Positions 1 through 64,000 of a stretch of 64,000 nt of DNA are shown here, one piece after another. The notes under the pieces are model-generated. The model worked only from the letters and a program-made list of their open reading frames with translations. It had not been told where the DNA came from and searched no databases. The position numbers and the translations under genes are program-made. The stretch comes from an uncultured Gemmatimonadaceae bacterium (GTDB taxonomy: Bacteria; Gemmatimonadota; Gemmatimonadetes; Gemmatimonadales; Gemmatimonadaceae): positions 1-64,000 of the forward strand of contig CAVWQI010000003.1 in the NCBI GenBank assembly GCA_963757185.1, written 5' to 3'. Numbering within the stretch: position 1 is the first letter of the stretch; each line of letters opens with the position of its first letter.

Positions 1-95
1 AACGCCGCCGGCGAGTAACCACTCTCGCCGACGGCGCTTACCCCCACCTTCACTTCACGACTCCCAGACTCCGTCTCTCAGCTCCCGCCGCGACC

Positions 96-1667
96 CTACC
101 ACCCCGGATTCTGGTGCCCCGCCAGCGCCGGATTCAGATCGATCGCCCGCTGCGGAATCGGCATCAGCTTGTACTTGTCCGGGATCGGCCCGCCGTTCGC
201 CTTCGGGAACTTGCTCGTGCTCGACTTCGCGTGCGACATGCTCTGCTCGATCCGCGCCTTCGACCACGCCCAGTTGCGCTGGCTGTCGAAGTACCCGTTC
301 GGTCCCTCGAGCGTGAGCTCCCACCGGCGCTCGTTGAACACTGAATCGCGGAACAGGTCGTGACCCAGCCCCGGCGTCATGTTCGCGATGCCGGCCCGCG
401 CGCGTATCTGATTGATCGCCGCGTACGCCTCGGCTCCAGGGCTTCCGTTCACCTCGTTCGACGCCTCGGCGATCATCAGCAGCACTTCGGCGTAGCGAAG
501 AATGATGTAGTTCGGCTCCTCGGCGCCCGTGCCCGTCATGAGCGGGTCGAGGAACTTGCGCGGGAAGGGCGTTTCGCTCGCGTACCCCTGCGACGCCGTC
601 TTGGTCTCGTCCCACGTTTGCGGCACGCCGTTCTTGTTCCACGTGAAAATGAAAGTCGCGGCGCGGCGCTTGTCGTTGGGGAGGAACGTGTGGAACCAGA
701 TGCTCTCCGCCTCGAACGAGCCGTTCGTCGACGCGCCCAAGAAAGGCGCCGTGTTCGTCGGCGCCATGTGCGACGAGATGCGGCCGCCGAGTCCCGATGC
801 GCGGATGCACTCGACGTCGAAGATCACCTCGTTGTTTCGCTCGTTCACCGTGCCGCCGAAGAAATCGAACAGTGTCATCGGGTCGGCCACGAGCGAGTAG
901 TCGCCGTCGGACTGCACCTGTTTGGCGAAGGTGAGCGCGCTCTGCCAATCGGCCGCCGTTCCGACGCCCGTGCCGGCGCGCTGTAGATACATCTTGGCGA
1001 GGAGCGTCTTGGCGGCGCCCTTCGACGCGCGGCCGACGTCCGCGGCCGTGTAGGTCTTGGCCGACGGCAACGAGGCGACTGCGTCCTTCAGGTCCTGCTC
1101 GACCAGCGCGTAGACTTCCTGCGCCGTGTTGCGCGGAATCGCCAGGCTGTCGAGACCCTGCGTCGCGTGGATCTTGATCGGCACGCCGCCGTACATGCGG
1201 ACCAGGTTGAAGTAGTGCGTCGCGCGCAGGAACTTCGCTTCGCCGATGATGCGCGAGCGGAGCGCCGTGTCCATGTCGATCTTCGGCACGTTGTCGAGCA
1301 CCGAGTTGGCGCGGTTGATCGCGTCGTACGCCGACTGCCACACCGACTGCACGTAGGCGTGGTTGACGGGAATCGAGTAGACGTCGGGCTGACTGCGTTC
1401 GTTGGTCGCCGACAGGCGCGACGTCCACATCTCCGTGGGATGCTCGACGAGCATGACGAAGTTGCGGCCGTAGTAGTTGTCGCCCGTATTGTTGATGAAA
1501 TCCGCGTAGACGCCGTTGATCGCCGCCAGAGCGTCACCGGAGTTTCGGTAGAAATTCGTCGGGCCGATGAAGTCGAACGGCTTCTCCGTCAGAAACGCTT
1601 TGTCGTTGCACGCGAGAGCCACGGCCAGCAGGCCGAGCGCGCCGACATTCTTCATTCGATTGCGCAT
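96..1667 (-). CDS. RagB/SusD family nutrient-uptake outer membrane lipoprotein
   Basis: 523-aa ORF with a lipoprotein-type signal (GALGLLAVALAC). SusD-like sequence organisation. Lies directly 3' of a SusC-like receptor on the same strand, the classic SusC-SusD order. Confidence 0.85.
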   Translation of the reverse strand: MRNRMKNVGALGLLAVALACNDKAFLTEKPFDFIGPTNFYRNSGDALAAINGVYADFINNTGDNYYGRNFVMLVEHPTEMWTSRLSATNERSQPDVYSIPVNHAYVQSVWQSAYDAINRANSVLDNVPKIDMDTALRSRIIGEAKFLRATHYFNLVRMYGGVPIKIHATQGLDSLAIPRNTAQEVYALVEQDLKDAVASLPSAKTYTAADVGRASKGAAKTLLAKMYLQRAGTGVGTAADWQSALTFAKQVQSDGDYSLVADPMTLFDFFGGTVNERNNEVIFDVECIRASGLGGRISSHMAPTNTAPFLGASTNGSFEAESIWFHTFLPNDKRRAATFIFTWNKNGVPQTWDETKTASQGYASETPFPRKFLDPLMTGTGAEEPNYIILRYAEVLLMIAEASNEVNGSPGAEAYAAINQIRARAGIANMTPGLGHDLFRDSVFNERRWELTLEGPNGYFDSQRNWAWSKARIEQSMSHAKSSTSKFPKANGGPIPDKYKLMPIPQRAIDLNPALAGHQNPGW

Positions 1668-1683
1668 TGGTCTGTGTCCTCGC

Positions 1684-4600
1684 TCAGTAGGCGATGTTGA
1701 CGCCGATCGTGACGCCCTTCGCCAGCGGATACTGGCCGACGTCGACCCCGCGATTCACGTTGCCGATGCCGAGACTGCTCACGTCCGGGTTGAACCCGCT
1801 GTAATGCGTCCACGTGACGAGGTTCGTGCCGGTGATGTAGGCTCGAGTGTTCGACAACCCGTACCGAGACAAAAAGCGCTCGGGCACTTGAACGTCGAGC
1901 GTCACGCTGCGCAGTCGCAGGTAGGATCCGTCCTCGAGCAGGTCGCTCGTGATGTCCGATCCCGTCGTGCCCGGAGTGAAGTTGATGCGCGGGAAATCGG
2001 CGCCGGTGTTGGCCGCCGTCCACGCGTCGAAGTAGCGGTCGGAGACGATGTTCGTCCCCGGGCTGCCTTGGATCAGCCGAACGTCGTTCAGGTTCAGAAT
2101 CTTGTTGCCGTAGGTCGCGTCGAGCAGGCCGCTGAGGCGAAAGCGGCCGAGCGTGAACTGGTTCTGCCAGCCCGCGGTGAACTTGGGATTCGGATCGCCG
2201 ATGATCGTGCGGTCGTCCGGCGTGATCGCGCCGTCGGGGCCGGTCGCCTGGCCGTTCACCGGAGCGCCGGCGAGGTCGACGATCATGATGTCGCCAGGAT
2301 GCCACGTCGTGCCGCTCAGCGGTTTCACTTTCGCGCTATATGCCGCGGCGGCGGCCGAATCGCGCAGGATTCCGTTCGTCTTGTATCCGTAGAACACGCC
2401 GAGTGGCTGGCCGACCTGAATCAGCGAGCCGAGGAGCTTGAGGTCGCTGTTCACGCTGCCGGCGAAGATCGACTGCACTCCGCCGAGGTCGAGCACCCGG
2501 TTCTTGTTGTGCGAGTAGTTGACCGTCGTCGTCCACCCGAGCGAATGGGTGCGACCGTCGAGCAGCGTGAGCGTGAGGCCGAGCTCGTACCCGTTGTTGC
2601 TCACCGACCCGACGTTCTGGAGCGCGGTGCCGAATCCGCTCTCGAACGGCAGGTTGACCGCCAGCAGCAGGTCGCTGGTGGTCTTTCTATAGATGTCGCC
2701 CGTAAAGCTCACCCGCCCGCCGTAGAGGCCGAGGTCGACACCGTAGTCGGTCTGGCGCGTCGACTCCCAGCCCAGGTTCGGGTTGCCGACCGACGCCGGG
2801 TAGTAGCCCGGTACGACCGCGCCGCCGAACGTGTATTGCTGCGACAGCAGGTGGGCCATCGACTGGTACGGTTGGATCGAGGGATTGCCCGCGAGACCAG
2901 TCGACGCGCGGAACTTGAGCAACTCGATCGCCGAAAACTTCTGCATGAAGGGCTCGTCCGAGACGCGCCATCCGAATGCCGCCGACGGGAAGAAGCCCCA
3001 TTGGTGATCGGCGCCGAAGCGCGACGAGCCGTCCTCTCGGCCTGTGACTGTGAACAGGTACCGGTTGGCGAGCGTGTAGTTGATGCGTCCGAGGTACGAC
3101 GCCAGCGTCCAGCGCGTGTGACCCGAGGCAACCTGCGGGCCGCCGGTCTGCGTGCCGGCGCCCATGTTCTCGAACACGTCGATGTCGCTGACGAAGTTGC
3201 TGTTCTGGATCGTGTTGAACGTCAGGTCGTTCTGCTGGCGCGAGTATCCCGCCACCGCGTTGATCGCCTGGTTCGCGCTGAACGTGCGGTCGTACGACAG
3301 CGTGTTCTCGTTGAGGAAGTTCGTGTTCTCGGTGCGTCCGGTTTTCGCGTAGCCGTTCGTCTGCGAGCCCATGAGCGTCGTGCGCGGGTAGTACGTGTTG
3401 CGAGACCGGTTCGAGAGATCGCCGCCGAGGCTCGAGCGGAACTTGAGTCCGTCGGCGAGCTGGAATTCGCCGAACGCGTTCGCCAGCACGCGCGTGTCAG
3501 CCAGCTTGTCGGTCACGTCGGCGGCCATCGACACCGGGTTCGGGATGTTCGTCGGCTGGAGCACGCTGGCCGGGTTGTTCTGCGCCATCAGCGTATACGC
3601 GCCGTTGGGCTGGCGCACCGGGAGGATCGGGTAGTAGTCGATCGCCGCCCCGACCGCGCCGGCGCCGGCGTTGAGCGAGCCGTCGGTCGGAACCGAGTTC
3701 GTATTCACGCGGCTCACCATGACCGTGCTCGCCACGCGCGCGCGGCTTCCGATGTCCTGATCGAGGTTGCCGCGGAGCGAGATGCGCTTGAACGCCGAGT
3801 TGATGACGACGCCCTGCTGCTGGAACACGCCGCCGGAGAGCGCGTAGTGCGTCGCGTTCGCGCCGGCGTTCCCGCCGGTCACGCCAAGCTGGAGGTTGGC
3901 GAGCGGCGCGCTGCGGAAGATTTGCGACTGCCAGTCGGTGTTGGGCAGCGTGTCCGGGTTGGAGAAGACGACACCGGTGCCGTTGTTCACCGACCAGTCG
4001 TTGACGAACTTCGCGAAGCCGGCGGCGTTGAGAAGCTGGTAACGGTGCGCCACGCTCTGGCTGCCGCTGTACGTGTCGAGCGTGAACACGGGACGCGCGG
4101 TCTGCCCGTGCTTTGTCGTGATGATGATGACGCCGTTCGCCCCGCGCGCGCCGTAGATCGACGTCGCCGACGCGTCCTTCAGGATCTCGATCGACTCGAT
4201 GTCGGCCGGGTTGAGCGCCGCCAGCGGATTCGACGGAACCGTCGTCGTCGCGTCACGGCCGCCGTCGCTCGGGTTCTGCAGGTCGGCGTTGTTCTCGATC
4301 GGGAAGCCGTCGATGACGTAGAGCGGCTCGTTGTTGCCCGTCACCGATGAGCCGCCTCGAATCCGAATGGAAAGCGCGCCGCCGGGTGCGGACGATGCCT
4401 GCGTCACCGAGACGCCGGCCGCCGCGCCTTGCAGCGCCTGTTCGAGCGAGAGCGTCGGCGTCTGCTCGACGTTCGGCGTCACCGTCGCGACTGAGCCGGT
4501 CAGATCCGACCGCCGCTGCGCGCCGTAGCCGACGACGACCATCTGGTCGAGCGTGACGGACGCCGCGGAGAGCGCGATGTTGAGCGTGACCGTTTGGCCG

Positions 4601-4893
4601 GCGGCGACGGTCACCTGCTGCTCGACCGGTGCGTAGCCGATGCGCGCGGCCTTGACCCGCTGCGTGCCCACAGGCACGTCGCTTATTGTATAACGGCCCT
4701 CGGCGCCGGTTCGACCACCGAGCTGCGTTCCGTTGATGGTCACGGAGACGTTGGCGACGGGCGCGCCGGCGGTGCGGTCGGTGATCAGGCCGACGATCCG
4801 GCCGGTCTGGGCCGAGGCGCTGGCGGGCGGGGTGGCCGCAAGAAGAGCGGGGAGGAGCAGCGCGAGACGGGAGAGGAGTCTCGTCGAGAGCAT
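1684..4893 (-). CDS. SusC/RagA family TonB-dependent outer membrane receptor
   Basis: The ORF runs 1684..5040. The probable start is the Met at 4893, which gives the signal peptide MLSTRLLSRLALLLPALLAA. It has an N-terminal carboxypeptidase-regulatory-like domain, a plug region (DQMVVVGYGAQRR...), a long beta-barrel, and a C-terminal aromatic residue. Confidence 0.9.
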   Translation of the reverse strand: MLSTRLLSRLALLLPALLAATPPASASAQTGRIVGLITDRTAGAPVANVSVTINGTQLGGRTGAEGRYTISDVPVGTQRVKAARIGYAPVEQQVTVAAGQTVTLNIALSAASVTLDQMVVVGYGAQRRSDLTGSVATVTPNVEQTPTLSLEQALQGAAAGVSVTQASSAPGGALSIRIRGGSSVTGNNEPLYVIDGFPIENNADLQNPSDGGRDATTTVPSNPLAALNPADIESIEILKDASATSIYGARGANGVIIITTKHGQTARPVFTLDTYSGSQSVAHRYQLLNAAGFAKFVNDWSVNNGTGVVFSNPDTLPNTDWQSQIFRSAPLANLQLGVTGGNAGANATHYALSGGVFQQQGVVINSAFKRISLRGNLDQDIGSRARVASTVMVSRVNTNSVPTDGSLNAGAGAVGAAIDYYPILPVRQPNGAYTLMAQNNPASVLQPTNIPNPVSMAADVTDKLADTRVLANAFGEFQLADGLKFRSSLGGDLSNRSRNTYYPRTTLMGSQTNGYAKTGRTENTNFLNENTLSYDRTFSANQAINAVAGYSRQQNDLTFNTIQNSNFVSDIDVFENMGAGTQTGGPQVASGHTRWTLASYLGRINYTLANRYLFTVTGREDGSSRFGADHQWGFFPSAAFGWRVSDEPFMQKFSAIELLKFRASTGLAGNPSIQPYQSMAHLLSQQYTFGGAVVPGYYPASVGNPNLGWESTRQTDYGVDLGLYGGRVSFTGDIYRKTTSDLLLAVNLPFESGFGTALQNVGSVSNNGYELGLTLTLLDGRTHSLGWTTTVNYSHNKNRVLDLGGVQSIFAGSVNSDLKLLGSLIQVGQPLGVFYGYKTNGILRDSAAAAAYSAKVKPLSGTTWHPGDIMIVDLAGAPVNGQATGPDGAITPDDRTIIGDPNPKFTAGWQNQFTLGRFRLSGLLDATYGNKILNLNDVRLIQGSPGTNIVSDRYFDAWTAANTGADFPRINFTPGTTGSDITSDLLEDGSYLRLRSVTLDVQVPERFLSRYGLSNTRAYITGTNLVTWTHYSGFNPDVSSLGIGNVNRGVDVGQYPLAKGVTIGVNIAY

Positions 4894-5174
4894 GCGGCGT
4901 TCTCCTTCGGAATGGGTCGAAACCGTCTTTTGTTCTTTATACGAACAAAAGAGATCGAGAAACGCGAGCCGAAGCTCGCGATCGCACTGACGACCGAACG
5001 TCCTGCACTCGCAAAACAGCGAAAAACACTCACCTAACAACGTGGCCAGCGCTACGATTGGTCACATCCGGCACGCCCCGCCGGCCACGCCCGCGATATT
5101 GTTCGCGCAACGAACATTCGCGGCCCCCTAACCTGTGCATCCCCGGCCGATCGCGCCAGAGGCAACGCGTGAAG

Positions 5175-6227
<1,053 letters not shown>

Positions 6228-6343
6228 GCGAGCGTGCCGTGGGGGGCGGCGAAATCGTCAATCCGAAGCGAGGATCGCGGACTGGCAAACGAGCTCGGTC
6301 TCGAGCATGAGCATGAGCGGGAGCCGCGAGCTACAGCATCCAT

Positions 6344-6380
6344 AAGGCGCGCCGACGGTTGGCGCGCCTTAATGATTTCG
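6344..6380 (+). terminator. candidate rho-independent terminator after uxuA
   Basis: Perfect 10-bp GC-rich stem AAGGCGCGCC/GGCGCGCCTT with a 7-nt loop, followed by the T-rich stretch AATGATTT. It lies about 115 nt after the uxuA stop. Confidence 0.4.
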
Positions 6381-6430
6381 GGCCCGAATGCCGAAACTCT
6401 GAAGGCGATTTCCCCTTTTCCGACGACGAA

Positions 6431-8263
6431 ATGGCCGCACCGCAAATCACACAAGACCGGCTGGGCGACATGCTCGTGCGTGAGGGGTTGATCACGCGCG
6501 AGCAGTTGTCCAAGGCGTTGGCGGAGCAGAAGCAGAGCGGGCAACGGCTCGGCTATACGCTCGTGAAGATGGGCATCCTGCCCGAGATCGACCTCACGAA
6601 AGTGCTGGCGAAGCAGCATCGCATGCCGGCCGTCGATCTCTCGCGATTCGAGGTCGATCCGAAGATCGCGAAGATGATTACCGCGGAACTCGCCCAGAAG
6701 CATCTGGTGATGCCGCTCAAGCGCGAGGGACGATCGCTGACCGTCGCGATCGCCGACCCGTCGAACCTCGTCGTGCTCGAGGACATCAAGTTCATCACGC
6801 GGTGCGACATCATCCCGGTGGTGGCCGGCGAGTACACGCTGGCGACGATGGTCGAGAAGGTCTTCGGCTCGACGGACGACCAGCAGATGGCGTCGTTGAT
6901 GGACACCATCACCGAGCTCGAAGGCATCAACGACGTCGAGGTGTTGGAGGACGAGGAAGACGACGTCTCGCAAGCGGCCCTCCAGGCGCAGATGGAGGAC
7001 GCGCCCGTCGTCAAGCTGATCAACGCGATCCTCACCGACGCGGTGAAGCGAGGCGCGTCCGACATTCATTTTGAATGCTTCGAGCACGAGATCCGCGTCC
7101 GGTATCGCATCGACGGCGCGCTCCAGGAAGTCATGAAGCCGCCGCTCAAGCTCCGCGCGGCGCTCATCTCGCGGTTCAAGATCATGGCGATGCTGAACAT
7201 CGCCGAGCGGCGCGTGCCGCAGGACGGCCGCATCAAGCTGAAGATCGGCAACCGCGTCATCGACTACCGCGTGTCGACGCTGCCGACGCTGTTCGGCGAG
7301 AAAGTCGTGCTGCGAATTCTCGACAAGGGCAACCTGACGTTCGACCTCTCGACGTTCGGCATCGAGCCGCGCGCCGAGGCGGACCTCATGGAGGCGATCT
7401 CGAACCCGTACGGCATGGTGCTCGTCACGGGCCCGACGGGCTCGGGCAAGACGACGACGCTCTACTCGGCGCTCTCCAAGGTCAACCAGATGGACGTCAA
7501 CATCATGACCGCCGAGGATCCTGTCGAGTACAACCTGTTCGGCATCAACCAGGTGCTCGTGCGCACCGACATCGGGATGACGTTCGCCGCGGCGCTCAAG
7601 GCGTTCCTGCGGCAGGACCCGAACATCATCATGGTCGGCGAAATTCGAGATCTCGAAACGGGCGGCATCGCCATCAAAGCGGCGCTCACCGGCCACATGG
7701 TGCTCTCGACGCTGCACACGAACTCGGCGCCGGAAACGGTGACGCGTTTGTTGGACATGGGACTCGAGCCGTTCAACGTGGCGTCGGCGGTGAACCTCGT
7801 GCTCGCTCAGCGGCTCGTGCGGCGCATCTGCGCCAACTGCCGCACGCAGTACCAGCCGAGCCCCGAGGAGTGGGCGGCGCTCAAGGTCAAGCCGACGACG
7901 CCGCTGCGCGAGCTGCGGTTCACCGAAGAGGCGCTGATCAACGCCAAGGCAAAGGCGACCAAAGAGGCCGTTCCCTTTCTCGCGAAACTGAGCCTCGACA
8001 CGACGTTCGGCGAGCTGGGCTACTTCAAGGGAGCCGGTTGCGACACGTGCGCCGGAACGGGCCTCAAGGGGCGCCAGGGCGTGTACGAGGTCATGACGAT
8101 GACGCCGCACCTGCGAAAGCTCGTCATGCAGAACGTCGGCGCCGCGGAGATTCGCGAGGGGGCCATCGAAGAGGGAATGCTGACTCTTCGCATGGACGCG
8201 TGGCTCAAGGTGATGAAGGGAATCACCACCACGGAGCAGATGATCCGCGAAACGTCGGCGTAA
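6431..8263 (+). CDS. pilB: type IV pilus assembly ATPase PilB (GspE family)
   Basis: The ORF runs 6359..8263, with a likely ATG at 6431 (MAAPQITQDRLGDMLV). It has the GspE/PilB N-terminal domain, Walker A VTGPTGSGKTTTLY, Asp/His boxes, and a C-terminal tetracysteine motif (CANCRTQY...CDTCAGTG). Confidence 0.9.
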   Translation: MAAPQITQDRLGDMLVREGLITREQLSKALAEQKQSGQRLGYTLVKMGILPEIDLTKVLAKQHRMPAVDLSRFEVDPKIAKMITAELAQKHLVMPLKREGRSLTVAIADPSNLVVLEDIKFITRCDIIPVVAGEYTLATMVEKVFGSTDDQQMASLMDTITELEGINDVEVLEDEEDDVSQAALQAQMEDAPVVKLINAILTDAVKRGASDIHFECFEHEIRVRYRIDGALQEVMKPPLKLRAALISRFKIMAMLNIAERRVPQDGRIKLKIGNRVIDYRVSTLPTLFGEKVVLRILDKGNLTFDLSTFGIEPRAEADLMEAISNPYGMVLVTGPTGSGKTTTLYSALSKVNQMDVNIMTAEDPVEYNLFGINQVLVRTDIGMTFAAALKAFLRQDPNIIMVGEIRDLETGGIAIKAALTGHMVLSTLHTNSAPETVTRLLDMGLEPFNVASAVNLVLAQRLVRRICANCRTQYQPSPEEWAALKVKPTTPLRELRFTEEALINAKAKATKEAVPFLAKLSLDTTFGELGYFKGAGCDTCAGTGLKGRQGVYEVMTMTPHLRKLVMQNVGAAEIREGAIEEGMLTLRMDAWLKVMKGITTTEQMIRETSA

Positions 8264-8270
8264 ACTCAGG

Positions 8271-8321
8271 GCGGTGGACCGGTGGACCGGTGGACCGGTG
8301 GACCGGTAGACCGGTGGACGG
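8271..8321 (+). repeat. octanucleotide tandem repeat (CGGTGGAC)n, about 6 units
   Basis: Reads gcGGTGGACCGGTGGACCGGTGGACCGGTGGACCGGTAGACCGGTGGACgg. It starts 8 nt after the pilB stop. The same repeat family recurs at 47692, 48969 and 58679. Confidence 0.9.
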
Positions 8322-8628
8322 CACGCGCCCCGATGAGAGAAATCTCACGCGTTCCGAACCGCGAGCGGAAATGGCCGTGGCGGCGGGAATTCGCCTACAC
8401 TTCCGGCGCGCCGAGACCGAAACTTGTGATCGAGGGCTCCGGGCGCCGTGTTGGCGCCCACGTGCCCGGCGTCGATCGACGGCGCCGGGTACGAGGGTCC
8501 CGAGCATGACCCAACCGATCCGTTCGTCGTCCTTCTCAGGATGGGCGCCGGGGCCGTGGAACGAATCGTTCCAGCTCGCGGCCGGAGCGCCCACCACACA
8601 ACGCTCAAGCGGTTAAAGGCCGCCTTCG

Positions 8629-9795
8629 ATGACCCCATCGCCGTCGACACCTTCGTCGTCCAATCCTTCGGGCGTGAATCTCCGTCTGCTCCTCGAGGAG
8701 ATGATCGATCGGAATGCCTCCGATCTGCACGTCACCGCGGGCGAGCGGCCGAAGTTCCGCATCGACGGCGACATCACCAACTCGAACATCGAGGTGGTGA
8801 TGCAGCCGAAGGACACGCTGCAGCTCGCGTACTCGGTGCTCACGGAGAATCAGAAGAAACGGTTCGAGATGGAGGACGAGCTCGATTTCTCGTTCGGCAT
8901 CCAGAACCTGGCGCGTTTCCGCGGCAACTGCTTCAAGCAGCGCGGGTGCGTCTCGATGGTGATCCGGCAGATCCCGTTCAACATTCGCAGCTTCGAGGAC
9001 CTCGGCCTTCCCAAGGTCATCGCGGACCTGTCGGACCGTCCGCGCGGCCTGATTCTGGTCACCGGCCCGACGGGTTCCGGGAAGTCGACGACGCTGGCCG
9101 CGATGCTCGACCGGATCAACAAGCAGATGAAAGGACACATGATCACGATCGAGGATCCGATCGAGTTCATTCACAAGCATCAGTCGTGCATCGTCAACCA
9201 GCGCGAGGTCGGCTCCGACACCAAGAGCTTCCAAGCCGCGCTCAAGTACGCGCTCCGTCAAGACCCGGACGTCGTGCTCATCGGCGAAATGCGCGACCTC
9301 GAGACGATTCAGGCGGGACTGACGATCGCCGAGACGGGACACCTCGCGTTCGCGACGCTGCACACGAACAGCGCGGCCGAGGCGGTGAACCGCATCATCG
9401 ACGTCTTCCCCAGCCACCAGCAGTCGCAGGTCCGCGCCCAGCTCGCGTTCTCTCTCGAGGGCATCATCACGCAGACGCTTCTGCCCAAGATCGGCGGCAA
9501 GGGCCGCGCGATGGCGGCCGAGATTCTCGTCGTGACGCCCGCGATTCGCGCGCTGATCCGCGATGACAAGATCCACCAGATCTACTCGATGATGCAGTCG
9601 GGCAAGAAGTACGGCATGCAGACGATGAACGACGGGTTGTACAACCTCTATATGAGCAAGACCGTCTCGCTGGACGAGGTGCTCCGCGCCAGCCACGACC
9701 AGTCGGAGATCATGCGCATGATCGGCATCTCGCCCGAGGGCGACACGCCGGGCAAGCCGCAGCAGACGGCGGCCGCGGGGGCGGGAAGGCGGTAG
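8629..9795 (+). CDS. pilT: twitching motility ATPase PilT
   Basis: 388 aa. PilT N-terminal ASDLHVTAG motif, Walker A VTGPTGSGKSTTLAAM, and PilT-specific motifs (AIRALIRDDKIHQIYSMMQSG, GMQTMNDGLYNLY). Confidence 0.9.
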   Translation: MTPSPSTPSSSNPSGVNLRLLLEEMIDRNASDLHVTAGERPKFRIDGDITNSNIEVVMQPKDTLQLAYSVLTENQKKRFEMEDELDFSFGIQNLARFRGNCFKQRGCVSMVIRQIPFNIRSFEDLGLPKVIADLSDRPRGLILVTGPTGSGKSTTLAAMLDRINKQMKGHMITIEDPIEFIHKHQSCIVNQREVGSDTKSFQAALKYALRQDPDVVLIGEMRDLETIQAGLTIAETGHLAFATLHTNSAAEAVNRIIDVFPSHQQSQVRAQLAFSLEGIITQTLLPKIGGKGRAMAAEILVVTPAIRALIRDDKIHQIYSMMQSGKKYGMQTMNDGLYNLYMSKTVSLDEVLRASHDQSEIMRMIGISPEGDTPGKPQQTAAAGAGRR

Positions 9796-9901
9796 CGGAC
9801 GCGTTGATTTGGTGACGCGGCTCACGACCGGCGGCCCGTAATCTTCCGGCCGCCCCGGTCGTCTTACAGAGAGCAGATCAAGCAGCCATCTCGAGGGATC
9901 G

Positions 9902-11101
9902 ATGCCTCAATACACGTACACGGCGCGCGCGGTCAACGGCGAGCTCAAATCGGCGACGATCGACGCGCCGTCGCGCGACGACGTCATCAAGCAGCTCCGG
10001 CAGCTGAAGCTGAACGTCGTCAAGATCGACGAAGGGACCGCGAATCGAAAGAAGCGCGGCGGGTCGATCAAGATGCGCGACGTCGTCATCTTCACGCGGC
10101 AGTTCTCGACGATGATCAACGCGGGTCTCCCGCTCGTGCAAGCGCTGGACATTCTGGCGAACCAGAGCGAGAACCCCGCGCTCAAGGACGTGACGCGGCA
10201 GGTCGTGTTCGACGTCGAGTCGGGCAACACGCTGGCCGACGCCATGCGCAAGCATCCGCGGGCGTTCAGCGATCTGTACGTGAACATGGTCGCGGCGGGT
10301 GAGGCGGGCGGTATTCTCGACACGATCCTCATGCGCCTCGCCGTCTTCATGGAAAAGAACGACGCCCTCGTTCGGAAGGTGAAGGGCGCCATGATCTACC
10401 CGGGCGTGATCATCTCGGTGGCGGCGATCGCCATTACCGTGCTGCTCATCTTCGTGATCCCGACGTTCGAGACCATGTTCGCCAGCGCCAACATCGCGCT
10501 GCCGCTACCGACGCGAATCGTGATCGCCATCTCGCGCGGGCTGAAGAGCTATTGGTTCATCGTCCTCGGTGCCGCGGCGGGCATGTACTTCGCGATCCGG
10601 AACTACTACCGGACGGCCGGCGGAAAGCTGACGATCGACAAGCTCCTGTTGAAGATGCCGGTGCTTGGCGACGTGCTCCGCAAGTCAGCCGTGTCGCGCT
10701 TCACCCGCACGCTCGGAACGCTGATCTCGTCGGGTGTGTCGATCCTCGACGGCCTCGAGATCACCGCCAAGACGTCGGGCAACCGCGTCATTCAGGACGC
10801 GATCATGGAATCGCGCTCGTCGATCGCCGGCGGTGACACGATCGCCGCGCCGCTGAAGAAGTCCGCGGTCTTTCCGCCGATGGTGATCTCGATGATCGCG
10901 GTCGGCGAGCAGACGGGCGGCCTCGACGAAATGCTCACCAAGATCGCCGACTTTTACGACGAAGAAGTCGACGCGGCGGTGTCCGGCCTTCTCGCGCTGA
11001 TGGAACCGGTGATGATCGTGTTCCTCGGCGTGGTGGTCGGCGGCATGGTCGTCGCGATGTACCTGCCGATCTTCGACATGGTGAACGCGGCCGGCGCGTA
11101 G
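9902..11101 (+). CDS. pilC: type IV pilus inner-membrane platform protein PilC (GspF family)
   Basis: 399 aa. Two GspF-type repeats (NAGLPLVQALDILANQ... and SSGVSILDGLEITAKTSG...) and three predicted TM segments. Confidence 0.9.
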   Translation: MPQYTYTARAVNGELKSATIDAPSRDDVIKQLRQLKLNVVKIDEGTANRKKRGGSIKMRDVVIFTRQFSTMINAGLPLVQALDILANQSENPALKDVTRQVVFDVESGNTLADAMRKHPRAFSDLYVNMVAAGEAGGILDTILMRLAVFMEKNDALVRKVKGAMIYPGVIISVAAIAITVLLIFVIPTFETMFASANIALPLPTRIVIAISRGLKSYWFIVLGAAAGMYFAIRNYYRTAGGKLTIDKLLLKMPVLGDVLRKSAVSRFTRTLGTLISSGVSILDGLEITAKTSGNRVIQDAIMESRSSIAGGDTIAAPLKKSAVFPPMVISMIAVGEQTGGLDEMLTKIADFYDEEVDAAVSGLLALMEPVMIVFLGVVVGGMVVAMYLPIFDMVNAAGA

Positions 11102-11268
11102 CCGGAAGCAACCAGCGGTCGCGGCTCTGCCGCGTTTGCGGATCGAATCGGTATAGCCCAAAGGTCTCACAGCCGGCGGGGTCCGCGGCTCGTTGTACAT
11201 GGTGAGACCGCCGCGAGTGGTCGCCGATGACCGGCAACCGGCCGCGCGTCGCCGGCGCGGCTTGCGAC

Positions 11269-11307
11269 CTGCCAATCCTCCCGATGAACAATCGGAAGGA
11301 TTGGCAG
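11269..11307 (+). promoter_or_regulatory. nested perfect stem-loop immediately 5' of the tonB-like start codon
   Basis: CTGCCAATCCT c CCGAT gaaca ATCGG a AGGATTGGCAG. An 11-bp outer stem plus a 5-bp inner stem, ending 1 nt before the ATG at 11309. No T-run follows, so it is not an intrinsic terminator. Confidence 0.4.
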
Positions 11308-11308
11308 C

Positions 11309-12121
11309 ATGCTTCGAGAGCTCGTTGGCTCGCGCCCGGCGCGATCCATCCGGCCAGGACCGGTCGCCGCCAGCGCAGTCGCTCACGCCGTTCTGATCGC
11401 CGGCATGCTCATGACCACGCGGGGCACGAGTTCACACTCGCACGGACGAAACCACCTGGCTCAAGAGACTCCGCCGGTGGTTCACGTGCGATACCTCACC
11501 TCGCTGCCGATGGAGCCGGCGGCGCCGGATGAAGCAGCGCCCGTACGCGAACGCCGAGCGACCCCGGCGAAGAGAAGTCCGGTGGTCGAACGACGGAGGT
11601 CGGAGCCGCGGCTCGTCTCGTTCAAGGCGTCGCTCGACGCCATCGCGGACCGCGTCGTCACCGACGTCCGCCCGGCATTCGACGTCGCCGACGTCATGCG
11701 GGACGTCGACGCCCAGGACGCTCGGTGGACCGCGGTGGCCGACTCCGAGTTCAACAACGGGGCCGCGCGGTTGAGCGACGCCGTGCGCCCGCCCGCACCG
11801 ATGGTGAACAACGGGATCTACACGACGGATCTCGTCGACCAGCCCGTGACTCCGCGACCCGGCAACCCCAAGCCGCGATACCCCGAGTCGCTTCGTGCGG
11901 CAGGAGTCGAGGCCGAGGTCAGCGTGCTGTTCGTCGTCGACACAACGGGTAGAGTCGACGAGCCGAGCATCAAGTTCGCGACCCGGGTACACGAGCTGTT
12001 CATGGACGCGATCCGCGTCTCGCTGACGCGGTCCCGCTTTTTCCCCGCCCGACTCTCGGGCTCAGTCGTGCCGCAACTCGTGCAGCAGAGTTTTCGTTTC
12101 GAGCTGCGGGAACGGCCGTAA
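11309..12121 (+). CDS. energy transducer TonB family protein
   Basis: 270 aa. N-terminal TM segment (AASAVAHAVLIAGMLM) and a Pro/Arg-rich linker. The C-terminal TonB domain reads PRYPESLRAAGVEAEVSVLFVVDTTGRV... Confidence 0.6.
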   Translation: MLRELVGSRPARSIRPGPVAASAVAHAVLIAGMLMTTRGTSSHSHGRNHLAQETPPVVHVRYLTSLPMEPAAPDEAAPVRERRATPAKRSPVVERRRSEPRLVSFKASLDAIADRVVTDVRPAFDVADVMRDVDAQDARWTAVADSEFNNGAARLSDAVRPPAPMVNNGIYTTDLVDQPVTPRPGNPKPRYPESLRAAGVEAEVSVLFVVDTTGRVDEPSIKFATRVHELFMDAIRVSLTRSRFFPARLSGSVVPQLVQQSFRFELRERP

Positions 12122-12337
12122 CGGCGTAATAGCGATCGCCGTCGCTTTCGTAGTGAACAGAGCCCGTCGCGAAGATCGCGGCGGGTGCGCTCGTCGTCTG
12201 GCGGCTGGACGGATCGGAGGCCACAGTTCGCGACCAGCGCCGGACGTCTCTTCGACGGGGCGCGCGCGACTTTCGCGTGCGGGCGAAGGATTGTATCCTA
12301 ATCGCGCGCACGCGTCGCACACCCATCGGAGCCGGCC

Positions 12338-13352
12338 ATGTCACTCGGAAGCTTCTTCAAGAAGCAGTTCATCGACGTCATCGCATGGACTGAGGACGTC
12401 CCGGGAACGCTGCAGTTCCGCTACCCGATGCAGGACATGGAGATTCAGAACGGCGCGCAGCTCACGGTGCGCGAGTCGCAGATGGCGGTTTTCGTGAACG
12501 AGGGCGTCTTCGCCGACATCTTTTCGCCCGGCCTCTACACGCTCAACACGAAGACCCTTCCGCTGCTCACCAACCTGCGGAATTGGGACAAGCTCTTTCA
12601 GTCGCCCTTCAAGTCCGACATCTACTTCTATTCGACGCGGCAGCAGACCGGCCAACGGTGGGGCACGCCGATGCCGGTCACGATCCGCGACAAAGAGTTC
12701 GGCGCCGTCCGCCTGCGCGCCAACGGCATCTACTCCTACCACCTCACCGACCCGGCGGTCTTTCAGCAGAAGGTCGCGGCGACGCAGGCCCAGTACACAA
12801 CCGACGAGCTCGAGCCGCATCTGCGCAACGTGATCGTCGGCAAGGTGTCCGACGCGTTCGGGCAGAGCGGGGTCGCGTTCCTCGACATGGCGGGCAACAT
12901 CGACGAGCTGTCGGCGGCGATGCGGGCGCAGGTGGGGCCGCTGTTCTCCGACTTCGGGCTCGCGCTCGACACGTTCCAGGTCGAGAGCCTCTCGCTGCCG
13001 GACGAATTGCAAAAGCTGCTCGACCAGCGCATCGGCATGAACATGGTCGGCGACATGCGGCAGTACGCGCAATTCCAGGCGGCGCAGTCGATGCCGATCG
13101 CCGCGGCGAATCCCGGCGGCGGGGCCGGCATCGGCGCCGGACTTGGTGCCGGCCTCGCGATGGGGAAGGCGATGGCCGACGCGATTTTCCGGCGCGACTT
13201 CCGGCGCGACTTCCGGCGCGACCTCGCCGGCGCCGGGCGCATCGAACGCCGGTGCGGTGCCCTCCGCCGAGACGAAATTCTGCTCGGAGTGCGGCAAGCC
13301 GATCGCGCGGAGCTCGAAGTTCTGCTCCGAGTGCGGCGCGAAACAGGCGTGA
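12338..13352 (+). CDS. SPFH (band-7) domain protein of the YdjI type with C-terminal double zinc ribbon; frameshifted in this sequence
   Basis: ORF 12338..13714 encodes the SPFH domain (MSLGSFFKKQFIDVIAWTED...) and resembles B. subtilis YdjI. The expected C-terminal zinc ribbons (ETKFCSECGKPIARSSKFCSECGAKQA) lie in another frame (ORF 13143..13352). The switch falls at a TTTT run near 13195, followed by a 3x12-bp direct repeat. Confidence 0.7.
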
Positions 13353-13714
13353 CCGGCGTCGAGTGGGTCGTCGACGCGCGTGGGTGTGATCCATCGAAGC
13401 TGACCGACCGAGCTTCGTTGCAGGATCTGCTCGACGGCATCGTCGGCGACCTGTCGCTCAACGTCGTCGGCGAGCCGCTCTGGCACACGTTTCCGGGCGC
13501 GGGGGGCGTCACGGGATTGTGCCTGCTCTCCGAATCGCACCTCGCGATTCACACGTTCCCGGAGCATGGGTCGCTCTGCCTCAACGTGTTTTGTTGCCGT
13601 CCGCGCGGCGACTGGGACGTCGAGGCAAGACTCCGGCATCACGTGGCGGCGAGCGAAGTCGATGTAACGCGAATCGAACGCACTTACGCTGAGATGCCCG
13701 CCCCCCTCCCGTGA
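13349..13714 (+). CDS. speH: S-adenosylmethionine decarboxylase proenzyme (SpeH/SpeD small type)
   Basis: The tail of ORF 12338..13714 contains the AdoMetDC self-cleavage motif LSESHLAIHTFPE. A GTG at 13349 overlaps the upstream stop (GTGA) and gives about 122 aa (VTGVEWVVDARGCDP...). Confidence 0.8.
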   Translation: MTGVEWVVDARGCDPSKLTDRASLQDLLDGIVGDLSLNVVGEPLWHTFPGAGGVTGLCLLSESHLAIHTFPEHGSLCLNVFCCRPRGDWDVEARLRHHVAASEVDVTRIERTYAEMPAPLP

Positions 13715-15657
13715 CTCAACGAACGGCGGCCTGCCCGAATTGCGGCGCTGAGATCACTTTCCGCTGGTCGGGAGCGGTTCAGACGTCGTGCCCCGCCTGT
13801 CACTCGGTGCTCGTCCGTCACGACGTCGACCTCGAGCGGGTCGGCTCGGTCGGCGACGTGCCCCTCTCGATGTCGCGCATCCAGCTCGGCACGGAAGGGT
13901 CGTACAAGGGCAAACCCTTCGTGGTCGTCGGCCGAATCGTCTACGAGTACGAGCGCGGCCATTGGAGCGAGTGGCACATCCGCGTCGGCGACGGCGCCAG
14001 CGCGTGGCTGAGCGACGCGCAGACGGAATACGCGATCACGACGCAGGTCGACAACGCCGGCGCGCTGCCTGGGCCGGGCACCTGCACGCCCGGGCAGCAG
14101 ATCACTGTAGGCGGCGCGCCGTACAGCGTGGCGGTGGTCACGCATGCCTTGTACTCGGGCGTCGAGGGCGAGCTGCCCTTCGAGTACTGGGACAAGCTGC
14201 GCGTCGAATTCGTGGACCTCAAAGGTCCCGGCGACAGATTCGCGACCGTCGACTACAGCGATGCGGCGCCGGTGCTGTACACCGGTGAGTACGTCACGTT
14301 CGAGAGTCTGCAACTCAAGAACCTTCGCGACGCCGCTGACGACGCCGGCCCGCAAGTCACGGGGGTCAAAGGGCTCAATTGCCCGCAGTGCGGCGCGGCG
14401 ATCGAGCTCCGCAGCGGCCAGCTCGCGCAGACGGTCGTGTGTCCGGCGTGCACCGCCATTCTCGATGCGCGCGATCCGAATCTCGCCGTCCTGCAAAAGG
14501 CGCAGGACCGCCTCAATCGCGCGACGCCGGCGATCCCGCTCGGCACGACGGGAACCCTTGGGAACGAGCGCTGGCAGGCGATCGGGTTCCAACTGCGCGG
14601 CGTCGTGATCTCGGGAGTCACGTACTCCTGGCGCGAGTATCTCCTCTGGAACGCCGAACACGGCTTCCGCTATCTCACGGAATACGACGGGCATTGGAAC
14701 GACGTCGTCGTGCTCAAGGGCGCGCCGAAGGAGACGATGATCGCCGGCACTCCGCAGGCCGAATACAACGGGACGACCTTCAAGCATTTCCAGTCGGCGA
14801 CCGCCGAGACGTTCTTCGTGCTCGGCGAGTTTCCCTGGGAAGCGCGGACGGGCGACAAGGTCGAGGACGCGGATTTCGTCGCGCCGCCGTACATGTTGTC
14901 GTCGGAGCGCACGGCCGACGAAATCACCTGGTCGCTTGGCACCTACACGCCGCCGGAACGGATCGCCGAGGCGTTCAAGCTTTCGTCTCCGCTCCCGGCG
15001 CCGCGCGGCATCTTCGCCAATCAGCCCAATCCCCGGTCGGGCGCGGCCGGCGCGATGAAAGGGACGTTTTTCCTGTTGGCGGCGGCGTTGCTCGTGCTCG
15101 CCGTGACCCGATTCGTCACCGCGCGCAACGAGCCGGTGTTCACGCAGTCTTATGAGTATACGACAAACGGCGATTCTTCCGCCTACGTGACGCCCGTCTT
15201 CACGCTCGGCGGCCACACGTCGAACGTCGAGCTGGACATCCGCACGAGCCTGTCGAATGCGTGGGCGTTTTACAACGTGGCGCTGCTCGACGAGAACGGC
15301 GGCCCGGGGTTCGAGTTCGGGCGGGAGGTGTCGTACTACGCCGGCGTCGAGGACGGCGAGGCGTGGCACGAAGGATCGCCCGAGGACAAAGTCGTCCTGC
15401 CTTCCATTCCCTCCGGGCGCTACTACCTTCGCGTCGCGCTGGACCGGGACGCCGGTGCGCAGCCGTTCTCGTATACCCTGGCGGTGAAGCGCGACGTGCC
15501 GCGCGTCTGGCCCTTTCTCGCCGCGCTCGTGCTGCTGGCGCTGCCGGTGCTGTTCGCGGCGTTCAGCGCGGTGAACTTCGAGTACAACCGTTGGCGCGAG
15601 AGCGACCACCCGTGGGTAACCACGTCGTCCGATTCGGGCGACGACGACAGCGAGTGA
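13711..15657 (+). CDS. DUF4178 domain-containing membrane protein with two zinc-ribbon modules
   Basis: 648 aa with a GTG start overlapping the speH stop (GTGA). Two CxxC...CxxC ribbons (CPNCGAEI..CPACHS and CPQCGAAI..CPACTA) are each followed by a DUF4178-like domain. There are two TM helices. Confidence 0.75.
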   Translation: MTQRTAACPNCGAEITFRWSGAVQTSCPACHSVLVRHDVDLERVGSVGDVPLSMSRIQLGTEGSYKGKPFVVVGRIVYEYERGHWSEWHIRVGDGASAWLSDAQTEYAITTQVDNAGALPGPGTCTPGQQITVGGAPYSVAVVTHALYSGVEGELPFEYWDKLRVEFVDLKGPGDRFATVDYSDAAPVLYTGEYVTFESLQLKNLRDAADDAGPQVTGVKGLNCPQCGAAIELRSGQLAQTVVCPACTAILDARDPNLAVLQKAQDRLNRATPAIPLGTTGTLGNERWQAIGFQLRGVVISGVTYSWREYLLWNAEHGFRYLTEYDGHWNDVVVLKGAPKETMIAGTPQAEYNGTTFKHFQSATAETFFVLGEFPWEARTGDKVEDADFVAPPYMLSSERTADEITWSLGTYTPPERIAEAFKLSSPLPAPRGIFANQPNPRSGAAGAMKGTFFLLAAALLVLAVTRFVTARNEPVFTQSYEYTTNGDSSAYVTPVFTLGGHTSNVELDIRTSLSNAWAFYNVALLDENGGPGFEFGREVSYYAGVEDGEAWHEGSPEDKVVLPSIPSGRYYLRVALDRDAGAQPFSYTLAVKRDVPRVWPFLAALVLLALPVLFAAFSAVNFEYNRWRESDHPWVTTSSDSGDDDSE

Positions 15658-15661
15658 TGAA

Positions 15662-15853
15662 ATGATCGGCAAGACTCTGTATCTGATTCTCGGCCTGGTC
15701 GTTCTCGCGGGCACGGCGGCCGCCGAGTGGCGAGGGTGGGGAACGACCAGCGTGACCGAGGTGAAAGACGTGCCGCGCACCGTGCGCAACAATCCGGGCT
15801 CCTATCGCCCCCACTACATGTACCTGGGCTCCTCCTTCCGGCGGGGAAAATGA
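15662..15853 (+). CDS. small hypothetical membrane protein
   Basis: 63 aa with a single N-terminal TM (LYLILGLVVLAGTAAA). It sits tightly between the DUF4178 and DUF350 genes. Confidence 0.35.
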   Translation: MIGKTLYLILGLVVLAGTAAAEWRGWGTTSVTEVKDVPRTVRNNPGSYRPHYMYLGSSFRRGK

Positions 15854-15854
15854 A

Positions 15855-16073
15855 ATGACCGTCTTCGACAATCTGGGTTCGAACTTCATCTCGGCCGTCG
15901 TCTTCGCGCTGCTCGGCGTCGTTCTATTCGTCGTCGGCTTCATGATCTTCGACAAGATCACGCCGGGCAGTCTATGGAAGGAGCTGCTCGAGGATCAGAA
16001 CACGGCGCTGGGCGTCCTCATGGCGGGCGTGGCGATCGCCATCGCCATCATCATCGCGGCGGCGATTCATTGA
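15855..16073 (+). CDS. DUF350 (YjfL family) small membrane protein
   Basis: 72 aa. Two TM segments and the DUF350-like core LWKELLEDQNTALGVLMAGVAIAIAIIIAAAI. Confidence 0.7.
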   Translation: MTVFDNLGSNFISAVVFALLGVVLFVVGFMIFDKITPGSLWKELLEDQNTALGVLMAGVAIAIAIIIAAAIH

Positions 16074-17566
16074 CCGTCGCGCTGTTCCTGTCGGTCCTGT
16101 TGATCGCGGCGTGCGGGCTCGTTTACGAGCTCGTCGCCAGCGCGCTCGCCAGCTATCTGCTCGGCGACAGCGTCTTCCAGTTCTCGACCGTCATCGGGGC
16201 GTATCTGTTCGCGATGGGAATCGGCAGTTGGATGTCGCGCTACATCGGGCGGGGGCTCGTGGCGCGATTCGTCACCATCGAGCTGATGGTCGGCGTAGTG
16301 GGCGGCTTCTCGTCGATGCTGCTGTTTCTCGCCTTCGCCTACACGTCGGCGTTTCGATTGGCGCTCTACGCGATCGTCGTCGTGCTCGGCATCCTGGTCG
16401 GACTCGAGGTGCCGCTCCTGATGCGGATCCTCCGCGACAGGTTCGACTTCAAGGACGTGATCGCGAACGTCCTCACGTTCGACTACCTCGGCGCGCTCGC
16501 CGCCTCGCTGGCCTTTCCGATCCTCCTCGTACCGCATCTCGGGCTGGTCCGGTCGGCGATCCTGTTCGGGCTCGTGAACGCGGCGATCGCGCTCTGGTCC
16601 ACCTTCCTGTTCGCGAAGGTACTGCCGACGCGTCGCACTCTCCGCGCGGCGTCGGTGGCGGTGCTGGCCTTGCTCGGCGCGGGCATGGCGGCGGCGGGGA
16701 AGATCACCGACGAAGCCGAGGGCAACATCTACTCGGACGACGTCATCTTCGCGCGCGACACACGGTACCAGCGCATCGTGCTGACCGCGTGGAAGGACGA
16801 CCTGCGGCTTTTTCTGAACTCGCACCTCCAATTCAGCTCGCGCGACGAATATCGATACCACGAAGCGCTGGTGCATCCGGGGCTGTCGTCGCTGCCGGCC
16901 GCCAGACGCGTACTCGTGTTGGGCGGCGGCGACGGCCTGGCCGTTCGCGAGATCCTGCGTCATCCGAACGTGGAACACGTGACGCTGGTCGATCTCGATC
17001 CCGCGATGACGAAGTTGTTTTCGACGCATCCGCTGCTCACGCGCTTGAACGACCACGCGTTCGCCTCGCCGAAGGTACGGGTCATCAACGCCGACGCGTT
17101 CGTCTGGCTCGACGAGAACGCCGAGTCGTTCGACTTCGCCGTGGTGGACTTTCCGGATCCGGACAACTACAGCATCGGCAAGCTGTACACGACGGCGTTC
17201 TATCGCCTGTTGGCGAGACACATCACTCCGGGCGGATCGTTCGTCGTTCAGAGCACTTCGCCGCTGTTCGCGCGGCAGACGTTCTGGTCGATCGTCGAGA
17301 CGCTCAAATCGGCGGGGCTGAACACCTATCCGTATCACGTCTACGTGCCGTCGTTCGGCGAGTGGGGCTTCGTACTGGCCACGCACGGAGCGTACGCGAC
17401 ACCGAACGACCTGCCGAACGGACTGCGCTTCTTGACGACGGCCGCGGTGAGCGAGGCGTTCGAGTTTCCGCGCGACATGGCGCCCGTGGCCGCGCGCGCG
17501 AACCATCTGAACGACCAGATGCTCGTGCGCTACTACGGCGAAGAGTTCGACAAGATCAACCGGTAG
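16070..17566 (+). CDS. speE: polyamine aminopropyltransferase (spermidine synthase) with N-terminal multi-TM membrane domain
   Basis: A TTG start at 16070 overlaps the DUF350 stop (ATTGA). About 200 aa of TM helices are followed by the spermidine synthase fold (VLVLGGGDGLAVREIL..., VDFPDPDN, GGSFVVQSTSP). Confidence 0.85.
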   Translation: MTVALFLSVLLIAACGLVYELVASALASYLLGDSVFQFSTVIGAYLFAMGIGSWMSRYIGRGLVARFVTIELMVGVVGGFSSMLLFLAFAYTSAFRLALYAIVVVLGILVGLEVPLLMRILRDRFDFKDVIANVLTFDYLGALAASLAFPILLVPHLGLVRSAILFGLVNAAIALWSTFLFAKVLPTRRTLRAASVAVLALLGAGMAAAGKITDEAEGNIYSDDVIFARDTRYQRIVLTAWKDDLRLFLNSHLQFSSRDEYRYHEALVHPGLSSLPAARRVLVLGGGDGLAVREILRHPNVEHVTLVDLDPAMTKLFSTHPLLTRLNDHAFASPKVRVINADAFVWLDENAESFDFAVVDFPDPDNYSIGKLYTTAFYRLLARHITPGGSFVVQSTSPLFARQTFWSIVETLKSAGLNTYPYHVYVPSFGEWGFVLATHGAYATPNDLPNGLRFLTTAAVSEAFEFPRDMAPVAARANHLNDQMLVRYYGEEFDKINR

Positions 17567-17570
17567 CGTC

Positions 17571-19114
17571 GTGAAGCGGCGGGCGTTTCTGGGGATGTTG
17601 GCCGCGCCGCTCGTCGGGGTGCCGCTTGTCGCGCCGGCGCTCGTCGGGTTGAAGCGGAAGTCTCCACGGACGATCGCCGGCGGGTTCGTCGACGACGGCG
17701 GCGCGGTGGGCCACCGGCTTCGCGACGGAACACTGACCGGCGTGCGCGGGCCCGAGAAGCGCGTACCCATCGTGATCGTCGGTGGAGGAATGGCCGGGCT
17801 CAGCGCGGGGTGGGAGCTTCGCCGCCGGGGGGGGGCGCGTCCGACTTCGTGATTCTGGAGCTCGAATCGGTTGCCGGCGGCAACGCGCGCTCGGGCGAGA
17901 ACGAGGTCTCGGCCTATCCGTGGGCGGCGCACTACGTGCCGGTGCCGAGCGTCAAGTCGACGCTCGTGCGCGAGCTGTTCGAGGAGCTCGGCGTCCTGCG
18001 CGACGGCGCGTGGGAGGAGCGGTACCTATGCTTCTCGCCGCAGGAGCGTCTCTTCGCGCACGGCGAGTGGCACGACGGGATCGAGCCCGACTTCGCGCTC
18101 GACGCCGCGGGCCGCGCGGCGTTCAGCCGCTTCGACCAGTTGATCGCCGAGCATCGAGCGAGCGGCGAGTTCACGATCCCAATGGCGGACGGCGTGCGGC
18201 GCGACTCACCGCTGGACCGGGTTTCGATGGCTCAGTGGCTCGCGCAGCATCAGCTCGACGTTCCGGCGATGCGTTGGTACGTCGACTACGCGTGTCGCGA
18301 CGACTACGGCGCGCTGGCGAAGGACACGTCGGCGTGGGCCGGCGTCCACTATTTCGCGTCGCGGCCGCACGACGAACAGGGGCCGCTCACGTGGCCGGAG
18401 GGAAACGGCTGGATCGCCAAGCGACTGATCGCGATGCTCGCCGACCACATTCGGCCGGCGGAGCCCGCGGTACGAATCGAACGGTCGGGTGCAGGCGCGC
18501 GTTGGCGCGTGGCGACGACGAAGGGAACGTATCTCGCCGAGTCGGTGATCTTCGCCGCGCCGTCGTTCTTGGCACCGCACGTCGTCCCCGAGCTCGCGCC
18601 GCGCCGCGTGCCGCTGGTCTATTCGCCGTGGATGACCGCGAACTTGACGCTCGATCGGTTGCCGAGAGAACGAGGGCACGGTGCACCGCTTTCCTGGGAC
18701 AACGTCATCTACGATTCCCCCGCACTCGGCTACGTCGACGCGACGCACCAGTCGCTGCGCACGCACTCCGAGCGCGCCGTGTGGACGTACTATTGGTCGC
18801 TGGCCGATCGGGCGCCAGCGGACGGGCGGCGCGACCTGCTCGCGCTCACCTGGCGCGACTGCGTCGAACGCATCTTGGCGGATCTCGAGCGGGCGCACCC
18901 CGACATTCGTGAGTGCGTCTCGCGGATCGACGTCATGCGGCTCGGCCACGCGATGGTGCGCCCAGCGGTCGGATTTTTGGCGGCGACAGCGGATGTGGTC
19001 CGGCTCGCCCCACCCGGATTCCATCTCGCCAACTCGGACCTGAGCGGTCTATCTCTGTTCGAGGAAGCTCAGTTCCGCGGCGTCAGCGCGGCGCGGGCGG
19101 TTCTTGGGCGGTAG
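17571..19114 (+). CDS. Tat-secreted FAD-dependent flavin amine oxidase-like oxidoreductase; frameshifted at a G9 tract
   Basis: ORF 17571..17852 carries a twin-arginine signal (MKRRAFLGMLAAPLVG) and the dinucleotide fold VIVGGGMAGLSAGWELRRRGG. The protein continues in a different frame in ORF 17810..19114 (ASDFVILELESVAGGNARSGE...). The junction is a run of 9 G at 17827..17835. G10 or G7 would restore one frame. Confidence 0.7.
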
Positions 19115-19120
19115 GGCAGG

Positions 19121-19367
19121 CAACAGCAACTACTCAACGCAGAGACGCGGAGACGCAGGGGACTGCACACCGGGCCGGGCAGTCGCGCAATGAGCCGTGA
19201 TTTTTTGTGAAAGCCGCTCGGGGAGTATCAGAGCGTAGGGGGCAAAGGTCCGAAACCGAGAGGCCTCCCGAGCGGCTTCTTACCAAGCATTCATCCCGGC
19301 CCGTGCTGAGTGGAGGCTTGGCCGGAGCATTGACCCTCTGCGTCTCTGCGTTGAGCAGTTGTCGTTC
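19121..19367. repeat. MITE-like palindromic element, family 1, copy A (about 247 bp)
   Basis: Terminal inverted repeats CAACAGCAACTACTCAACGCAGAGACGC ... GCGTCTCTGCGTTGAGCAGTTGTCGTTC. The interior is also palindromic (GCCGCTCGGG ... CCCGAGCGGC). A second copy lies at 22122..22388. Confidence 0.7.
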
Positions 19368-19618
19368 ATTCGCGGATTTCATGATCCGCGTTGAGTTCTT
19401 GTCGCTTGGCCGGAAACAGGAACAGGCGCGTAAACGAGTGACGTCCCGGCACGTCGGGCAGTTAAGCCCAGCGGCCTTGTGATCGTTCACGGACATTCTC
19501 AGCGCCGGCCCTCGCGTTTTTCTGTACGGCATCATATATATGGACTACAATTGAAGCTTGCGGTTGTGACGCCGCCGATGGCGACCGTGAGTTCGGCCCC
19601 AACGTTTCTCCAACTCAC

Positions 19619-20242
19619 ATGCCTCGCCCCCTTCAGACTGCCGCCCGCGCGGCGGCCGTAGTCGCATGTCTCGCTTGCATCGCCGATCCGGCCACAGCGC
19701 AACGCCCTGCGCCGGCTAGCGCAACGTTCAACCATGGCATCGTGGTTGGCGGCGAGTGGTTGCAGGCAAACGCCCTTCCGCTCAACCGTGACGCGCTCGG
19801 GAGCATGTCGGCCGAAGCGTCGCTCCGCCATTCGCACTGGGCGATCGATGCGGGGTGGCTGCGGATCGCGCGCAACCTGAGCACCGTGCAGGGCGGATTC
19901 GTTTCGGTCGGCGTTCCGCTCGCGTGGGGTCGGTTGCTCGCCATTCCATCGATCGGCGCGTTCGGAGGTCAGGCGCAACGCTCGGTCGACTCGACGGGCT
20001 TCGACTTCGTCGGCCCGAACGGCGTCATCGGCCACACCCCGCGTTACAGCTTTTCGCAGTCCGGCTCAGCGGGCGGCGGCGTCGGGTTGACGCTCGAAGT
20101 GCCGGTGTATCGCGCGATCGCGCTTCGCGCGAGCGGATCCGAATGGTATTTCAGCGGCGCGCCGCTCGAGGGTGATCGGGCCAGAACGCTCGTCGGCGTC
20201 GGCCTCTCGATCCGCGTCAATCGCCTGGGAGGGAGCCGCTGA
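19619..20242 (+). CDS. hypothetical secreted protein (possible small outer-membrane beta-barrel)
   Basis: 207 aa with a signal peptide (AAVVACLACIADPATAQ). Gly/Ser-rich amphipathic composition. No recognised catalytic motifs. Confidence 0.4.
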   Translation: MPRPLQTAARAAAVVACLACIADPATAQRPAPASATFNHGIVVGGEWLQANALPLNRDALGSMSAEASLRHSHWAIDAGWLRIARNLSTVQGGFVSVGVPLAWGRLLAIPSIGAFGGQAQRSVDSTGFDFVGPNGVIGHTPRYSFSQSGSAGGGVGLTLEVPVYRAIALRASGSEWYFSGAPLEGDRARTLVGVGLSIRVNRLGGSR

Positions 20243-22110
20243 TGCGTCGCTTCATCCCACTCGTCGGCGCCGCCGTCTTTGTCGTTCTCAGCTGCGACGA
20301 GAATCTGCCGAGCGGCCCTCAGACATTCGCGGCGCAGCTCAAGATCGCCGTCTCGCACGATACGCTCGTCGTCGGCGACTCCAACGCGGTGCAGGCGCAG
20401 GCCCTCGACGCGTCCGGGAACCGGATCCAGTCGCTCTCGTTCACGTGGTCGTCGACGGACAGCAGCATCGTGGGCCTGGTGTCGCCGGCGAGCCCTGACA
20501 CTTCCGACGGCCGGGCGAGAAGACTGGTGGGGCAACGCACCGGACACTCGAATGTCTCGATCTCGCTCACCGATCCGCGATTCGCTTCGGCGCCCGTGTC
20601 GCGCACCGAGACTGTCGTCGTAGGGGGCGTCACGGTGCTCACGACGCACGATTCAACGCTCAACGCGATCAGCGACACGGGAGTGGCGGTCGCCGCGGGG
20701 CTCGTGCGGGTCAACGGCGTGCTGGTGCCGAGGCCCGGCGAGGGCATTCGCTGGGTCCACCTGGGGTCGCACACCGCGACCGTCGCGAAGGGGGACACGC
20801 TGCGCTACATCGCGAGCTCGAACGGCCGCGACACGCTCATCGCGACGTCCGACTTCTGCCTGGCGGGGGCCAGGTGCGCCGACACGGTGATCGCGCGCGT
20901 CTCCCAGACGCTCACGCTCGGTCTGTCGACACACGCTCTCCGTGCGTGGAGCTTTAGTGATTCGTTGACGCCGGACGTCACGCTCGCGGACAAGCGCGGC
21001 TTCGGTTTGGCCGGCACCTCGATTCGGTTCATTCCGGTATCGGCGGTCGACTCGACGATCGTGCGCGTCGGCCCCGTCGTCGGGATCAGCAATGGGGGCA
21101 CGGGCGTGATGGCGACTCCTCGGCTCATCTCGACTGGCAACGGGACGGCGACGGTGGCGGTGCAAGCGCTCGCGCCCGACGGCGCGACCATTCTCGCGAC
21201 CGACGCCGTGACGGAGACCGTGCGTCAAGTCGCTCGTCGCGCGAACGTCGAGGCGTTGCGCGCGCTGATGTCGGCTACCGACTCGATTCCTGTGAAGGCC
21301 GTGGCCCGCGACGCTCGCGGCGCGATCATCGTCGACGCCACCGTGAGCGTCGCGTCCGTCTCCGGCGTCGCATTCCACGATCCGTGGGCCGGACCGAACG
21401 CGATCGTCAACGTCGGTTCCGCGGGCGTGCTGACACCGACGATCACCGGCATGACGCTTCCCGACAGCAACCCGCTCGCGCCGCAGATCGCAGCGACGAT
21501 CAACCCGTCGAGCTTCACGGTGATAAAGGCGGATACGGTGAAGGCCGGAGCGACGCAAACGGCGATCCCGATCACGGTTCTCGATTCGACGGCGCAGCCG
21601 GCGGCGGGGGCGCCAATCGTTTTCACGACGTCCGCTGGGGCGGGAGCGCCGCCGGCGACGGCGGTCACGGATATCAACGGCCAGGCGGTTGTGGTGTGGA
21701 CGCCGCCCGACAGCGGGGGCTATTACACCCTGACCGGAATTCGCCCGGCAAGCGGTGCACTCACGACGTTGGCCGACTCCACCGGACGGATCGTCGTGCG
21801 ACGCTCGATCCGTGTGATCCCCGACCCGGTCGCGTCGACGGTCGAGGTCTCGTCCGCGACCGTCGCTGCCGGCCTCACGACGACGGTGACCGTCAAGGTG
21901 AGAGATGTTCTCGGCAACCTGCTCCGGTCAGCCGTGCCGGCCGATTTCACCACCACCGTCACACGCGGAACGGTCAGCGCTTTCTCGTGTTCACTCGGCG
22001 TGTGCACCGCGACCTACACGGCGCCGGCGACTCCGGGAGCGGATTCCATCTCGGTCAAGATCGGCGGGATCGAGATTCACTTCAGTCCGCTCGGCGTGAC
22101 GATCACCTAG
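20242..22110 (+). CDS. Ig-like (Big) domain-containing surface lipoprotein
   Basis: 622 aa with a lipoprotein signal (AAVFVVLSC). It contains repeated ~90-aa beta-rich modules of the bacterial Ig-like kind (e.g. QAQALDASGNRIQSLSFTWSSTDSSIV). Confidence 0.5.
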   Translation: MRRFIPLVGAAVFVVLSCDENLPSGPQTFAAQLKIAVSHDTLVVGDSNAVQAQALDASGNRIQSLSFTWSSTDSSIVGLVSPASPDTSDGRARRLVGQRTGHSNVSISLTDPRFASAPVSRTETVVVGGVTVLTTHDSTLNAISDTGVAVAAGLVRVNGVLVPRPGEGIRWVHLGSHTATVAKGDTLRYIASSNGRDTLIATSDFCLAGARCADTVIARVSQTLTLGLSTHALRAWSFSDSLTPDVTLADKRGFGLAGTSIRFIPVSAVDSTIVRVGPVVGISNGGTGVMATPRLISTGNGTATVAVQALAPDGATILATDAVTETVRQVARRANVEALRALMSATDSIPVKAVARDARGAIIVDATVSVASVSGVAFHDPWAGPNAIVNVGSAGVLTPTITGMTLPDSNPLAPQIAATINPSSFTVIKADTVKAGATQTAIPITVLDSTAQPAAGAPIVFTTSAGAGAPPATAVTDINGQAVVVWTPPDSGGYYTLTGIRPASGALTTLADSTGRIVVRRSIRVIPDPVASTVEVSSATVAAGLTTTVTVKVRDVLGNLLRSAVPADFTTTVTRGTVSAFSCSLGVCTATYTAPATPGADSISVKIGGIEIHFSPLGVTIT

Positions 22111-22121
22111 CGCGAAAACAG

Positions 22122-22388
22122 CAACGGCAACTGCTCGACGCAGAGACGCAGAGGACGCGGAGTCGCAGAGGACTGCACACGAGGTTGGGGTCGAACCGCC
22201 GGCACGGGATGTTTTGTGACCGCCGCTCGGGAAGCTACTCATACCGTGGAGGCCTACGTCGCCACGACGAGGCACCCTGAGCGGCTCTCACAAAAACATC
22301 CCGGCTCGTTGCGCGATGGAGCCTGCCCTGCGGCTGTCCTCTGCGTCCCCTGCGCCTCCGCGTCCTCTGCGTTGAGTGGTTGTCGTTC
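22122..22388. repeat. MITE-like palindromic element, family 1, copy B (about 267 bp)
   Basis: Same TIRs as copy A (CAACGGCAACTGCTCGACGCAGAGACGCAG ... CTCTGCGTTGAGTGGTTGTCGTTC) and conserved internal blocks (GACTGCACAC, TTTTGTGA.CGCCGCTCGG, GAGCGGCT). It lies between convergent genes. Confidence 0.7.
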
Positions 22389-22406
22389 TAGCCCCGGTCA
22401 AAAGAA

Positions 22407-23873
22407 TCACGCCTCCGTGACCGCGACTCTCGACGCTCGTGGGCGGGCCGAGACGTACAGAGCGATGCCGATCGCGTTCGCCACGAGAATCACGAGCGAG
22501 ATCTTTAGCGCGAAGGTCGCCACGCTGGCCACCTGAATGATCGGAAAGATCGACAGTGCCACGTAAAGCACGGTCATCAGTAGCCCCGACCACGACGCGA
22601 CCTTGAGCCAGAGCGGCGGGGCCGGCGTAACCCCGCGCAGGCCGAAGATCGGCACGGCGAACATCACGATATACGTGAGCGCGTAAAACATTCCGCCGGC
22701 GTTCCAGATCAGTTGGAACGCCTCGGCTTGGCCGACGCCGATCAAGCTCACTAGGCCGATCCCGAACGCGACCACGCCTACCAGCAGGATCGAATTCACA
22801 GGCGTGCGATACTTGGAATGCAACTGGCTGAACCAGGGCGGCAGCAGGCGATCCCACCCGGCCACCATCGGCAATCGCGCCACGGCGGTGAAGCTCACGC
22901 TCACCTGCGCGATGCGCATGCCGAGCGTCATCAGGATCGCGATCGTCACCAGCTGAGTGGCGATCCCGAACGGACCGAAGCCTACGCGCAGCACCTGCGC
23001 CATTGGGCCGATCAGATCGACCTGGTCCCGCGGGATGTACGCGACCACGGTGCTCGTGCCGAGCACGAACATCAGCGCGACGATCGGCGCGGCGATCAGC
23101 ACCGATCGGCCCACCGAGCGCGCCGGCGACCTGGTCTCGCCGGCGAGAATGGCGACGTACTCGAATCCGCCGAGCGCGCCGAATCCGAGCTTGCCGAGGA
23201 TGTTCAGGTTGAAGAGCGACACGGCCGGCATCTCGGTGCGCAGCGGGTGGTACTCGTGCAGGTGACCCGTGGCGAGTCCGATGAACGGAAGGATGAGCAG
23301 CGCAGCGAACACGATCAGCATGAATACACCGCCGATGTTGTGCACCCACTTGCCCACCGACAGGCCGATGATCGACGCCGCGACCATGAACGCAAGGATC
23401 ACCGCCGCGGAGAGGCCGACGAACCAGGAGCTCGAGCGGATCCAGTCCGCGCTCGGTCCGATGGCATACGAGAGATACGTCGTGCACTGCAAGCCGATTT
23501 CCGACAGACTCATGATCACGTAGAGCCAGAGGTTCCACGCGAGCATGAAGCCGATCATCTCGTTGAAGCCGAGCTTCGCCCACTGATACAGGCCGCCCTC
23601 GAGCGGCATCAGTTTGTTGAGGTACATCACGACGCCGGCCGACGGCAGATAGAACAGCACGATCGCCAACAGCCAGAGCACGACGTGCGACGGTCCCAGC
23701 TTTCCGGCGACGCCGATCCACGTCAAACCGACGATGAACAGAATCTGCGTGAGGACGAGGTCGCGGACGCCCAATTCCTTCTTGAGCGACGCGCTGTGCG
23801 CTTGAACGGCGGCTTCGGCTTGCGCGAGTTCGGTCGTCGCCGATGCGTCGGCGGATCTCGTGTCCACGGTCAT
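22407..23873 (-). CDS. APC family amino acid permease
   Basis: The ORF runs 22407..23912. An ATG at 23873 (MTVDTRSADAS...) overlaps the upstream M20 stop as ATGA. About 12 TM segments typical of amino acid/polyamine/organocation transporters. Confidence 0.85.
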   Translation of the reverse strand: MTVDTRSADASATTELAQAEAAVQAHSASLKKELGVRDLVLTQILFIVGLTWIGVAGKLGPSHVVLWLLAIVLFYLPSAGVVMYLNKLMPLEGGLYQWAKLGFNEMIGFMLAWNLWLYVIMSLSEIGLQCTTYLSYAIGPSADWIRSSSWFVGLSAAVILAFMVAASIIGLSVGKWVHNIGGVFMLIVFAALLILPFIGLATGHLHEYHPLRTEMPAVSLFNLNILGKLGFGALGGFEYVAILAGETRSPARSVGRSVLIAAPIVALMFVLGTSTVVAYIPRDQVDLIGPMAQVLRVGFGPFGIATQLVTIAILMTLGMRIAQVSVSFTAVARLPMVAGWDRLLPPWFSQLHSKYRTPVNSILLVGVVAFGIGLVSLIGVGQAEAFQLIWNAGGMFYALTYIVMFAVPIFGLRGVTPAPPLWLKVASWSGLLMTVLYVALSIFPIIQVASVATFALKISLVILVANAIGIALYVSARPRASRVAVTEA

Positions 23874-25285
23874 GCGCGCTCCTCGCCGAGTATGGTCCAG
23901 TACCGCGCCCACGCCTCGAGGCCTTCGTGCAGGCGATGCACGCGAAAGAACTCGTTCGGCGCGTGGAAGTCTTCGTCCGCGGTCGAGAACGAGAAGAACA
24001 CCGTGCTCAGGCCCATGTGCCGCTCGAACAACTCGCCGATCGGCACCGTGCCGCCCATGCGAACCCGCAGCGGCTGACTACCATATACTGCGTGGAGCGC
24101 CCGGTCGGCAGCCTGGAGCGCGAAATGGCCGGGCTCGATGTGCGACGCGCCCGCGCCATGATCCATCGGTGAGATCGATAGCCGTGTGCCCGGCGGCACG
24201 TGCGATTCGATGTGGCGCGACACGAGCTCGACGATTCGCGACGGATCCTGGTCGGGAACCAGACGGCACGTGATCTTCGCATGCGCCTCGCTCGGAATCA
24301 CGGTCTTCGATCCCGGTCCCTCGTAACCGCCCCACATCCCGTTGATCTCGAGCGTCGGGCGCGTCCACTGTCGCTCGAGCGTCGAGTATCCCGGCTCGCC
24401 GAATGCGGCCGGCGCACCCACCTGGGCGAGATACACCCGCTCGTCGAAGGGCAGGGCGGCGATCGCCTCCCGGTCGGCGCGCGACAGCTCCCGAACTTCG
24501 TCATAGAAACCGGCGACGGCTACTCGGCCGCTCGAGTCGTGCAGCGACGCGATCAACCGCGCCATCGCGTGCAGCGGATTCGCGACGGCGCCGCCGTGTC
24601 GGCCGGAGTGCAAGTCCTTCGACGCCGCCGTGAGCGTCAGCTCGAGCCCGGCGAGTCCTCGACTCGAAACCGTCAGCGACGGCTCGTCGATGCGCCACAT
24701 CGCGCCGTCGGCGGAGATCACGAAGTCGGCGGCGAGCAGCTCCTTGTTGTCGCGAATGAATGCGTCGAGACTCGGGCTCCCGATCTCCTCTTCGCCCTCG
24801 AACATGAACTTCACGTTGAGCGGGAGCGTGCCGGCGGCCGAGAAGAATGCTTCGGCGACCTTGATTGGAATGAGCATCGGCCCTTTGTCGTCGGACACAC
24901 CGCGCGCGTAGAGCCGTCCCTCGCGAATCGTCGGCACGAACGGCGGGCTGTGCCACCGGTCGAGCGGATCGGGCGGCTGAACGTCGTAGTGTCCGTAGAC
25001 GAGCGCGGTCAACGCGCCCGGCGCGCCGAGCCACTCGCCGTAGACGACCGGATTGCCCGACGTCGCGATCGTGCGGACCTTGATCGGTCCCGCGGCCGCG
25101 AGCTTCGCGGCGACCCATCCCGTCGCCGCCGCGACGTCCGCCGCGTGCGCCGGATCGGTGCTCACGCTCGGAATCGACGCGAACTCGACCAACTCGCCGA
25201 GGATGCGAGGGTGGTCAGCCTCGAGGGCCGCGAGAACGGCAGCCAAACGAGCGGACGCCGGGGCTGTCGTCGGCACGGTGCTCAT
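23870..25285 (-). CDS. M20 family metallopeptidase (dipeptidase-like)
   Basis: Real start MSTVPTTAPASARLAAV at 25285, overlapping the SDR stop as ATGA. M20 motifs present (HYDVQPP, GVSDDKG, EGEEEIGSP). Confidence 0.85.
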   Translation of the reverse strand: MSTVPTTAPASARLAAVLAALEADHPRILGELVEFASIPSVSTDPAHAADVAAATGWVAAKLAAAGPIKVRTIATSGNPVVYGEWLGAPGALTALVYGHYDVQPPDPLDRWHSPPFVPTIREGRLYARGVSDDKGPMLIPIKVAEAFFSAAGTLPLNVKFMFEGEEEIGSPSLDAFIRDNKELLAADFVISADGAMWRIDEPSLTVSSRGLAGLELTLTAASKDLHSGRHGGAVANPLHAMARLIASLHDSSGRVAVAGFYDEVRELSRADREAIAALPFDERVYLAQVGAPAAFGEPGYSTLERQWTRPTLEINGMWGGYEGPGSKTVIPSEAHAKITCRLVPDQDPSRIVELVSRHIESHVPPGTRLSISPMDHGAGASHIEPGHFALQAADRALHAVYGSQPLRVRMGGTVPIGELFERHMGLSTVFFSFSTADEDFHAPNEFFRVHRLHEGLEAWARYWTILGEERA

Positions 25286-26049
25286 CTGCCTCCGTCCACC
25301 GACAACACTTGGCCTGTGATCCACCCGGCATGATCCGACGCGAAGAAGAGCACCGCGTGCGCGATGTCGTCGGGCGTGCCGAGTCGCTTGAGCGCGATTC
25401 GGTCGACGAGCTCGCGCTGGCCGGCTTCGCCGTATGATTCCCACTGGCGCTCTGTGGTCGGATTCGAGCGCACGAAGCCGGGCGCGATGTTGTTCACCGT
25501 GATGTTCCAAGGGCCCAGCTCGTGCGCGAGCTGGCGGGTCAAACCGATCTGCGCCGCCTTGGCCGACGCGTAGGCCTGAATTCCGGTGAGACTGATGCCG
25601 AGTCCAGCGCCGCTCGAGATGTTGACGATGCGTCCCGAGCGCGCCGTTTTCATTCGAGGCGCGACGGCCTGCGAACAGTAGAACGCGCCGCTGACGTTGA
25701 CGTCGAAGATGTCTTGCCACTCGTCCGGCGTGATCTGCTCGAGCGGCCGCCCAACCTGACCGAGCACGCCGCCGGCGTTGTTCACCAACACGTCGACGCG
25801 GCCCGATGCGTCGGCCGCTTCGTTTACGAAGGCATCGACCGCGCTCTTGTCGCGAACGTCCACGACGCGCGTCGTGCACACGCCGTCGTGGGCGAGGACG
25901 AGACGTTCCGTCTCGAGCAGCTCGTCTTTGAGAACGTCGCAGGCCCACACGCTGCCGCCGCGCCGCGCGAACGCGAGGCTGATGGCGCGGCCGAATCCGT
26001 GCGCGGCGCCGGTGACGATGACGGTCTTGCCGCTGAAGTCGAATTCCAT
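25282..26049 (-). CDS. SDR family oxidoreductase
   Basis: 255 aa. TGAAHGFGRAIS Rossmann motif, NNAG, and the YxxxK catalytic pair (YASAKAA). Confidence 0.85.
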   Translation of the reverse strand: MEFDFSGKTVIVTGAAHGFGRAISLAFARRGGSVWACDVLKDELLETERLVLAHDGVCTTRVVDVRDKSAVDAFVNEAADASGRVDVLVNNAGGVLGQVGRPLEQITPDEWQDIFDVNVSGAFYCSQAVAPRMKTARSGRIVNISSGAGLGISLTGIQAYASAKAAQIGLTRQLAHELGPWNITVNNIAPGFVRSNPTTERQWESYGEAGQRELVDRIALKRLGTPDDIAHAVLFFASDHAGWITGQVLSVDGGR

Positions 26050-27065
26050 CAGCGGATCGACAGGCTGGCGAGAGCGTCGAGCGTCTCGAGCGATTGCGGA
26101 CGGCGGCCGTCCTCGACGTCGTGGATCAGTTCGACGAGCCGCGTCGTGAGCGGCGTCGCGACGCCGGCTTCGTTCCCGAGCGTGACGACGATGCCGAGCT
26201 GCGCATCGACCTCGGTTCGCCGCTTGCGGACGGCGAGGTCGCGCCAGATCCCGCTATGGGTCTTGGCGGATTTCCGGTTGTGCGCGACCAGCGCGTCGAG
26301 CGAAGCGGCGGCCGCGTCGTCCGACGCGTTCGGCAGATACGCCGATGGATCGAATCCGTCGAACGCTTCCGGCGTCACCCCGCGCGCTCGAGCGACTGCG
26401 AGGATTTCGCGCGCCAACTCGACGTAAAGGTTCTTGTAGCGCGGCATCGCCAGCGCGTCGGCGATCGATTCGTTGGTGAGCGCCGTGGCGAAGAGCATGG
26501 CGCCGTAGGCTTCCTTGCCCCACAGGTAGCCCCAGATGTTCGGCGTCACGATGGCGCGATCGTCGAAGCGGAGCCACGCATCGTGGATGGCGCCGACGCG
26601 CGGGGTCCTGCGCCCGTCGATCTCCCCGAGGACGACCGCGCCGCGCCCGCCGTAGTGGATGACGCCCGGCTCGATGTAATCCGCTCCGAAGTTCACGAAC
26701 GACCCGACGGTTCGCGCGTCGCCGACGACCTTCGCGATCGCCAGCTCGTTGAGTCCGTTCTGCGCGGAGACGACGCAGCCGTCGTCGGTCAGGTGAGGCG
26801 CCAGCGCCCGCGTGGCGGCTTCGGTATGATGCGCCTTGGTCGCGAGGATGATCGTGTCCCACCGGCCGCTCAGAGATTCCGGCGTGAACGCCGGCACCAA
26901 CTGCATGAATTCGGCGATCGGCCCGGTGATGGAGATGCCCGCAGCGTCGATAGCTGAGACGTGGTCGGCGGCGGTATCGACGAAGGTGACCTCGTGGCCG
27001 GCGCGGGCAAGGTACGCGCCGAGCGTTCCACCGATTGCGCCAGCGCCCCAGACGAGGAATCGCAT
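26049..27065 (-). CDS. ketopantoate reductase (ApbA/PanE) family protein
   Basis: 338 aa. N-terminal GAGAIGG NAD(P)-binding motif and ApbA family organisation. Confidence 0.8.
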   Translation of the reverse strand: MRFLVWGAGAIGGTLGAYLARAGHEVTFVDTAADHVSAIDAAGISITGPIAEFMQLVPAFTPESLSGRWDTIILATKAHHTEAATRALAPHLTDDGCVVSAQNGLNELAIAKVVGDARTVGSFVNFGADYIEPGVIHYGGRGAVVLGEIDGRRTPRVGAIHDAWLRFDDRAIVTPNIWGYLWGKEAYGAMLFATALTNESIADALAMPRYKNLYVELAREILAVARARGVTPEAFDGFDPSAYLPNASDDAAAASLDALVAHNRKSAKTHSGIWRDLAVRKRRTEVDAQLGIVVTLGNEAGVATPLTTRLVELIHDVEDGRRPQSLETLDALASLSIR

Positions 27066-27077
27066 CGTCCTACGGCC

Positions 27078-27788
27078 TTAGCCGGCGTCGCCCCACGAAC
27101 CCGTGAGCAGCGCGCGCGTCTCGTCGACGGCGACTTTCCAGAGCGCGAGCATGTCCTCGTCGGACCGCTGGTACAACCCGCCGTAGTTTCCGTCGCCGAT
27201 GTAGGCGCGGAGCGACATCGGGTCGAGCGCGCGAACGCGCGCGATGTCGACCATCGGCCGCTGCACGCCCGGCATTTCGACGCCGGGCAGCCGCGTCCAC
27301 GGAAAGTTCTCCATCCACGATCCGTGCGACGCCACGGGATCGATCTCGAGCACCCTGGCCCAGGTACGCGGCGCGTTCCACCAGTTGTGAAAGAGCACGC
27401 GGCAATCCGGATGGTCGGCGGTCCATTCAGGAACCCACTGTTGCACGGCGCTGTTTCCGCCATGGCCGTTGACGACGAGGATCCGCTTGAACCCGCTGTG
27501 CGCCATGCTGTCGAGAATGTCGCGCACGACGCTGAGATGCGTGTCGACGCGCAGCGAGATGGAGCCCGGGAACTCGCGGAAGTAGGGCGTCACGCCGTAG
27601 GCGACGACGGGGAACACCGGAATCCCCAGCGGCTCCGCGGCTTCGGCGCCGACGCGTTCCGGAAGGATGCAGTCGACGGTGAGTCGGAGGTGACTGTGCT
27701 GTTCGGTGCTGCCGAGCGGAAGGACGGCGCGGTCGTCGTGATCGAGGTAGCGCTCGACCTGCATCCAATTCATGTCGCTGATACGCAC
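27078..27788 (-). CDS. creatininase (creatinine amidohydrolase) family protein
   Basis: 236 aa. Motifs LPLGSTEQHSHL and LVVNGHGGN, typical of PF02633. Confidence 0.8.
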   Translation of the reverse strand: MRISDMNWMQVERYLDHDDRAVLPLGSTEQHSHLRLTVDCILPERVGAEAAEPLGIPVFPVVAYGVTPYFREFPGSISLRVDTHLSVVRDILDSMAHSGFKRILVVNGHGGNSAVQQWVPEWTADHPDCRVLFHNWWNAPRTWARVLEIDPVASHGSWMENFPWTRLPGVEMPGVQRPMVDIARVRALDPMSLRAYIGDGNYGGLYQRSDEDMLALWKVAVDETRALLTGSWGDAG

Positions 27789-27984
27789 GGCTTTGTTTTG
27801 GTGACGGGAGACAGAAAATACCCCCCGGCGAGGAAGGGCGCGAACGGCGACGTTCTGGGCGTCCCGTGGCCGAACACACGCATCGCGGATCGGGGGTCGA
27901 GCCCTGCCTTGAGCAGGAGCCTGAGCATGAGCTCTGAGCCGGGCGTGACCGAAGCCTCGAGAAGGACTCTGAGGCGAGGGCGTG

Positions 27985-28350
27985 CTATTCCGACTCGTCT
28001 TCCAGGACCCTTCTGCGGTAGCCGAAGGTCATTCTGCGAATGTCGATCGTCTCGGTCGAGTAGCGGTGCCAGTTTTCGTGAGACATCAGCTTGAGATCAC
28101 GAACGCTGATCAGGTGGTTTTCGGTCTCGCTCGCGGATTTGATCGACATATCGAGAAAACGCGCAAACTCGCGATTCGATTCCGACCCACATCCCTCAGC
28201 GATGTTGGTCGCAATGCTATCCGCAGCTCGCAAGAGCTGTGACCTCAGGTGCCCGTAGCCCAAGCGCCCGTAGTCAGCCGCGAGCTCGTGGAGCGCCATG
28301 GCCAGGGCGTGCGCCCTCCGCCAAATCTCGAGTCGCTTGAAGTCCCGCAT
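27985..28350 (-). CDS. four-helix-bundle protein (23S rRNA intervening-sequence protein family)
   Basis: The ORF runs 27985..28440. The likely start is MRDFKRLEIWRRAHALAMAL at 28350, giving about 121 aa. The family-typical N-terminus is M.DFKDLxVW. Confidence 0.7.
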   Translation of the reverse strand: MRDFKRLEIWRRAHALAMALHELAADYGRLGYGHLRSQLLRAADSIATNIAEGCGSESNREFARFLDMSIKSASETENHLISVRDLKLMSHENWHRYSTETIDIRRMTFGYRRRVLEDESE

Positions 28351-28537
28351 GCCCCACCGTACCTCATCCCGTGCGGCATGCGGCACCATTTTCTTCGGGC
28401 CCGCACCTTTCAACTGCTCAAAGCTCCTGCTCAAGCTCATGCTCGATGCAGGGCTCGCTCCCGCCGCGGCGATGCCGATCCCGCCGCGACGGCCCCCAAC
28501 GCTGGCGTCCTCGCCGTTTCACGAGCATTCTCTTGCT

Positions 28538-30605
28538 ATGCTACGCCTCTCCGTGCTCTCGGCACTCGCCGTCCTCGCCGTCACCTCATGCACCCGCTCG
28601 CAGCCGTCGCTGGCCGGGGACTGGGATGCTTACGTCGCCCTCGGCTCCACGCCCCTCCCGGGCTTCGAGGGCTGGCGTCGCATGGGTTTCGCCCACTTCG
28701 CCTCCGATACCAGCGGCATCACCGGCTCAATCCGTCGCCGTACGGGCGAACCGATGCTCGACCTCGCCCGCGCCGACGTCCGCGGCGACTCCGTCTTCAT
28801 CAGCGGCGCACGGAATCAGACTCTCGCCGCCACGTGGCACGGTGACACGCTCTCCGGTCTGATGCTCGCCGAAGGCAAGCCGAGTGGCAGGCGGTATCGG
28901 CTCGTTCGCCGGACGACGCCGTTCGTCGCCGAGCAGCAGTACCTGCTCTGGCCGGGGGCGGTGTCCGACTCGCAGTACGCGGTCACCGAGGACACGCTGG
29001 TCTTCATGAAGACCCGCGACGGCGCGAAGTTGGCGAGCTATGTCGCGCGGCCAGTTGGCAAGGGTCCGTTCGGCGTCGTCATGCAGCGCACGCCGTACAC
29101 GCGCATCCTCCATCCCGCGGGCCGATTCTGGGCGTCGCACGGCTACATCTTCGTCGCGCAGCACGTGCGCGGGCGCGATGTATCCGACGGCACCGACTTC
29201 GGCGACTACGACACCGATGTACGCGACGGCTACGACGCGGTCGAGTGGGCGGCGAAGCTGCCCGGCGCGAACGGGAGAGTCGGGCTGATCGGACACTCGG
29301 ACGAGGGGAGACTGGCGTGGTACGCGGCCGTGAGCGCGCCGCCTCATCTTGCGGCGTTCGCGCCGTCGGCGGCGAGCGGCGATCCGTGGCGCATCGTGCC
29401 GTACGAAGACATGGTGTTCTCGCCGATCAACGTCGATTGGGCGTGCCTCATGCGCGGCGCGCACGCTGCAGAACACGGCGGACCTCGACATCGGGTCGGC
29501 GCTCACGCACCTGCCGTTGATCGACTTGCCGCAGCGACTTGGCTGCGGCGACGTGCCGCTCTGGGACCGTTGGATCGCGCACCCGACACTCGACGCGTAC
29601 TGGCGCGCGCACGCCGTCACGACGAACGTCGCGAAGGTCCGAGCGCCCGTGCTCCAGATCGCCGGCTGGTACGACGACTCGCGCGGTCCGATCGACTACA
29701 CGAACGCGCTGCTCGCCGTGCCGAACCATCCGCTCGTTCGGCTGGTGATGGGACCCGGCGCGCACAAAGGCGTCGACTACGTGAGCGGCGAATTCGGCCC
29801 GCAGTCGCGCGTCGACACGCGCCGTCTTCAGCTGCGGTGGTTCGACCACTATCTACTCGGCAAGGACAACGGCGTCGACAAGGAGCCGCCCTTCGACGAC
29901 TTCGTCTTCGGCGACAACACGTGGCGGAAGGAAGCCGCCTGGCCGATCGCGCGCGCGGTGCCGACGAAGTGGTACGTGTCGTCGGCGGGTGCGGCGAACA
30001 CGAGCGCCGGCAACGGCACGCTCGACACGATTCCGCCGACCGGAGCGGCCGTCGACACGTTCACCTACGATCCGGCGAACCCCACGCCGTTCCTGATCGA
30101 CTCGCGCGAGCTCGAGGAGTCCCTCAACGAGGATTATGCGTCACTCAACGCATCGCGGCGCGACGAGCTCGTGTTCACGTCGAAGGCGCTCACCAAGCCG
30201 GTCGAAGTGACGGGGCAGATGTCGGCGACGCTCTGGGCCGCCACCGACGCCAAGGACACCGACTGGAACGTGATGCTCCTCGACGTCTTTCCCGACGGCC
30301 ACGCGGAGCGCGTGCAGGACGGCCCGATGCGCGCGCGATTCCGCAAGGGATTCGACAAGGAAGTGCCGCTCACTCCTGGAAGCGTCGAGCAGTACGACCT
30401 CGACCTCTGGTTCACGTCGCGCGTGTTCGAGCCCGGACACAAGATTCGCGTGACGGTATCGTCGTCCTTCTTTCCGAAGTACGACCGCAACCTCAACACC
30501 GGCGGCAACAACGAGCGCGATAGCACGTTCGTGGTCGCGCATCAGAAGCTGCTGCACGACGCCGCGCACCCGAGCCACGTCGTCCTGCCCGTCATTCCTC
30601 GATGA
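28538..30605 (+). CDS. CocE/NonD family hydrolase (X-Pro dipeptidyl-peptidase S15 type) lipoprotein; frameshifted
   Basis: The signal begins at ATG 28538 (MLRLSVLSALAVLAVTSC). The N-terminal alpha/beta hydrolase part is in the frame of ORF 28298..30523; the C-terminal part is in ORF 29349..30605. The frames switch inside the GC-repeat GCGCGGCGCGCACG near 29452..29466. Confidence 0.8.
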
Positions 30606-31975
30606 GCCTATTCTCGTTCCTCGACCGCGAACATACGGTTGCCGGCGAGGGCTACTCGCGGTGGCTGGTGCCGCCCGCCGCGCTCGCGATCCACCTGTCG
30701 ATCGGCCAGGCATACGCGTTCAGCGTTTTCAATCTGCCGCTGTCTCAGCGCATCGGCGTCACGCACTCGGCGCCGGAAGATTGGAAGCTGAGCACCATCG
30801 GATGGGTGTTCAGCATCGCCATCGTGTTCCTCGGTCTCTCGGCGGCGCTCTTCGGGTCGTGGCTCGAGCGGGTCGGGCCACGCAAGGCGATGTTCGTCTC
30901 AGCGCTGTGCTTCGCCGGCGGATTCGAGGTCGCCGCGGTGGGCATCGCCACGCATCAGTTCTGGCTCCTGCTGCTCGGCTACGGTGTGCTCGGCGGAATC
31001 GGGCTGGGCATCGGGTACATCTCGCCGGTGACGACGCTCATCAAGTGGTTCCCGGACCGACCCGGCATGGCGACGGGAATGGCCATCATGGGCTTCGGCG
31101 GCGGCGCGATGATCGCGTCGCCGCTGTCGACGACCCTCATGGCCTACTTCAAGACCGCCACCGTGCCGGGCGTCGCGTCGACTTTCGTGACGATGGGCAT
31201 CCTCTATTTCTGCTTCATGATGTTCGGCGTCTTCACGGTGCGGATACCGCGTGCCGATTGGCGGCCGGCCGGCTGGACGTCGCCGCCCCCTCGCGCGAGG
31301 GTGACCACGGGCAACGTCACCGTGGACCGTGCCGTCACGACTCCGCAGTTCTGGCTCCTGTGGGTCGTCCTGTGCATGAACGTCACCGCCGGCATCGGAG
31401 TGCTCGGCCAGGCGTCGCCGATGATTCAGGAGATGTTCCCCGGCTCGATCTCGGTCGGTGCGGCGGCGGGGTTCGTCGGTCTCCTCAGCCTGGCCAACAT
31501 GGGCGGCCGTTTCTTCTGGTCGTCGCTTTCCGACGTCATCGGCCGTCGGGCGGTCTACGCGACGTTCTTTCTGCTCGGCGCGGTCCTGTACGCCCTGGTG
31601 CCGTCCACGGGCCGAGCCGGAAACGTCGCGCTCTTCGTCATCGGGTACGTCGTGATCATCAGCATGTACGGCGGCGGGTTCGCGACGATTCCGGCCTACC
31701 TGCGCGACATGTTCGGCACGATTCAGGTCGGTGCGATCCACGGCCGGTTGCTCACGGCCTGGTCGACCGCCGGCGTGCTCGGCCCGGTGCTCGTGAACTA
31801 CATTCGCGAATACGAGATTGCGCACGGCGTTCCGAAGGCCGGCGCGTACACGACGACGATGTACATCATGGCCGGGCTGCTCGTCGTCGGATTCATCTGC
31901 AACCTGTTCGTGCGGCCGGTGGACGAGCGGCACGTGACCGCCGAATACGGCGCGGCCAGCACCGCCGCGGCCTGA
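30602..31975 (+). CDS. MFS transporter, oxalate/formate antiporter (OFA) family
   Basis: 457 aa with 12 TM segments. OFA-family N-terminus (LVPPAALAIHLSIGQAYAFSVFNLPL). The start overlaps the upstream stop (ATGA). Confidence 0.8.
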   Translation: MSLFSFLDREHTVAGEGYSRWLVPPAALAIHLSIGQAYAFSVFNLPLSQRIGVTHSAPEDWKLSTIGWVFSIAIVFLGLSAALFGSWLERVGPRKAMFVSALCFAGGFEVAAVGIATHQFWLLLLGYGVLGGIGLGIGYISPVTTLIKWFPDRPGMATGMAIMGFGGGAMIASPLSTTLMAYFKTATVPGVASTFVTMGILYFCFMMFGVFTVRIPRADWRPAGWTSPPPRARVTTGNVTVDRAVTTPQFWLLWVVLCMNVTAGIGVLGQASPMIQEMFPGSISVGAAAGFVGLLSLANMGGRFFWSSLSDVIGRRAVYATFFLLGAVLYALVPSTGRAGNVALFVIGYVVIISMYGGGFATIPAYLRDMFGTIQVGAIHGRLLTAWSTAGVLGPVLVNYIREYEIAHGVPKAGAYTTTMYIMAGLLVVGFICNLFVRPVDERHVTAEYGAASTAAA

Positions 31976-31987
31976 CGGAGACCCCAA

Positions 31988-32125
31988 ATGGCAAGCGAAT
32001 CAGACCGCGATCAAAGCTCGGCGAGCGCCGCCCTCAAGCTCGTCGGGGCGTGGACGCTCGTCGGGATCCCGCTCGCGTGGGGCGTGTGGCAGGTGATTCA
32101 GAAGTCGCTCGACCTCTTCAAATAG
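31988..32125 (+). CDS. small single-TM protein (possible OFA-MFS transporter small subunit)
   Basis: Unlisted 45-aa ORF (MASESDRDQSSASAALKLVGAWTLVGIPLAWGVWQVIQKSLDLFK). It starts 12 nt after the MFS stop and has one TM helix. Small proteins of this kind often follow OFA transporters. Confidence 0.45.
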   Translation: MASESDRDQSSASAALKLVGAWTLVGIPLAWGVWQVIQKSLDLFK

Positions 32126-32151
32126 GCCCGCCCCGGCATCTACGCTCTGAA

Positions 32152-32330
32152 CTGCAACGATTTCGCGGAAGAGCCGAAGTTCGCGAGTAGAGCCAAAGAG
32201 CGCGAAGGCCTTATGGTGAACGACCTCGATTGGTCGCCGGTTGGCCGCCCGAGGCCGTTCCAAGAGCCTTTGCCGTCTCGCCGTTCTGCATTCTCCGCGT
32301 AAATCCGTGGTTTCCGCGAAATCTGTTGCA
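32152..32330. repeat. MITE-like element, family 2, copy 1 (about 180 bp)
   Basis: Terminal inverted repeats CTGCAACGATTTCGCGGAAG ... TTCCGCGAAATCTGTTGCAG. Each arm carries a second degenerate copy of the TTCCGCG.AAATCCG unit. It lies between convergent genes. Confidence 0.65.
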
Positions 32331-32363
32331 GTATCAGGGTCGTAGATGCCCGCCCCGGAGACC

Positions 32364-33594
32364 CTACGTCGGGATCTTCAGCATCTTTCCCATGAACAGG
32401 ATCGTGCCGGTCTGACGCTCGCGAATCACGAAGATGAACGGGTGATCGACGCGGAACTCACGGGCCGCGGTGACCGTGACGCCGGTGACCGTCGACGCGC
32501 CGGCGGTAGTCCCGGTCTCGTCCACAGTCACAAAGGCCTTTTGCTTGACGAACGACAGCTGCAGCGGCTGAGACGACATCCCCGAGAAGTTCGCCTGATC
32601 GGTGAACGCCACGCCCATGCCGAGCGCCGAGAGGTCGTCGGTGAGCATGCGGTCGTAGGACATCGTGAACTTGGGCATCGCGAACTTGTTCGTCCGTGTC
32701 CTGGAGGCTCGCGATCAACGCCGCCCACGTGGTCGCGTTCAGCTGCGCGGCGATCGAGTCGATGCTGGCCGTTTGGCCGAATCCCGCCAGCACGATGTCC
32801 ATCGCGAACGCTCCGTTCCCGTACGGAAGCTCGGCGATTCTTAGCTGCTGCGTTCCTCCGGTGCGAAACAGCGGCTTCATGTTCTCGGGGCGATTCATGA
32901 ACGGCACGGTCTGCACCGTCCCGTCCGCGGCGTTGAACGACGACGGGGCGGTTGCCTTCGGGTCGAACTGGTACTGCCACGTGCCCTTGAAGTAGATGGC
33001 GTTGATGAGGAACATCACTTCTTCCGGCTTGATGTCGTCGAGGATCGTCGGGATCCTGCCGCCGGTGTGCGAGCTGACCCAACCGTTGATCGTCGAGAGC
33101 GACCCCGGGACGTTCGCGAAGTCCAGCCCCTGCGCCTGGGCGTCGAAGTACTTCTTTGTCGTGTCGAGGAACGGTTGCTTGAAGGAGAACGTGTTCCGAT
33201 ACCAGACCGAGTTGGCGATCTGGAACGTCGTCGTCGGGTCGAGACCGCGAAGCAGTCCGATGAGGCCCTGGTAGCCCGCGTCGAGTTGCCCCACGTCGCC
33301 GGAATCGAGCCGCAAAGCGGCTCGCATCGCATCGAAGGTCGAACCCGAGGCGCCGTTCATCGCCATGCCGAGCGACATCGACGCGCTCAGAGGCGAGATG
33401 AACACGTTGTTCCCGGCGTCCGTCTTCGCGACCCGCTGGAAGAGCGCGAACGAGAAGTCGTTGCCGGAGGTCGCTACGCGCTGCTCGGAGGGGTCGAGCG
33501 TGAAGGAAGGAGGGGGTTGGGGCCCGCCCACGTCGGAACACGCGGCCGCGGCCAGCGCCGCCGCTACGAACAGGATTCGACGATCAACCTTCAT
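32364..33594 (-). CDS. serpin family protease inhibitor (secreted); frameshifted
   Basis: About 300 aa of the serpin N-terminus are in ORF 32458..33594 (lipoprotein-like signal; NVFISPLSASMSLGMAMNGA). The C-terminal reactive-centre loop and the signature FRVDHPFIFVIRE...GTILFMGK are in ORF 32364..32678. The frame switch is near 32681..32700. Confidence 0.8.
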
Positions 33595-33680
33595 GCGGAG
33601 CTCCTTGGCGAGGGCATTACCTGCCTAACCGGGCCGGCGCGAAAAAAGCCACTTCTCGCCCCCCCACGGATTCGCGTCCC

Positions 33681-34427
33681 GTGGTACACGAGCGAGCACA
33701 AGATGTGCGCAAGGGATGGCGGTCCATCAACAGTCAACAAAAGGGGGCTGTCGTGCTCGCCAACCCGCGTTACACCCGATCCCTTACCGCGCTATTGGCC
33801 GCGTCGTTGTGCGGCGCCGCCTGCATGCGCTCGAGCGCTCGGTCCGATTCCACCGCCGCCGCCGCCGCCGGCGACGTGTCGTCGCCCAATGCGACGCCGA
33901 TGGTGCGTGGCGGCATATCCCAGGTCACGCCAACCTCGCTCGTGGTGTCGACAGACACCGGCCCCGTCACGGTAGCGTTGGCGGGTTCCCCCAAGGTCTT
34001 CGACCGTGAACCCGGGACCTTGGCCGACGTCACCGACAACGTCTTTGTCGGCGTCACGTCGGTCAAGCAGCCCAACGGGAAGGAGCAGGCGACCGAGATT
34101 CACGTGTTCCCGAATGACCTGCGCGGCCTCGGCGAGGGGAGCCGCATGATGGAGCCGAGTGCGAGCCCGGGTGGCAGCCGGATGACGAACGGCAGCGTTC
34201 AGAGCTCGCGGATGTCGAACGGCACGGTCTCGAGCGCCAACGGCGGTACGCTCGTCGTGAACTACGCCGGTGGATCGCAAACCATCGACGTGCCGCCGAA
34301 CACTCCGGTGACGGCGATCAAGGAGACGTCGAAGCAGCCGTCGTCCGGCGATCAAGTCGTCGTCGTCTCGAAGCGCGGAGACAACGGTGTGCTGACGGCG
34401 ACCGCGGTCTTGCTCGTCTCGAAATAG
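33681..34427 (+). CDS. hypothetical secreted protein with two internal beta-rich repeats (possibly DUF5666-like)
   Basis: Signal/lipoprotein-like N-terminus (LTALLAASLCGAAC). Two ~70-aa repeats (…TPTSLVVSTDTGPVTVAL… and …GGTLVVNYAGGSQTIDV…). The start codon is uncertain. Confidence 0.4.
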   Translation: MVHERAQDVRKGWRSINSQQKGAVVLANPRYTRSLTALLAASLCGAACMRSSARSDSTAAAAAGDVSSPNATPMVRGGISQVTPTSLVVSTDTGPVTVALAGSPKVFDREPGTLADVTDNVFVGVTSVKQPNGKEQATEIHVFPNDLRGLGEGSRMMEPSASPGGSRMTNGSVQSSRMSNGTVSSANGGTLVVNYAGGSQTIDVPPNTPVTAIKETSKQPSSGDQVVVVSKRGDNGVLTATAVLLVSK

Positions 34428-34511
34428 ATCGCGCGAACATCGGCGAGAGCTTCTCGAGTGACGGGGCGCGAGCATCGGCGGTTTACCAGAGGAAGCCTTC
34501 TGGAGCCATCA

Positions 34512-35023
34512 GTGAGCGTTCGTATCGGACGTTGGGCGATCGCGTGCGCGGTCGCAGTCATTGGAATCACGGTTGGGTGCGGGGGCGGCGACACCGCCGC
34601 GACGGGGCCGCTCTCGACCCCGTTGGCCGGGCTGGTCGCCGGCGCGACGAACGACAGCAGTCCAGTCACCAATCCGCCGCCCAATCCCACGCCGGGGTCG
34701 TTCCACGGCACGGTCATGGGCCACAGCGCGTTCCCGCCGGGAACCGACACGCTGTCGACGCTTCCCCGCATCGTCGGCGCACGCGTGACGGCGTACAGCA
34801 CGGCCAGCCGACGGCGAGCGACACGCTCGGTGTCGGCGCGCAGGTGGCGTCGGTGACGACGGACGCGAACGGCCAGTTTCAAATTCCCACGTTGCCGGGT
34901 GGACTCTACATCGTGACCATCGCGCCGCCCGCCGGGAGCAAGTATCAGGGGATCTATGTCGCGGCGATCGCGCACGCGCACAGCGCCGACTATCCATGGT
35001 GGGTCGTGCTCCCGCTGAAATGA
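34512..35023 (+). CDS. lipoprotein with carboxypeptidase-regulatory-like domain; frameshifted
   Basis: A GTG at 34512 gives the signal VSVRIGRWAIACAVAVIGITVGC. The domain N-half (GSFHGTVMG…RIVGARVTAY) is in ORF 34458..34856. The C-half (VTTDANGQFQIPTLPGGLYIVTIAPPAG) is in ORF 34532..35023. The frames switch near 34809..34819. Confidence 0.5.
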
Positions 35024-35065
35024 CGACGAACGCTGTGCTCAGGCGGGCAGCCACGACTTCTATAC

Positions 35066-35242
35066 TGCTACGGATTTCGCGGAAGCCACGGACTTACGCG
35101 AAGCCGGCAAAACGGCGAAACAGGAAGAGCTGTTGGAACGACGTCGGGTAGCCAAATGGTGCCTAACCGAGGTCGTTCACAAAGAGGCCTTTGTTGTGGC
35201 CCTATTCCGCGAAATCCGCTGATTCCGCGAAATCCGTTGCAG
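35066..35242. repeat. MITE-like element, family 2, copy 2 (about 177 bp)
   Basis: TIRs CTGCTACGGATTTCGCGGAAG ... TTCCGCGAAATCCGTTGCAG, with a doubled TTCCGCGAAATCCG unit at the right end. It is followed by the small hairpin CGTAGATGCCTACG and lies between convergent genes. Confidence 0.65.
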
Positions 35243-35276
35243 TTCAAATCGTAGATGCCTACGCGCCGCGGCGGGT

Positions 35277-37244
35277 CTACGGCTGCGGCCTTCGCACCAC
35301 GGTGAGGGTGACCGCCGAGGGATACTCGCTCGAGTGGTGCACCGCGTTGTGCGCCACGACACCCTTCGTCTCGTCGTAGTTGTGACCGCCCGTGTTCAGA
35401 TTGCGATCGAAGCGCGGGAAGTTGCTGCTCGAGATCTCGATGCGCAGGCGATGTCCCGGTTCGAAGTAGTTGCTCGTGTTGAGCGGCTGAAACGTCACCT
35501 TCGTCACCTTGCCGTTCTCCATCCACACGAGCGGCTTGTCGTAACCGTTGCGGTAGCGCATGCGCTGGATCGACTCATCGAGGTTGTACGCGCGCCCGTC
35601 CGGATACACGTCGATGATCTTGATGGAGAAATCCGTGTCCTTGGCGTCCGACGAGACGTACAGCGTCGGTGTGATCGGGCCGCTCACCTCCGTGCCCTGC
35701 GTGAACGGTTCGCTCGTGAACACGAGTACGTCGGGCCGCGCCTCCGTCTCGCGCTGATCCATCGCCCCGGCGCCGACGGCGTTCCCCTGGCAGCAAACGT
35801 TGCCGCCATGCGACAGCACGGGGTGCATCGGGTCGTACGCGAACTTGTCGGGCTTGTCGCTCGCGGGCGCGGTCTTGCTCAGCACGCCGTCGCCATTGAG
35901 TGTGTTCGCGCTTCCGCCGCTCGACAAATACAACGTCATCGGCTCGGCGCCGCGCGGCGGCCACGTGTCGGAGCTCTGCCACTTGTTGAGCCCCATCGTG
36001 TAGTAGCGGACCTTGGGCATCGTGTCGAGGATCTGCCCGCCCTCGCCCTTCAGGAATTTGTCGAAGAACGCGAACATGATGTCGTTGTACGCGAGCCGCG
36101 CGTCGCCCATGTCCCGCTCGCCGACGATCGTGTGCTCGGCGGACCGCGTGTAACCGCAGTGGCCCGTCGGCGCGATGACGGCCCACTGCTGATTCGCCGC
36201 CGCGCCCTTGGCCGTGCTGCGGACCAGGTTGTACATGGCCAGGTTTGGCCCGACCGACACGTCGTACCACGACATGAACCAAAGTCCGGGGATGTTGATG
36301 CGCATATCGTCGTGGAAAAGCCCACCGCGATACCACGCCGGATCGTTTGGCGCGCGCTTGATCATCGCGCCGCCCGTCGCCACGGGCATCGAATCCGCGA
36401 AGATGCCGCGCGGTCCGCCGACGTCCTTCATGATGTTCTCTTCGGGCAGCGTCCAGAACGCCTTCGACCAGTCCACGGGCGGGAGATGCTGCGCGAGGTC
36501 GAACGACATGGATTCGCGCACGAGGTCGGCCTGCGTCGCGTTCTTCGGCATCATCGGCCGGACCTGATTCTGTTCGCCGTACAGCCAGTCGATGAACAGC
36601 ATCTGCACCGCGCCGCCGCGATACCAGTTGCCTTGCTCGTAATACGGGCCGACGCGTCCGACGCCGGCGCCGAATCCCTGCACGTTCATCGCCGCGAACC
36701 CCGGCGTGTTCTGCGCCGCGACCGCACCCTGCCACTCGGCCGTCGATGAACAACCTGTCGTGCCGATCTTCCCGTTCGACCACTTCCGTGCGGTCATCCA
36801 TTTCACTTCGTCAACACCGTCCGACAGCGGCGGCCCGAGGATGTCGTAGTTGCCTTCGGAGAAGAAGTGTCCGCGCTCCTGCATCTCGACATATGCGTAG
36901 CCGCGCTTGATCGCGTTCACGACCGTCGTCATGTCGCGCGGCACGCCGTTTTGGATGTCCCAGAAGTTGAAGTTGTACGGCGTGCGCGACCAGATCGCCG
37001 GATATTTCTTCGACGCGTCCTTCGGATAGTAGACGTCGGCGGCGACGCGAACTCCGTCGCGCATCGAGATCATTTCCTTGCGATCGACGACGGCGATGGA
37101 CTCGAGCTCGTGTTCGACGTCCCAGCGGTGCGCCTTCACGCTGTCCGGCAGGCCACCGCCGCCACCCTGCGCACCCGCGAACGACGTACCGGTCACGGAG
37201 AGCGCGATGGCCGCCACGAATGTGCGAACATGAGCGCGAAGCAT
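35277..37244 (-). CDS. CocE/NonD family hydrolase (intact paralogue)
   Basis: The ORF runs 35277..37361. The likely start is at 37244 ([26 protein letters not shown] signal). It has the alpha/beta hydrolase core and a C-terminal beta-sandwich ending like the first paralogue (FDRNLNTGG). Confidence 0.85.
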
Positions 37245-37408
37245 GGAGACGACTCCTCGAGTTGTCGTGTGTCGAACCGGGCGGGCGCGGCGAACGGTCG
37301 GCTCGTCGAGCTCGCAACCCCGTCGCGTCGTAGATTGGGACGACGGTGACCCTTCGGTCAAGAAGGGTACGCCGACTGCCGCGCCGCCTCCCCTCCAGCC
37401 TCGATTTC

Positions 37409-38365
37409 ATGGCCGACACCATTTCGCGGATCGTGATCGCCGGTATCGCCGTCGTCGCCTTCGCGACGAACTCGTTGGCGCAGAGCATTCCGCAGCGGGC
37501 CGTGCTCGTCACGGGAGCGAGCAGCGGCATCGGCCGCAAAGTCACGGAGCGTCTCGCGGCGAACGGCTTCCTCGTCTACGCCGGCGCGCGTGCGCAGAAG
37601 GACCTCGACGACCTCGACGCGATCAAGAACGTGCAGGCGGTGAAGCTCGACGTCACCTCGCCGACCGACATAGCGGCCGCCGTCGCGACGGTCACGAAGG
37701 CCGGCAAGGGACTCTACGGCGTCGTGAACAACGCGGGTGTCGTCGTCGTCGCCCCGCTCATCGAGCTCGAGGAGAAGGACCTCGACTTCATCTTCAACGT
37801 CAACGTGTACGGCCCGTACCGCATCACCAAGGCGTTCGCGCCCCTCTTACTCGAATCGAAGGGACGGGTCGTCAATATCAGCTCGCTCAACGGCATCGTG
37901 GCCAGCCCGATGCTCGGGCCGTACAGCATGAGCAAGCACGCAATCGAGGCGTACGGGGACGGGCTTGCAGCGGAGCTCGGGCGCCTCGGCGTGCGCGTCA
38001 GCCTCATCGAGCCAGGGAACTATGGCACCGAGATCGGAAAGAATCTGCTAGCGCGAATGGACACCAGCGTCGTGAAGGGCTCGCGCTTCGAGGCTCAGCT
38101 GCGGTCGGCGATCAACACGATGCGCGGCTTCGACAACAATCCGCCGCCGGATGAGGTCGCGGACGCCGTGCTCGATGCACTCACGAGCGCGAACCCGAAG
38201 CCGCGTTACATGCCGGTGCCGCAGGCGGGGCAGGGCGCGATCGCGTTGCGAACACTCATGAATGAGATCATACAATTGAATTCGACGCAGAAGTTCACGC
38301 TCGACCGCGACGCGCTCGTGAAGATGCTCGACGACGCGATCGCTCGCGCGACACCGAAGCCCTAG
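37409..38365 (+). CDS. secreted SDR family oxidoreductase
   Basis: The ATG at 37409 gives the signal MADTISRIVIAGIAVVAFATNSLAQ. Motifs TGASSGIGR, NNAG, and the YxxxK pair (YSMSKHA). Confidence 0.8.
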   Translation: MADTISRIVIAGIAVVAFATNSLAQSIPQRAVLVTGASSGIGRKVTERLAANGFLVYAGARAQKDLDDLDAIKNVQAVKLDVTSPTDIAAAVATVTKAGKGLYGVVNNAGVVVVAPLIELEEKDLDFIFNVNVYGPYRITKAFAPLLLESKGRVVNISSLNGIVASPMLGPYSMSKHAIEAYGDGLAAELGRLGVRVSLIEPGNYGTEIGKNLLARMDTSVVKGSRFEAQLRSAINTMRGFDNNPPPDEVADAVLDALTSANPKPRYMPVPQAGQGAIALRTLMNEIIQLNSTQKFTLDRDALVKMLDDAIARATPKP

Positions 38366-41055
38366 TCCTCGCCGAGCATCCCGCCGAGCTTCTCGAGCAC
38401 TTTGCCGAGGTTCGGTTTGTCCTCGAGGACCGGGAGCAGCGGATCGCGCTTCAGACGCTCCATTCGCGCGACAGCGTTCTTGATCGTGAAATCTTTCGGG
38501 TCGAGGTCCTTGTCCACTTCGTCCCAGAGCAGCGGCATCGACACGGTCGCGCCAGGCAGCGGCCGAACGCAGAACGGCGCCACGATCAGTTGGGCGTGTC
38601 GGTTCTGCAGGTAGTCGAGGTACACCTTGTCGCCGCGCTTGCTCACGTGCCGTGTGATCGTCGCGATCGGATCGAGTTCGCGTAGCGCGACGCGCGCGAG
38701 CAGCTCGCCCATCGTCCGACATTGGGCGTACGTGAGCTGCCGGCCGAGCGGAATCATGATGTGGAGACCCGTCTTGCCGGTCGTCTTGATGTAGCTCGGC
38801 AGACCGATGACCTCCGTCAGCGCGCGGAAGACGACGGCGCACTTGATCACGTCCGAGAACGGCGCCTCCTTCGGATCGAGATCGATCACGCACCAATCCG
38901 GCTGCTCCAACGACCCCACTCGGCTGTTCCAGATGTGGATCGGGATCGAGCCGAGATTCGCGACGTAGAGCAAAGACTCGACGTCGTTGGCCACGAAGTA
39001 TCGGATGTCGCGCTGCGTGTCTTCGCTCCAGACCGGTATCGTCTCGATCCACGAGGGGGCGAACTCGGGCGCGTCCTTCTGGTAGAACTGCTTGCCTTCA
39101 ATGCCATCGGGGAATCGCGTCATCACCAGCGGACGGTTGCGCAGATACGGCAGCATCCACGGCGAAATGGCGCGGTAGTAATCGATGAGGTCGCCCTTGG
39201 TGTATTTCTCCTTCGGCCAGTAAACCTTCTTGAGGTTGGAGAAGTTGAACGTCTTCTCGGCCGGCGACGGCTTCGGCGGCGCCGGCGGCTCTTTGACTCG
39301 GGTGGCGGCTGGCATCGTGTCGCTTTCCGGTGCAGGGGTGGTGCCTTGGCGAACGCACTCGCGCGGATCCTTGTCGTAGCGCATCCGCAAGAAGGCGGCG
39401 TGCCGGAGCACGCCGTCAGGCGTCCACTCCCGGAAACGAACCTCGCACACGTTGACCGGCTCGATCCACGTTGTGGTCTTGGTTTCTGGAATCACGGCGG
39501 CGGCTCCATCCGCGCCGACCGGCGGGCCGCACGGCGGCGTCTCGCGGATCATCGACTCGAACATCGATCCGAGCTCATCGAGAAGCGCGTCGTTGAAACC
39601 GGTGCCGACGCGTCCGGAGTAGACGAGCTCTCCGTTCACGAAGTCCGCGAGTTGCAAGGCGCCGAGGTGCGACCGCCCTCCCTTGGGGCTCGTGAAGCCG
39701 ACGATGACGAACTCGTCGCTCTTTTCCGCCTTGATCTTGAGCCAGAGGTCGCTGCGGCCGGCGCGATAGGGAGCGTCGGCGCGCTTCGCCAGAATCCCCT
39801 CGAGCCCCATCTTCTCGACCTGTGCGAGGAACGCCTCGCCTTCGCGGTCGATGTGGTCGAGGGGATGGATCGCGCCAAGCTTGGGCAGCGCGGTCAGGAG
39901 AAGCTCCTTGCGGATCCTGAGCGGCAGCGGCCGGAGATCGAAATCTTCGAACGCGAGAAAGTCGAACGCGAAAAACGTCGCCGGCAGCTCGACCGCGGCG
40001 CGTTTGATCTCCGCCGGATTGTGCAACGTCCCTCGTTTCTGGAGCCTCGCGAAGCTCGGCTTGCCGGCGTCGTCGAGGCACACGACCTCGCCGTCGACGA
40101 TGATCTCGTCGAACGGAAGCGCGTCGAGGGCGCGCGCGACTTCAGGGAAGACGGCCGTATAGTCGTTCCCTTTGCGCGTGACGAGCATCGACTTGCCGTG
40201 CGACTTGCTGGCGATCAAGCGATAGCCGTCGAGCTTTAGCTCGAAGATCCAATCGTCGCGCGTGAACGCCTTCTCGGTCGACTCGGCCAACATCGGCTCG
40301 ACGGTCTTGGGATCGACCCGGTTGTGGGGCGCCTTCACGGCCTCGACGGCCTTGCGCAGATCGGTGACGGGGCTGCGCCCGAGCTTCACTTCGTCGACGG
40401 TCAAGCCGGAGAGAACCGACGTCTCCTCGAACTGGTCGCCGGGCGACTTCACGTACGAGTCGCGCTCCTTGATGAGCAGCCAGTCCTTCTCGCTCTTCTT
40501 CATCTTCACCAGCGTCCAGTTGCCGTGAAGCTTGTAGCCGCGCAGCTCGAAGAGGAGCTTGCCCTTGGCGAGTCCCTCGCGCCAATCCTCGAGCGGGATC
40601 CACTCGCCGCGATCCCACACGATCACGCCGCCCGCGCCGTAGTTGCCCTCGGGAATGACGCCCTCGAAGTCGCCGTATTCGAGCGGGTGATCCTCGACTT
40701 TCACGGCGAGGCGCTTGTCCTTCGTGTCGTAGGACGGCCCTTTCGGCACCGCCCACGAGCGGAGTACCCCGTCCATTTCCAGGCGGAGGTCGAAGTGCAG
40801 CCGGCGGGCGGCATGTTTGTGCACGACGAACAGCCGGCCGGGGACGGCGGACACCATTCCCATCGGCTCGGGGGTCGTGTCCGGCGACCGCTTGGCACGG
40901 TACGCGCTGAGGTTGTCTACCTGGCGCTCGTCGTCGCTACTTGCCGTCACAAAGACATTTCGGTTCGGCGGTGAACCTACGGAGTCACGCGGGGAGCGGC
41001 CAGAACGACGGTCCGGCCCAGGCGTGCTCTTGCGTCGATGCACAATCTCGACCAA
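38362..41055 (-). CDS. ligD: ATP-dependent DNA ligase LigD, three-domain (phosphoesterase-ligase-polymerase)
   Basis: 897 aa with a TTG start. PE domain (TPEP…FVVHKHAARRLHFDLRLEMDGVLRSWAVPKGPS), ligase KxDG motif (FELKLDGYRLIA), and a C-terminal LigD polymerase/primase domain (KVYWPKEKYTKGDLIDYY…). Confidence 0.9.
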   Translation of the reverse strand: MVEIVHRRKSTPGPDRRSGRSPRDSVGSPPNRNVFVTASSDDERQVDNLSAYRAKRSPDTTPEPMGMVSAVPGRLFVVHKHAARRLHFDLRLEMDGVLRSWAVPKGPSYDTKDKRLAVKVEDHPLEYGDFEGVIPEGNYGAGGVIVWDRGEWIPLEDWREGLAKGKLLFELRGYKLHGNWTLVKMKKSEKDWLLIKERDSYVKSPGDQFEETSVLSGLTVDEVKLGRSPVTDLRKAVEAVKAPHNRVDPKTVEPMLAESTEKAFTRDDWIFELKLDGYRLIASKSHGKSMLVTRKGNDYTAVFPEVARALDALPFDEIIVDGEVVCLDDAGKPSFARLQKRGTLHNPAEIKRAAVELPATFFAFDFLAFEDFDLRPLPLRIRKELLLTALPKLGAIHPLDHIDREGEAFLAQVEKMGLEGILAKRADAPYRAGRSDLWLKIKAEKSDEFVIVGFTSPKGGRSHLGALQLADFVNGELVYSGRVGTGFNDALLDELGSMFESMIRETPPCGPPVGADGAAAVIPETKTTTWIEPVNVCEVRFREWTPDGVLRHAAFLRMRYDKDPRECVRQGTTPAPESDTMPAATRVKEPPAPPKPSPAEKTFNFSNLKKVYWPKEKYTKGDLIDYYRAISPWMLPYLRNRPLVMTRFPDGIEGKQFYQKDAPEFAPSWIETIPVWSEDTQRDIRYFVANDVESLLYVANLGSIPIHIWNSRVGSLEQPDWCVIDLDPKEAPFSDVIKCAVVFRALTEVIGLPSYIKTTGKTGLHIMIPLGRQLTYAQCRTMGELLARVALRELDPIATITRHVSKRGDKVYLDYLQNRHAQLIVAPFCVRPLPGATVSMPLLWDEVDKDLDPKDFTIKNAVARMERLKRDPLLPVLEDKPNLGKVLEKLGGMLGED

Positions 41056-41090
41056 CGTCCTCGACCACCCAAGCTCTTTCCCGGATACCT

Positions 41091-41930
41091 ATGCCCGCAC
41101 GCGCAATCGGCACTGCCACCATCTCGTTCGGCCTCGTCTCCGTTCCCGTGAGTCTCTATTCGGCCGCCGAATCGAAGGCCAACATCTCGTTCAACTTGCT
41201 CCACAAGAAGGACGGCGCGCGCCTCAAGCAGCAGTACATCTGCACGAAGGACAACGAGATCGTCACGCGAGACCAGATGGTGAAGGGGTACGAGTTCTCG
41301 AAGGATCAGTACGTCATCCTCACGCCGGAGGAGCTCAAGGCGCTCGAGGAGAAGGCGACGAACACGATCGACATCAGCGAGTTCGTTCCGCTGGCCAAGG
41401 TCGATCGCGAGTACCTCGACAAGACGTACTATCTCGGGCCGGACAAGGGCGGCGATCGTGCCTACCGATTGCTCGTCGCGGCGCTCGAAGAGACCGGCAA
41501 GGCGGCGCTCGGGCAGTATGCGGCGCGCGGTGCGCAGCACCTCGTGCTCCTTCGGCCGCTCAACGGCGTGATGGTGATGGAACAACTCCACTACGCCGAC
41601 GAGCTGCGCCCCACGACCCAGGTCGAGGTTCCGGAGGGAGCGGTGAAGCCCGCGGAGCTCAATCTCGCCAAGCAGCTCATCGAGCAGTCGGCGAGCGACG
41701 ACTTCGTCCCCGAGAAGTACAAGGACACGGTCCGCGAGCGGCAGCTCGAGGCGATCGAAGCGAAGGTCCAGGGTCAGGAGATCACCGAGGAGGCGCCGGC
41801 GGAGCGCGGCGGCAAGATCATCGACCTCATGGAAGCCCTCAAGGCGAGCCTCACCGAGGCGAAGGCGGCGAACAAGGAAGACGAAGAAGAGGAGAAGCCT
41901 CACAAGAAGCGCCGGGCGAAGTCGGCATGA
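41091..41930 (+). CDS. ku: Ku protein (NHEJ DNA end-binding)
   Basis: The ORF runs 40941..41930. An ATG at 41091 gives MPARAIGTATISFGLVSVPVSLYSA, a canonical bacterial Ku N-terminus. The C-terminal tail is Lys/Glu-rich. Confidence 0.9.
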   Translation: MPARAIGTATISFGLVSVPVSLYSAAESKANISFNLLHKKDGARLKQQYICTKDNEIVTRDQMVKGYEFSKDQYVILTPEELKALEEKATNTIDISEFVPLAKVDREYLDKTYYLGPDKGGDRAYRLLVAALEETGKAALGQYAARGAQHLVLLRPLNGVMVMEQLHYADELRPTTQVEVPEGAVKPAELNLAKQLIEQSASDDFVPEKYKDTVRERQLEAIEAKVQGQEITEEAPAERGGKIIDLMEALKASLTEAKAANKEDEEEEKPHKKRRAKSA

Positions 41931-42643
41931 AGCTGCTCGCCGGAACGAGCGGCTTCGCGTTCAAGGAGTGGAAAGGGCCGTTCTACCCGGCTGATCTCAA
42001 AGACGACGCGATGCTCGGCTTCTATGCCGGGCGATTTGCGACCGTCGAGATCAACAACACGTTCTATCGGTTGCCGCGCGAGCACGTCCTGCTGGACTGG
42101 GCGGCGCAGGTGCCGGACTCGTTCACCTTCGCGATCAAGGCCAGCCAGCGCATCACGCACTTCGCGCGGCTCAAACCCGATGCGTCGAGCGCGACGGAGT
42201 TTCTGCTCAAGAACACGTCGGCGCTCGGCGCGCGATTGGGGCCGATTCTCTTCCAGCTTCCGCCGAACCTGAAAATCGACGTCCCGCGACTGCGCGCGTT
42301 CGTCGCCACGCTCCCCAACGATCGCCGGTACACGGTCGAATTTCGGCACGAGAGCTGGTTCGACGACGAGGTCTATGCGGTCCTGCGCGAGCGCGACATT
42401 CCGCTCTGCGTCACCGAGCAGCCGGACTTCGCGTCGCCAATCGTGACCACGGCGAGTTGGGGATACGTGCGGCTGCATCGTCTCGATTACGACGCCCCGC
42501 TGCTCGATGAATGGTGCAGGCGAATCGCGTCGCAACCGTGGAGCGAAGCGTTCGTCTACTTCAAGCACGACGAAGGGATCGGGTCGGGGCCGCCGGCGGT
42601 CGACGCGTTCATCGAATCGTTCGACAAGGCGCCCACCGCGTGA
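41926..42643 (+). CDS. DUF72 (YecE-like) domain protein
   Basis: An ATG at 41926 overlaps the Ku stop (ATGA). Reads MKLLAGTSGFAFKEWKGPFYP…FQLPP…, typical of the DUF72 TIM-barrel family. Confidence 0.8.
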
Positions 42644-42660
42644 AGCGTTAGGGCCCCCCC

Positions 42661-45600
42661 GTGCACGTCCGCGACGGCGAGTTCGCGCTCTACGCGACGG
42701 ATCTCTCGAACTTTCTCGGCTGCCGGCACCGCACGGCGCTCGACATGGGGTTCGCGCTCGGCAAGCGCACTGTCGTCAAATACGAGGACCCGCTGCTCGA
42801 GCTGCTGATTCGACGCGGCCTCGAACACGAGCAGAGATTCGTCGATTCGCTGAGCGCCGGAGCGGCGACCGTCGTGAACGTCCCGCAGGGCGTGCGCGAC
42901 GACGAGCGCGTGGCGACGACTCTCCAGGCGATGCGCCAGGGCGCGGACGTCATCGTCCAAGGCGGCCTTCGCCATGGGGAATGGAACGGCAGACCGGACG
43001 TGATGCTGCGCGTGCCGGCGAGGAGCGGCCTGGGTGACTGGTCGTACGAGGTGTACGACACGAAGCTCGCGCGCGAGACGAAAGCCGGGACGATCCTCCA
43101 GCTTTGCCTCTATTCCGAGCTTCTCGCTTCGGTGCAGGAGGCGAGGCCGGAACATTTCCATGTGATCACTCCGGACTCGGAGACGCCACGGCAGAAATAT
43201 CGCTTCGCCGACTACGCCGCCTACTTCCGACTCGTGCGCCGCCAAATGGGGACGGCGATGTCACTCGGCGACGACCGTCTCGCCGACACGTACTATCCCG
43301 AACCGGTGGACATGTGTGGGGCGTGCCGCTGGAGCTCGACCTGTTCGTCGAAACGCCGAAGCGACGACCACCTGTCGCTCGTTTCCGGGATCTCGCGAGC
43401 GCAGCGGCAGGAGCTGGAGACGCGATCTGTCAGGACCTTGACGCAGCTCGCCGGCTTGCCTGAGGACATCGGGTTCAAGCCGCGTCGCGGTTCGGTCGAG
43501 TCGTACGAGCGAGTTCGCGATCAAGCGCGGCTGCAATTGTCGTCGCGGGATGCGGCCGTGCCGATGTATGAGATGCTCGAGATCGAAGAGGAGTTCGGGC
43601 TCGCGCGGCTCCCCGAGCCGACACCGGGAGACTTGTTCCTCGATCTCGAAGGCGACCCGATGCTGGCCGACCGCGGCCGGGAGTATCTGTTCGGCATCGC
43701 AACGGCCAACGGCGACTACCACGAGCGGTGGGCGTTCACCGACGCCGAGGAGCGCCGCGCGTTCGAGTGGGCGATGGACGTGATCGTCGAACGCATTCGT
43801 GCTCACCCGGACATGCACGTCTACCACTACGCGCCCTACGAGCCGTCGGCGTTCAAGCGCCTCATGGGTCGGTACGCGACGCGGCAGCGAGAGCTCGACG
43901 AGCTGCTGAGGGCGCGCAAATTCGTCGACTTGTACGCCGTCGTCCGCCAGTCCATGCGAGTCGGAATAGAGCGGTATTCGATCAAGAGTCTCGAGCCGCT
44001 ATACGCGTTCACACGCGCCGTGCCGTTGGAGGCGGCGAACAAGAGTCTTCGCGAACTTCAATACGCGCTCGGCGCCGGCGTCCCCGATTCCGTCCCGGAC
44101 GACGTGTGCGCGGCGATCGTCGGTTACAACCGCGACGACTGCGTCTCGACGCGCGCGCTGCGCGACTGGCTCGAGACGTTGCGAGCGCGGGCGATCGCCG
44201 GCGGTGCATCAATCGCGCGGCCGATTCCCGATCCCGCCGGCGCGCCGCCGGACGTCGACGACCGGGCGAAGCGTGTCGAGGAGTTGCGCGGCCGGCTGGT
44301 CGCGGAACTCCCCGAGCTGCGCACCGACCGCGACGACGCTCAGCAAGCGCGCTGGCTCCTCGCCTACATGCTCGACTATCACCGTCGCGAGGACAACGTC
44401 GCCTGGTGGGAATTCTTCCGGCTGGTCGAGATGCCCGAGGAGGATTTGATCGACGAGCGCGCCGCGGTCGCCCGGCTCGAGTTCGTGGAGCGTGTCCGCC
44501 ACATCATGAGCAAGAAAGGCCGGCGCACCGGCTCGGTGATTGATCGGTATCGATATCCCGCGCAGGAAATGGAGATCGAAGCCGGCGACGGCGTTTCCCT
44601 GCAGGACAAGAAGGGATTCGGCAAGGTCGTCGCGGTGGATCGGAAGGCGCGGACGATCGACGTCAAAAAGGGCCCGAGCCGTGCCGAGACGCATCCGACG
44701 GCGATGTTCGAGTTCACGAGCGTCCCCGCCAAGGCGCAGGCGGAGGCCATGCTGCGCATCGGTGACGCGGTTGCCTCCGGTTCAACCGAGTTCGCCGCCG
44801 CGCGCGCGCTGCTCGGCCGCGAACCGCCGCGCTTTCGCGATCCCGCCCTCACGATCGAACGATTCGACCCAGCGAACGATCTCGCGTCGCGACTCGCCGA
44901 CGAGATCGACCAGACGCTCCTCGCGGTTCAAGGTCCGCCCGGCGCCGGCAAGACGTATCTCGCGGCCGAGACGATCTGCCGCCTCGTGCAGCGCGGCAAG
45001 CGCGTCGGCGTGACGGCGACGAGCCACAAGGTGATTCGAAATCTGCTCGACGCCATCGCCGAGGCCGCGAACCGCCTCGGTACGACTGCGTCGCTCGGCC
45101 ACCGCATCGACGATGATGACGTCGACGAGGATGCGCCCGGCGAAGAGCCGGCTCTCAGGCGTTTCGGGAACGCGGAGTCGGCGCGCGAGGCCCTGGCTAA
45201 TCGAGAAGTCTCCGTCGTCGGCGGAACGGCGTGGTTGTGGACGCGTCCCGACCTGACGAACGCCGTCGACGTGCTGTTCGTCGACGAGGCCGGCCAGATG
45301 TCGCTCGCCAACGCGGTCGCCGTGTCGCAGGCCGCGCGCAGTCTCGTGCTGCTCGGCGATCCGCAGCAGCTGGAGCAACCGCGCAAGGGCAGTCACCCCG
45401 ACGGGGTCGACGTATCCGCGCTCGAGCACATTCTCGGCCTCGATCACACGATGCCAAGAGATCGCGGACTCTTTCTCGCGGTCACGCACCGGCTGGCGCC
45501 GAGCATTTGCGACTTCACTTCCGAGGTGTTCTACGACGGCCGACTCCGTCCGCTCACCGGACTGGAGCGGCAGCTGATTTCAGTCTCCGCGGGCGTGCCA

Positions 45601-46101
45601 TCCGTCGGGCTTTCGGTGCTCGATGTCGGGCACGATGGGAATCGCAATCATTCGCCCGAGGAGGTCGAAGCCGTCGCGTCGCTGGTCGAGAAGCTCATCG
45701 CGCCGGGCGCCACGTGGACGGACAAGAAGGGAAACCCGCGACCGCTCGACGGAACTGGCGTGCTGGTGGTCGCGCCGTACAACGCGCACGTCAATCGCCT
45801 GCTCGAGCGACTCGCGGAGATCGACCCGTCCGTGCGCGTCGGAACCGTCGACAAGTTCCAAGGCCAGGAAGCTCCCGTCGTCATTTACTCGATGGCGACG
45901 TCGCGGCCCGAGGACGCGCCGCGAGGGATGGAGTTCCTTTTCAGCTTGAATCGCCTGAACGTCGCGACGTCGCGGGCGCGCTGTCTCGCGGTCCTCGTGG
46001 CCTCGCCGCGCATGTACGAGGCGGAGTGTCGAACGCCACGGCAGATGCAGCTCGCGAACGCGCTCTGCCGGTACCGGGAGATGGCGACGCCTATCGTCTA
46101 G
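42661..46101 (+). CDS. fused RecB-type (TM0106-like) PD-(D/E)xK nuclease / RNase H-like domain / SF1B (Upf1-Dna2-like) DNA helicase
   Basis: 1146 aa with a GTG start 18 nt after the DUF72 stop. The N-terminal nuclease has Cys residues at FLGCRHR and CGACRWSSTC and the motif YEVYDTKLAR. The central part resembles YprB/TM0106 RNase H-like exonuclease. The C-terminal helicase has Walker A GPPGAGKTY, Walker B LFVDEAGQ, LLGDPQQL, VGTVDKFQGQE and LNVATSRAR. Confidence 0.8.
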   Translation: MHVRDGEFALYATDLSNFLGCRHRTALDMGFALGKRTVVKYEDPLLELLIRRGLEHEQRFVDSLSAGAATVVNVPQGVRDDERVATTLQAMRQGADVIVQGGLRHGEWNGRPDVMLRVPARSGLGDWSYEVYDTKLARETKAGTILQLCLYSELLASVQEARPEHFHVITPDSETPRQKYRFADYAAYFRLVRRQMGTAMSLGDDRLADTYYPEPVDMCGACRWSSTCSSKRRSDDHLSLVSGISRAQRQELETRSVRTLTQLAGLPEDIGFKPRRGSVESYERVRDQARLQLSSRDAAVPMYEMLEIEEEFGLARLPEPTPGDLFLDLEGDPMLADRGREYLFGIATANGDYHERWAFTDAEERRAFEWAMDVIVERIRAHPDMHVYHYAPYEPSAFKRLMGRYATRQRELDELLRARKFVDLYAVVRQSMRVGIERYSIKSLEPLYAFTRAVPLEAANKSLRELQYALGAGVPDSVPDDVCAAIVGYNRDDCVSTRALRDWLETLRARAIAGGASIARPIPDPAGAPPDVDDRAKRVEELRGRLVAELPELRTDRDDAQQARWLLAYMLDYHRREDNVAWWEFFRLVEMPEEDLIDERAAVARLEFVERVRHIMSKKGRRTGSVIDRYRYPAQEMEIEAGDGVSLQDKKGFGKVVAVDRKARTIDVKKGPSRAETHPTAMFEFTSVPAKAQAEAMLRIGDAVASGSTEFAAARALLGREPPRFRDPALTIERFDPANDLASRLADEIDQTLLAVQGPPGAGKTYLAAETICRLVQRGKRVGVTATSHKVIRNLLDAIAEAANRLGTTASLGHRIDDDDVDEDAPGEEPALRRFGNAESAREALANREVSVVGGTAWLWTRPDLTNAVDVLFVDEAGQMSLANAVAVSQAARSLVLLGDPQQLEQPRKGSHPDGVDVSALEHILGLDHTMPRDRGLFLAVTHRLAPSICDFTSEVFYDGRLRPLTGLERQLISVSAGVPSVGLSVLDVGHDGNRNHSPEEVEAVASLVEKLIAPGATWTDKKGNPRPLDGTGVLVVAPYNAHVNRLLERLAEIDPSVRVGTVDKFQGQEAPVVIYSMATSRPEDAPRGMEFLFSLNRLNVATSRARCLAVLVASPRMYEAECRTPRQMQLANALCRYREMATPIV

Positions 46102-46129
46102 CCCCGAGCGATGTCGCGGGGGGGGCGAT

Positions 46130-47038
46130 CTACCGCGGGGGTGTCGCTCGCGGGTGAGCCACGAAGAAAGCCCACGCGATCTGCGTCGCATCGAGCGCGT
46201 TGCTCGGTGCGTCGAGGATCCGCGACATGCGCTCCCCGCCGGGCCACGCGTGCCCGCCGCTTTCGATCTTGTACAGCTCGACGGCGGTGCCATCGGCGCA
46301 GGGGGACCACGTGCTATGCGTCACGCCGTCGCGTGAAGAGGTGAGCGCCGCGACGGGGCAACGGTCGAATTTCTTCCAGGAATCGACGGCGAACGACACC
46401 GGACGCACGTCGTGCTTGTCGAGTGCCTTTCTGCCGACGCCGCCGTCGTACGGAAGATTCTCGTCGGCCGTTCCATGGATGATCAGCACCGATACCGGGC
46501 GCGACGGATTGCAGTCCATCGACAGCTCGCCGGAGACGACCGCGATCGCGGCGATCCGGTCGGCGAGCCGGCAGGCCACGAGGTACGACATCATGCCGCC
46601 GTTCGAGAGGCCCGTCGCGTAGATGCGGCTTCGGTCGATCGGGTAGGTGTGCTCCAGCGTGTCGAGAAGCGCGCGAACGAACGCGGCTTCATCGATGTTC
46701 GCCGCCTTCGCGTAGCCGCAGCAACTTCCGGTGTTCCACGTCAGCAGCCGCTCGTTGGTGAACCGCCCGCTGCCGGCCGGATACACGACGATGGCCCCGA
46801 CTTTCGCGCCCAGCGTCGAGAAGCCGCTTTGGGTTCGCGCACCAACCGGCGAACCTCCGCCGCCGTGGAAGTTCAGCACGAGCGGCAACGGGCCGCGCGC
46901 CGCGTAGCGAGGCGGAAGGTCGACCAGATAACTGCGATCGCGTCCGCCGACCTCGAGATGGCGTTCGACGGATGCAACCTGCCCCTCCACGAACGCCCAG
47001 GGCAGGGTGAGAATCAGCGCGACGAGCGCGCGGCTCAT
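46130..47038 (-). CDS. polyhydroxybutyrate depolymerase-like esterase (alpha/beta hydrolase)
   Basis: The ORF runs 46130..47146. The likely start at 47038 gives the signal MSRALVALILTLPWAFVEGQ. It has the GLSNGG nucleophile elbow and PHB-depolymerase (LpqC-like) organisation. Confidence 0.75.
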   Translation of the reverse strand: MSRALVALILTLPWAFVEGQVASVERHLEVGGRDRSYLVDLPPRYAARGPLPLVLNFHGGGGSPVGARTQSGFSTLGAKVGAIVVYPAGSGRFTNERLLTWNTGSCCGYAKAANIDEAAFVRALLDTLEHTYPIDRSRIYATGLSNGGMMSYLVACRLADRIAAIAVVSGELSMDCNPSRPVSVLIIHGTADENLPYDGGVGRKALDKHDVRPVSFAVDSWKKFDRCPVAALTSSRDGVTHSTWSPCADGTAVELYKIESGGHAWPGGERMSRILDAPSNALDATQIAWAFFVAHPRATPPR

Positions 47039-47039
47039 T

Positions 47040-47681
47040 TCACTTGACGATGCGGGCGGTCTTGATCGCGTCGAGCTTTGGGAAAGTCCGGTCGAGATAC
47101 GAGTTCCCGAGATTGCTGATGGACGTCTGATCGGGCGTCTCGCCATAGCCGCTGTACAGCGAATCGACCACCGGCATTCCTTGGACGACCACGCCGATCG
47201 GAGCGAAGCCCGCGCGATCGAGCGGCGCGTTGTCCTTCAAGTTGAAGAACATCTGGTGGCTGCGTGTGTTCGGCACGCTCATCGCGGCGAAAGTCAGCGT
47301 GCCTTTCGCGTTCGTATGCCGAACCGAGTCGTCGGGGATTCGCTTCCCGTCCCACGGGTCGTTCCGCTTCGGATCGCCGTTCAATCCGAACTGTGCGACG
47401 AATCCCGGAACGACGCGAAAGAATTTCTCGCCGTCGAAGAATCGCTGCCCGACGAGCTCGTAGAATCGATCCGCGCCCGCTGGCGCCCACGCGCGGTTCA
47501 CCTGAACGACGAAATTCCCCCGGGTCGTCTCGAACGCGACGCGGAACGAATCCGGCGCCGACCTCCCCGTGTCCACCGCGACCTTCACTGCTGCGGCACT
47601 ATTCCCCGCGGCGGCGCTATTTCCCGCGGCCGGCGCCTTCTCACCGCCGCCGCATGCGACCGCCAGCACGGCCACCGTCAT
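47040..47681 (-). CDS. cyclophilin-type peptidyl-prolyl cis-trans isomerase lipoprotein
   Basis: The ORF runs 47040..47777. The real start is MTVAVLAVACGG at 47681. Cyclophilin motifs (FHRVVPGFVAQFG, KGTLTFAAMS). An 18-bp tandem duplication encodes AAGNSAAAGNSAAA in the linker. Confidence 0.85.
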   Translation of the reverse strand: MTVAVLAVACGGGEKAPAAGNSAAAGNSAAAVKVAVDTGRSAPDSFRVAFETTRGNFVVQVNRAWAPAGADRFYELVGQRFFDGEKFFRVVPGFVAQFGLNGDPKRNDPWDGKRIPDDSVRHTNAKGTLTFAAMSVPNTRSHQMFFNLKDNAPLDRAGFAPIGVVVQGMPVVDSLYSGYGETPDQTSISNLGNSYLDRTFPKLDAIKTARIVK

Positions 47682-47691
47682 CGTCGTTAGT

Positions 47692-47729
47692 CCCGTCCAC
47701 CGGTCCACCGGTCCACCGGTCCACCGTCT
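47692..47729 (-). repeat. (CGGTGGAC)n octamer repeat, about 4.5 units
   Basis: The plus strand reads CCGTCCACCGGTCCACCGGTCCACCGGTCCACCGTC. It ends 10 nt before the cyclophilin ATG (on the minus strand) and abuts the stop codon of the upstream amidohydrolase gene. Confidence 0.9.
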
Positions 47730-49004
47730 ACTTAGGCCAGCCATTCTGTGGAATCCCCTTGGTGATTTTGAGTGCATTCTCGAAATAGACCTTCTTCAGC
47801 ACACTGTCCGGCAGCCCGATGCCGTAGAGCTTCCAAAACGCGTGATACGGTCGGTAGTAGTCGAAGTAGTCGTCGTTCGTCTCGAAGACGCGCCAATAAT
47901 ATGGGTATTCCTCCGGCTGGAAGGAGTCTTTGCCGAAAAGAATCCGGTCCTGATACTTGATGAAGAAATCATGCGCGGCTCGCGGCTGGCGCCCGATGTC
48001 GTAGAGCACCGCGCCCACTTCCGTGTAGACGTTCGGCATCTCGTCCAGCATCTTGGACAGAGCGCCGAGGTCGTTCGCGTGCCACCCCATGTGCGCGGCG
48101 ACGAACGTCGTCTTGGGGTGCTTGCGGAACAGGTTGTCCCGCTCGGTCATCAGCTCCTCGAAGCTCGGAAACTTGTCCTGCGGATAGCGCCTGTCCGCGA
48201 ACAGCGAGAGCTCGAGCCAACGCTCGTTCGTGTAGTCGATCGGCTTGAAGAATTCCTGTGGGTCGGCCGTGTGGATGAACACCGGAAGGCCGAGCCGGGC
48301 ACACTCGTCCCAGATCGGGTCGAGCTCGGGGTCGTCGATGCGCAAACGCGAGCCGTCGGGCTTTCGAACCGACAGCCCGAGGCTCTTCGAGATTTCTCCT
48401 ACGCCGACCGCGCCGGCGGCGATGTCCGCGTCGAGTTGCTTGATCGCGCCGGCCGCCCACTCCGGCCCCACGTTTCTGAAGTTGATGCCGGCGAGAATGC
48501 GCACCCGCTCCTTCATCGCCGGAGACGCCGCGACCGCCGTGAGCACGCTCTTCAAACGGTCGCCCGACAGATTGTCCGCGCTGATCATCATCCGCACGTT
48601 CAGGCTGTCGAGCGACGCCTTGAGCGACGCAAGCCCTTCCGCCGAGGCGATGAGATTCCCCGGATGTCCGTGGAAATCGATCGCCGGATACTTGGCGGTC
48701 GGCACGAGATGCGCCGGCACGATCAACGTCGACTTCGGCCGGTAATCGAGAATACTCGGCGGCGTGCCATCCGGGGCCATGCAGCTGCGCGGGCGAATCT
48801 CCGTCGTACCGGGTGGACACGACTCGCCCGCCGGAATCGGAGAGCCGCGTCCGCCGCCGCGCCCGGCGCCGCGCCCGCCGCCAGTGGGCGGGTTCTGCGC
48901 CGAAAGCATCGCGGGAAGCAGCAGGCTCGCCAAGACGAAACTGCTCCCACGGAGGCGAAACTTGTGTCCGCGGTCCGCCGGTCCACCGGTCCACCGGTCC
49001 ACCG

Positions 49005-49008
<4 letters not shown>
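47728..49008 (-). CDS. amidohydrolase family (PF04909-like TIM-barrel metal hydrolase), secreted
   Basis: The ORF runs 47728..49473. The ATG at 49008 overlaps the S9 peptidase stop (ATGA) and begins MTVDRWTGGPADRGHKFRLRGSSFVLASLLLPAMLSAQ. Codons 3-14 are encoded by the octamer repeat. A Gly/Arg-rich tract (GGGRGAGRGGGRG) follows the signal. Confidence 0.75.
48969..49005 (-). repeat. (CGGTGGAC)n octamer repeat, about 4.5 units, inside the 5' end of the amidohydrolase CDS
   Basis: The plus strand reads CGCGGTCCGCCGGTCCACCGGTCCACCGGTCCACCGT. Three full units (24 nt) keep the reading frame. Confidence 0.9.
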
Positions 49009-52106
<3,098 letters not shown>

Positions 52107-52328
52107 GATCCAACCTCCTGGGGTGCATCGGGCTGAGAATCAAGATTCCGTGCTTCACTTGGCGAGCCGGGTGCGGCGGAGCAGCGAACCGGTGGGAATG
52201 ACCGCTACAATACGCCCGACATGAGAACGTGGGAAGCTGCCTCAGCGCTGTTGCGCCGGGCCCGCTGGATGGCGTGTTTACCAACGCCTTGCAACCACGA
52301 TCGACTCCCTCCCGCACGAGGATCTCCC

Positions 52329-54143
52329 TTGAGCTCACGCCGTGATTTCATCGTCCAAGCGCCGCTCGGATTGCTCGGCGCCGCCGCCGCGTGCAGCGGC
52401 GGGGGAACGCCTCAAACGCCATCAGGCTCATCGGGGGTTCCGAGCACGCCCGGCGCTCCGCCGACGTTCGGAACGGCGCCCGCGGTGGGACCCGCGGTGT
52501 CGCCCGAGACATTCGCCGAAGCGGAGAAGCTCGCACAGGTCACGCTGACCGACGCGCAGCGCGCGATGGCCGCGTCGAGCTGGCGTACGTCGATGGCGTT
52601 CCTGCTCGAGCGCCGCGCCGGGCCGCGGAAGGTGCCGATCGACGCGAGCGTCGCGCCCGCGACGAAGTGGAACCCCGCGCTTCCGAACGAGAAAATCGGC
52701 CCCTCGCGCGATCGGTTCGTGCGCAGTGCTCCGGACTCCGCACCCCTCCCGACCGCCGACGATGACATTGCCTTCGCGCCGGTGACGCGGCTGTCGCGTT
52801 GGATCGAGACGAAGAAGCTCACCTCCACGCGGCTCACCAACATCTATCTCGATCGCATTCAGCGCCTCGATCCCAAGCTTCGTTGCATCATCACCCTCAC
52901 GCGCGACAACGCGCTCGCGCAGGCGAAGCAGGCCGACGCCGAAATCTCGGCGGGGAAGTATCGCGGGCCGCTGCACGGCATCCCCTGGGGCGGCAAGGAT
53001 CTCCTCGACACGGCCGGAATTCCGACGACGTATGGCGCCGAGTTCTATCGCAACCGCGTTCCCACGGCCGATGCTGCCGTCGTCGCGCGCCTCCGCGAGG
53101 CCGGCGCCGTCCTCATCGCGAAGCTCAGCCTCGGCGCGCTCGCGCTCAACGACATCTGGTTCGGCGGTCAGACGATGAACCCGTGGTTGCTCGAGGAAGG
53201 CGCGTCGGGCTCGAGCGCGGGGCCGGGCGCGGCGACGGCCGCTGGACTCGTGGGCTTCTCGATCGGCAGCGAAACGGGCGGCAGCATCATCGCGCCCTCG
53301 ATGCGCTGCGGCGTGAACGGTCTGCGCCCCACGTTCGGCCGAGTGCCGCGCAGCGGCGCGATGACATTGTGCTGGTCACTCGACAAGCTCGGCCCGATGA
53401 CGCGGAGTGTGGAGGACACGATGCTCGTTCTGCACGCGATCGCCGGTCCCGACGCGGGCGATCTGGCGAGCGTGCCCGCGCATCTCGACTTCGGCGCCGG
53501 CGACAGCGTGAAGGGACTCCGCGTCGGCTACTTCCCCGCGTGGATGAAGGAGGCGCCAGCGACGGAGGTAGACCGCGCCGCGCTCGACACGATCAAGTCG
53601 GTCGGCATGGTCCCGGTCGAGGTGTCGCTTCCCGATTGGCCGTACGACTCGTTGCAGTTGATTCTGTTCGCCGAGGCCGCGGCGTCGTTCGAGGACATCA
53701 CGCTCGACGGGCGGGCCGATCAGTTGAAGGCGCAGGTGGCGGACGCGTGGCCGAATCTCTTCCGGGAAGCGCGGTTTCTGTCGGCGGTGGACTTCGTGCA
53801 GGCGGATCGCTTCCGCAGGATGGTCGCGGGCGAAATGGCGCGGATCTTCTCCAAGGTCGATCTGTTGCTGGTGCCGTCGCTGCGCGACGAGATGCTGACG
53901 ATCTCGAATTTCACGGGCCAGCCGTCGCTCACGCTGAGAGCCGGTTTCGTGAACGTGACGGAGGCCCGGAGCGACTGGGCGCCTGACCCGAAAAACCCGC
54001 TCCCCAAGTTCAATCCGCCGCGGCGCGTGCCGCACGGGATCACGCTGCTCGCGCCGCTCTTCGAGGAGGGCCGGCTCGTGCAAGCCGGCATCGTGCTCGA
54101 GCGGGCGTTCAACGTCGTCGGCGAGAGGCCGCCCGGTTTTTGA
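52329..54143 (+). CDS. Tat-secreted amidase (amidase signature family)
   Basis: The ORF runs 52221..54143. The probable TTG start near 52329 gives the Tat signal SSRRDFIVQAPLGLLGAAAAC. Amidase signature GSSAGPGAATAAGLVGFSIGSETGGSIIAPS. Confidence 0.85.
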   Translation: MSSRRDFIVQAPLGLLGAAAACSGGGTPQTPSGSSGVPSTPGAPPTFGTAPAVGPAVSPETFAEAEKLAQVTLTDAQRAMAASSWRTSMAFLLERRAGPRKVPIDASVAPATKWNPALPNEKIGPSRDRFVRSAPDSAPLPTADDDIAFAPVTRLSRWIETKKLTSTRLTNIYLDRIQRLDPKLRCIITLTRDNALAQAKQADAEISAGKYRGPLHGIPWGGKDLLDTAGIPTTYGAEFYRNRVPTADAAVVARLREAGAVLIAKLSLGALALNDIWFGGQTMNPWLLEEGASGSSAGPGAATAAGLVGFSIGSETGGSIIAPSMRCGVNGLRPTFGRVPRSGAMTLCWSLDKLGPMTRSVEDTMLVLHAIAGPDAGDLASVPAHLDFGAGDSVKGLRVGYFPAWMKEAPATEVDRAALDTIKSVGMVPVEVSLPDWPYDSLQLILFAEAAASFEDITLDGRADQLKAQVADAWPNLFREARFLSAVDFVQADRFRRMVAGEMARIFSKVDLLLVPSLRDEMLTISNFTGQPSLTLRAGFVNVTEARSDWAPDPKNPLPKFNPPRRVPHGITLLAPLFEEGRLVQAGIVLERAFNVVGERPPGF

Positions 54144-54209
54144 GAGCGGTTTTGTCGGCGCACGTCGGCTTCACCCGTGCGATCGAGCCACGCTGCCGTG
54201 AGAGAAGAA

Positions 54210-54347
54210 TTCAACGCAGATGACGCAGATCTGAACGGCAAGCCCGCAGATTGAAACTGCGGGGTCGTCGTTGAACACACTTTGCTTTCATCTGCGGCAA
54301 TCGCTTTTCAAATCTGCGTCGTCTGCGTTGAGTTTTTCTCGAACGAC
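54210..54347. repeat. short palindromic element related to MITE family 1 (about 140 bp)
   Basis: TIRs TTCAACGCAGATGACGCAGATCTG ... CAAATCTGCGTCGTCTGCGTTGAG share the TCAACGCAGA(G/T)GACGCAG core with family 1. An internal hairpin reads CCCGCAGATTGAAACTGCGGG. It lies between convergent genes. Confidence 0.55.
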
Positions 54348-54371
54348 CAGAGGGAAATGATTCTCGTCGCG

Positions 54372-55049
54372 TCACCCGGTTGGCAGGCTCGGTAGCCACG
54401 CGGCTGTCGCTGTACCGACTTCCTCGAGCACCGCCGCGTCGTTCCGCCCGCTCGACTTGAGCACGTGAAAACTGTGATCGGCGCCTTCGAGCCAGTGCAT
54501 TTCCCACCGCGTCGGGACGGACTTCAACACGCGCTCCATCAAGGCGGGCGTGCAGAATGGGTCGCGCGTGCCGCTGAAGCAAAGCACCGGCATCGTGATC
54601 CGCGGGAGGTGAGCGTCGCGAAGTTGCTCGGGCTTTCCCGGCGGGTGAAGCGGATAGGCGAGCAACAGCAGGCCGTCGGCCGCGAATCCGTCCGCCGCCA
54701 GCATCGACGCCGCGCGTCCGCCCATCGATCGTCCGCCGATCACGAGCGGCCGCCGCGGGCCAAGCTCACGCCGAACGTGTTCGACGACTGCCGCGAAAGT
54801 CTGCATCAACTTTGGCATCGGATCCGGCCCGCCCGCCCCGCGCTCCTTGTACAAGAAATTGAATCGCACAACGCCGAGTCCGCGCCGGCGCAACTCGTTG
54901 GCCGCGGCGAGTGTCGCGCGGTCGGACATGCTGCCGCCCGCGCCGTGCGCGCAGATGAACAACGCGCCGGCATCGCCGCTCGTCGCCGGCTCGTACGCGG
55001 CGCTCGTCGTCGCGTCGCCGACCGACACGCGCCACTGGGTAGCCGTCAT
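54372..55049 (-). CDS. alpha/beta hydrolase (KANL3/Tex30-like predicted hydrolase)
   Basis: The ORF runs 54372..55352. The real start is MTATQWRVSV at 55049, overlapping the helicase stop (ATGA). GGRSMGG nucleophile elbow. Confidence 0.7.
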   Translation of the reverse strand: MTATQWRVSVGDATTSAAYEPATSGDAGALFICAHGAGGSMSDRATLAAANELRRRGLGVVRFNFLYKERGAGGPDPMPKLMQTFAAVVEHVRRELGPRRPLVIGGRSMGGRAASMLAADGFAADGLLLLAYPLHPPGKPEQLRDAHLPRITMPVLCFSGTRDPFCTPALMERVLKSVPTRWEMHWLEGADHSFHVLKSSGRNDAAVLEEVGTATAAWLPSLPTG

Positions 55050-57991
55050 GGCATTCCCGCGGCTGCCGGCGTGAGGCCGGCCTCGTCGAGAAACCGATGT
55101 CCGCGCGTCGGCTTGCCCGAACGCGTCACGTCGTGGGTCAACACGAGGCGGTCGCGCACGCGGGTCATCCCGACGTAGAGCAGCCGTCGCGCCTCTTCGA
55201 TTTCGGCCGGCGTCGGTCCGGAGGTGGGCGAGCCGCCAGGGAGCTGTGAGTCTTCGACGCCCACGATGTACACCCGCGAGAACTCGAGTCCCTTCGTCGA
55301 GTGGAGCGTGAGCAGGTTCACCCGCCCGCGCGCGGGATCCACTCCGTCCCACTTCGACAACACCGCGCGCTCGAGGAACGACGAGATCTGTTCTCCGAGT
55401 GGTCGATCGGGAATTTCCGCGATGAGGCGTCGCAGCCGCGCCATCGCGGCCGGGTACCGCTCGTCAGCCGACTTCTCCGCCCGGATCTTGAGCATGAGAC
55501 GCGCGCCGCCGAGCCGCTCGATCACCTCGTCGACGGTCGGGATCGAGAGGTCGCCGGCCTGCTCGCGCTCGTAGCTCTCGAGGCAGGTGCTATAGCGGCC
55601 GAGCGAGAAGGCGCGACAAATCCCGAGGAACATCTGCGCCTCGGGCGAGAGCGATCGGGGATCACTCAGCGCGAGCGCGACGCCGAGTTGGTCGAGAACG
55701 CTCACGAGGGCGGTCTTCCGCGCGCGACAGCTCTTCTCACGGTCCAGCGCGAGCACCACGCTGGCGAGCGTTCGCGAATCGTCGAGTGCCTGGTGCGACC
55801 GTCCCGCGGCGATTCCGAATTGCCGCGCCAGATCGACAAGCTTGCGGCTCGTCGGAAACAGGTCGCGGGCGAGCGGCAGCGTGTCGTACGTGTGCATGCT
55901 GAATCGTTCGTCCGGCCCGATCGCCCGCACCATCCGCTGGAGAATTCGAAAATCGAAGTCGTATCCGTTGTGTGCGACGAGAACGTCTTCACCGCAGAAC
56001 TCGCGGAATCGCGGCCAGATTTCCTCGAAATACGGAGCGTTCGCGACGTCGGCGTCGCTCAAGCCGTGCGTCTGCGTCGCGCCGGGCGCAATCGGGACGC
56101 GCGGCCGGACGACCGCCTCGAAGGTCTCGGCGATCTGTCCGCCCCGCACACGCACCGCGGCGATCTGCACGATTTCGGCCTTCGCCGTGTCGTCGTCGGT
56201 CGTCTCGAGGTCGATCGCCGTGAAATCACCGAACGCCTCGTCCAGCTCGTCCATCTCGAGCAGCTGCGCCGCCTTGAACACGCCGAGCGCCAGCCCGGTC
56301 TCGGCGCACTCGGTAGCCGCGATCACTTCGGCGCCCGCCGACGGCGCGCCGCCCAATTCCACGGCGGTGATCCCGACCGCGCCCAGGATCGCCTTGAGCC
56401 CGATCTCGGCGCCGCCGAAACGAGGGAGCCACACCGTCGCCCGTTCTCGGCGCGCCGCGGCGAGACGATTCTTGAGCGCGACGACGTCGGGAACCGCCGC
56501 CGGATCCGTGATCTCGTCGTGGCGGTCCTCGAGCACCGAGCGGATCTTGCCGACGCGGCGCGACAAGAGATCCAGCACGAGCGGTCCGAGCCCCGAATGT
56601 CGCCTCATGAGCGCGTCGAGGTTGCGCCAGTCGGCGAGTGCTCGGCGAATGCGGCGCCCCGTCTCGTCCTGACGCGGCCGATGCTTCTCGATTCTGCGAA
56701 GCTCCTGCCGCACATCGTGCCGGCTGCGAGCCGCGCGGGCGCGTGCTTCATCGAGCAGTGGCTTTGGCAGCAGCGTCGCGAGAAACTGATCGACGAAGAC
56801 GTCGTTCTTCGGCGCGCTCATCACGCGCAGCGCCGCGATCACGTACGCGACGACGGGATCGTCGGCGAGCGCGCGCCCCAACGCGAGGCGGCAGGGAATG
56901 CCCGCGTTGAGCAGCGCCGCCTCCAGCACGTGTCCGATCTCGTGCGTGCGATAGAGGAGAGCGACGTCGCCCCAGTCGTGGCCATGTTGCGCGCGGTCCC
57001 GTTGCAGATCCGCCACCAGCCACGCGGCTTCCTTGTCGTCGTCGTCGAAGAGCTCGACGCCGACGGGGAACGCCGAGACTCGATCCGCCTTCGGTTCGAC
57101 CGTCTTGACCACGGTGGTCGTGTTGAGCGTCACGAGGCGCCGAGCCAGCTCGAAGACGTCGCGCGGGCAACGGCGGTTTTCCTCGAGGCAGATGCCCGAC
57201 GCGAGCTTGAAGTCGTTCAGGAAGTTTCGGAAGACGGCCGGGTCCGCGCCGGCCCACGAATAGATCGATTGCTCGTCGTCGCCGACGGCGAACACGTGAC
57301 GGTGATCCTTGGCCAGCGCCTTCACGATCCGGTATTGGACCGGATTCAGATCCTGAAATTCGTCGACGAGGACGACGTCCCATCGGGCGCGCACGGCTCG
57401 CCCTTCGTCGTCTCGCTCGAGCAACTCGGCGGCCTTGATGACGAGAGTATCGAAGTCGACGACTTTGCGGGTCGCGAGGAATCGTTCGTAGCGCGCGAAG
57501 AGCACCGTGTCGTCGTGGAGCAGCGCGTCGCCGCGAAAGCGGTGCGCCGAAAACCGATTTAGCGTTCCGCTGTGCCACCGCCGATAGCCCTCGATACGAC
57601 GCAGGACGCTGAGTTGGTACTCCTCGTCGGCGATGCCGAAGCCCGGTTCCAGCAGCACGTGCGCGCCGAGCTCGCGCAGCAACTCGGCGCAAAACGCGTG
57701 AATCGTTCCGCGCTTGATGTGCGCCGCCGCGGCACCGAGCGTGGACTCTAGGCGGTGCGCGATTTCGCCCGCGGCTTTGTTGGTGAAGGTGAAGGCGCAG
57801 ATGCGCGCCGGATCGACGCCCAGCTGCTGCACGAGATGACGGACGCGCTCGATGAGGCAGTACGTCTTGCCGGCGCCGGGTCCGGCGAGGACCAGCAGCG
57901 GTCCCGCCGGAGCCGTGATCGCCGCTCGTTGTGAATCGGACGCCGCCCGCGCCGGCGGTGCGAAACTCTCGCGGGCGGCGGACGTCGTCAC
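55046..57991 (-). CDS. UvrD/PcrA-family SF1A helicase with internal DnaQ-like DEDDh 3'-5' exonuclease domain
   Basis: 981 aa. The N-terminus has Walker A LVLAGPGAGKTY, then AFTFTNKAAGE and VLVDEFQDLN. The exonuclease motifs are FTAIDLETTDDD (Exo I), AHNGYDFDFRIL (Exo II) and HQALDDSRT (Exo III). The C-terminus has UvrD_C motifs (LLTLHSTKGLEF, LLYVGMTRVRDRL). Confidence 0.85.
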   Translation of the reverse strand: MTTSAARESFAPPARAASDSQRAAITAPAGPLLVLAGPGAGKTYCLIERVRHLVQQLGVDPARICAFTFTNKAAGEIAHRLESTLGAAAAHIKRGTIHAFCAELLRELGAHVLLEPGFGIADEEYQLSVLRRIEGYRRWHSGTLNRFSAHRFRGDALLHDDTVLFARYERFLATRKVVDFDTLVIKAAELLERDDEGRAVRARWDVVLVDEFQDLNPVQYRIVKALAKDHRHVFAVGDDEQSIYSWAGADPAVFRNFLNDFKLASGICLEENRRCPRDVFELARRLVTLNTTTVVKTVEPKADRVSAFPVGVELFDDDDKEAAWLVADLQRDRAQHGHDWGDVALLYRTHEIGHVLEAALLNAGIPCRLALGRALADDPVVAYVIAALRVMSAPKNDVFVDQFLATLLPKPLLDEARARAARSRHDVRQELRRIEKHRPRQDETGRRIRRALADWRNLDALMRRHSGLGPLVLDLLSRRVGKIRSVLEDRHDEITDPAAVPDVVALKNRLAAARRERATVWLPRFGGAEIGLKAILGAVGITAVELGGAPSAGAEVIAATECAETGLALGVFKAAQLLEMDELDEAFGDFTAIDLETTDDDTAKAEIVQIAAVRVRGGQIAETFEAVVRPRVPIAPGATQTHGLSDADVANAPYFEEIWPRFREFCGEDVLVAHNGYDFDFRILQRMVRAIGPDERFSMHTYDTLPLARDLFPTSRKLVDLARQFGIAAGRSHQALDDSRTLASVVLALDREKSCRARKTALVSVLDQLGVALALSDPRSLSPEAQMFLGICRAFSLGRYSTCLESYEREQAGDLSIPTVDEVIERLGGARLMLKIRAEKSADERYPAAMARLRRLIAEIPDRPLGEQISSFLERAVLSKWDGVDPARGRVNLLTLHSTKGLEFSRVYIVGVEDSQLPGGSPTSGPTPAEIEEARRLLYVGMTRVRDRLVLTHDVTRSGKPTRGHRFLDEAGLTPAAAGMP

Positions 57992-57998
57992 GCTCGGA

Positions 57999-58556
57999 CT
58001 ACCGCGCGTACGTGGCGTTCAGTTGCGCTTTGGCGAGCGTGTGCCCGTGGAGGTTGAACCCGACATACGCCGCGGTCGCGCCGGCGGGAATGTCCAGCTT
58101 GTCGGTATCGAGGGCAAAGAGCGTGATGTGGTAGTGGTGCGCCTTGTCCTTCGGCGGCGGGCACGGGCCGCCGTAGCCTGGCACTCCGAAGTCGGTATTG
58201 CCCTGCACGGAGCCCGCGGGGAGAAGATTCTTTTTCGGATCGCCGGCGCCGCCGGCGAGCGAGGTCGCGCTCGCGGGGATGTTGTACACGACCCAATGCC
58301 ACCACCCGCTGCCGGTCGGGGCGTCGGGGTCATACATCGTGAGCGCGAAGCTCTTCGTTCCGGCGGGAGCACCGCTCCACGACAGCGCTGGAGACAGGTT
58401 GTTCCCCGTGCAGCCCATGACGCCGGCGACCTGCGCGTTGGGAACGGTCTTGCCCTCGTGGATGTCGGGGCTCGTCAACTTGAACGAGGATTTCTGCGCG
58501 CCGGCACTCGACAGCGCGGTGAACGATGCGATCAGGAGGGCGATGTGTGATTTCAT
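57999..58556 (-). CDS. YbhB/YbcL (PEBP) family secreted protein
   Basis: 185 aa with a signal peptide (IALLIASFTALSSAGAQ). PEBP motifs (LTMYDPDAPTG, HHYHITLFAL). Confidence 0.8.
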   Translation of the reverse strand: MKSHIALLIASFTALSSAGAQKSSFKLTSPDIHEGKTVPNAQVAGVMGCTGNNLSPALSWSGAPAGTKSFALTMYDPDAPTGSGWWHWVVYNIPASATSLAGGAGDPKKNLLPAGSVQGNTDFGVPGYGGPCPPPKDKAHHYHITLFALDTDKLDIPAGATAAYVGFNLHGHTLAKAQLNATYAR

Positions 58557-58576
58557 GAGGATCTCCGATGGAAAAG

Positions 58577-58609
58577 GTCTCAGTCTCAGGTCTCAGGTCT
58601 CAGGTCTCG
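58577..58609. repeat. heptanucleotide tandem repeat (GTCTCAG), 4-5 units, about 20 nt upstream of the PEBP gene start
   Basis: GGTCTCAGTCTCAGGTCTCAGGTCTCAGGTCTCGG. It sits in the 5' leader/promoter region of the minus-strand gene starting at 58556. Confidence 0.85.
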
Positions 58610-58678
58610 GGAGTTCACTCGGAGGTGAGCCCAAGTTAGCCAAGTGGGAAGCGCTCGGTTCCCTGTGGAGCGGTTCAG

Positions 58679-58737
58679 CGGTTCACCGGTCCACCGGTCC
58701 ACCGTCCACCCGTCCACCGGTCCACCCGTCCACCCGA
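58679..58737 (-). repeat. degenerate (CGGTGGAC)n octamer/heptamer repeat, about 7 units
   Basis: CGGTTCACCGGTCCACCGGTCCACCGTCCACCCGTCCACCGGTCCACCCGTCCACCCGACC. It abuts the MFS gene stop and lies upstream of the PEBP gene. Confidence 0.85.
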
Positions 58738-58738
58738 C

Positions 58739-59932
58739 CTACGCCGCCGCCTTTTCGATCGGCCGATGGACGAAGACGAACACAGCCGCGGACGCGACCT
58801 GGAAGACCATGCCGAAAACGACGAGCGCGATCAAGCTCCGATTGTACAGCTGCCCCATGATCGCGCTGCCGAGGAACCACATGATGCCGAACACGCCGTT
58901 GAACGCGCCGAACGCGTGACCGCGCTTGTTCATGGACACCGCCTGCGCGATCCCCGCGCGAAGCGTGGCGTCCTGCACGCCGAGTCCCGCCGCCCAGCAC
59001 ATGACGGCGGCCGCGGCGCTCAACGGGCCGCCGAGGAATCCGAGCGGCAGCGCGAACATCGTCGCCAAAATGCCCACCACCAGCACCCAGATCCCGTACC
59101 GATCGAACAGGATGCCGCAGATGAACGCCGTCAGTCCCACGACGCCCATGGCGCCGGCGTACAAAATCGGAATCGTCTGCGGAGTGAACAGGCCGGTGTG
59201 CTGGAAGTGGTATCCGAGAAGTGGGAAGTCGAGAAAGCCCATGGCGAGCAGGCCGGACCCGACGACGTAGACCCAGAAGAGTCGCGTGAGCGGTTCGTCG
59301 GCTTTGGGCTTGGGCGGCGTGCCCTTGTTCGGCCGGTAGTGCATCGCGAGGAGCAACGACGCGAGCGCGAGCACGGCCGGGACTCCCAGCATGAGAAACG
59401 CCGGGCCGAACACGTGCGTGCGCGCGACTGCATACGCCACGTACAGCGGACCGATGATCGCGCCCGTCTGATCCATCGCCGCGTGGATGCCGAACCCTTT
59501 TCCGTGCCCGACGACGCCCGTCGCCTCCGACAGCAGCACGTCTCGCGCGGGGCCGCGAATGGCTTTTCCCGTGCGTTCGGCGATGATGAGAATCGCCGCC
59601 ATCTGCCACGTGTGGACGAAGGCCAGGCCAGGAATGGCGATCAGGTTCATCGCATATCCGGCGATGACGATCGGCCAGTAGGCGCGCGTTCGGTCGGCGA
59701 ACTTGCCCGAGAAGTAGCGAAGGCTGGCGGCCACCATTTCGCCGAATCCGGAGATCAAGCCGACCAGCGCCGCGGTGACGCCCAGGTCGTTGAGGAACGG
59801 CCCGATGCCGCTGTATGCGCCCTCGTACGTCATGTCAGCGAACAGGCTGACGATGCCGAGGCAAACGATGAAGCGGAACGCGGCCGCGCGCTCTGTCGAC
59901 GGCGTTGTCGGGGCGGTCAAGCGATCAGTCAA
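58739..59932 (-). CDS. MFS transporter
   Basis: 397 aa with 12 predicted TM segments and typical MFS loop motifs. Confidence 0.8.
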   Translation of the reverse strand: MTDRLTAPTTPSTERAAAFRFIVCLGIVSLFADMTYEGAYSGIGPFLNDLGVTAALVGLISGFGEMVAASLRYFSGKFADRTRAYWPIVIAGYAMNLIAIPGLAFVHTWQMAAILIIAERTGKAIRGPARDVLLSEATGVVGHGKGFGIHAAMDQTGAIIGPLYVAYAVARTHVFGPAFLMLGVPAVLALASLLLAMHYRPNKGTPPKPKADEPLTRLFWVYVVGSGLLAMGFLDFPLLGYHFQHTGLFTPQTIPILYAGAMGVVGLTAFICGILFDRYGIWVLVVGILATMFALPLGFLGGPLSAAAAVMCWAAGLGVQDATLRAGIAQAVSMNKRGHAFGAFNGVFGIMWFLGSAIMGQLYNRSLIALVVFGMVFQVASAAVFVFVHRPIEKAAA

Positions 59933-60554
59933 CCAGAATACCGGTGACTTCGAGCACGGACAGAATCCCGAGAACGATGAGCGCCAAGACGGCCAGGTGG
60001 CGCACCCGCCGCGGTGAGATGTGTGTCGCGATCCACGTGCGAATCCCCGACCCTAGCGTGACCGCGAGCCCGCCTTTCGTCACCATCGCTCCGACGGCCG
60101 CGATCCATACGATAAGCGCGGCGGTTCCGTGTGTGAGGCCTCGCCCCGGCGCGCTGCTCACGTTCGCCGCCGCCCAGACGCCGGCCGTGGTCATGCCCTT
60201 GTCGCCCCACTCTGAAAGAAAGATGGTCGTGAACGCGACCAGCGCGCCGTGAAAGATGCGCGAGTCCTTCTCCTTCGGCGTGCGCACGTCGGGCTGACGC
60301 CACATCGCGATGGCGACGCCAATGAAGCTGACGGCGGTCAACGCGGCGACGAGCCAGGGCGGAAGGAGCTTGCCGATCGTCGCGCCGACGGCTACCGCGA
60401 CCGCCATCTTGGCCATGAACGCGAGGCTCATCCCGGATATGACCGCGCCCCACCGGAAGCGCGTCGCCAGCACGCCCGACGTGTACAGCAGCTTGTCGCC
60501 GACGATCTCGGCGACGAAGACGGCGATGTACGTCGTGAGGAAAGTCTCGAGCAT
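59925..60554 (-). CDS. TMEM165/GDT1 (UPF0016) family membrane protein
   Basis: The ORF runs 59925..60683. The likely start is MLETFLTTYIAVFVAEIVGDK at 60554. Two E-x-G-D-K motifs (AEIVGDK, SEWGDKG). Confidence 0.75.
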   Translation of the reverse strand: MLETFLTTYIAVFVAEIVGDKLLYTSGVLATRFRWGAVISGMSLAFMAKMAVAVAVGATIGKLLPPWLVAALTAVSFIGVAIAMWRQPDVRTPKEKDSRIFHGALVAFTTIFLSEWGDKGMTTAGVWAAANVSSAPGRGLTHGTAALIVWIAAVGAMVTKGGLAVTLGSGIRTWIATHISPRRVRHLAVLALIVLGILSVLEVTGILVD

Positions 60555-60579
60555 CAGCCGGCGCCGCCGCGTCGGCTGA

Positions 60580-60846
60580 TCACGCGAAGCGGCGCTCGGA
60601 GCGTTCGCGGGCCTTGCGAGCTTCTTCCTCGCGGTTGCGAGGCGGAGCGTGGATCTCGAGCGAGTCGATGAGTTGCCGCGCAATGGCCGTCACGTCGTCG
60701 ACGGCCTGGTTGAAGGCGGCTTCATTGGCCCGCGACGGCTTCGTCGTCCCGCTGAGCTTGCGGACGAACTGCAACGCCGACGCTCGCACCTCGTCGTTCG
60801 TGGCGGGCGGGGCGAAATTGGCGAGAGTCTTGATGTTGCGACACAT
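60580..60846 (-). CDS. DUF2277 domain protein
   Basis: 88 aa. MCRNIKTLANFAPPATNDEVRASALQFVRKLSG matches the conserved N-terminus of the DUF2277 family. Confidence 0.6.
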   Translation of the reverse strand: MCRNIKTLANFAPPATNDEVRASALQFVRKLSGTTKPSRANEAAFNQAVDDVTAIARQLIDSLEIHAPPRNREEEARKARERSERRFA

Positions 60847-60919
60847 GGCGATAAAACCTCGGCTCTGCGGCTGACGGCCGATCTCGAAACGCCGTCCAAA
60901 TGTGAATATGCCCGTCGAT

Positions 60920-62200
60920 CTAAGGCGCGTCTACACTTCGCGCTCGCTGCAGTAGCAGCTCCCGCTCACGAGCATTACGCGTGAGTCCCGCCGCGCGCTC
61001 GAACTCGTCGCGCGCTTCGGACGATCGGCCGAGCTTCGACAAAAAGTCGCCGCGAACCGCCGGAAGCAGGTGATACGACTTGAGCGACGGCTCCTCCGCG
61101 ATCGAATCGACGATCTCGAGTCCCGCCGCCGGCCCGGACGCCATGGACACGGCGACCGCGCGATTCAGCTCGACGATCGGCGACGGAGTGAGAGTCGCGA
61201 GCTGGGAGTAGAGACTCGCGATGCGGTTCCAGTCGGTGTCCGAGGCGGCGCGCGCCCGAGCGTGGCAAGCCGCGATCTCTGCCTGCACGGTGTACGGTCC
61301 TCGCCCATGTTCGTCGGAGAGCGATTCGGCTCGCGCGAGCGCGTCGAGCCCGCGGCGGATCAGCAGCTGGTCCCACCGCGATCGATCCTGATCGAGCAGC
61401 AACACCGGTTCGCCGGTCGGACCCGTGCGCGCGCGTAAGCGCGACGCTTGAATCTCCATCAGCGCCACAAGTCCGTGGACCTCGGCGTCGTCGGGCACGA
61501 GGCCCGCGAGAATGCGGCCGAGGCGAAGTGCGTCCTCGCAGAGGGCGGGGCGCACCCAGTCGTCGCCGGCGGTCGCCGAGTAGCCCTCGTTGAATACGAG
61601 ATAGATCACCTGGAGCACGGACGACAGCCGCTCGTGGAACTCCGTGCCGCGCGGCACCTCGAATGGGACGCGCCCTTCCGCCAGCGTCTTCTTCGCGCGG
61701 ACGATCCGCTGCGCGATCGTCGGTTCGGGGACCAGAAACGCACGCGCGATCTCGTCGGTGGTCAGGCCACCGAGCAGGCGCAGCGTGAGTGCGACGCGCG
61801 CGTCGGTCGACAGGACCGGATGGCACGCGGTGAAGATGAGGCTGAGCAAGTCGTCACCGACGTGGTCGTCGATCGCGGCGTCGAGGTCCGGGATCGCCCG
61901 TTCGCGTTCGTCCTCGAGCTCGGCGCCGATCTGCGCGTGCTTTCGCTCGTGCAGTGCGTCGCGGCGCATCGCGTCGATGGCGCGGCGTTTGGCCGTGGTC
62001 ATGAGCCACGCGCCTGGATTGTCGGGCACCCCCGACGCCGGCCATTGCTCGAGCGCGGCAACGAGCGCGTCCTGTGCCAAGTCCTCTGCCAAACCGACGT
62101 CGCGGACGATGCGGGCCAACCCGGCGATGAGTTTCGCCGATTCGATGCGCCACACCGCCTCGATCGCGCGATGGGTCTCGGAAGCCGTCACGGCTTCCAA
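60920..62200 (-). CDS. ECF-type RNA polymerase sigma-70 factor with long C-terminal extension
   Basis: 426 aa. Sigma region 2 (LAEDLAQDALVAALEQW), region 4 (LTTDEIARAFLVPEPTIAQRIVRAKKTL), and a ~230-aa C-terminal helical/TPR-like extension (DUF6596-like). Confidence 0.85.
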   Translation of the reverse strand: MEAVTASETHRAIEAVWRIESAKLIAGLARIVRDVGLAEDLAQDALVAALEQWPASGVPDNPGAWLMTTAKRRAIDAMRRDALHERKHAQIGAELEDERERAIPDLDAAIDDHVGDDLLSLIFTACHPVLSTDARVALTLRLLGGLTTDEIARAFLVPEPTIAQRIVRAKKTLAEGRVPFEVPRGTEFHERLSSVLQVIYLVFNEGYSATAGDDWVRPALCEDALRLGRILAGLVPDDAEVHGLVALMEIQASRLRARTGPTGEPVLLLDQDRSRWDQLLIRRGLDALARAESLSDEHGRGPYTVQAEIAACHARARAASDTDWNRIASLYSQLATLTPSPIVELNRAVAVSMASGPAAGLEIVDSIAEEPSLKSYHLLPAVRGDFLSKLGRSSEARDEFERAAGLTRNARERELLLQRARSVDAP

Positions 62201-62252
62201 TCACATCAGCGCAACCGGGCGGGGCAAGGGCGTGGGACGAACTCGATAGCGG

Positions 62253-62684
62253 CTACCGCGAGCGGGCCGAGAGCTCCGCGCGCTGCCGCTCCTCCTGCTC
62301 GCGCAGCTCGGGTGTGTAGGCCGCGCCGAAGTCTTCCGCCTCGAATACCGGACGGATCTCGATCTCCGAGTCCTCGTTGGGCATCGGATTCGGGCAGCGC
62401 TTGACCCACTCGACGGCCTCGTCGATCGAGCGGACCTGCCAGATCCAGTAGCCGGCGACGAGCTCCTTGGTCTCGGCGAAGGGACCGTCCACGACGGTTC
62501 GCTTGGCGCCGCTGAACCGAATTCGCTTGCCGGCCGAGCTGGGCCTGAGCCCGTCGCCGGCGAGCATGATGCCGGCTTTCACGAGCTGGTCGTTGAAGGC
62601 TCCCATGTCCGTGAGGAGCTGGGTATCGGGGAGCGCGCCCGCTTCGGAATTCTTGCTCGCTTTGACTATCACCATGACGCGCAT
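62253..62684 (-). CDS. YciI-like (YCII-related) domain protein
   Basis: 143 aa. MRVMVIVKASKNSEAG…DGPFAETKELVAGYWIW… is typical of YciI/DGPF-family proteins, which are often paired with extended ECF sigma factors. Confidence 0.8.
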   Translation of the reverse strand: MRVMVIVKASKNSEAGALPDTQLLTDMGAFNDQLVKAGIMLAGDGLRPSSAGKRIRFSGAKRTVVDGPFAETKELVAGYWIWQVRSIDEAVEWVKRCPNPMPNEDSEIEIRPVFEAEDFGAAYTPELREQEERQRAELSARSR

Positions 62685-62968
62685 TGTCGTGTTCTCCTTT
62701 GGTTGACGCCTGGCGATTCGGATGGCCGGTTCGCCCTCGGAATCGCGGGTTCACTAATACGTCGAATGGAGTCGGCCGGAATCGACACGCGGATTTCGGG
62801 CCTCGAGGTCGTCACACGAACGGTCCGAGCCGGCAACTAAACCGCGTTTCCGAGACTTCATGCCAACGACGCCGTCGAAGGACGTGGTGCAAGAACAAAA
62901 TCGCCTCTGGCCGGCGCCACGGCACCAGGATATGCATAGAAGAGAAGTTGAGAACATCCGAGGTACCC

Positions 62969-64000
62969 ATGTTGAGCGGAAAACCTGCAGTTCTACGGTG
63001 GCGCTCGTCGCGCGAAACCCTCGCGCTGGCTTTGCTGGTTGCGGCAGCGTCGTCCGGCGCCGCTCAGTATCCCACACAACCCTCCGCGCAGTACACCGCG
63101 CAGTCAGGAAGGTCGGGCATCGATCCGCGTTGGACTCCGTGGATCGGATGCTGGCAGGCCGACACGACCGCGGCATACGCGGACCCATCGCAATCACTCT
63201 ACACCTGCGTCGTGCCGCTCCCGGGCACGACCGGTGTCCAACAGCTCACGATCGCGCGCGGCAAGGTCACCAGCCGACGCCGGCTCATCGCCAACGGAGC
63301 CAACAACTCGTTCGATGAGAACGGCTGTCACGGGACGCGCGCGGTCGAGTGGTCGTCGACGGGACGGCGCGCCTATATCCGCTCGAAGTACACGTGCGAC
63401 GTCGGGTTGACCGGCACGTCGAGCGGCGTGTTGGCGATTACGTCCACGGGCAACTGGCTCGAGGTGGAGACCGTGCACGCGGGGCAGGGATTGATCGAGC
63501 ACGTCGACCAGTGGGGTGAGGCTGGAATGCCGTCGAGCCTTCCGTCGGAAGTGTTCAACTCGCTCGAGTCTCGCCGAATGACGTCCACGACTGCGCGCGC
63601 GTCGGCCGCGGCGCCGCTCACGGTGGCTGAAGTCATCGACGCGTTGCACCACGTCGACTCGTCCGCCGTGCGCAGCCTGATCGTCGCGAGCGGGCAGCGA
63701 TTCAGCTTGAACGGCGACGAGGTCGCCGCGCTCTTCCGCTCCAACGTACCGCGCGGCGTCTTGCAGGCGATGGTTGCTTGGACACCGCAGCCGGGCGCCG
63801 AAGGGCCGGGTTACGATCCCGACGCCTATCTCCGCGCCACGGCAGGGATGAACTACGGACCGGGGCCGCAGGTGATCGTGATCCAGCCTGCGCAGCAGCA
63901 ACCAGGAATCGTCGTGACGCAGGAAGTGACGCCCGAGCCGATGTCGCCGACATACTGCACGGCGCTCGGCTGCTACCCGACCAACCAGATGTCCGCGTAC
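62969..64000 (+). CDS. hypothetical secreted protein (3'-truncated by the window end)
   Basis: Open frame from the ATG at 62969 to the window end, with no stop and GC3-rich codon usage. Signal peptide LALALLVAAASSGAAQ. It is not in the ORF track because it lacks a stop. Confidence 0.5.
   Translation, partial: MLSGKPAVLRWRSSRETLALALLVAAASSGAAQYPTQPSAQYTAQSGRSGIDPRWTPWIGCWQADTTAAYADPSQSLYTCVVPLPGTTGVQQLTIARGKVTSRRRLIANGANNSFDENGCHGTRAVEWSSTGRRAYIRSKYTCDVGLTGTSSGVLAITSTGNWLEVETVHAGQGLIEHVDQWGEAGMPSSLPSEVFNSLESRRMTSTTARASAAAPLTVAEVIDALHHVDSSAVRSLIVASGQRFSLNGDEVAALFRSNVPRGVLQAMVAWTPQPGAEGPGYDPDAYLRATAGMNYGPGPQVIVIQPAQQQPGIVVTQEVTPEPMSPTYCTALGCYPTNQMSAY

What the first reader, a model, noticed from the sequence alone, without database searches (positions are those of the whole stretch)
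8271..8321. Dispersed octanucleotide microsatellite (CGGTGGAC)n at four loci, always in the orientation of the downstream gene
Near-perfect tandem arrays of the 8-mer CGGTGGAC (4 to 7 units) occur at 8271..8321, 47692..47729, 48969..49005 and 58679..58737. In all four cases the CGGTGGAC reading lies on the coding strand of the gene that follows. Four same-orientation placements are unlikely by chance for a random repeat. Three of the four downstream genes encode signal-peptide proteins. Each array abuts the stop codon of the upstream co-directional gene. This is either a lineage-specific hypermutable 3'-UTR/5'-leader element or a recognition motif for some factor. No such element is known to me.
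Basis: seen in the sequence. Interest (0 to 1): 0.55.

Follow-up and report, generated by a model that had tools for sequence, protein, structure and literature searches.

The report
Gene-end octamer microsatellite family in Gemmatimonadaceae
The four (CGGTGGAC)n arrays are real members of a dispersed microsatellite family, an estimated 200-300 copies per genome, in a clade of soil Gemmatimonadaceae; each array starts at or within a few bases of the stop codon of the gene whose sense strand it shares, a placement I found no report of but whose function is not established.

Summary
Arrays lie at 8272-8319 (+), 47695-47726 (-), 48973-49004 (-) and 58673-58735 (-). Each starts 0-8 nt after the stop codon of the co-directional upstream gene. 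A public-genome scan found the same arrays in at least five Gemmatimonadaceae MAGs; I analysed 104 arrays.

The rule is not "orientation of the downstream gene". It is anchoring to the upstream stop codon in sense orientation:
- 48 sense-only versus 7 antisense-only arrays (p=1e-8).
- Median 2 nt to the stop versus 96 nt to the next gene.
- The downstream gene is on the opposite strand in 25 of 69 sense cases.
- The stop codon is often a mutated first unit (GTAGAC, TGAC) in register with the array.

Array strand follows the local gene, not the replichore. The arrays fold, but no better than shuffled or permuted-unit controls. Four-unit arrays keep their unit number across orthologues, so they are not visibly hypermutable.

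Two window arrays are read in frame as the N-terminus of the downstream signal peptide. Orthologous gene ends in other lineages carry different 7-8-nt repeats.

Best reading: a slippage-maintained, stop-codon-seeded repeat family comparable to cyanobacterial STRR, mycobacterial MIRU and REP elements. Any dedicated function is unproven.

The parts
8272..8319 (+). (CGGTGGAC)6 array, 5th unit CGGTAGAC. It starts 8 nt after the pilB-like stop; the next gene (a PilT-like ATPase) starts more than 300 nt downstream.
8261..8263 (+). TAA stop of the T2SSE/PilB-like ATPase gene (about 6431-8263) that anchors the array.
47695..47726 (-). (CGGTGGAC)4 perfect array that fills the junction between the amidohydrolase and cyclophilin genes.
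47728..47730 (-). TAG stop of the amidohydrolase gene, 1 nt before the array. The same native stop position (..GWPK/R*) is found in orthologues without an array.
47706..47708 (-). GTG inside the third unit, the probable start of the cyclophilin lipoprotein (VDRWTGLTTMTVAVLAVAC...). It is in frame in four lineages. L111 has ATA at the position of the downstream ATG (47679-47681).
48973..49004 (-). (CGGTGGAC)3 plus CGGCGGAC. The array lies between the S9-peptidase stop and the conserved body of the amidohydrolase and is read in frame as an N-terminal extension.
49005..49008 (-). ATGA stop/start overlap. TGA (49005-49007) ends the S9 peptidase; ATG (49006-49008) opens an ORF that runs through the array into the amidohydrolase.
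58673..58735 (-). Degenerate array: GGGTGGAC GGGTGGAC CGGTGGAC GGGTGGAC GGTGGAC CGGTGGAC CGGTGAAC CGCTGAAC. It starts 3 nt after the MFS-transporter stop.
58739..58741 (-). TAG stop of the MFS transporter gene that anchors the array.

Best explanation
The arrays belong to a lineage-specific dispersed microsatellite family. Its unit is CGGTGGAC, which equals the palindrome ACCGGT plus GG. The family lives at the 3' boundary of genes in a clade of soil Gemmatimonadaceae, at roughly one array per 16-30 kb, which I estimate as 200-300 per genome.

Shown:
- An array starts at, or a few nt after, the stop codon of the gene whose sense strand reads CGGTGGAC.
- In about a third of cases the stop is itself a one-mismatch first unit in register with the array: TGG to TAG gives ..GTAGAC|CGGTGGAC, and GGAC to TGAC gives the other form.
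- Array strand follows the local gene.

Inferred mechanism:
- New arrays are seeded by template switching or gene conversion from existing arrays onto short unit-like sequences. Stop codons in a G-TAG-AC or TGA-C context provide such sequences, and they automatically fix the orientation.
- Arrays are then lengthened and kept homogeneous by replication slippage.
- They survive only where they do not break a gene. That means just past a stop codon, or in insertion-tolerant signal-peptide N-termini, because the unit has no stop codon in any frame.

The position implies co-transcription with the upstream gene, which was not tested; the transcript can fold into one long imperfect hairpin. In tight operon junctions an array becomes part of the downstream ORF, supplying a GTG or ATGA start and N-terminal residues.

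On this reading any effect on the mRNA (3' stem-loop, ribosome stalling at the stop codon) is a generic consequence of the array being there, not the reason it exists.
For: - Family size and host range.
- Stop anchoring and sense bias: 48 sense-only vs 7 antisense-only arrays, p=1.3e-8. Co-directional regions: 44 sense vs 14 antisense, p=1e-4. Convergent regions: the sense stop is the nearer one in 20 of 24, p=0.0015. In 27 of 29 arrays with at least 60 nt of free spacer, the array is nearer the upstream stop, p=1.6e-6.
- Register: TAG sits at the TGG phase in 11 of 25 (p=1e-4), TGA at the GGAC phase in 7 of 21 (p=0.011), and the 2 nt after an in-register TAG are AC in 7 of 11. The GTAG context is enriched, 20/55 vs 98/575, p=0.0016.
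- Structure is not special. Array regions give z-scores of -1.1 to -1.6 against shuffles. Arrays of permuted units fold equally well, -25.1 +/- 6 vs -24.7 kcal/mol. The antisense strand folds almost as well.
- Different 7-8-nt units follow the same orthologous stop codon in other lineages, and several of those units barely fold.
- An array-free site exists in a 91%-identical relative (L112), while three relatives carry the array. In those three the downstream frame is preserved and the ancestral ATG is lost.
- An in-array GTG start is supported by four lineages.
- Unit number behaves like an ordinary microsatellite: short arrays are stable and long ones vary.
Against: - The spreading step (template switch or gene conversion) is inferred; no donor-recipient event was observed.
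- Only about a third of the stops are in register. Arrays after TAA, or after a 3-8-nt unrelated linker, are still tightly anchored, and seeding by microhomology does not explain that.
- Arrays persist at orthologous sites across species-level divergence, and one site carries repeats in several lineages. This could equally indicate selection for a function.
- Gene calls come from my own codon-usage caller, not a standard tool.
- The loci were selected for having at least 3 perfect units, and a few arrays are orthologous copies rather than independent events.
Confidence: 0.45

Rival explanations
1. A dedicated stop-codon-proximal RNA stem-loop, working like REP or STRR elements. The array is selected because the hairpin, starting 0-4 nt after the stop, protects the 3' end of the upstream cistron, terminates or pauses transcription in a genome poor in canonical terminators, or stalls the terminating ribosome and so tunes output of the upstream gene. 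Unit number would set the strength.
For: - The array folds as one hairpin of 6-bp ACCGGU helices separated by GG/GG loops: -16 kcal/mol for 4 units, -27 for 6, -38 for 8.
- It lies inside the 15-nt window in which E. coli REPs stall ribosomes and lower translation (PMC12306157).
- STRRs are also proposed to be hairpin-forming stabilisers or coupling elements (PMC2670836).
- Canonical hairpin-plus-U-tract terminators are close to chance level in the window (22 vs 12.3 +/- 3.7 in one 20-kb segment, 11 vs 12.0 in the other) and lie mostly inside genes.
- About 15% of arrays have an inverted partner array 20-100 nt downstream, which would form a very long duplex.
- Arrays are retained at orthologous sites.
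Against: - Folding is no better than dinucleotide shuffles (z -1.1 to -1.6) or permuted-unit arrays.
- The antisense strand folds almost as well, so a hairpin does not predict the roughly 7:1 orientation bias or the in-register stops.
- Units found after the same gene in other lineages (GAACGGG, GGCTATC, CGGGTAG) fold poorly.
- No U-tract follows the array; the flank is A-rich.
- Arrays also sit inside operon junctions, where they are translated.
Confidence: 0.25
2. A multivalent recognition array for a trans-acting factor. The factor could be an RNA-binding protein (each hairpin or linker exposes UGGA, a GGA-in-loop motif of the CsrA type), the 16S rRNA 3' tail (GGUGGACC can pair with GGAUCACC at 7 of 8 positions), or a templated 'writer' that deposits the lineage's unit at gene ends.
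For: - Strict strand specificity relative to transcription.
- Genome-wide homogeneity of the unit, combined with different units at the same orthologous stop codon in other lineages. This calls for concerted evolution or a trans-acting determinant.
- The GGA-in-loop and 16S complementarity are read directly from the sequence and the fold and compared with my own knowledge of CsrA sites and the conserved 16S tail.
Against: - No candidate factor was identified.
- The units of other lineages share no motif. That argues against a conserved partner such as 16S rRNA or CsrA.
- The 16S sequence of these genomes could not be retrieved.
- No RAYT-like HUH/Y motif was found in about 690 kb of sampled loci.
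- Only one hit was found in 2.9 million viral contigs.
Confidence: 0.12
3. Contingency (phase-variation) loci. Gain or loss of one 8-nt unit shifts the frame or spacing between the upstream stop and the downstream ORF and switches secreted-protein genes on and off.
For: - The 8-nt unit is not a multiple of 3.
- At 48973-49004 and 47695-47726 the only plausible start lies at or in the array, so a change of one unit would abolish the product.
- Three of the four downstream genes encode signal-peptide proteins.
- Long arrays differ in unit number between species.
Against: - The unit number is 4 in all four lineages at one window junction and in the three array-bearing lineages at the other, spanning 88-98% identity, and always in the ON frame.
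- The 58673-58735 array is identical in a near-identical strain, although the neighbouring heptamer array differs.
- 25 of 69 sense arrays have no co-directional downstream gene, and many are more than 100 nt from the next start.
Confidence: 0.08

Closest known systems
Cyanobacterial STRR (short tandemly repeated repetitive) sequences
   Same: Both are dispersed families of short tandem units that are not a multiple of 3. Both lie in intergenic regions, including inside operons (hupS-hupL), are lineage-specific, can form hairpins, and have no established function (PMC2670836).
   Different: STRR units are 7 bp and occur in heterocystous cyanobacteria. Here the unit is 8 bp and the host is Gemmatimonadaceae. 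As far as I know, stop-codon anchoring, a sense bias and an in-register stop have not been reported for STRRs.
Mycobacterial interspersed repetitive units (MIRU-VNTR)
   Same: Both are tandem repeats scattered over tens of loci in the intercistronic regions of operons, with a proposed role in differential translation within polycistronic operons (PMC2734929). From my own knowledge of Supply et al. 1997, MIRUs are oriented like the flanking genes and contain small ORFs that overlap the neighbours' stop and start codons. The ATGA overlap at 49005-49008 and the mini-ORFs in L089 and L105 resemble this.
   Different: MIRU units are 40-100 bp, found at about 41 loci, in Actinobacteria. Here the units are 8 bp, the copy number is about ten-fold higher, and many arrays lie at convergent gene ends with no downstream cistron.
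REP/BIME elements of enterobacteria
   Same: Both are extragenic, sit just downstream of stop codons, are co-transcribed and form hairpins. REPs within 15 nt of a stop codon stall ribosomes and lower translation (PMC12306157). Inverted pairs occur in both.
   Different: REPs are single imperfect palindromes of about 35 nt mobilised by RAYT transposases, not tandem 8-mers. No RAYT-like motif was seen in the sampled loci. Folding of these arrays is not above shuffled controls.
Simple-sequence contingency loci (Haemophilus, Neisseria, Campylobacter)
   Same: In both, a tandem repeat whose unit is not a multiple of 3 can lie in the 5' coding end of genes for exported proteins.
   Different: No unit-number variation is seen at the translated arrays, and most arrays are not in or near a downstream ORF.

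Membership tests
Cyanobacterial STRR | Tandem heptanucleotide units | tested here: not met
   The unit is 8 nt. Only occasional 7-nt units occur (window 58673-58735, L174).
Cyanobacterial STRR | Many dispersed intergenic copies per genome | tested here: met
   104 arrays in 79 sampled loci plus the window, or one per 16-30 kb.
Cyanobacterial STRR | Host range limited to (heterocystous) cyanobacteria | tested here: not met
   The hosts are uncultured Gemmatimonadaceae MAGs.
REP/BIME | Unit is a single imperfect palindrome of about 35 nt | tested here: not met
   The element is a pure tandem 8-mer. Palindromy arises only from ACCGGT inside each unit.
REP/BIME | Association with a RAYT (Y1/HUH) transposase flanked by the repeats | tested here: inconclusive
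   A regex for HUH...Y..NP motifs in six-frame translations of about 690 kb found nothing. Whole genomes could not be searched.
REP/BIME | Extragenic, just 3' of stop codons | tested here: met
   The median distance to the stop is 2 nt.
MIRU | Repeat unit of 40-100 bp | tested here: not met
   The unit is 8 bp.
MIRU | Intercistronic, same orientation as the flanking genes, with ORFs overlapping the neighbours' stop and start codons | tested here: inconclusive
   This holds for some operonic arrays (ATGA at 49005-49008; L089, L105, L040). ATGA is not significantly enriched (8/21 vs 63/305, p=0.10), and 24 arrays lie between convergent genes.
Contingency-locus SSR | Unit-number polymorphism between closely related strains that switches the reading frame | tested here: not met
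   There are 4 units in every lineage that carries an array at either translated junction (window, L061, L111; also L112 at one), and the 58673-58735 array is identical in L110. The sample is small.
Intrinsic (Rho-independent) terminator | GC-rich hairpin followed by a U-tract | tested here: not met
   The array ends in CGG followed by an A-rich stretch (A 38-43% at positions +4 to +6), with no T-run.
Polar chromosomal octamers (KOPS, Chi) | Strand polarity that follows the replichore and switches at ori/ter | tested here: not met
   Plus- and minus-strand arrays alternate along 1.8-3.4-Mb contigs and follow the local gene.
DNA uptake sequences | Single-copy motif at about 1 per kb, including in coding DNA | tested here: not met
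   Isolated units occur at 0.14 per kb, which I estimate as about twice a composition-based expectation.
Any Rfam RNA family / tRNA-derived element | Match to a curated covariance model or tRNA | tested here: not met
   There are no Rfam matches at gathering score and no tRNA or tmRNA genes in the window.

The most novel reading that the evidence does not exclude
Gene 3' ends in Gemmatimonadota may be marked by a lineage-specific 7-8-nt 'code'. A trans-acting system would write it (templated repeat synthesis or directed gene conversion) or read it (a modular RNA-binding factor acting at translation termination). This would explain three things together. Each genome has one dominant, homogeneous unit. 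The same orthologous stop codon carries CGGTGGAC, AGCGATC/GGCTATC, CGGGTAG or CGGTGGA repeats in different lineages. The arrays are strand-specific and begin exactly at the stop codon.
Probability: 0.1. Interest if true: 0.85.

Novelty: new variant of a known kind. Interest (0 to 1): 0.55.

Why it matters
Gemmatimonadota are abundant soil bacteria with almost no molecular genetics. A repeat family with an estimated several hundred copies per genome, starting exactly at stop codons, on one strand, often with the stop as its first unit, would matter in several ways.
- It is a clean natural system for asking how microsatellites are seeded, spread and confined in compact genomes.
- It could mark gene 3' ends and correct start-codon calls in these MAGs. 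Two of the four window arrays contain the likely real start of the next gene.
- It is a probable cause of contig breaks in short-read assemblies; contig L109 ends inside an array.
- It is a candidate strain-typing (VNTR) marker for an uncultured lineage.

If the orientation and anchoring turn out to reflect a termination-coupled function or a trans-acting writer or reader, it would be a new layer of post-stop-codon biology.

Tried and rejected
- **Replichore-polar motif (KOPS/Chi-like; GCTGGTGG vs ACCGGTGG).** Rejected, because array strand alternates along Mb-scale contigs.
- **Restriction-site effect of ACCGGT.** Rejected, because O/E outside arrays is 1.04.
- **Selected hairpin.** Not supported, because z-scores are only -1.1 to -1.6 and permuted-unit arrays fold equally well.
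- **Two-tier G-quadruplex.** ViennaRNA with G-quadruplexes enabled gains only about 0.1 kcal/mol on pure arrays.
- **Canonical terminator.** No U-tract follows the arrays, and terminator-like sites in the window are close to chance level (22 vs 12.3 +/- 3.7; 11 vs 12.0) and lie mostly inside genes.
- **RAYT/REP link.** No HUH/Y motif in the sampled loci; inconclusive.
- **Known RNA families or tRNA.** None.
- **Phage origin.** One hit in the viral collection.
- **DNA uptake sequence.** Single units are barely enriched.
- **ATGA overlap as a special feature of arrays.** Not significant (p=0.10).
- **Conserved module 3' of the array.** Only a weak CGG-plus-A-rich signal, plus an unrelated 50-nt palindrome family and inverted partner arrays.
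- **Functional theme among the flanking genes.** None. They are PilB/PilT ATPases, an S9 peptidase, an amidohydrolase, a cyclophilin, an MFS transporter and a PEBP protein.
- **Literature.** Searches for Gemmatimonadota tandem or simple-sequence repeats found nothing relevant.

Full report

Yes. Direct reading, Tandem Repeats Finder and a two-unit pattern search (16 matches with up to 2 mismatches vs 0.17 expected; none of 100 shuffles reached 16) place arrays here:

| Coordinates | Strand | Content |
|---|---|---|
| 8272-8319 | + | 6 units; 5th is CGGTAGAC |
| 47695-47726 | - | 4 perfect units |
| 48973-49004 | - | 3 perfect units plus CGGCGGAC |
| 58673-58735 | - | 8 degenerate units |

The window is 65.8% G+C. 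I built gene models with a codon-usage caller trained on the related loci and checked them with Pfam. The junctions are:
- PilB-like ATPase | array | PilT-like ATPase
- S9 peptidase | array | amidohydrolase | array | cyclophilin
- MFS transporter | array | PEBP-family protein

In every case CGGTGGAC is on the sense strand. The array begins 8, 0, 1 and 3 nt after the upstream stop codon, in that junction order. The flanking genes share no functional theme.

**2. Where else does it occur?**

Of these, 79 come from five uncultured Gemmatimonadaceae MAGs and the rest are single hits, mostly in actinobacteria.

- Window 43060-51025 aligns to one of these MAGs (L061) at 88.6% identity. The source is therefore a related, different species.
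- A soil-metagenome contig (L111) is 98% identical at the protein level.
- I found 104 arrays in the 79 loci plus the window. The modal size is 4 units and the largest is 24.
- The window density, and the arrays beyond the one that caused each 8-kb block to be retrieved, give about one array per 16-30 kb. I estimate this as 200-300 per genome.
- Only one hit exists in 2.9 million viral contigs.

**3. What is the positional rule?**

The link is to the upstream gene's stop codon, not to the downstream gene.

- Flank classes are: same/same 44, same/opposite 25, opposite/opposite 14, opposite/same 13.
- I required a well-scoring ORF to end within about 20 nt of the array. Of 99 arrays not at a locus edge, 54 follow a stop in sense orientation, mostly at +1 to +4 nt. 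Only 13 follow a stop in antisense orientation, and 6 of those lie between convergent genes and so count in both groups. Sense-only vs antisense-only is 48 vs 7, p=1.3e-8.
- Between convergent genes orientation alone says nothing, but the array is nearer the stop it is sense to in 20 of 24 cases (p=0.0015).
- Between co-directional genes it is sense in 44 of 58 (p=1e-4).
- Among sense arrays with at least 60 nt of free spacer, 27 of 29 hug the upstream stop (p=1.6e-6). The median is 2 nt to the stop and 96.5 nt to the next start.
- Plus- and minus-strand arrays alternate along Mb-scale contigs. The polarity is therefore tied to local gene orientation, not to the replichore.

Caveats: the gene calls are my own, the loci were selected for having at least 3 perfect units, and about seven array pairs are orthologues rather than independent.

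**4. The stop codon is often part of the repeat.**

I phased each stop against the perfect core of its array.
- TAG sits where TGG sits in the unit in 11 of 25 cases (expected 1/8, p=1e-4).
- TGA sits at the GGAC position in 7 of 21 (p=0.011).
- The overall phase distribution is non-uniform (chi-square p=6e-4).
- After an in-register TAG the next two bases are AC in 7 of 11, and the base before is always G.
- The GTAG context is 2.8-fold enriched relative to all genes (p=0.0016).

Some ORFs run one to three units into the array and end at a TAG or TGA variant unit (L068, L078).

Sense-frame codons TGG and GGA are one mutation from a stop. No antisense-frame codon is. This is read from the sequence.

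**5. Structure.**

Each unit contains ACCGGT, so the array zips into one hairpin of 6-bp helices separated by GG/GG loops: -16 kcal/mol for 4 units, -27 for 6, -38 for 8. This is not special:
- The four window arrays give z-scores of only -1.1 to -1.6 against dinucleotide shuffles.
- Arrays of permuted units fold equally well (-25.1 +/- 6.0 vs -24.7 kcal/mol).
- The antisense strand folds almost as well.
- No U-tract follows; the flank is CGG plus an A-rich stretch.
- There are no Rfam or tRNA matches.
- ACCGGT outside arrays is at its expected frequency.

A hairpin therefore exists, but it explains neither the orientation bias nor the register.

**6. Comparative evidence.**

- The array at 47695 is present with 4 units after the same TAG in the window, L111 (98%), L112 (91%) and L061.
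- L111 has ATA in place of the ATG at 47679-47681. The only start shared by all four lineages is the GTG inside the third unit, which gives VDRWTGLTT-MTVAVLAVAC.
- The array at 48973 is present in the window, L061 and L111 but absent in L112. There the junction reads TGA-20 nt-TTG.
- In the three array-bearing lineages the S9 peptidase carries three extra codons, and its TGA overlaps an ATG (ATGA).
- The ORF from that ATG runs in frame through the array into the amidohydrolase. A 9-nt indel in L061 preserves the frame.
- The ancestral start (MRSSFV... in orthologues without an array) has been lost.
- Both arrays are therefore most likely translated as signal-peptide N-termini.
- Unit number is unchanged in all comparisons of 4-unit arrays and in a near-identical strain (L110). 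The adjacent (GAGACCT)n array does differ in that strain. Longer arrays differ between species: 8 vs 9, 8 vs 12, 9 vs 5.

**7. A wider phenomenon.**

Eighty metagenomic orthologues of the amidohydrolase were chosen by the gene, not by repeats. They show other 7-8-nt tandem repeats directly after the same stop codon in other lineages:
- TAA(AGCGATC)n(GGCTATC)n
- TAA(GCTATCG)n
- TAG(CGGGTAG)n
- TGA(CGGTGGA)n

In the Gemmatimonadaceae loci, other short-tandem-repeat families lie within 12 nt of a stop 10-12 times but within 12 nt of a start only 1-3 times. The unit is lineage-specific; the habit of placing short repeats at gene ends is broader.

**8. Interpretation.**

What the element is can be stated with high confidence: a dispersed, gene-end-anchored, sense-biased octamer microsatellite family.

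How it works is less certain. I favour (0.45) an evolutionary mechanism.
- Arrays are seeded from existing arrays onto unit-like stop-codon contexts, which fixes position and strand in one step.
- They are lengthened and homogenised by slippage.
- They are filtered by selection so that only copies just past a stop, or in tolerant N-termini, survive.
- mRNA-level effects are then generic consequences.

The seeding step is inferred. It does not explain why arrays after TAA, or after unrelated 3-8-nt linkers, are equally tightly anchored.

The rivals are:
- A dedicated REP-like stop-proximal stem-loop (0.25). It is supported by analogy with REPs within 15 nt of a stop (PMC12306157) and with STRRs (PMC2670836). 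The folding controls and the orientation bias weaken it.
- A recognition array for a trans-acting reader or writer (0.12).
- Phase variation (0.08).

**9. Relation to known elements and novelty.**

It works most like cyanobacterial STRRs, and in operons like MIRUs (PMC2734929) and stop-proximal REPs. It fails the defining features of each: unit length, host, palindrome type and transposase association.

I found no description of it. I rate it a new variant of a known kind, namely dispersed intergenic tandem-repeat families. Its unusual trait is quantitatively strong: anchoring at, and register with, the stop codon.

Interest is moderate (0.55). The finding is real, widespread in an understudied phylum, and useful for annotation and strain typing. 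Its function is open.

Noticed in passing
window 58575-58608: A (GAGACCT)5 heptamer array lies 18 nt upstream of the PEBP start codon (58556), between the octamer array and the gene. In a near-identical strain contig (L110) this array is shorter and mutated, while the octamer array is unchanged.
   Followed up: partly
window 19115-19385 and 22112-22395: Two diverged copies of an element about 250-280 nt long, each beginning about 20 nt after a gene's stop codon. Its terminal inverted repeats (AACAGCAACTnCTCnACGCAGAG ... CTCTGCGTTGAGnnGTTGTCGTT) contain (GACGCAGAG)n tandem units, and internal blocks are conserved (GCCGCTCGGG...GAGCGGC). There is no Rfam match. It could be a MITE or an undescribed structured RNA.
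   Followed up: partly
L038 6392-6450, L092 2380-2440 and 3930-4025, L043, L017, L044, L086: A palindromic element about 50 nt long, GAGAAATCTGACGTCAGA...TCTGACGTCAGATTTCTC, built from GACGTCA-like heptamers. The seed GAGAAATCT gives 13 hits (about 9 show the palindrome; the two window hits do not) in the Gemmatimonadaceae loci. It often lies 3-25 nt downstream of an octamer array and is a REP-like hairpin family in its own right.
   Followed up: partly
L152 1358-1446, L153 3638-3733, L160 1528-1564, L169 2371-2430, L174 2024-2052: Orthologues of the window's amidohydrolase in other soil lineages carry different 7-nt tandem repeats starting 0-1 nt after, or overlapping, the same stop codon: AGCGATC/GGCTATC, GCTATCG, CGGGTAG and CGGTGGA.
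   Followed up: partly
L068 2250-2321(+)/2415-2446(-); L101 3846-3877(+)/3943-3974(-); L108 1420-1483(+)/1644-1699(-); L091 7131-7170: Pairs of octamer arrays in inverted orientation, 20-160 nt apart. About 15% of arrays have such a partner. A read-through transcript would form a perfect duplex tens of bp long, a REPIN-like architecture.
   Followed up: partly
L082 6306-6497: The longest array seen: 24 units (192 nt), starting 6 nt after a TGA stop at a convergent gene end.
   Followed up: no
L074 7702-7733 and L087 4460-4491: A 4-unit array with conserved flanks in two MAGs. It lies inside a predicted gene on the opposite strand in L074 (my caller places the L087 copy between genes). Arrays may therefore also persist within coding sequence.
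   Followed up: no
L075 710-789 (Vicinamibacterales), L018 3518-3605 (Arthrobacter), L016, L060, L070: Sporadic (CGGTGGAC)n arrays outside Gemmatimonadaceae are also often preceded by TGA, TAGAC or TGAC (for example L075: aagTGA then 10 units). The stop-anchored pattern may extend to other phyla. Gene context was not verified.
   Followed up: no
L109 1-20: A short-read metagenome contig starts inside the octamer array. This suggests the arrays cause contig breaks in short-read assemblies.
   Followed up: no
window 51700-51762 and 13187-13222: An imperfect (CCG)21 run lies near the 5' end of the S9-peptidase gene, and a perfect (TTCCGGCGCGAC)3 12-mer repeat lies inside a gene. Both are probably coding low-complexity repeats.
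   Followed up: no

Follow-up and report, generated by a model that had tools for sequence, protein, structure and literature searches.

A translationally coupled operon of an uncultured Gemmatimonadaceae bacterium as a candidate membrane-embedded aminopropylation module

Described systems closest to the locus

A gene-neighbourhood family that combines AdoMetDC, 7TM/MFS-SpdSyn, DUF350 and DUF4178, with Band-7 and polyamine-oxidase variants, has been defined by Ravi et al. 2024 (PMC11237479), who suggest that such systems 'monitor polyamine concentration' or, citing Li et al. 2019, carry out 'aminopropylation of other substrates' (that is, not putrescine). The latter study (Li et al. 2019; Biochem J 476:2579; Li, Kurihara, Kim, Liang and Michael) is cited for clusters of AdoMetDC, a membrane (MFS-type) SpdSyn fusion and DUF350, with a proposed function outside normal polyamine synthesis. 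The operon reported here lies in a window of 64,000 nucleotides (the whole stretch of DNA that was analysed) from an uncultured Gemmatimonadaceae bacterium and, judged by its sequence features, is a member of this already described AdoMetDC/TM-SpdSyn/DUF350/DUF4178 family. It has the membrane-SpdSyn fusion, an adjoining DUF350, DUF4178, a class 1b AdoMetDC and a Band-7 protein instead of the PspA-CesT/Tir dyad. Hence, the cluster is not undescribed, the family having been defined in these two studies (Li et al. 2019; Ravi et al. 2024, PMC11237479). The features of the locus are as follows.

12122..12337, + strand: 216-nt intergenic region upstream of the operon, presumed to hold its promoter
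12338..13352, + strand: SPFH protein (Band_7_1, YdjI/SamI-type, by Pfam) with Gly/Ala-rich linker and C-terminal zinc ribbon; frame-broken
13187..13222, + strand: three tandem copies of the 12-nt unit TTCCGGCGCGAC in the SPFH linker, reading SGAT x3 in the true frame
13349..13714, + strand: speH, class 1b pyruvoyl S-adenosylmethionine decarboxylase proenzyme, 121 aa; GTG start, no signal peptide
13711..15657, + strand: fused double DUF4178 protein, 648 aa; GTG start
15662..15853, + strand: small conserved protein (conserved ORF), 63 aa, with signal-peptide-like N-terminal segment
15855..16073, + strand: DUF350 (YjfL-type, by Pfam), single-repeat membrane protein, 72 aa, two TM helices
16070..17566, + strand: seven-helix membrane domain plus polyamine aminopropyltransferase (SpeE) domain (TM-SpeE), 498 aa; TTG start
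17571..19114, + strand: flavin amine oxidoreductase with twin-arginine (Tat-type) N-terminus; GTG start, frame-broken
17827..17835, + strand: G9 homopolymer, the longest in the window and site of the oxidase frameshift
19181..19210, + strand: weak terminator-like hairpin followed by a T run, 67 nt past the oxidase stop codon

Like the window, the clusters of Li et al. 2019 have a class 1b AdoMetDC adjoining the membrane-domain SpdSyn fusion, with DUF350 alongside; they are described there as MFS-type, whereas the TM domain of the window has no MFS homology detectable with Pfam (MFS_1 E = 4.5). The Shewanella oneidensis SO_3763-3767-type operon of group 2 (PMC11237479) comprises the Ctha_1186 lipoprotein, YjfL/DUF350, TM-Spermine_synth, CesT/Tir, PspA, DUF4178 and RHH. 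It shares with the window the core and the local order of small exported protein, DUF350 and TM-SpeE, with DUF4178 present in both, and the small protein of the window takes the position of the Ctha_1186 lipoprotein, though without a lipobox Cys. In contrast, the window operon has neither the CesT/Tir-PspA dyad nor the RHH regulator, adds SpeH, the Band_7_1 zinc-ribbon protein and the Tat oxidase, and has its DUF4178 duplicated and fused, with two TM helices and a periplasmic sandwich predicted; the 64-kb window yielded no CesT gene. The variant of group 3 (PMC11237479) consists of Band-7 + 2TM + SHOCT, AdoMet decarboxylase, polyamine oxidase, an ATP-grasp (YjfC/GspS-like) ligase and DUF350. 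Its Band-7 replacing the PspA dyad, AdoMetDC, polyamine-oxidase-like gene and DUF350 recur in the window, which lacks the ATP-grasp ligase, DUF1190, DUF2491 and K+ channel and has a Band-7 protein of the Band_7_1 + zinc-ribbon type rather than the 2TM + SHOCT type.

A further parallel is offered by the pspA-ydjGHI (samGHI) operon of Bacillus subtilis, in which cytosolic YdjI/SamI is recruited by the membrane proteins YdjG/SamG and YdjH/SamH in a membrane stress sensor complex. Like the SPFH protein of the window, YdjI/SamI is of the Band_7_1 class and has a zinc ribbon at its C-terminus, and YdjG resembles the DUF4178 protein in having two zinc ribbons and TM segments, but the partner domain is NTF2/YpeB-like in B. 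subtilis and DUF4178 in the window. The window operon also differs in having polyamine-type enzymes, not reported for the Bacillus operon, and in lacking PspA and the TPM-domain YdjH: no PspA gene occurs anywhere in the 64-kb window and no TPM-domain (YdjH-type) gene in the cluster or the window. Consequently, the assignment of the SPFH protein to the YdjI type, made in the initial annotation, is sustained by its Band_7_1 domain and zinc ribbon, while the associated link to PspA operons applies by homology only.

The best solved relatives of the catalytic domain of TM-SpeE are Thermus thermophilus SpeE (1UIR/3ANX), a triamine/agmatine aminopropyltransferase, and plant thermospermine synthase (6BQ2), with phmmer E = 1e-32 to 1e-29 and Foldseek E of ~1e-13 to 1e-14. 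Their GGG(D/E)G and DxxDP catalytic motifs align with the window, at an identity of ~28-32% and with DFPDP in the window versus DLTDP; both enzymes are soluble and lack a membrane domain. Pseudomonas aeruginosa SpeE2, compared here by description, is likewise soluble, unlike the TM-SpeE of the window. To our knowledge, the speD2/speE2 system includes no DUF350, DUF4178, SPFH protein or Tat oxidase. Encoded by PA4773-PA4774, it is a PmrAB-regulated surface polyamine system, with a dedicated SpeD/SpeE pair the product of which acts at the envelope; Johnson et al. 2012 and Bolard et al. 2019 are among the studies on the subject.

Layout, conservation and reading frames of the operon

The ORF listing and the junction sequences show seven packed same-strand (+) genes in a 6.8-kb cluster (12338-19114), which form one translationally coupled operon, real and tightly packed. 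All six junctions are overlaps or gaps of at most 4 nt: SPFH/speH (13349-13352) and speH/DUF4178 (13711-13714) overlap by GTGA, DUF350/TM-SpeE by ATTGA (16069-16073), and the remaining gaps measure 1-4 nt. The seven genes and these three overlaps had been placed correctly by the initial annotation, all the family calls of which agree with Pfam. Between the TonB_C gene (end 12121) and the end of the operon the sole gap of more than 4 nt is 12122..12337, in which no match to the sigma-70 consensus was found. The hairpin at 19181..19210 is only a suggestion of an operon terminator, since the region contains 7 terminator-like sites versus 5.3 expected by chance.

The complete seven-gene order is kept in 46 of 62 fully assessable loci of other species, distributed among Gemmatimonadota and Acidobacteriota, a recurrence that goes beyond chance. 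Per-gene presence was counted over assessable loci only, with denominators that vary by gene. DUF350 is present in 80/81 loci, the small-protein gene in 78/80 and the DUF4178 gene in 76/77, and DUF4178, the small protein, DUF350 and TM-SpeE form a core the members of which hardly ever occur apart; comparative genomics of DUF4178/DUF350/SpeE-TM co-occurrence, which had been proposed as a check, finds the core adjacent in nearly all assessable loci. SpeH (68/71), the SPFH-zinc-ribbon protein (56/64) and the twin-arginine flavin oxidase (63/73) are frequent accessories. The SPFH and oxidase genes are not essential to the core, being missing from about one locus in eight (8/64 and 10/73, respectively). 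The flanking genes are not the same in the window and in the related loci L001 and L002, and therefore the cluster moves as a unit. This type of operon is widespread in soil bacteria, and its culturable carriers include Roseisolibacter sp. H3M3-2 and Paludibaculum fermentans.

Two of the genes, SPFH and oxidase, carry frameshifts that the initial annotation overlooked. The SPFH gene has one extra T (+1) in the T4 run 13185-13188, beside the 12-nt tandem repeat, and its uncorrected N-terminal frame continues into speH to form a single 458-aa ORF (12338..13714). GC3 supports a frame switch, and removal of one T yields matches to Band_7_1 (1.8e-73) and Zn_Ribbon_1 (1.5e-6) in Pfam. The orthologues of L001 (329 aa) and L002 (327 aa) are intact, both with Band_7_1 followed by the zinc ribbon. 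L001 has one copy of the linker repeat and the window three plus 1 extra nt; in a third related locus, L086, the linker is 12 nt longer than in L001, which fits two copies as deduced from indel lengths. The oxidase gene has a -1 frameshift in G9, where the close relative L084 reads CGA GGG GGG GGC in frame, with one base more; its orthologues are intact in L001, L002 and L084.

Both indels could be real, and the cluster would then be inactivated or phase-varied in this strain by slipped-strand switches or early pseudogenisation. Consistent with this, they lie at slippage-prone sequence (the 12-nt VNTR/T4 and G9), the repeat copy number varies among relatives (1, 2, 3), and both events fall inside the same 6.8-kb cluster. 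We consider it very improbable, however, as neither indel is shared by any of >80 relatives, the other five operon genes are undamaged, and the frame-broken genes retain high GC3 and full-length similarity. Moreover, at least two unrelated window genes (Peptidase_S15/PepX near 29450 and a serpin near 32700) are also frameshifted, at non-homopolymer sites, which points to general indel error, and the 92%-identical syntenic relative L086 derives from a visibly error-prone long-read assembly. With the relatives all intact and unrelated genes of the window frameshifted too, the SPFH and oxidase frameshifts are probably assembly or sequence errors.

Features of the encoded proteins

Seven hydrophobic helices are predicted from residue 1 to ~215-220 of TM-SpeE, and Spermine_synth is matched (Pfam, 3.4e-35) at residues 261-437 of its 498 aa. 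The protein scores 681.7 bits over its full length against NCBIfam NF002956 (PRK03612; cut-off 472), and its homologues are mostly exactly 498 aa. It also scores 50.7 bits (cut-off 40) against NF037959, 'fused MFS/spermidine synthase', a model that itself includes the SpdSyn domain; Foldseek matches cover the SpeE domain only. In this domain the dcAdoMet-binding motif GGGDG (G285-G289), the acidic ribose/adenine residues D308 and D342 and the catalytic DxxDP pair D360/D363 have their counterparts in the alignment with T. thermophilus SpeE, and across 83 close and 41 distant homologues the Asp residues for donor binding and catalysis show no or almost no variation. The motif residues are invariant in alignment A1 and kept in 37-41 of 42 sequences, namely the window and 41 diverse representatives. 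The fusion therefore keeps every catalytic Asp, the loss of which would have spoken against the initial annotation, and has an intact aminopropyltransferase active site. Between phyla TM-SpeE is 65-76% identical, versus medians of 44-60% for the neighbouring genes, an identity that indicates unusual constraint on the fusion.

The same 42 sequences show four near-invariant carboxylates within the membrane domain: E20 in 38, E71 in 34 (Q in 7), E113 in 40 and D138 in all 42. When loop charges are computed over the 83 close and 41 diverse homologues, K+R amount to ~10 on the side of the N-terminus and loops 2-3, 4-5 and 6-7, versus ~1 on the opposite side. From this strong positive-inside bias, which is new here, a periplasmic orientation of the catalytic domain is predicted. 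The seventh helix is hydrophobic; it might perhaps not span the membrane, in which case the SpeE domain would be cytoplasmic. AF2 models the fusion with no more than moderate confidence (pLDDT 72, pTM 0.52, linker below 56).

SpeH matches AdoMet_dc (Pfam, 1e-22) and scores 63.7 bits against TIGR03330, below the cut-off of 75.65. In its alignments with T. maritima 1TLU and 2III the LSESH...IHT.PE...FCC motif is kept, LSESHLAIHTFPE...VFCC of the window corresponding to ISESHLTIHTWPE...LFTCG of 1TLU, and the ES-H...H...C self-processing/active-site motif is conserved in 66 homologues. While SpeD homologues may be Arg or Orn decarboxylases (PMC10407285), the operon linkage of SpeH to SpeE favours its identity as AdoMetDC. 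Leaderless SpeH, the pyruvoyl-enzyme active site of which is intact, is expected to make decarboxylated AdoMet (dcAdoMet) in the cytoplasm.

Along the DUF4178 protein follow a zinc ribbon, DUF4178, a second zinc ribbon, a second DUF4178, a TM helix, a beta-sandwich and another TM helix; Pfam finds DUF4178 in two stretches (1.6e-39) plus the zinc ribbons. Its C-terminal part contains the conserved motif FExxRWxESD and then an acidic tail. We infer a membrane-spanning protein that has domains at either face, the beta-sandwich between the TM helices being periplasmic. The small protein has no match in Pfam or NCBIfam. It looks secreted from its sequence features: the -1 position is A, G or S in 38/38 homologues with the E[WY]RGW motif, and the mature peptide would be basic, of ~40 aa, with the motif VPxxVRxNPGxYRxxY, which is found in 70 homologues, while a C-terminal Gly-Lys is found in 78/78. 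The DUF350 protein matches positions 2-65 of the 133-position Pfam profile (5.5e-16) and has the conserved pattern DK.TP..LW.E.....N.AL...IIAAAIH.

After correction, the oxidase matches Amino_oxidase (1.5e-9, residues 74-511, 38.1 bits, cut-off 19.8) and NAD_binding_8 (1.9e-10) in Pfam. Its matches among PDB and NCBIfam entries are limited to the FAD-binding N-terminus, and its relationship to the amine oxidases characterised so far is distant. The N-terminus of the window protein, MKRRAFLGMLAAPLVG, has the twin-arginine motif (S/T)RRxF(L) followed by a moderately hydrophobic h-region; the RR motif occurs in 56/65 orthologues by strict pattern, and most of the others have RR variants. The proposal of a Tat-exported flavin amine oxidase acting on a polyamine is thus sustained for the conserved twin-arginine N-terminus and the superfamily, a polyamine specificity being suggested by gene context, not by sequence.

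Possible functions of the operon

How could the aminopropyl-transfer enzymes be put to use at the membrane? We give about an even chance to the operon being a membrane-embedded aminopropylation module of the described family that works as follows. At the membrane, the fusion would aminopropylate an amine, probably one other than putrescine, and its membrane domain would move or present a cationic partner, which may be the donor or else the acceptor/product. This chemistry would for the most part face the envelope, with the oxidase exported by Tat, the small protein by Sec, the DUF4178 beta-sandwich in the periplasm and the SpeE domain outside by charge bias. The exported oxidase would oxidise the aminopropylated product, for its turnover or for aldehyde formation, while the YdjI-like SPFH protein would serve as a scaffold brought in by the cytoplasmic zinc-ribbon/DUF4178 domains, in parallel with the recruitment of YdjI by YdjG/YdjH in B. 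subtilis.

In a rival reading along the lines of the initial annotation, an ordinary free polyamine (spermidine, thermospermine or long-chain) would be made at the membrane, exported to the envelope, and then degraded or recycled by the periplasmic oxidase. This would accord with the intact active sites of SpeH and SpeE, with the closest solved relatives, T. thermophilus SpeE and thermospermine synthase, both being genuine polyamine aminopropyltransferases with longer amines among their acceptors, and with the name of the NCBIfam family, 'polyamine aminopropyltransferase'; the intramembrane carboxylates would suit polyamine transport, and the nearest analogue would be the envelope-protective speD2/speE2 of P. 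aeruginosa. It is rather unlikely, however, given the 'aminopropylation of other substrates' for which Ravi et al. 2024 cite Li et al. 2019. Neither the cluster nor the 64-kb window has a gene for putrescine formation (ODC, ADC or agmatinase), and DUF4178, the small protein and DUF350, which are invariably linked, would be left without a role. Furthermore, spermidine is reportedly lacking in organisms that bear such fusions, and an E. coli speE mutant is said to be complemented neither by the fusion nor by the SpdSyn domain of it. These reports and the other substrates raised for the family render polyamine synthesis less likely; what stands of the envelope module for polyamine synthesis or modification is its parts list and a membrane- or envelope-associated aminopropyl module.

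Catalysis would become secondary if the operon were mainly a sensor and regulator of membrane state in the PSP/SPFH sense, with SpeE-like and DUF4178 proteins that follow the status of polyamines or of the membrane and bring in SPFH as a scaffold. Ravi et al. 2024 propose that systems of this kind 'monitor polyamine concentration', the SPFH-zinc-ribbon architecture is that of B. subtilis YdjI/SamI, a member of a membrane stress sensor complex, and the DUF4178 protein appears membrane-spanning with domains on both sides. Nevertheless, we regard this as quite unlikely, with the catalytic residues of both enzymes under strong purifying selection and the SPFH gene missing from 8 of 64 loci. Nor does the cluster include a conserved PspA, transcription factor or kinase, none being present in the window either, and the histidine kinase adjoining the L002 cluster is not conserved.

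Returning to the aminopropylation module, we tentatively extend it to a fully periplasmic arrangement, based on the K+R bias of ~10 to 1, the hydrophobic seventh helix and the signal-peptide features of the small protein. The SpeE domain, small peptide, DUF4178 sandwich and oxidase would all be periplasmic, and the seven-helix domain, with its four conserved intramembrane carboxylates, would carry the dcAdoMet made by cytoplasmic SpeH through the membrane to its own fused catalytic domain for aminopropyl transfer to an envelope amine; the acceptor may be the secreted ~40-aa Gly-Lys peptide, a lipid or a cell-wall amine. We know of no precedent for an extracytoplasmic dcAdoMet-dependent enzyme. 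If true, this arrangement would constitute the first extracytoplasmic dcAdoMet-dependent aminopropyltransferase, and it would explain why such fusions yield no cellular spermidine.

Gene order and conservation of the cluster

The window has a G+C content of about 66% and spurious ORFs are therefore common in it; the genes considered here were fixed by combining ORF lists, a GC3 frame plot, profile searches and comparison with orthologues. Seven genes on the forward strand, spanning 12338..19114, make up the cluster:

Genes of the cluster
12338..13352, + strand, SPFH protein
13349..13714, + strand, SpeH (AdoMet decarboxylase)
13711..15657, + strand, DUF4178 protein
15662..15853, + strand, small ORF of 63 aa
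15855..16073, + strand, DUF350 protein
16070..17566, + strand, TM-SpeE, a membrane domain fused to an aminopropyltransferase (498 aa)
17571..19114, + strand, flavin amine oxidase

Three of the junctions are overlaps (GTGA, GTGA and ATTGA) and the other gaps measure 1-4 nt, while 216 nt separate the SPFH gene from what precedes it and a weak terminator-like hairpin follows the oxidase gene. The initial annotation had described seven tightly packed genes with overlapping start and stop codons; the genes, their overlaps and their family assignments were borne out, the last by Pfam, but two frameshifts had been missed. Directly upstream of the operon (6317-11101) lie genes of type IV pilus or T2SS type, namely those of two ATPases (one PilB-like with an MshEN domain, the other PilT-like) and of a PilC/T2SSF protein; a TonB_C protein comes next. 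This neighbourhood is shared entirely with the related locus L086, in part with L001 and not with L002. Elsewhere in the window, a three-domain LigD gene (phosphoesterase, ligase and primase-polymerase; 38362-41930, - strand) diverges from an adjoining Ku gene, the two making up a full bacterial NHEJ pair.

Scanning a collection with a single genome for each species recovered at least 599 stretches that encode this SpeE subfamily; at 50% identity, the membrane domain alone groups into about 2,400 clusters. We scored gene presence by tblastn annotation in the best 80 loci of these stretches, about 15 of which are from Gemmatimonadota and the rest mostly from several orders of Acidobacteriota. 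Among assessable loci, DUF350 is present in 80/81, DUF4178 in 76/77, the small ORF in 78/80 and SpeH in 68/71, with the oxidase found in 63 of 73 and SPFH in 56 of 64; all seven genes follow an identical order in 46 of the 62 loci that could be fully assessed. Since the flanking genes vary between loci, the cluster constitutes a discrete unit. Where SPFH is missing, the upstream region contains neither PspA nor any other substitute. The TM-fused SpeE operon is also represented in Mycobacterium tuberculosis, as Rv2601. The typical Acidobacteriota/Gemmatimonadota-type cluster appears, too, on three contigs (L024, L074 and L078) labelled as Bifidobacteriaceae, Saccharimonadales and Arcobacter MAGs, which are probably mis-binned.

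TM-SpeE is by far the best-conserved member, nearly always exactly 498 aa long and 65-76% identical between Gemmatimonadota and Acidobacteriota (loci L003-L082), against median identities of 44-60% for its operon neighbours. Such similarity between phyla points to either very strong constraint or recent inter-phylum transfer of the sequence.

Frame breaks in the SPFH and oxidase genes

One extra T at 13185-13188, directly 5' of three copies of the 12-nt unit TTCCGGCGCGAC (13187-13222), puts the SPFH domain and the zinc ribbon in different frames. This unit codes for SGAT in the SPFH linker and is found once in L001, three times in the window and, judging from indel lengths, apparently twice in L086. 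Because of the break, the N-terminal frame runs through into speH, producing an ORF of 458 aa (12338..13714) that might be read as an SPFH-SpeH fusion. We reject this fusion as an artefact: its 55-aa bridge is zinc-ribbon sequence read out of frame, GC3 tracks the other frame, and in the orthologues SPFH and SpeH are encoded separately. In the oxidase gene, the N-terminus and the body lie in different frames, with the break at a run of nine G (17827-17835) that is the longest homopolymer of the 64-kb window. A relative of the 97% class, L084, has CGA GGG GGG GGC in frame (A+G8) at this site, and hence the G9 run of the window resembles a G10 run short of one base. Metagenome pattern scans for strain variants of the oxidase G run returned no match.

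Do these breaks reflect the biology of the cluster or the quality of the sequence? Both orthologues are unbroken in L001 (93%) and L002 (86%), and the approximately 13 kb that the window shares with L001 contain no net frame-breaking indel besides those at the SPFH and oxidase sites. We considered decay or phase variation confined to the cluster and rejected it as the main explanation, since two unrelated genes of the window are split as well: that of a Peptidase_S15/PepX dipeptidyl peptidase (28274-30605, + strand), near 29450, and that of a bacterial serpin (32364-33624, - strand), near 32700, in both cases with no homopolymer at the break. These additional splits suggest that the assembly as a whole carries indel errors at a rate of about 1 per 15 kb. 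Given the PepX and serpin splits, and given that L086, a syntenic contig of 92% identity from a long-read assembly, carries many 1-nt indels, the SPFH and oxidase breaks are probably residual sequence error.

Active site and predicted topology of TM-SpeE

TM-SpeE matches over its full length the NCBIfam model NF002956/PRK03612, 'polyamine aminopropyltransferase', with 681.7 bits versus a cut-off of 472. Among proteins of solved structure, its SpeE domain is closest to T. thermophilus SpeE and to thermospermine synthase, and the GGGDG motif together with D308, D342, D360 and D363 is kept in close and distant homologues; the catalytic aspartates upon which the initial annotation had made its reading of the cluster depend are thus retained. 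The membrane domain has seven hydrophobic helices with near-invariant intramembrane carboxylates (E20, E71, E113 and D138) and is essentially confined to the N-terminal end of proteins about 500 aa long. Homology to MFS transporters received no support from Pfam, and a fold search with the TM-SpeE model returned matches to the SpeE domain only and none to the membrane domain.

We counted lysine and arginine residues in the membrane-domain loops of 83 close and 41 diverse homologues:

Summed K+R in the membrane-domain loops
One face: N-terminus and loops 2-3, 4-5 and 6-7, about 10
Other face: loops 1-2, 3-4 and 5-6, about 1-2

By the positive-inside rule, this bias places the N-terminus of TM-SpeE in the cytoplasm. 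Helix 7 is clearly hydrophobic, with a median best 19-mer Kyte-Doolittle value of 1.94, and is followed by an acidic segment. From a cytoplasmic N-terminus and a hydrophobic helix 7, the SpeE catalytic domain is predicted to lie outside the cytoplasm. This prediction creates a puzzle: How would the enzyme meet its donor, decarboxylated AdoMet, when the SpeH that makes it has no leader? Either helix 7 would not span the membrane, or decarboxylated AdoMet would cross it. The AF2 model has a low-confidence linker, and cysteine depletion, which might have marked a periplasmic SpeE domain, gave no information (0.29% and 0.69% versus a background of 0.68%). We present the external location as a prediction from charge bias and as an unexplained observation, not as a finding.

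Partner proteins and proposed function

SpeH aligns with the AdoMet decarboxylase of T. maritima and retains its Glu-Ser cleavage site as well as the His and Cys residues; it scores below the NCBIfam equivalog cut-off for the B. subtilis type. Since certain SpeD homologues decarboxylate Arg or Orn instead (PMC10407285), we infer its specificity for AdoMet from the operon context. DUF4178 corresponds to two genes in most Acidobacteriota, for example of 212 and 423 aa in the locus L008 (7687-9596), which are fused into one in the lineage of the window; an exact-protein look-up of the fused protein found no record. Its C-terminus (15540-15657) shows FExxRWxESD and a short Ser/Asp/Glu tail, usually ending in D or E, in 69/69 homologues.

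The 63-aa small ORF, which belongs to no assigned family, is a real gene: a C-terminal Gly-Lys occurs in all 78 homologues and the motif [RK]x[VIM]RxNPGx[YW]RxxY in 70 of the 78, its form in the window being VPxxVRxNPGxYRxxY. The N-terminal segment resembles a Sec signal peptide, and the product resembles a basic, secreted peptide about 40 aa long. It occupies the position of the lipoprotein Ctha_1186 in the Shewanella operon, of which it may be a non-lipoprotein counterpart. The twin-arginine N-terminus of the oxidase is conserved, and its match to characterised flavoenzymes is confined to the FAD-binding region.

Li and co-workers reportedly found these AdoMet decarboxylases active, spermidine absent and the fusion unable to complement a speE mutant. 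In B. subtilis, SamG and SamH are membrane proteins that recruit YdjI/SamI, an SPFH protein of the cytosol; the SPFH protein of the window could plausibly be recruited in a like manner by the zinc-ribbon/DUF4178 membrane protein. Ravi et al. (2024) have described operons combining the 7TM-Spermine_synth fusion, YjfL/DUF350, a small lipoprotein and DUF4178, as well as the B. subtilis YdjI-type protein, in which Band-7 is combined with a zinc ribbon (PMC11237479). The passage of their paper citing Li et al. (2019) mentions linkage to AdoMetDC and 'aminopropylation of other substrates' (PMC11237479). We found no paper naming the acceptor or the product of the TM-SpeE operon; one literature match to DUF350, in a Pseudomonas proteomics paper, was a false match to DUF3509.

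The cluster is thus a particular seven-gene arrangement within an already described operon family. The envelope-localised polyamine module with functionally undescribed components that the initial annotation proposed is partly supported: the SpeE and SpeH sites are intact, but the operon type is known. The most likely function, as far as sequence can suggest, is aminopropylation of a non-canonical acceptor: SpeE would modify this acceptor at, or outside, the cytoplasmic membrane, and an SPFH/DUF4178 scaffold and the exported oxidase would act on the aminopropylated product. Beyond the intact active sites and export signals, we infer every step of this scheme. The TM-fused SpeE operon is widespread and ranks with the best-conserved gene sets in abundant soil phyla. 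The window offers a clean seven-gene version of it, a pointer to culturable carriers such as Roseisolibacter sp. H3M3-2 and Paludibaculum fermentans, a concrete topology prediction and a candidate peptide partner. Naming the acceptor would establish both a novel role for decarboxylated AdoMet and a novel system of envelope modification or stress response.

What the first reader, a model, noticed from the sequence alone, without database searches (positions are those of the whole stretch)
38362..46101. NHEJ locus in which Ku is co-operonic with a DUF72 protein and a 1146-aa nuclease-helicase
LigD sits on the minus strand, divergent from a plus-strand operon Ku -> DUF72 -> nuclease/helicase. LigD has the phosphoesterase-ligase-polymerase domain order. 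Ku's stop overlaps the DUF72 start as ATGA. The DUF72 stop is 18 nt before the helicase's GTG start, so the three genes are almost certainly co-translated. Ku plus LigD is the established bacterial NHEJ core. A YecE-like DUF72 TIM-barrel and a Dna2-like nuclease-helicase inside the Ku operon are not part of that described core. This suggests a dedicated end-resection or end-cleaning module feeding NHEJ. It is a plausible previously undescribed accessory NHEJ system.
Basis: partly seen in the sequence, partly recalled or inferred. Interest (0 to 1): 0.72.

Follow-up and report, generated by a model that had tools for sequence, protein, structure and literature searches.

The report
Ku operon with conserved DUF72 partner
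This is a real bacterial end-joining (Ku/LigD) DNA-repair locus in which Ku is paired with a protein of unknown function (DUF72); that pairing recurs across several phyla and is apparently undescribed, whereas the large nuclease-helicase behind it is only an occasional add-on.

Summary
The anatomy is confirmed. LigD (phosphoesterase-ligase-polymerase order) lies on the minus strand. It diverges from a plus-strand run of Ku, DUF72 (ATGA overlap with Ku) and a 1146-aa nuclease-helicase after a 17-nt gap. The organism is a Gemmatimonadaceae bacterium.

The two "extra" genes behave differently.
- **DUF72:** among its 80 closest loci in species-representative genomes, 52 carry Ku and/or LigD within 10 kb. 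That is 52 of 67 loci with enough flank. Ku is directly adjacent in 36. At least seven gene orders occur, in Gemmatimonadota, Acidobacteriota, Verrucomicrobiota, Planctomycetota, Myxococcota and Betaproteobacteria. A second, divergent DUF72 subfamily sits next to Ku in Bradyrhizobium.
- **DNA link for DUF72:** some close relatives are fused to the DNA-binding helix-hairpin-helix domains of family X polymerases. No searchable paper mentions DUF72 together with NHEJ.
- **Helicase (TM0106/COG2251 family):** all catalytic motifs are intact, but it follows DUF72 only in a Gemmatimonadaceae sublineage. Its relatives are solo genes, some in defence islands.

Best reading: DUF72 is a conserved NHEJ accessory, probably a lesion- or end-cleaning enzyme. 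The helicase is a lineage-specific recruit or an insertion. All functions are inferred.

The parts
38362..40950 (-). LigD, multidomain NHEJ ligase (3'-phosphoesterase, ATP-dependent ligase, primase-polymerase)
   Evidence: Pfam LigD_N, DNA_ligase_A_M/_C and LigD_Prim-Pol in that order; TIGR02776, 02777, 02778 and 02779 above cut-off. Start is GTG 40950, inferred from sequence and the conserved VTASS N-terminus.
40951..41090 (.). Divergent LigD/Ku intergenic region (140 nt), presumed bidirectional promoter/regulatory region
   Evidence: Read directly. CTCTTGCGTCGATGCAC...TCGACCAACGTCCTCGACCAC is shared with the closest relatives L001, L009 and L098. No sigma-70-like match. Function not tested.
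41091..41930 (+). Ku (279 aa) with a lysine-rich C-terminal tail
   Evidence: PF02735 E 6e-51; TIGR02772 284 bits.
41927..42643 (+). DUF72 TIM-barrel protein (238 aa); start overlaps the Ku stop (ATGA)
42661..46101 (+). TM0106/COG2251-family nuclease-exonuclease-helicase (1146 aa)
   Evidence: TIGR03491, PF13482, AAA_11/AAA_12. Catalytic motifs are invariant down to 32% identity.
42661..43380 (+). Domain: Cas4/RecB-like PD-(D/E)XK nuclease with a four-Cys (Fe-S type) signature
   Evidence: Invariant C21, D113, E130, K135, Q147, Y151, C219, C222 and C228.
43633..44172 (+). Domain: RNase H-like (PolB-exonuclease-like) predicted 3'-5' exonuclease
   Evidence: PF13482 at residues 325-504. Invariant D328, E330, E394, D423, Y489, N490, D492 and D493. 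The family is predicted to be a 3'-5' exonuclease in PMC3985635.
44893..46020 (+). Domain: SF1B (Upf1/Dna2-like) helicase core
   Evidence: Walker A GPPGAGKT, DEAGQ, GDPQQL and motifs V/VI are invariant. PDB hits are IGHMBP2, Upf1, Sen1 and DNA2.
54372..57991 (-). Abhydrolase_11 gene plus UvrD-type helicase with an inserted RNase T exonuclease. These lie directly beside DUF72 in many relatives and 8 kb away here.
   Evidence: Pfam; positions in related loci. Membership in the system is uncertain.

Best explanation
This is a canonical two-component NHEJ locus (divergent LigD and Ku) of a Gemmatimonadaceae bacterium with one conserved and one variable extra gene.

Conserved extra gene: DUF72. 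It is translationally coupled to Ku, and in this protein clade it is habitually encoded beside Ku and/or LigD in several phyla. I infer that DUF72 is an enzyme acting on DNA. It has a xylose-isomerase-like TIM barrel, the fold group that includes endonuclease IV. It probably uses a metal-dependent active site on the C-terminal face of the barrel. Its likely role is to remove lesions that block joining at Ku-held breaks, before LigD fills in and seals. Candidate lesions are abasic sites or damaged sugars near the end, 3'-blocking groups, or ribonucleotide-containing intermediates.

Variable extra gene: the 1146-aa protein. It combines a Cas4-like Fe-S nuclease, a DEDD-type exonuclease and an SF1B helicase. 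It looks catalytically intact. It entered the slot downstream of DUF72 only in a sublineage. There it most likely trims or resects ends or flaps in a Dna2/Bad-like manner and is co-expressed with Ku. This second part is much less certain.

Shown: gene identities, junctions, conservation statistics, fusions and fold. Inferred: every biochemical activity, co-transcription, and any physical interaction with Ku.
For: - Identities and junctions.
- Gemmatimonadota contexts repeat LigD(-)|Ku->DUF72 with a 4-nt overlap.
- Of the 80 closest DUF72 loci in species-representative genomes, Ku is directly adjacent on the same strand in 36. A Ku or LigD gene lies within 1 kb in 7 more and within 10 kb in 9 more. 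Fifteen have none despite at least 5 kb on both flanks, and 13 are uninformative.
- Outside Gemmatimonadota, 15 loci have NHEJ genes and 9 informative loci do not. Orders include DUF72->Ku, LigD->DUF72 and DUF72|Abh11-LigD|Ku. Pfam confirmed the most divergent cases, where Ku is only 33-36% identical while DUF72 is 54-56% identical.
- Internal control: 0 of 78 helicase-family loci (0.71 Mb) carry Ku or LigD.
- A second DUF72 subfamily, 26% identical, sits next to Ku on two Bradyrhizobium plasmids and on Bradyrhizobium chromosomes.
- Close DUF72 relatives are fused to HHH_8+HHH_5, the family X polymerase DNA-binding domains.
- Near-invariant polar residues E41, N43, K71, H78, Q110, E138, R182 and H214 lie at or just after the ends of barrel strands.
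- Literature: Tm1631 was predicted to bind DNA like endonuclease IV (PMC3828134). DUF72 is enriched near PolB2 translesion operons (PMC11791011).
- Helicase: motifs intact. It follows DUF72 at 13-23 nt in the window, L005, L009 and L010-12, and at a short distance in L098 and L099. These belong to two subgroups only about 62% identical to each other.
- A FEN-type 5'-3' exonuclease follows the helicase in L005 and follows DUF72 directly in L026.
Against: - No biochemical data exist for any DUF72 protein.
- The fold match is to the whole xylose-isomerase-like group; sugar isomerases and epimerases score as high as endonuclease IV. There is no Pfam AP_endonuc_2 hit.
- DUF72 is a very large family (13,482 clusters) and most of it is not Ku-linked. 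Only 3 of 718 Ku-bearing plasmid records have an adjacent DUF72. Three of four sampled relatives of the Bradyrhizobium subfamily lack Ku. E. coli YecE belongs to this family and E. coli has no Ku (my own knowledge).
- The 80 loci are the nearest relatives of a Ku-linked query and are not phylogenetically independent.
- Helicase: it is present after DUF72 in 1 of 34 informative Ku-DUF72 genome loci. Its relatives sit between CBASS and BREX or among other defence-type genes. A defence-island copy is as close to one operon-linked subgroup (63-64%) as the two operon-linked subgroups are to each other.
Confidence: 0.55

Rival explanations
1. The helicase-nuclease has nothing to do with NHEJ. It is a mobile, solo anti-phage or anti-plasmid nuclease-helicase. 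It landed in a variable slot downstream of Ku-DUF72 and is carried along on the operon's transcript.
For: The family has no conserved neighbour. Seventy-eight of 80 metagenome loci lack NHEJ genes. Homologues lie between CBASS/HEC-07 and BREX (L013/14) and among PLD, NOV_C, DUF2130 and AAA_23 genes (L015/16). The related Bad enzyme neighbours a type III-like methyltransferase (PMC7430649). The slot after DUF72 is variable: close relatives L001 and L002 lack the helicase. A defence-island copy is as close to one operon-linked subgroup as the two linked subgroups are to each other.
Against: The position immediately after DUF72 with 13-23 nt spacers is the same in two subgroups only about 62% identical to each other. 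There is no composition anomaly. No tRNA or known RNA element was detected nearby. There is no full-length match to any PADLOC system protein. A FEN-type nuclease joins the same operon in L005.
Confidence: 0.35
2. DUF72 is linked to NHEJ but is not an end-cleaning nuclease. It might act on the ribonucleotides that the LigD polymerase prefers to add (ribonucleotide removal or sensing), on a sugar-phosphate or nucleotide metabolite, or as a non-catalytic DNA-binding partner.
For: The fold group is dominated by sugar isomerases and epimerases. There is no sequence match to AP_endonuc_2. A ribonuclease HII gene lies near the Bradyrhizobium plasmid locus L007. A conserved alpha/beta hydrolase (Abhydrolase_11) is often paired with DUF72, which hints at different chemistry.
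Against: Fusions to the family X polymerase helix-hairpin-helix domains argue for direct action on DNA. Association with translesion-polymerase operons points the same way. Conserved polar residues at the barrel's catalytic face argue for an enzyme.
Confidence: 0.2
3. The Ku-DUF72 adjacency is inherited synteny or a hitch-hiking cassette with no functional coupling.
For: Most of the linked loci are Gemmatimonadota and share the same order. The sample consists of the query's nearest relatives.
Against: At least seven different arrangements occur in six or more phyla, with Ku diverged to 33-36% identity. A separate DUF72 subfamily is also Ku-adjacent. The 4-nt start/stop overlap is maintained. 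The control loci give 0 of 78.
Confidence: 0.07

Closest known systems
Bacterial two-component NHEJ (Ku + LigD; Mycobacterium, Pseudomonas, Bacillus)
   Same: Ku homodimer-type protein and a LigD with phosphoesterase, ligase and polymerase domains, encoded side by side. This is the established core.
   Different: Reviews describe LigD as the sole end processor, plus the AP-lyase activity of Ku (PMC8656161). A comparative survey examined only Ku-LigD proximity. Here a DUF72 gene is coupled to Ku and conserved across phyla. It is absent from the model organisms' loci and from 715 of 718 Ku-bearing plasmids.
Endonuclease IV / AP endonuclease family 2 (xylose-isomerase-like TIM barrel)
   Different: No sequence-level membership (no AP_endonuc_2 hit). 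The trinuclear metal site was not verified. Sugar isomerases score equally well. Activity is untested.
Eukaryotic Dna2 and Geobacillus Bad (DNA2-like helicase-nuclease)
   Same: N-terminal Fe-S PD-(D/E)XK nuclease plus C-terminal SF1B 5'-3' helicase. The helicase domain hits DNA2 (5eaw, E 6e-9). Bad has no known physiological role and sits in a defence-like neighbourhood.
   Different: An extra RNase H-like exonuclease domain lies between nuclease and helicase. The protein belongs to TIGR03491/COG2251.
COG2251 / TM0106 family RecB-like nuclease (uncharacterised)
   Same: Full-length match to TIGR03491. The combination DUF83-like nuclease + PF13482 + tandem AAA domains was noted computationally in PMC3985635.
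   Different: Nothing is known of its function. Placement in a Ku operon has not been reported in the searchable literature.
Proposed mycobacterial NHEJ partners (UvrD1, Sir2)
   Same: Precedent for helicases and other proteins assisting Ku. Sir2 is documented in PMC3102665 (listed). UvrD1-Ku is from my own knowledge.
   Different: Those partners are not encoded in the Ku operon and are unrelated in sequence to DUF72 or to the TM0106 helicase. A UvrD-RNase T fusion does lie near this locus, but its link is unproven.

Membership tests
Bacterial NHEJ core (Ku + LigD) | Ku homologue of the bacterial type | tested here: met
   TIGR02772 equivalog 283.8 bits against a cut-off of 150; PF02735.
Bacterial NHEJ core (Ku + LigD) | LigD with ligase, polymerase and phosphoesterase modules | tested here: met
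   TIGR02776, 02777, 02778 and 02779 all above cut-off; Pfam order is PE-Lig-Pol.
Bacterial NHEJ core (Ku + LigD) | End-joining activity in vivo or in vitro | not testable with these tools
   Requires genetics or biochemistry.
DUF72 (PF01904, YecE/TM1631-like) | Profile match above the gathering score | tested here: met
   195 bits against a cut-off of 25.3.
DUF72 (PF01904, YecE/TM1631-like) | TM1631-like TIM barrel fold | tested here: met
Endonuclease IV / AP_endonuc_2 | Sequence membership (Pfam AP_endonuc_2) | tested here: not met
   No such hit at E <= 0.01.
Endonuclease IV / AP_endonuc_2 | Xylose-isomerase-like TIM barrel fold | tested here: met
Endonuclease IV / AP_endonuc_2 | Trinuclear metal site and AP-endonuclease/3'-diesterase activity | not tested
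   Only conservation of E41, H78, E138 and H214 was seen. No residue-level superposition or assay.
TM0106 / COG2251 nuclease family (TIGR03491) | Profile match above cut-off covering the Cas4-like and RNase H-like parts | tested here: met
   252.5 bits against a cut-off of 97.45, profile positions 3-462 of 462.
TM0106 / COG2251 nuclease family (TIGR03491) | PD-(D/E)XK catalytic residues and four cluster cysteines | tested here: met
   Invariant D113, E130, K135, Q147 and Y151; C21, C219, C222 and C228. Fe-S binding itself is not testable here.
Dna2/Bad-like nuclease-helicase | Fe-S nuclease N-terminal to an SF1B helicase in one polypeptide | tested here: met
Dna2/Bad-like nuclease-helicase | Orthology to Dna2 or Bad over the full length | tested here: inconclusive
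   Only the C-terminal helicase part aligns to DNA2 (residues 998-1115). An extra exonuclease domain is present.
Known anti-phage defence systems (PADLOC) | Full-length match to a system component and presence of its partner genes | tested here: not met
   Only helicase-domain matches to MkoA, MkoC and DpdJ. DUF72 and Ku gave no hits.

The most novel reading that the evidence does not exclude
DUF72 is an unrecognised third component of bacterial NHEJ in a broad set of mostly soil phyla. It would be a Ku-coupled, endonuclease IV-like lesion- or end-cleaning enzyme. That would give the first physiological role to a structural-genomics family of more than 13,000 sequence clusters and would show that bacterial NHEJ is not always a two-protein machine. 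In a Gemmatimonadaceae sublineage the operon is further extended by a Dna2-like triple-activity nuclease-helicase, and sometimes a FEN-type nuclease, forming a eukaryote-like multi-nuclease end-processing set.
Probability: 0.35. Interest if true: 0.8.

Novelty: new variant of a known kind. Interest (0 to 1): 0.66.

Why it matters
- Bacterial NHEJ is taught as a minimal Ku + LigD machine. Dedicated accessory enzymes encoded with Ku would change that picture for several large, poorly cultured phyla.
- DUF72 has had crystal structures since 2004 but no function. A reproducible genomic link to Ku/LigD, plus fusions to polymerase-X DNA-binding domains, turns "unknown" into a specific hypothesis.
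- That hypothesis can be tested in tractable hosts: Bradyrhizobium carries a chromosomal Ku->DUF72 pair, and Gemmatirosa kalamazoonensis is cultured.
- The helicase result is a caution. Operon position alone overstated its link to NHEJ.

Tried and rejected
- A 37-sequence DUF72 alignment that included the Bradyrhizobium subfamily was too diverse for the locus scan. It was replaced by a 13-sequence alignment.
- I looked for HhH-DUF72 fusions among the fetched loci and found none, so the fusions have no genomic context here.
- The promoter/terminator scan was uninformative; counts equalled chance.
- K-mer search for a shared regulatory motif in 32 LigD-Ku intergenic regions gave only weak, partly coding signals. 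I did not pursue it.
- The Rfam and tRNA scans were empty.
- Two "conserved neighbour" ORF clusters (197 aa and 273 aa, no Pfam hit) were rejected. They are opposite-strand shadows of the Abhydrolase_11 and MerR-TPR genes.
- The 518-aa "Ku-DUF72 fusion" in L009 was rejected as a probable frameshift artefact, because LigD is split into three pieces on the same contig.
- PADLOC gave no system-level assignment.
Full report
**1. What is there**

The window has about 65% G+C. The closest homologues of its proteins come from Gemmatimonadaceae metagenome-assembled genomes. The cultured Gemmatirosa kalamazoonensis matches the joined Ku + DUF72 query at 71% identity.

- **LigD.** On the minus strand an ORF ending at 38362 encodes LigD. 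Pfam finds the 3'-phosphoesterase, ligase and primase-polymerase domains in that order. The NCBIfam LigD domain models are above cut-off. The first possible start (TTG 41055) is not the real one. The codon at 40920 is GTA. GTG at 40950 gives the N-terminus VTASS..., which is conserved in relatives.
- **Ku.** After a 140-nt divergent spacer, Ku starts at ATG 41091 and ends at 41930.
- **DUF72.** It starts at ATG 41927, so the two genes overlap as ATGA. It ends at 42643.
- **Large protein.** After 17 nt, a GTG at 42661 opens a 1146-aa ORF ending at 46101. Homologues start at the equivalent position.

**2. The large protein**

It matches TIGR03491 (TM0106 family RecB-like nuclease) over residues 12-504. 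It matches PF13482 (RNase H-like) at 325-504. It matches the SF1B helicase families AAA_11/AAA_12 at about 750-1115. I aligned it with relatives down to 32% identity. These residues are invariant:

- the PD-(D/E)XK residues D113, E130, K135, Q147 and Y151;
- four cysteines in the Cas4/AddB/Dna2 pattern (C21, C219-x2-C222-x5-C228);
- DEDD-like exonuclease residues D328, E330, E394, D423, Y489, N490, D492 and D493;
- all SF1 helicase motifs.

Solved structures match only the helicase part: IGHMBP2, Upf1, Sen1 and DNA2. The architecture was noted computationally as COG2251 and is uncharacterised (PMC3985635). The nearest characterised analogue is Geobacillus Bad. Bad is a DNA2-like Fe-S nuclease-helicase of unknown role that sits next to a type III-like methyltransferase (PMC7430649).

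**3. Is DUF72 linked to Ku beyond this window?**

*Within Gemmatimonadota.* Every long contig I examined repeats LigD(-)|Ku->DUF72 with the 4-nt overlap.

*Plasmids.* I ran tblastn with Ku and DUF72 joined end to end against 72,556 plasmids, so that records with both genes adjacent rank first. Three records emerged:

- the Gemmatirosa megaplasmid;
- Bradyrhizobium japonicum pS11L-1, with LigD(-)|Ku->ligase->DUF72;
- Bradyrhizobium sp. 195, with Ku->DUF72 and with LigD and a 3'-5' exonuclease a few kb away.

*Species-representative genomes.* I scanned with a DUF72 alignment. This returned the 80 best of 592 confirmed loci, at 77% down to 50% identity. I searched them with the window's Ku, LigD, helicase and a FEN-type nuclease.

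| Class of DUF72 locus | Loci |
|---|---|
| Ku directly adjacent, same strand | 36 |
| Ku or LigD within 1 kb | 7 |
| Ku or LigD within 10 kb | 9 |
| None, with at least 5 kb on both flanks | 15 |
| Too short to tell | 13 |

That is 52 of 67 informative loci. Outside Gemmatimonadota, 15 loci have NHEJ genes and 9 informative loci do not. The linked ones come from Acidobacteriota (including Thermoanaerobaculia), Verrucomicrobiota, Gemmataceae, Myxococcota and Betaproteobacteria.

Gene orders differ between lineages:

- Ku->DUF72;
- DUF72->Ku->MerR-TPR;
- DUF72> <Abhydrolase_11 <LigD Ku>;
- Ku< LigD>DUF72>;
- and others.

In the most distant cases Ku is only 33-36% identical to the window's Ku while DUF72 is 54-56% identical. 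Pfam confirms both calls.

*Control.* The 78 helicase-family metagenome loci that are not the operon type (0.71 Mb) contain no Ku or LigD. The Fisher p of 1.6e-21 ignores relatedness.

*Second subfamily.* The Bradyrhizobium DUF72 proteins are only 26% identical to the window's. RefSeq truncates their N-termini. Their subfamily is Ku-adjacent on Bradyrhizobium chromosomes (a cluster of 119 sequences). It is not Ku-adjacent in three more distant relatives.

*Limits.* The linkage is real and recurrent but lineage-restricted. DUF72 is a huge family (13,482 clusters at E <= 1e-3). Among 718 Ku-bearing plasmids, mostly Streptomyces, rhizobia and Burkholderiaceae, only 3 have an adjacent DUF72. That probably explains why it has not been noticed. 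No paper in the searchable corpus contains both DUF72 and NHEJ. A comparative NHEJ survey examined only Ku-LigD proximity.

**4. What might DUF72 do?**

- *Active site.* The near-invariant polar residues E41, N43, K71, H78, Q110, E138, R182 and H214 sit at or just after the C-terminal ends of barrel strands. That position is expected for an active enzyme.
- *Fusions.* Four close cluster representatives (43-50% identical) carry N-terminal HHH_8 + HHH_5 domains fused to DUF72. These are the 8-kDa and helix-hairpin-helix DNA-binding modules of family X polymerases. This is domain-fusion evidence for action on gapped or broken DNA.
- *Literature.* Two modelling papers propose that Tm1631 is an endonuclease IV-like DNA enzyme. 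A 2025 study notes DUF72 enrichment next to PolB2 translesion operons.

Together with the Ku/LigD context, the most likely role is cleaning of damaged termini or nearby abasic or sugar lesions at Ku-bound breaks. This would complement Ku's AP-lyase activity and LigD's phosphoesterase. It is inference, and I put it near 50%. Alternatives include processing the ribonucleotides that LigD adds.

**5. Is the helicase part of the system?**

In the genome sample it follows DUF72 in one locus (L018) out of 34 Ku-DUF72 loci with at least 1.5 kb downstream. A metagenome scan with the helicase gave 80 loci at 32-92% identity. Only the two closest (81% and 92%) carry Ku, DUF72 and LigD. Clustering of flanking ORFs found no conserved partner other than the NHEJ genes in six Gemmatimonadota loci.

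| Helicase homologue (identity to window) | Locus | Context |
|---|---|---|
| 86% | L009 | Syntenic with the window |
| 62% | L010-12, L005 | Follows DUF72 at 13-14 nt; FEN-type nuclease follows (L005) or lies 1.3 kb away (L010-12) |
| 57%; 58% in the A4 alignment | L013/14 (Vicinamibacterales) | Between a CBASS operon with a HEC-07-like gene and a BREX operon |
| 57%; 58% in the A4 alignment | L015/16 (Gemmatimonadaceae) | Among PLD, NOV_C, DUF2130 and AAA_23 genes |

Matching contig lengths between the two homologue tables suggest at least six more DUF72-helicase pairs in metagenomes (inference).

Pairwise identities show that the defence-island copy is as close to the 62% operon-linked subgroup (63-64%) as that subgroup is to the window's (61-62%). 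The helicase is therefore either a repeated recruit to this slot or a mobile gene that tends to land there. Close relatives of the window, L001 and L002, lack it. Intact motifs and tight spacing favour co-expression with Ku. A dedicated NHEJ role is possible but unproven. I weight it about equally with a defence or solo role.

**6. Comparison with known systems, and novelty**

The core is ordinary bacterial NHEJ. The DUF72 coupling is a new, conserved variant of that system. It is not mentioned in any paper of the searchable corpus, and the LigD review and the NHEJ survey I opened do not discuss it. The helicase belongs to a known but uncharacterised family and resembles Dna2/Bad in architecture, with an extra exonuclease domain. 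I rate the whole as a new variant of a known kind.

**7. Caveats**

- The 80 genome loci are nearest relatives of a Ku-linked query and are not independent.
- Ku and LigD were detected by tblastn with single queries, which is conservative for distant homologues.
- There is no expression or biochemical evidence.
- The fold search cannot separate nuclease from isomerase chemistry.

Noticed in passing
window 54372-55352 (-) and 55046-57991 (-): An Abhydrolase_11 (PF20408) gene and a UvrD-type helicase with an inserted RNase T exonuclease domain. In about 18-27 related loci these two lie directly next to DUF72 (e.g. L020, L023, L030, L031). Abhydrolase_11 is also paired with DUF72 in Verrucomicrobia, Betaproteobacteria and Myxococcota. 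Here they are separated from the operon by about 8 kb.
   Followed up: partly
L054, L056, L058, L061, L066, L073, L083, L084, L090, L093 (e.g. L093 5092-5940): A MerR-HTH + TPR protein of about 280 aa is encoded immediately after Ku in the Acidobacteriota/Myxococcota-type NHEJ-DUF72 loci. It is a candidate regulator. It is absent from the window.
   Followed up: partly
P0291, P0308, P0360, P0366 (cluster representatives; no genomic context): DUF72 is fused to N-terminal HHH_8 + HHH_5 domains, the family X polymerase 8-kDa and helix-hairpin-helix modules. P0291 also has about 200 extra N-terminal residues that look hydrophobic.
   Followed up: partly
L005 13169-13990; L026 10730-11560; L010 12746-13588: A FEN-type 5'-3' exonuclease (PF02739+PF01367) follows the helicase (L005, overlapping its stop), follows DUF72 directly (L026), or lies 1.3 kb away (L010-12). 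The slot downstream of DUF72 collects nucleases.
   Followed up: partly
L013 6120-9560 and L014 4932-8372: A 57%-identical homologue of the helicase lies between a CBASS operon (SMODS, E2, SAVED, plus a 553-aa protein matching PADLOC HEC-07 full length) and a BREX operon in a Vicinamibacterales MAG.
   Followed up: partly
L007 9940-10662; L008 8992-9702: The RefSeq annotations of the Bradyrhizobium plasmid DUF72 genes start too late. The in-frame upstream sequence encodes the conserved N-terminal 'GTAGWNVP' strand motif.
   Followed up: yes
L009 3663-7977: On this long contig Ku and DUF72 are called as a single 518-aa product and LigD as three fragments. These are most likely frameshift errors of a long-read assembly rather than a true fusion.
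   Followed up: no
window 40951-41090 and the equivalent spacers of L001-L052: The LigD-Ku spacer carries sequence shared with close relatives: CTCTTGCGTCGATGCAC...TCGACCAACGTCCTCGACCAC, with three TCGA-containing repeats about 12 nt apart. Other Gemmatimonadaceae share GTGGAAA-N4-5-TGTCGAWAAC or TTTCCACG...AAATATTTGTGA. These are possible regulator sites.
   Followed up: partly
L002 11623-12795: A 390-aa protein with HHH_8 and PHP domains, like a family X polymerase without its catalytic core, lies two genes downstream of Ku-DUF72 in one Gemmatimonadota genome.
   Followed up: no
window 35277-37361, 46130-47146, 47728-49473, 49005-52106, 52221-54143: The NHEJ operon is embedded in a run of hydrolase genes: PepX S15 peptidase, esterase, amidohydrolase_2, S9 peptidase and amidase. 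This run is syntenic in L009 and partly in L001, and appears unrelated to repair.
   Followed up: no
L178/L179 10932-13954: In Bradyrhizobium chromosomes the Ku->DUF72 pair lies about 3 kb from an HTH_3/Peptidase_M78 gene (the domain pair of ImmA/IrrE-type proteins, from my own knowledge), a Vsr endonuclease, an Eco29kI-type restriction enzyme and a ligase fragment. This suggests a mobile or defence-rich neighbourhood.
   Followed up: no
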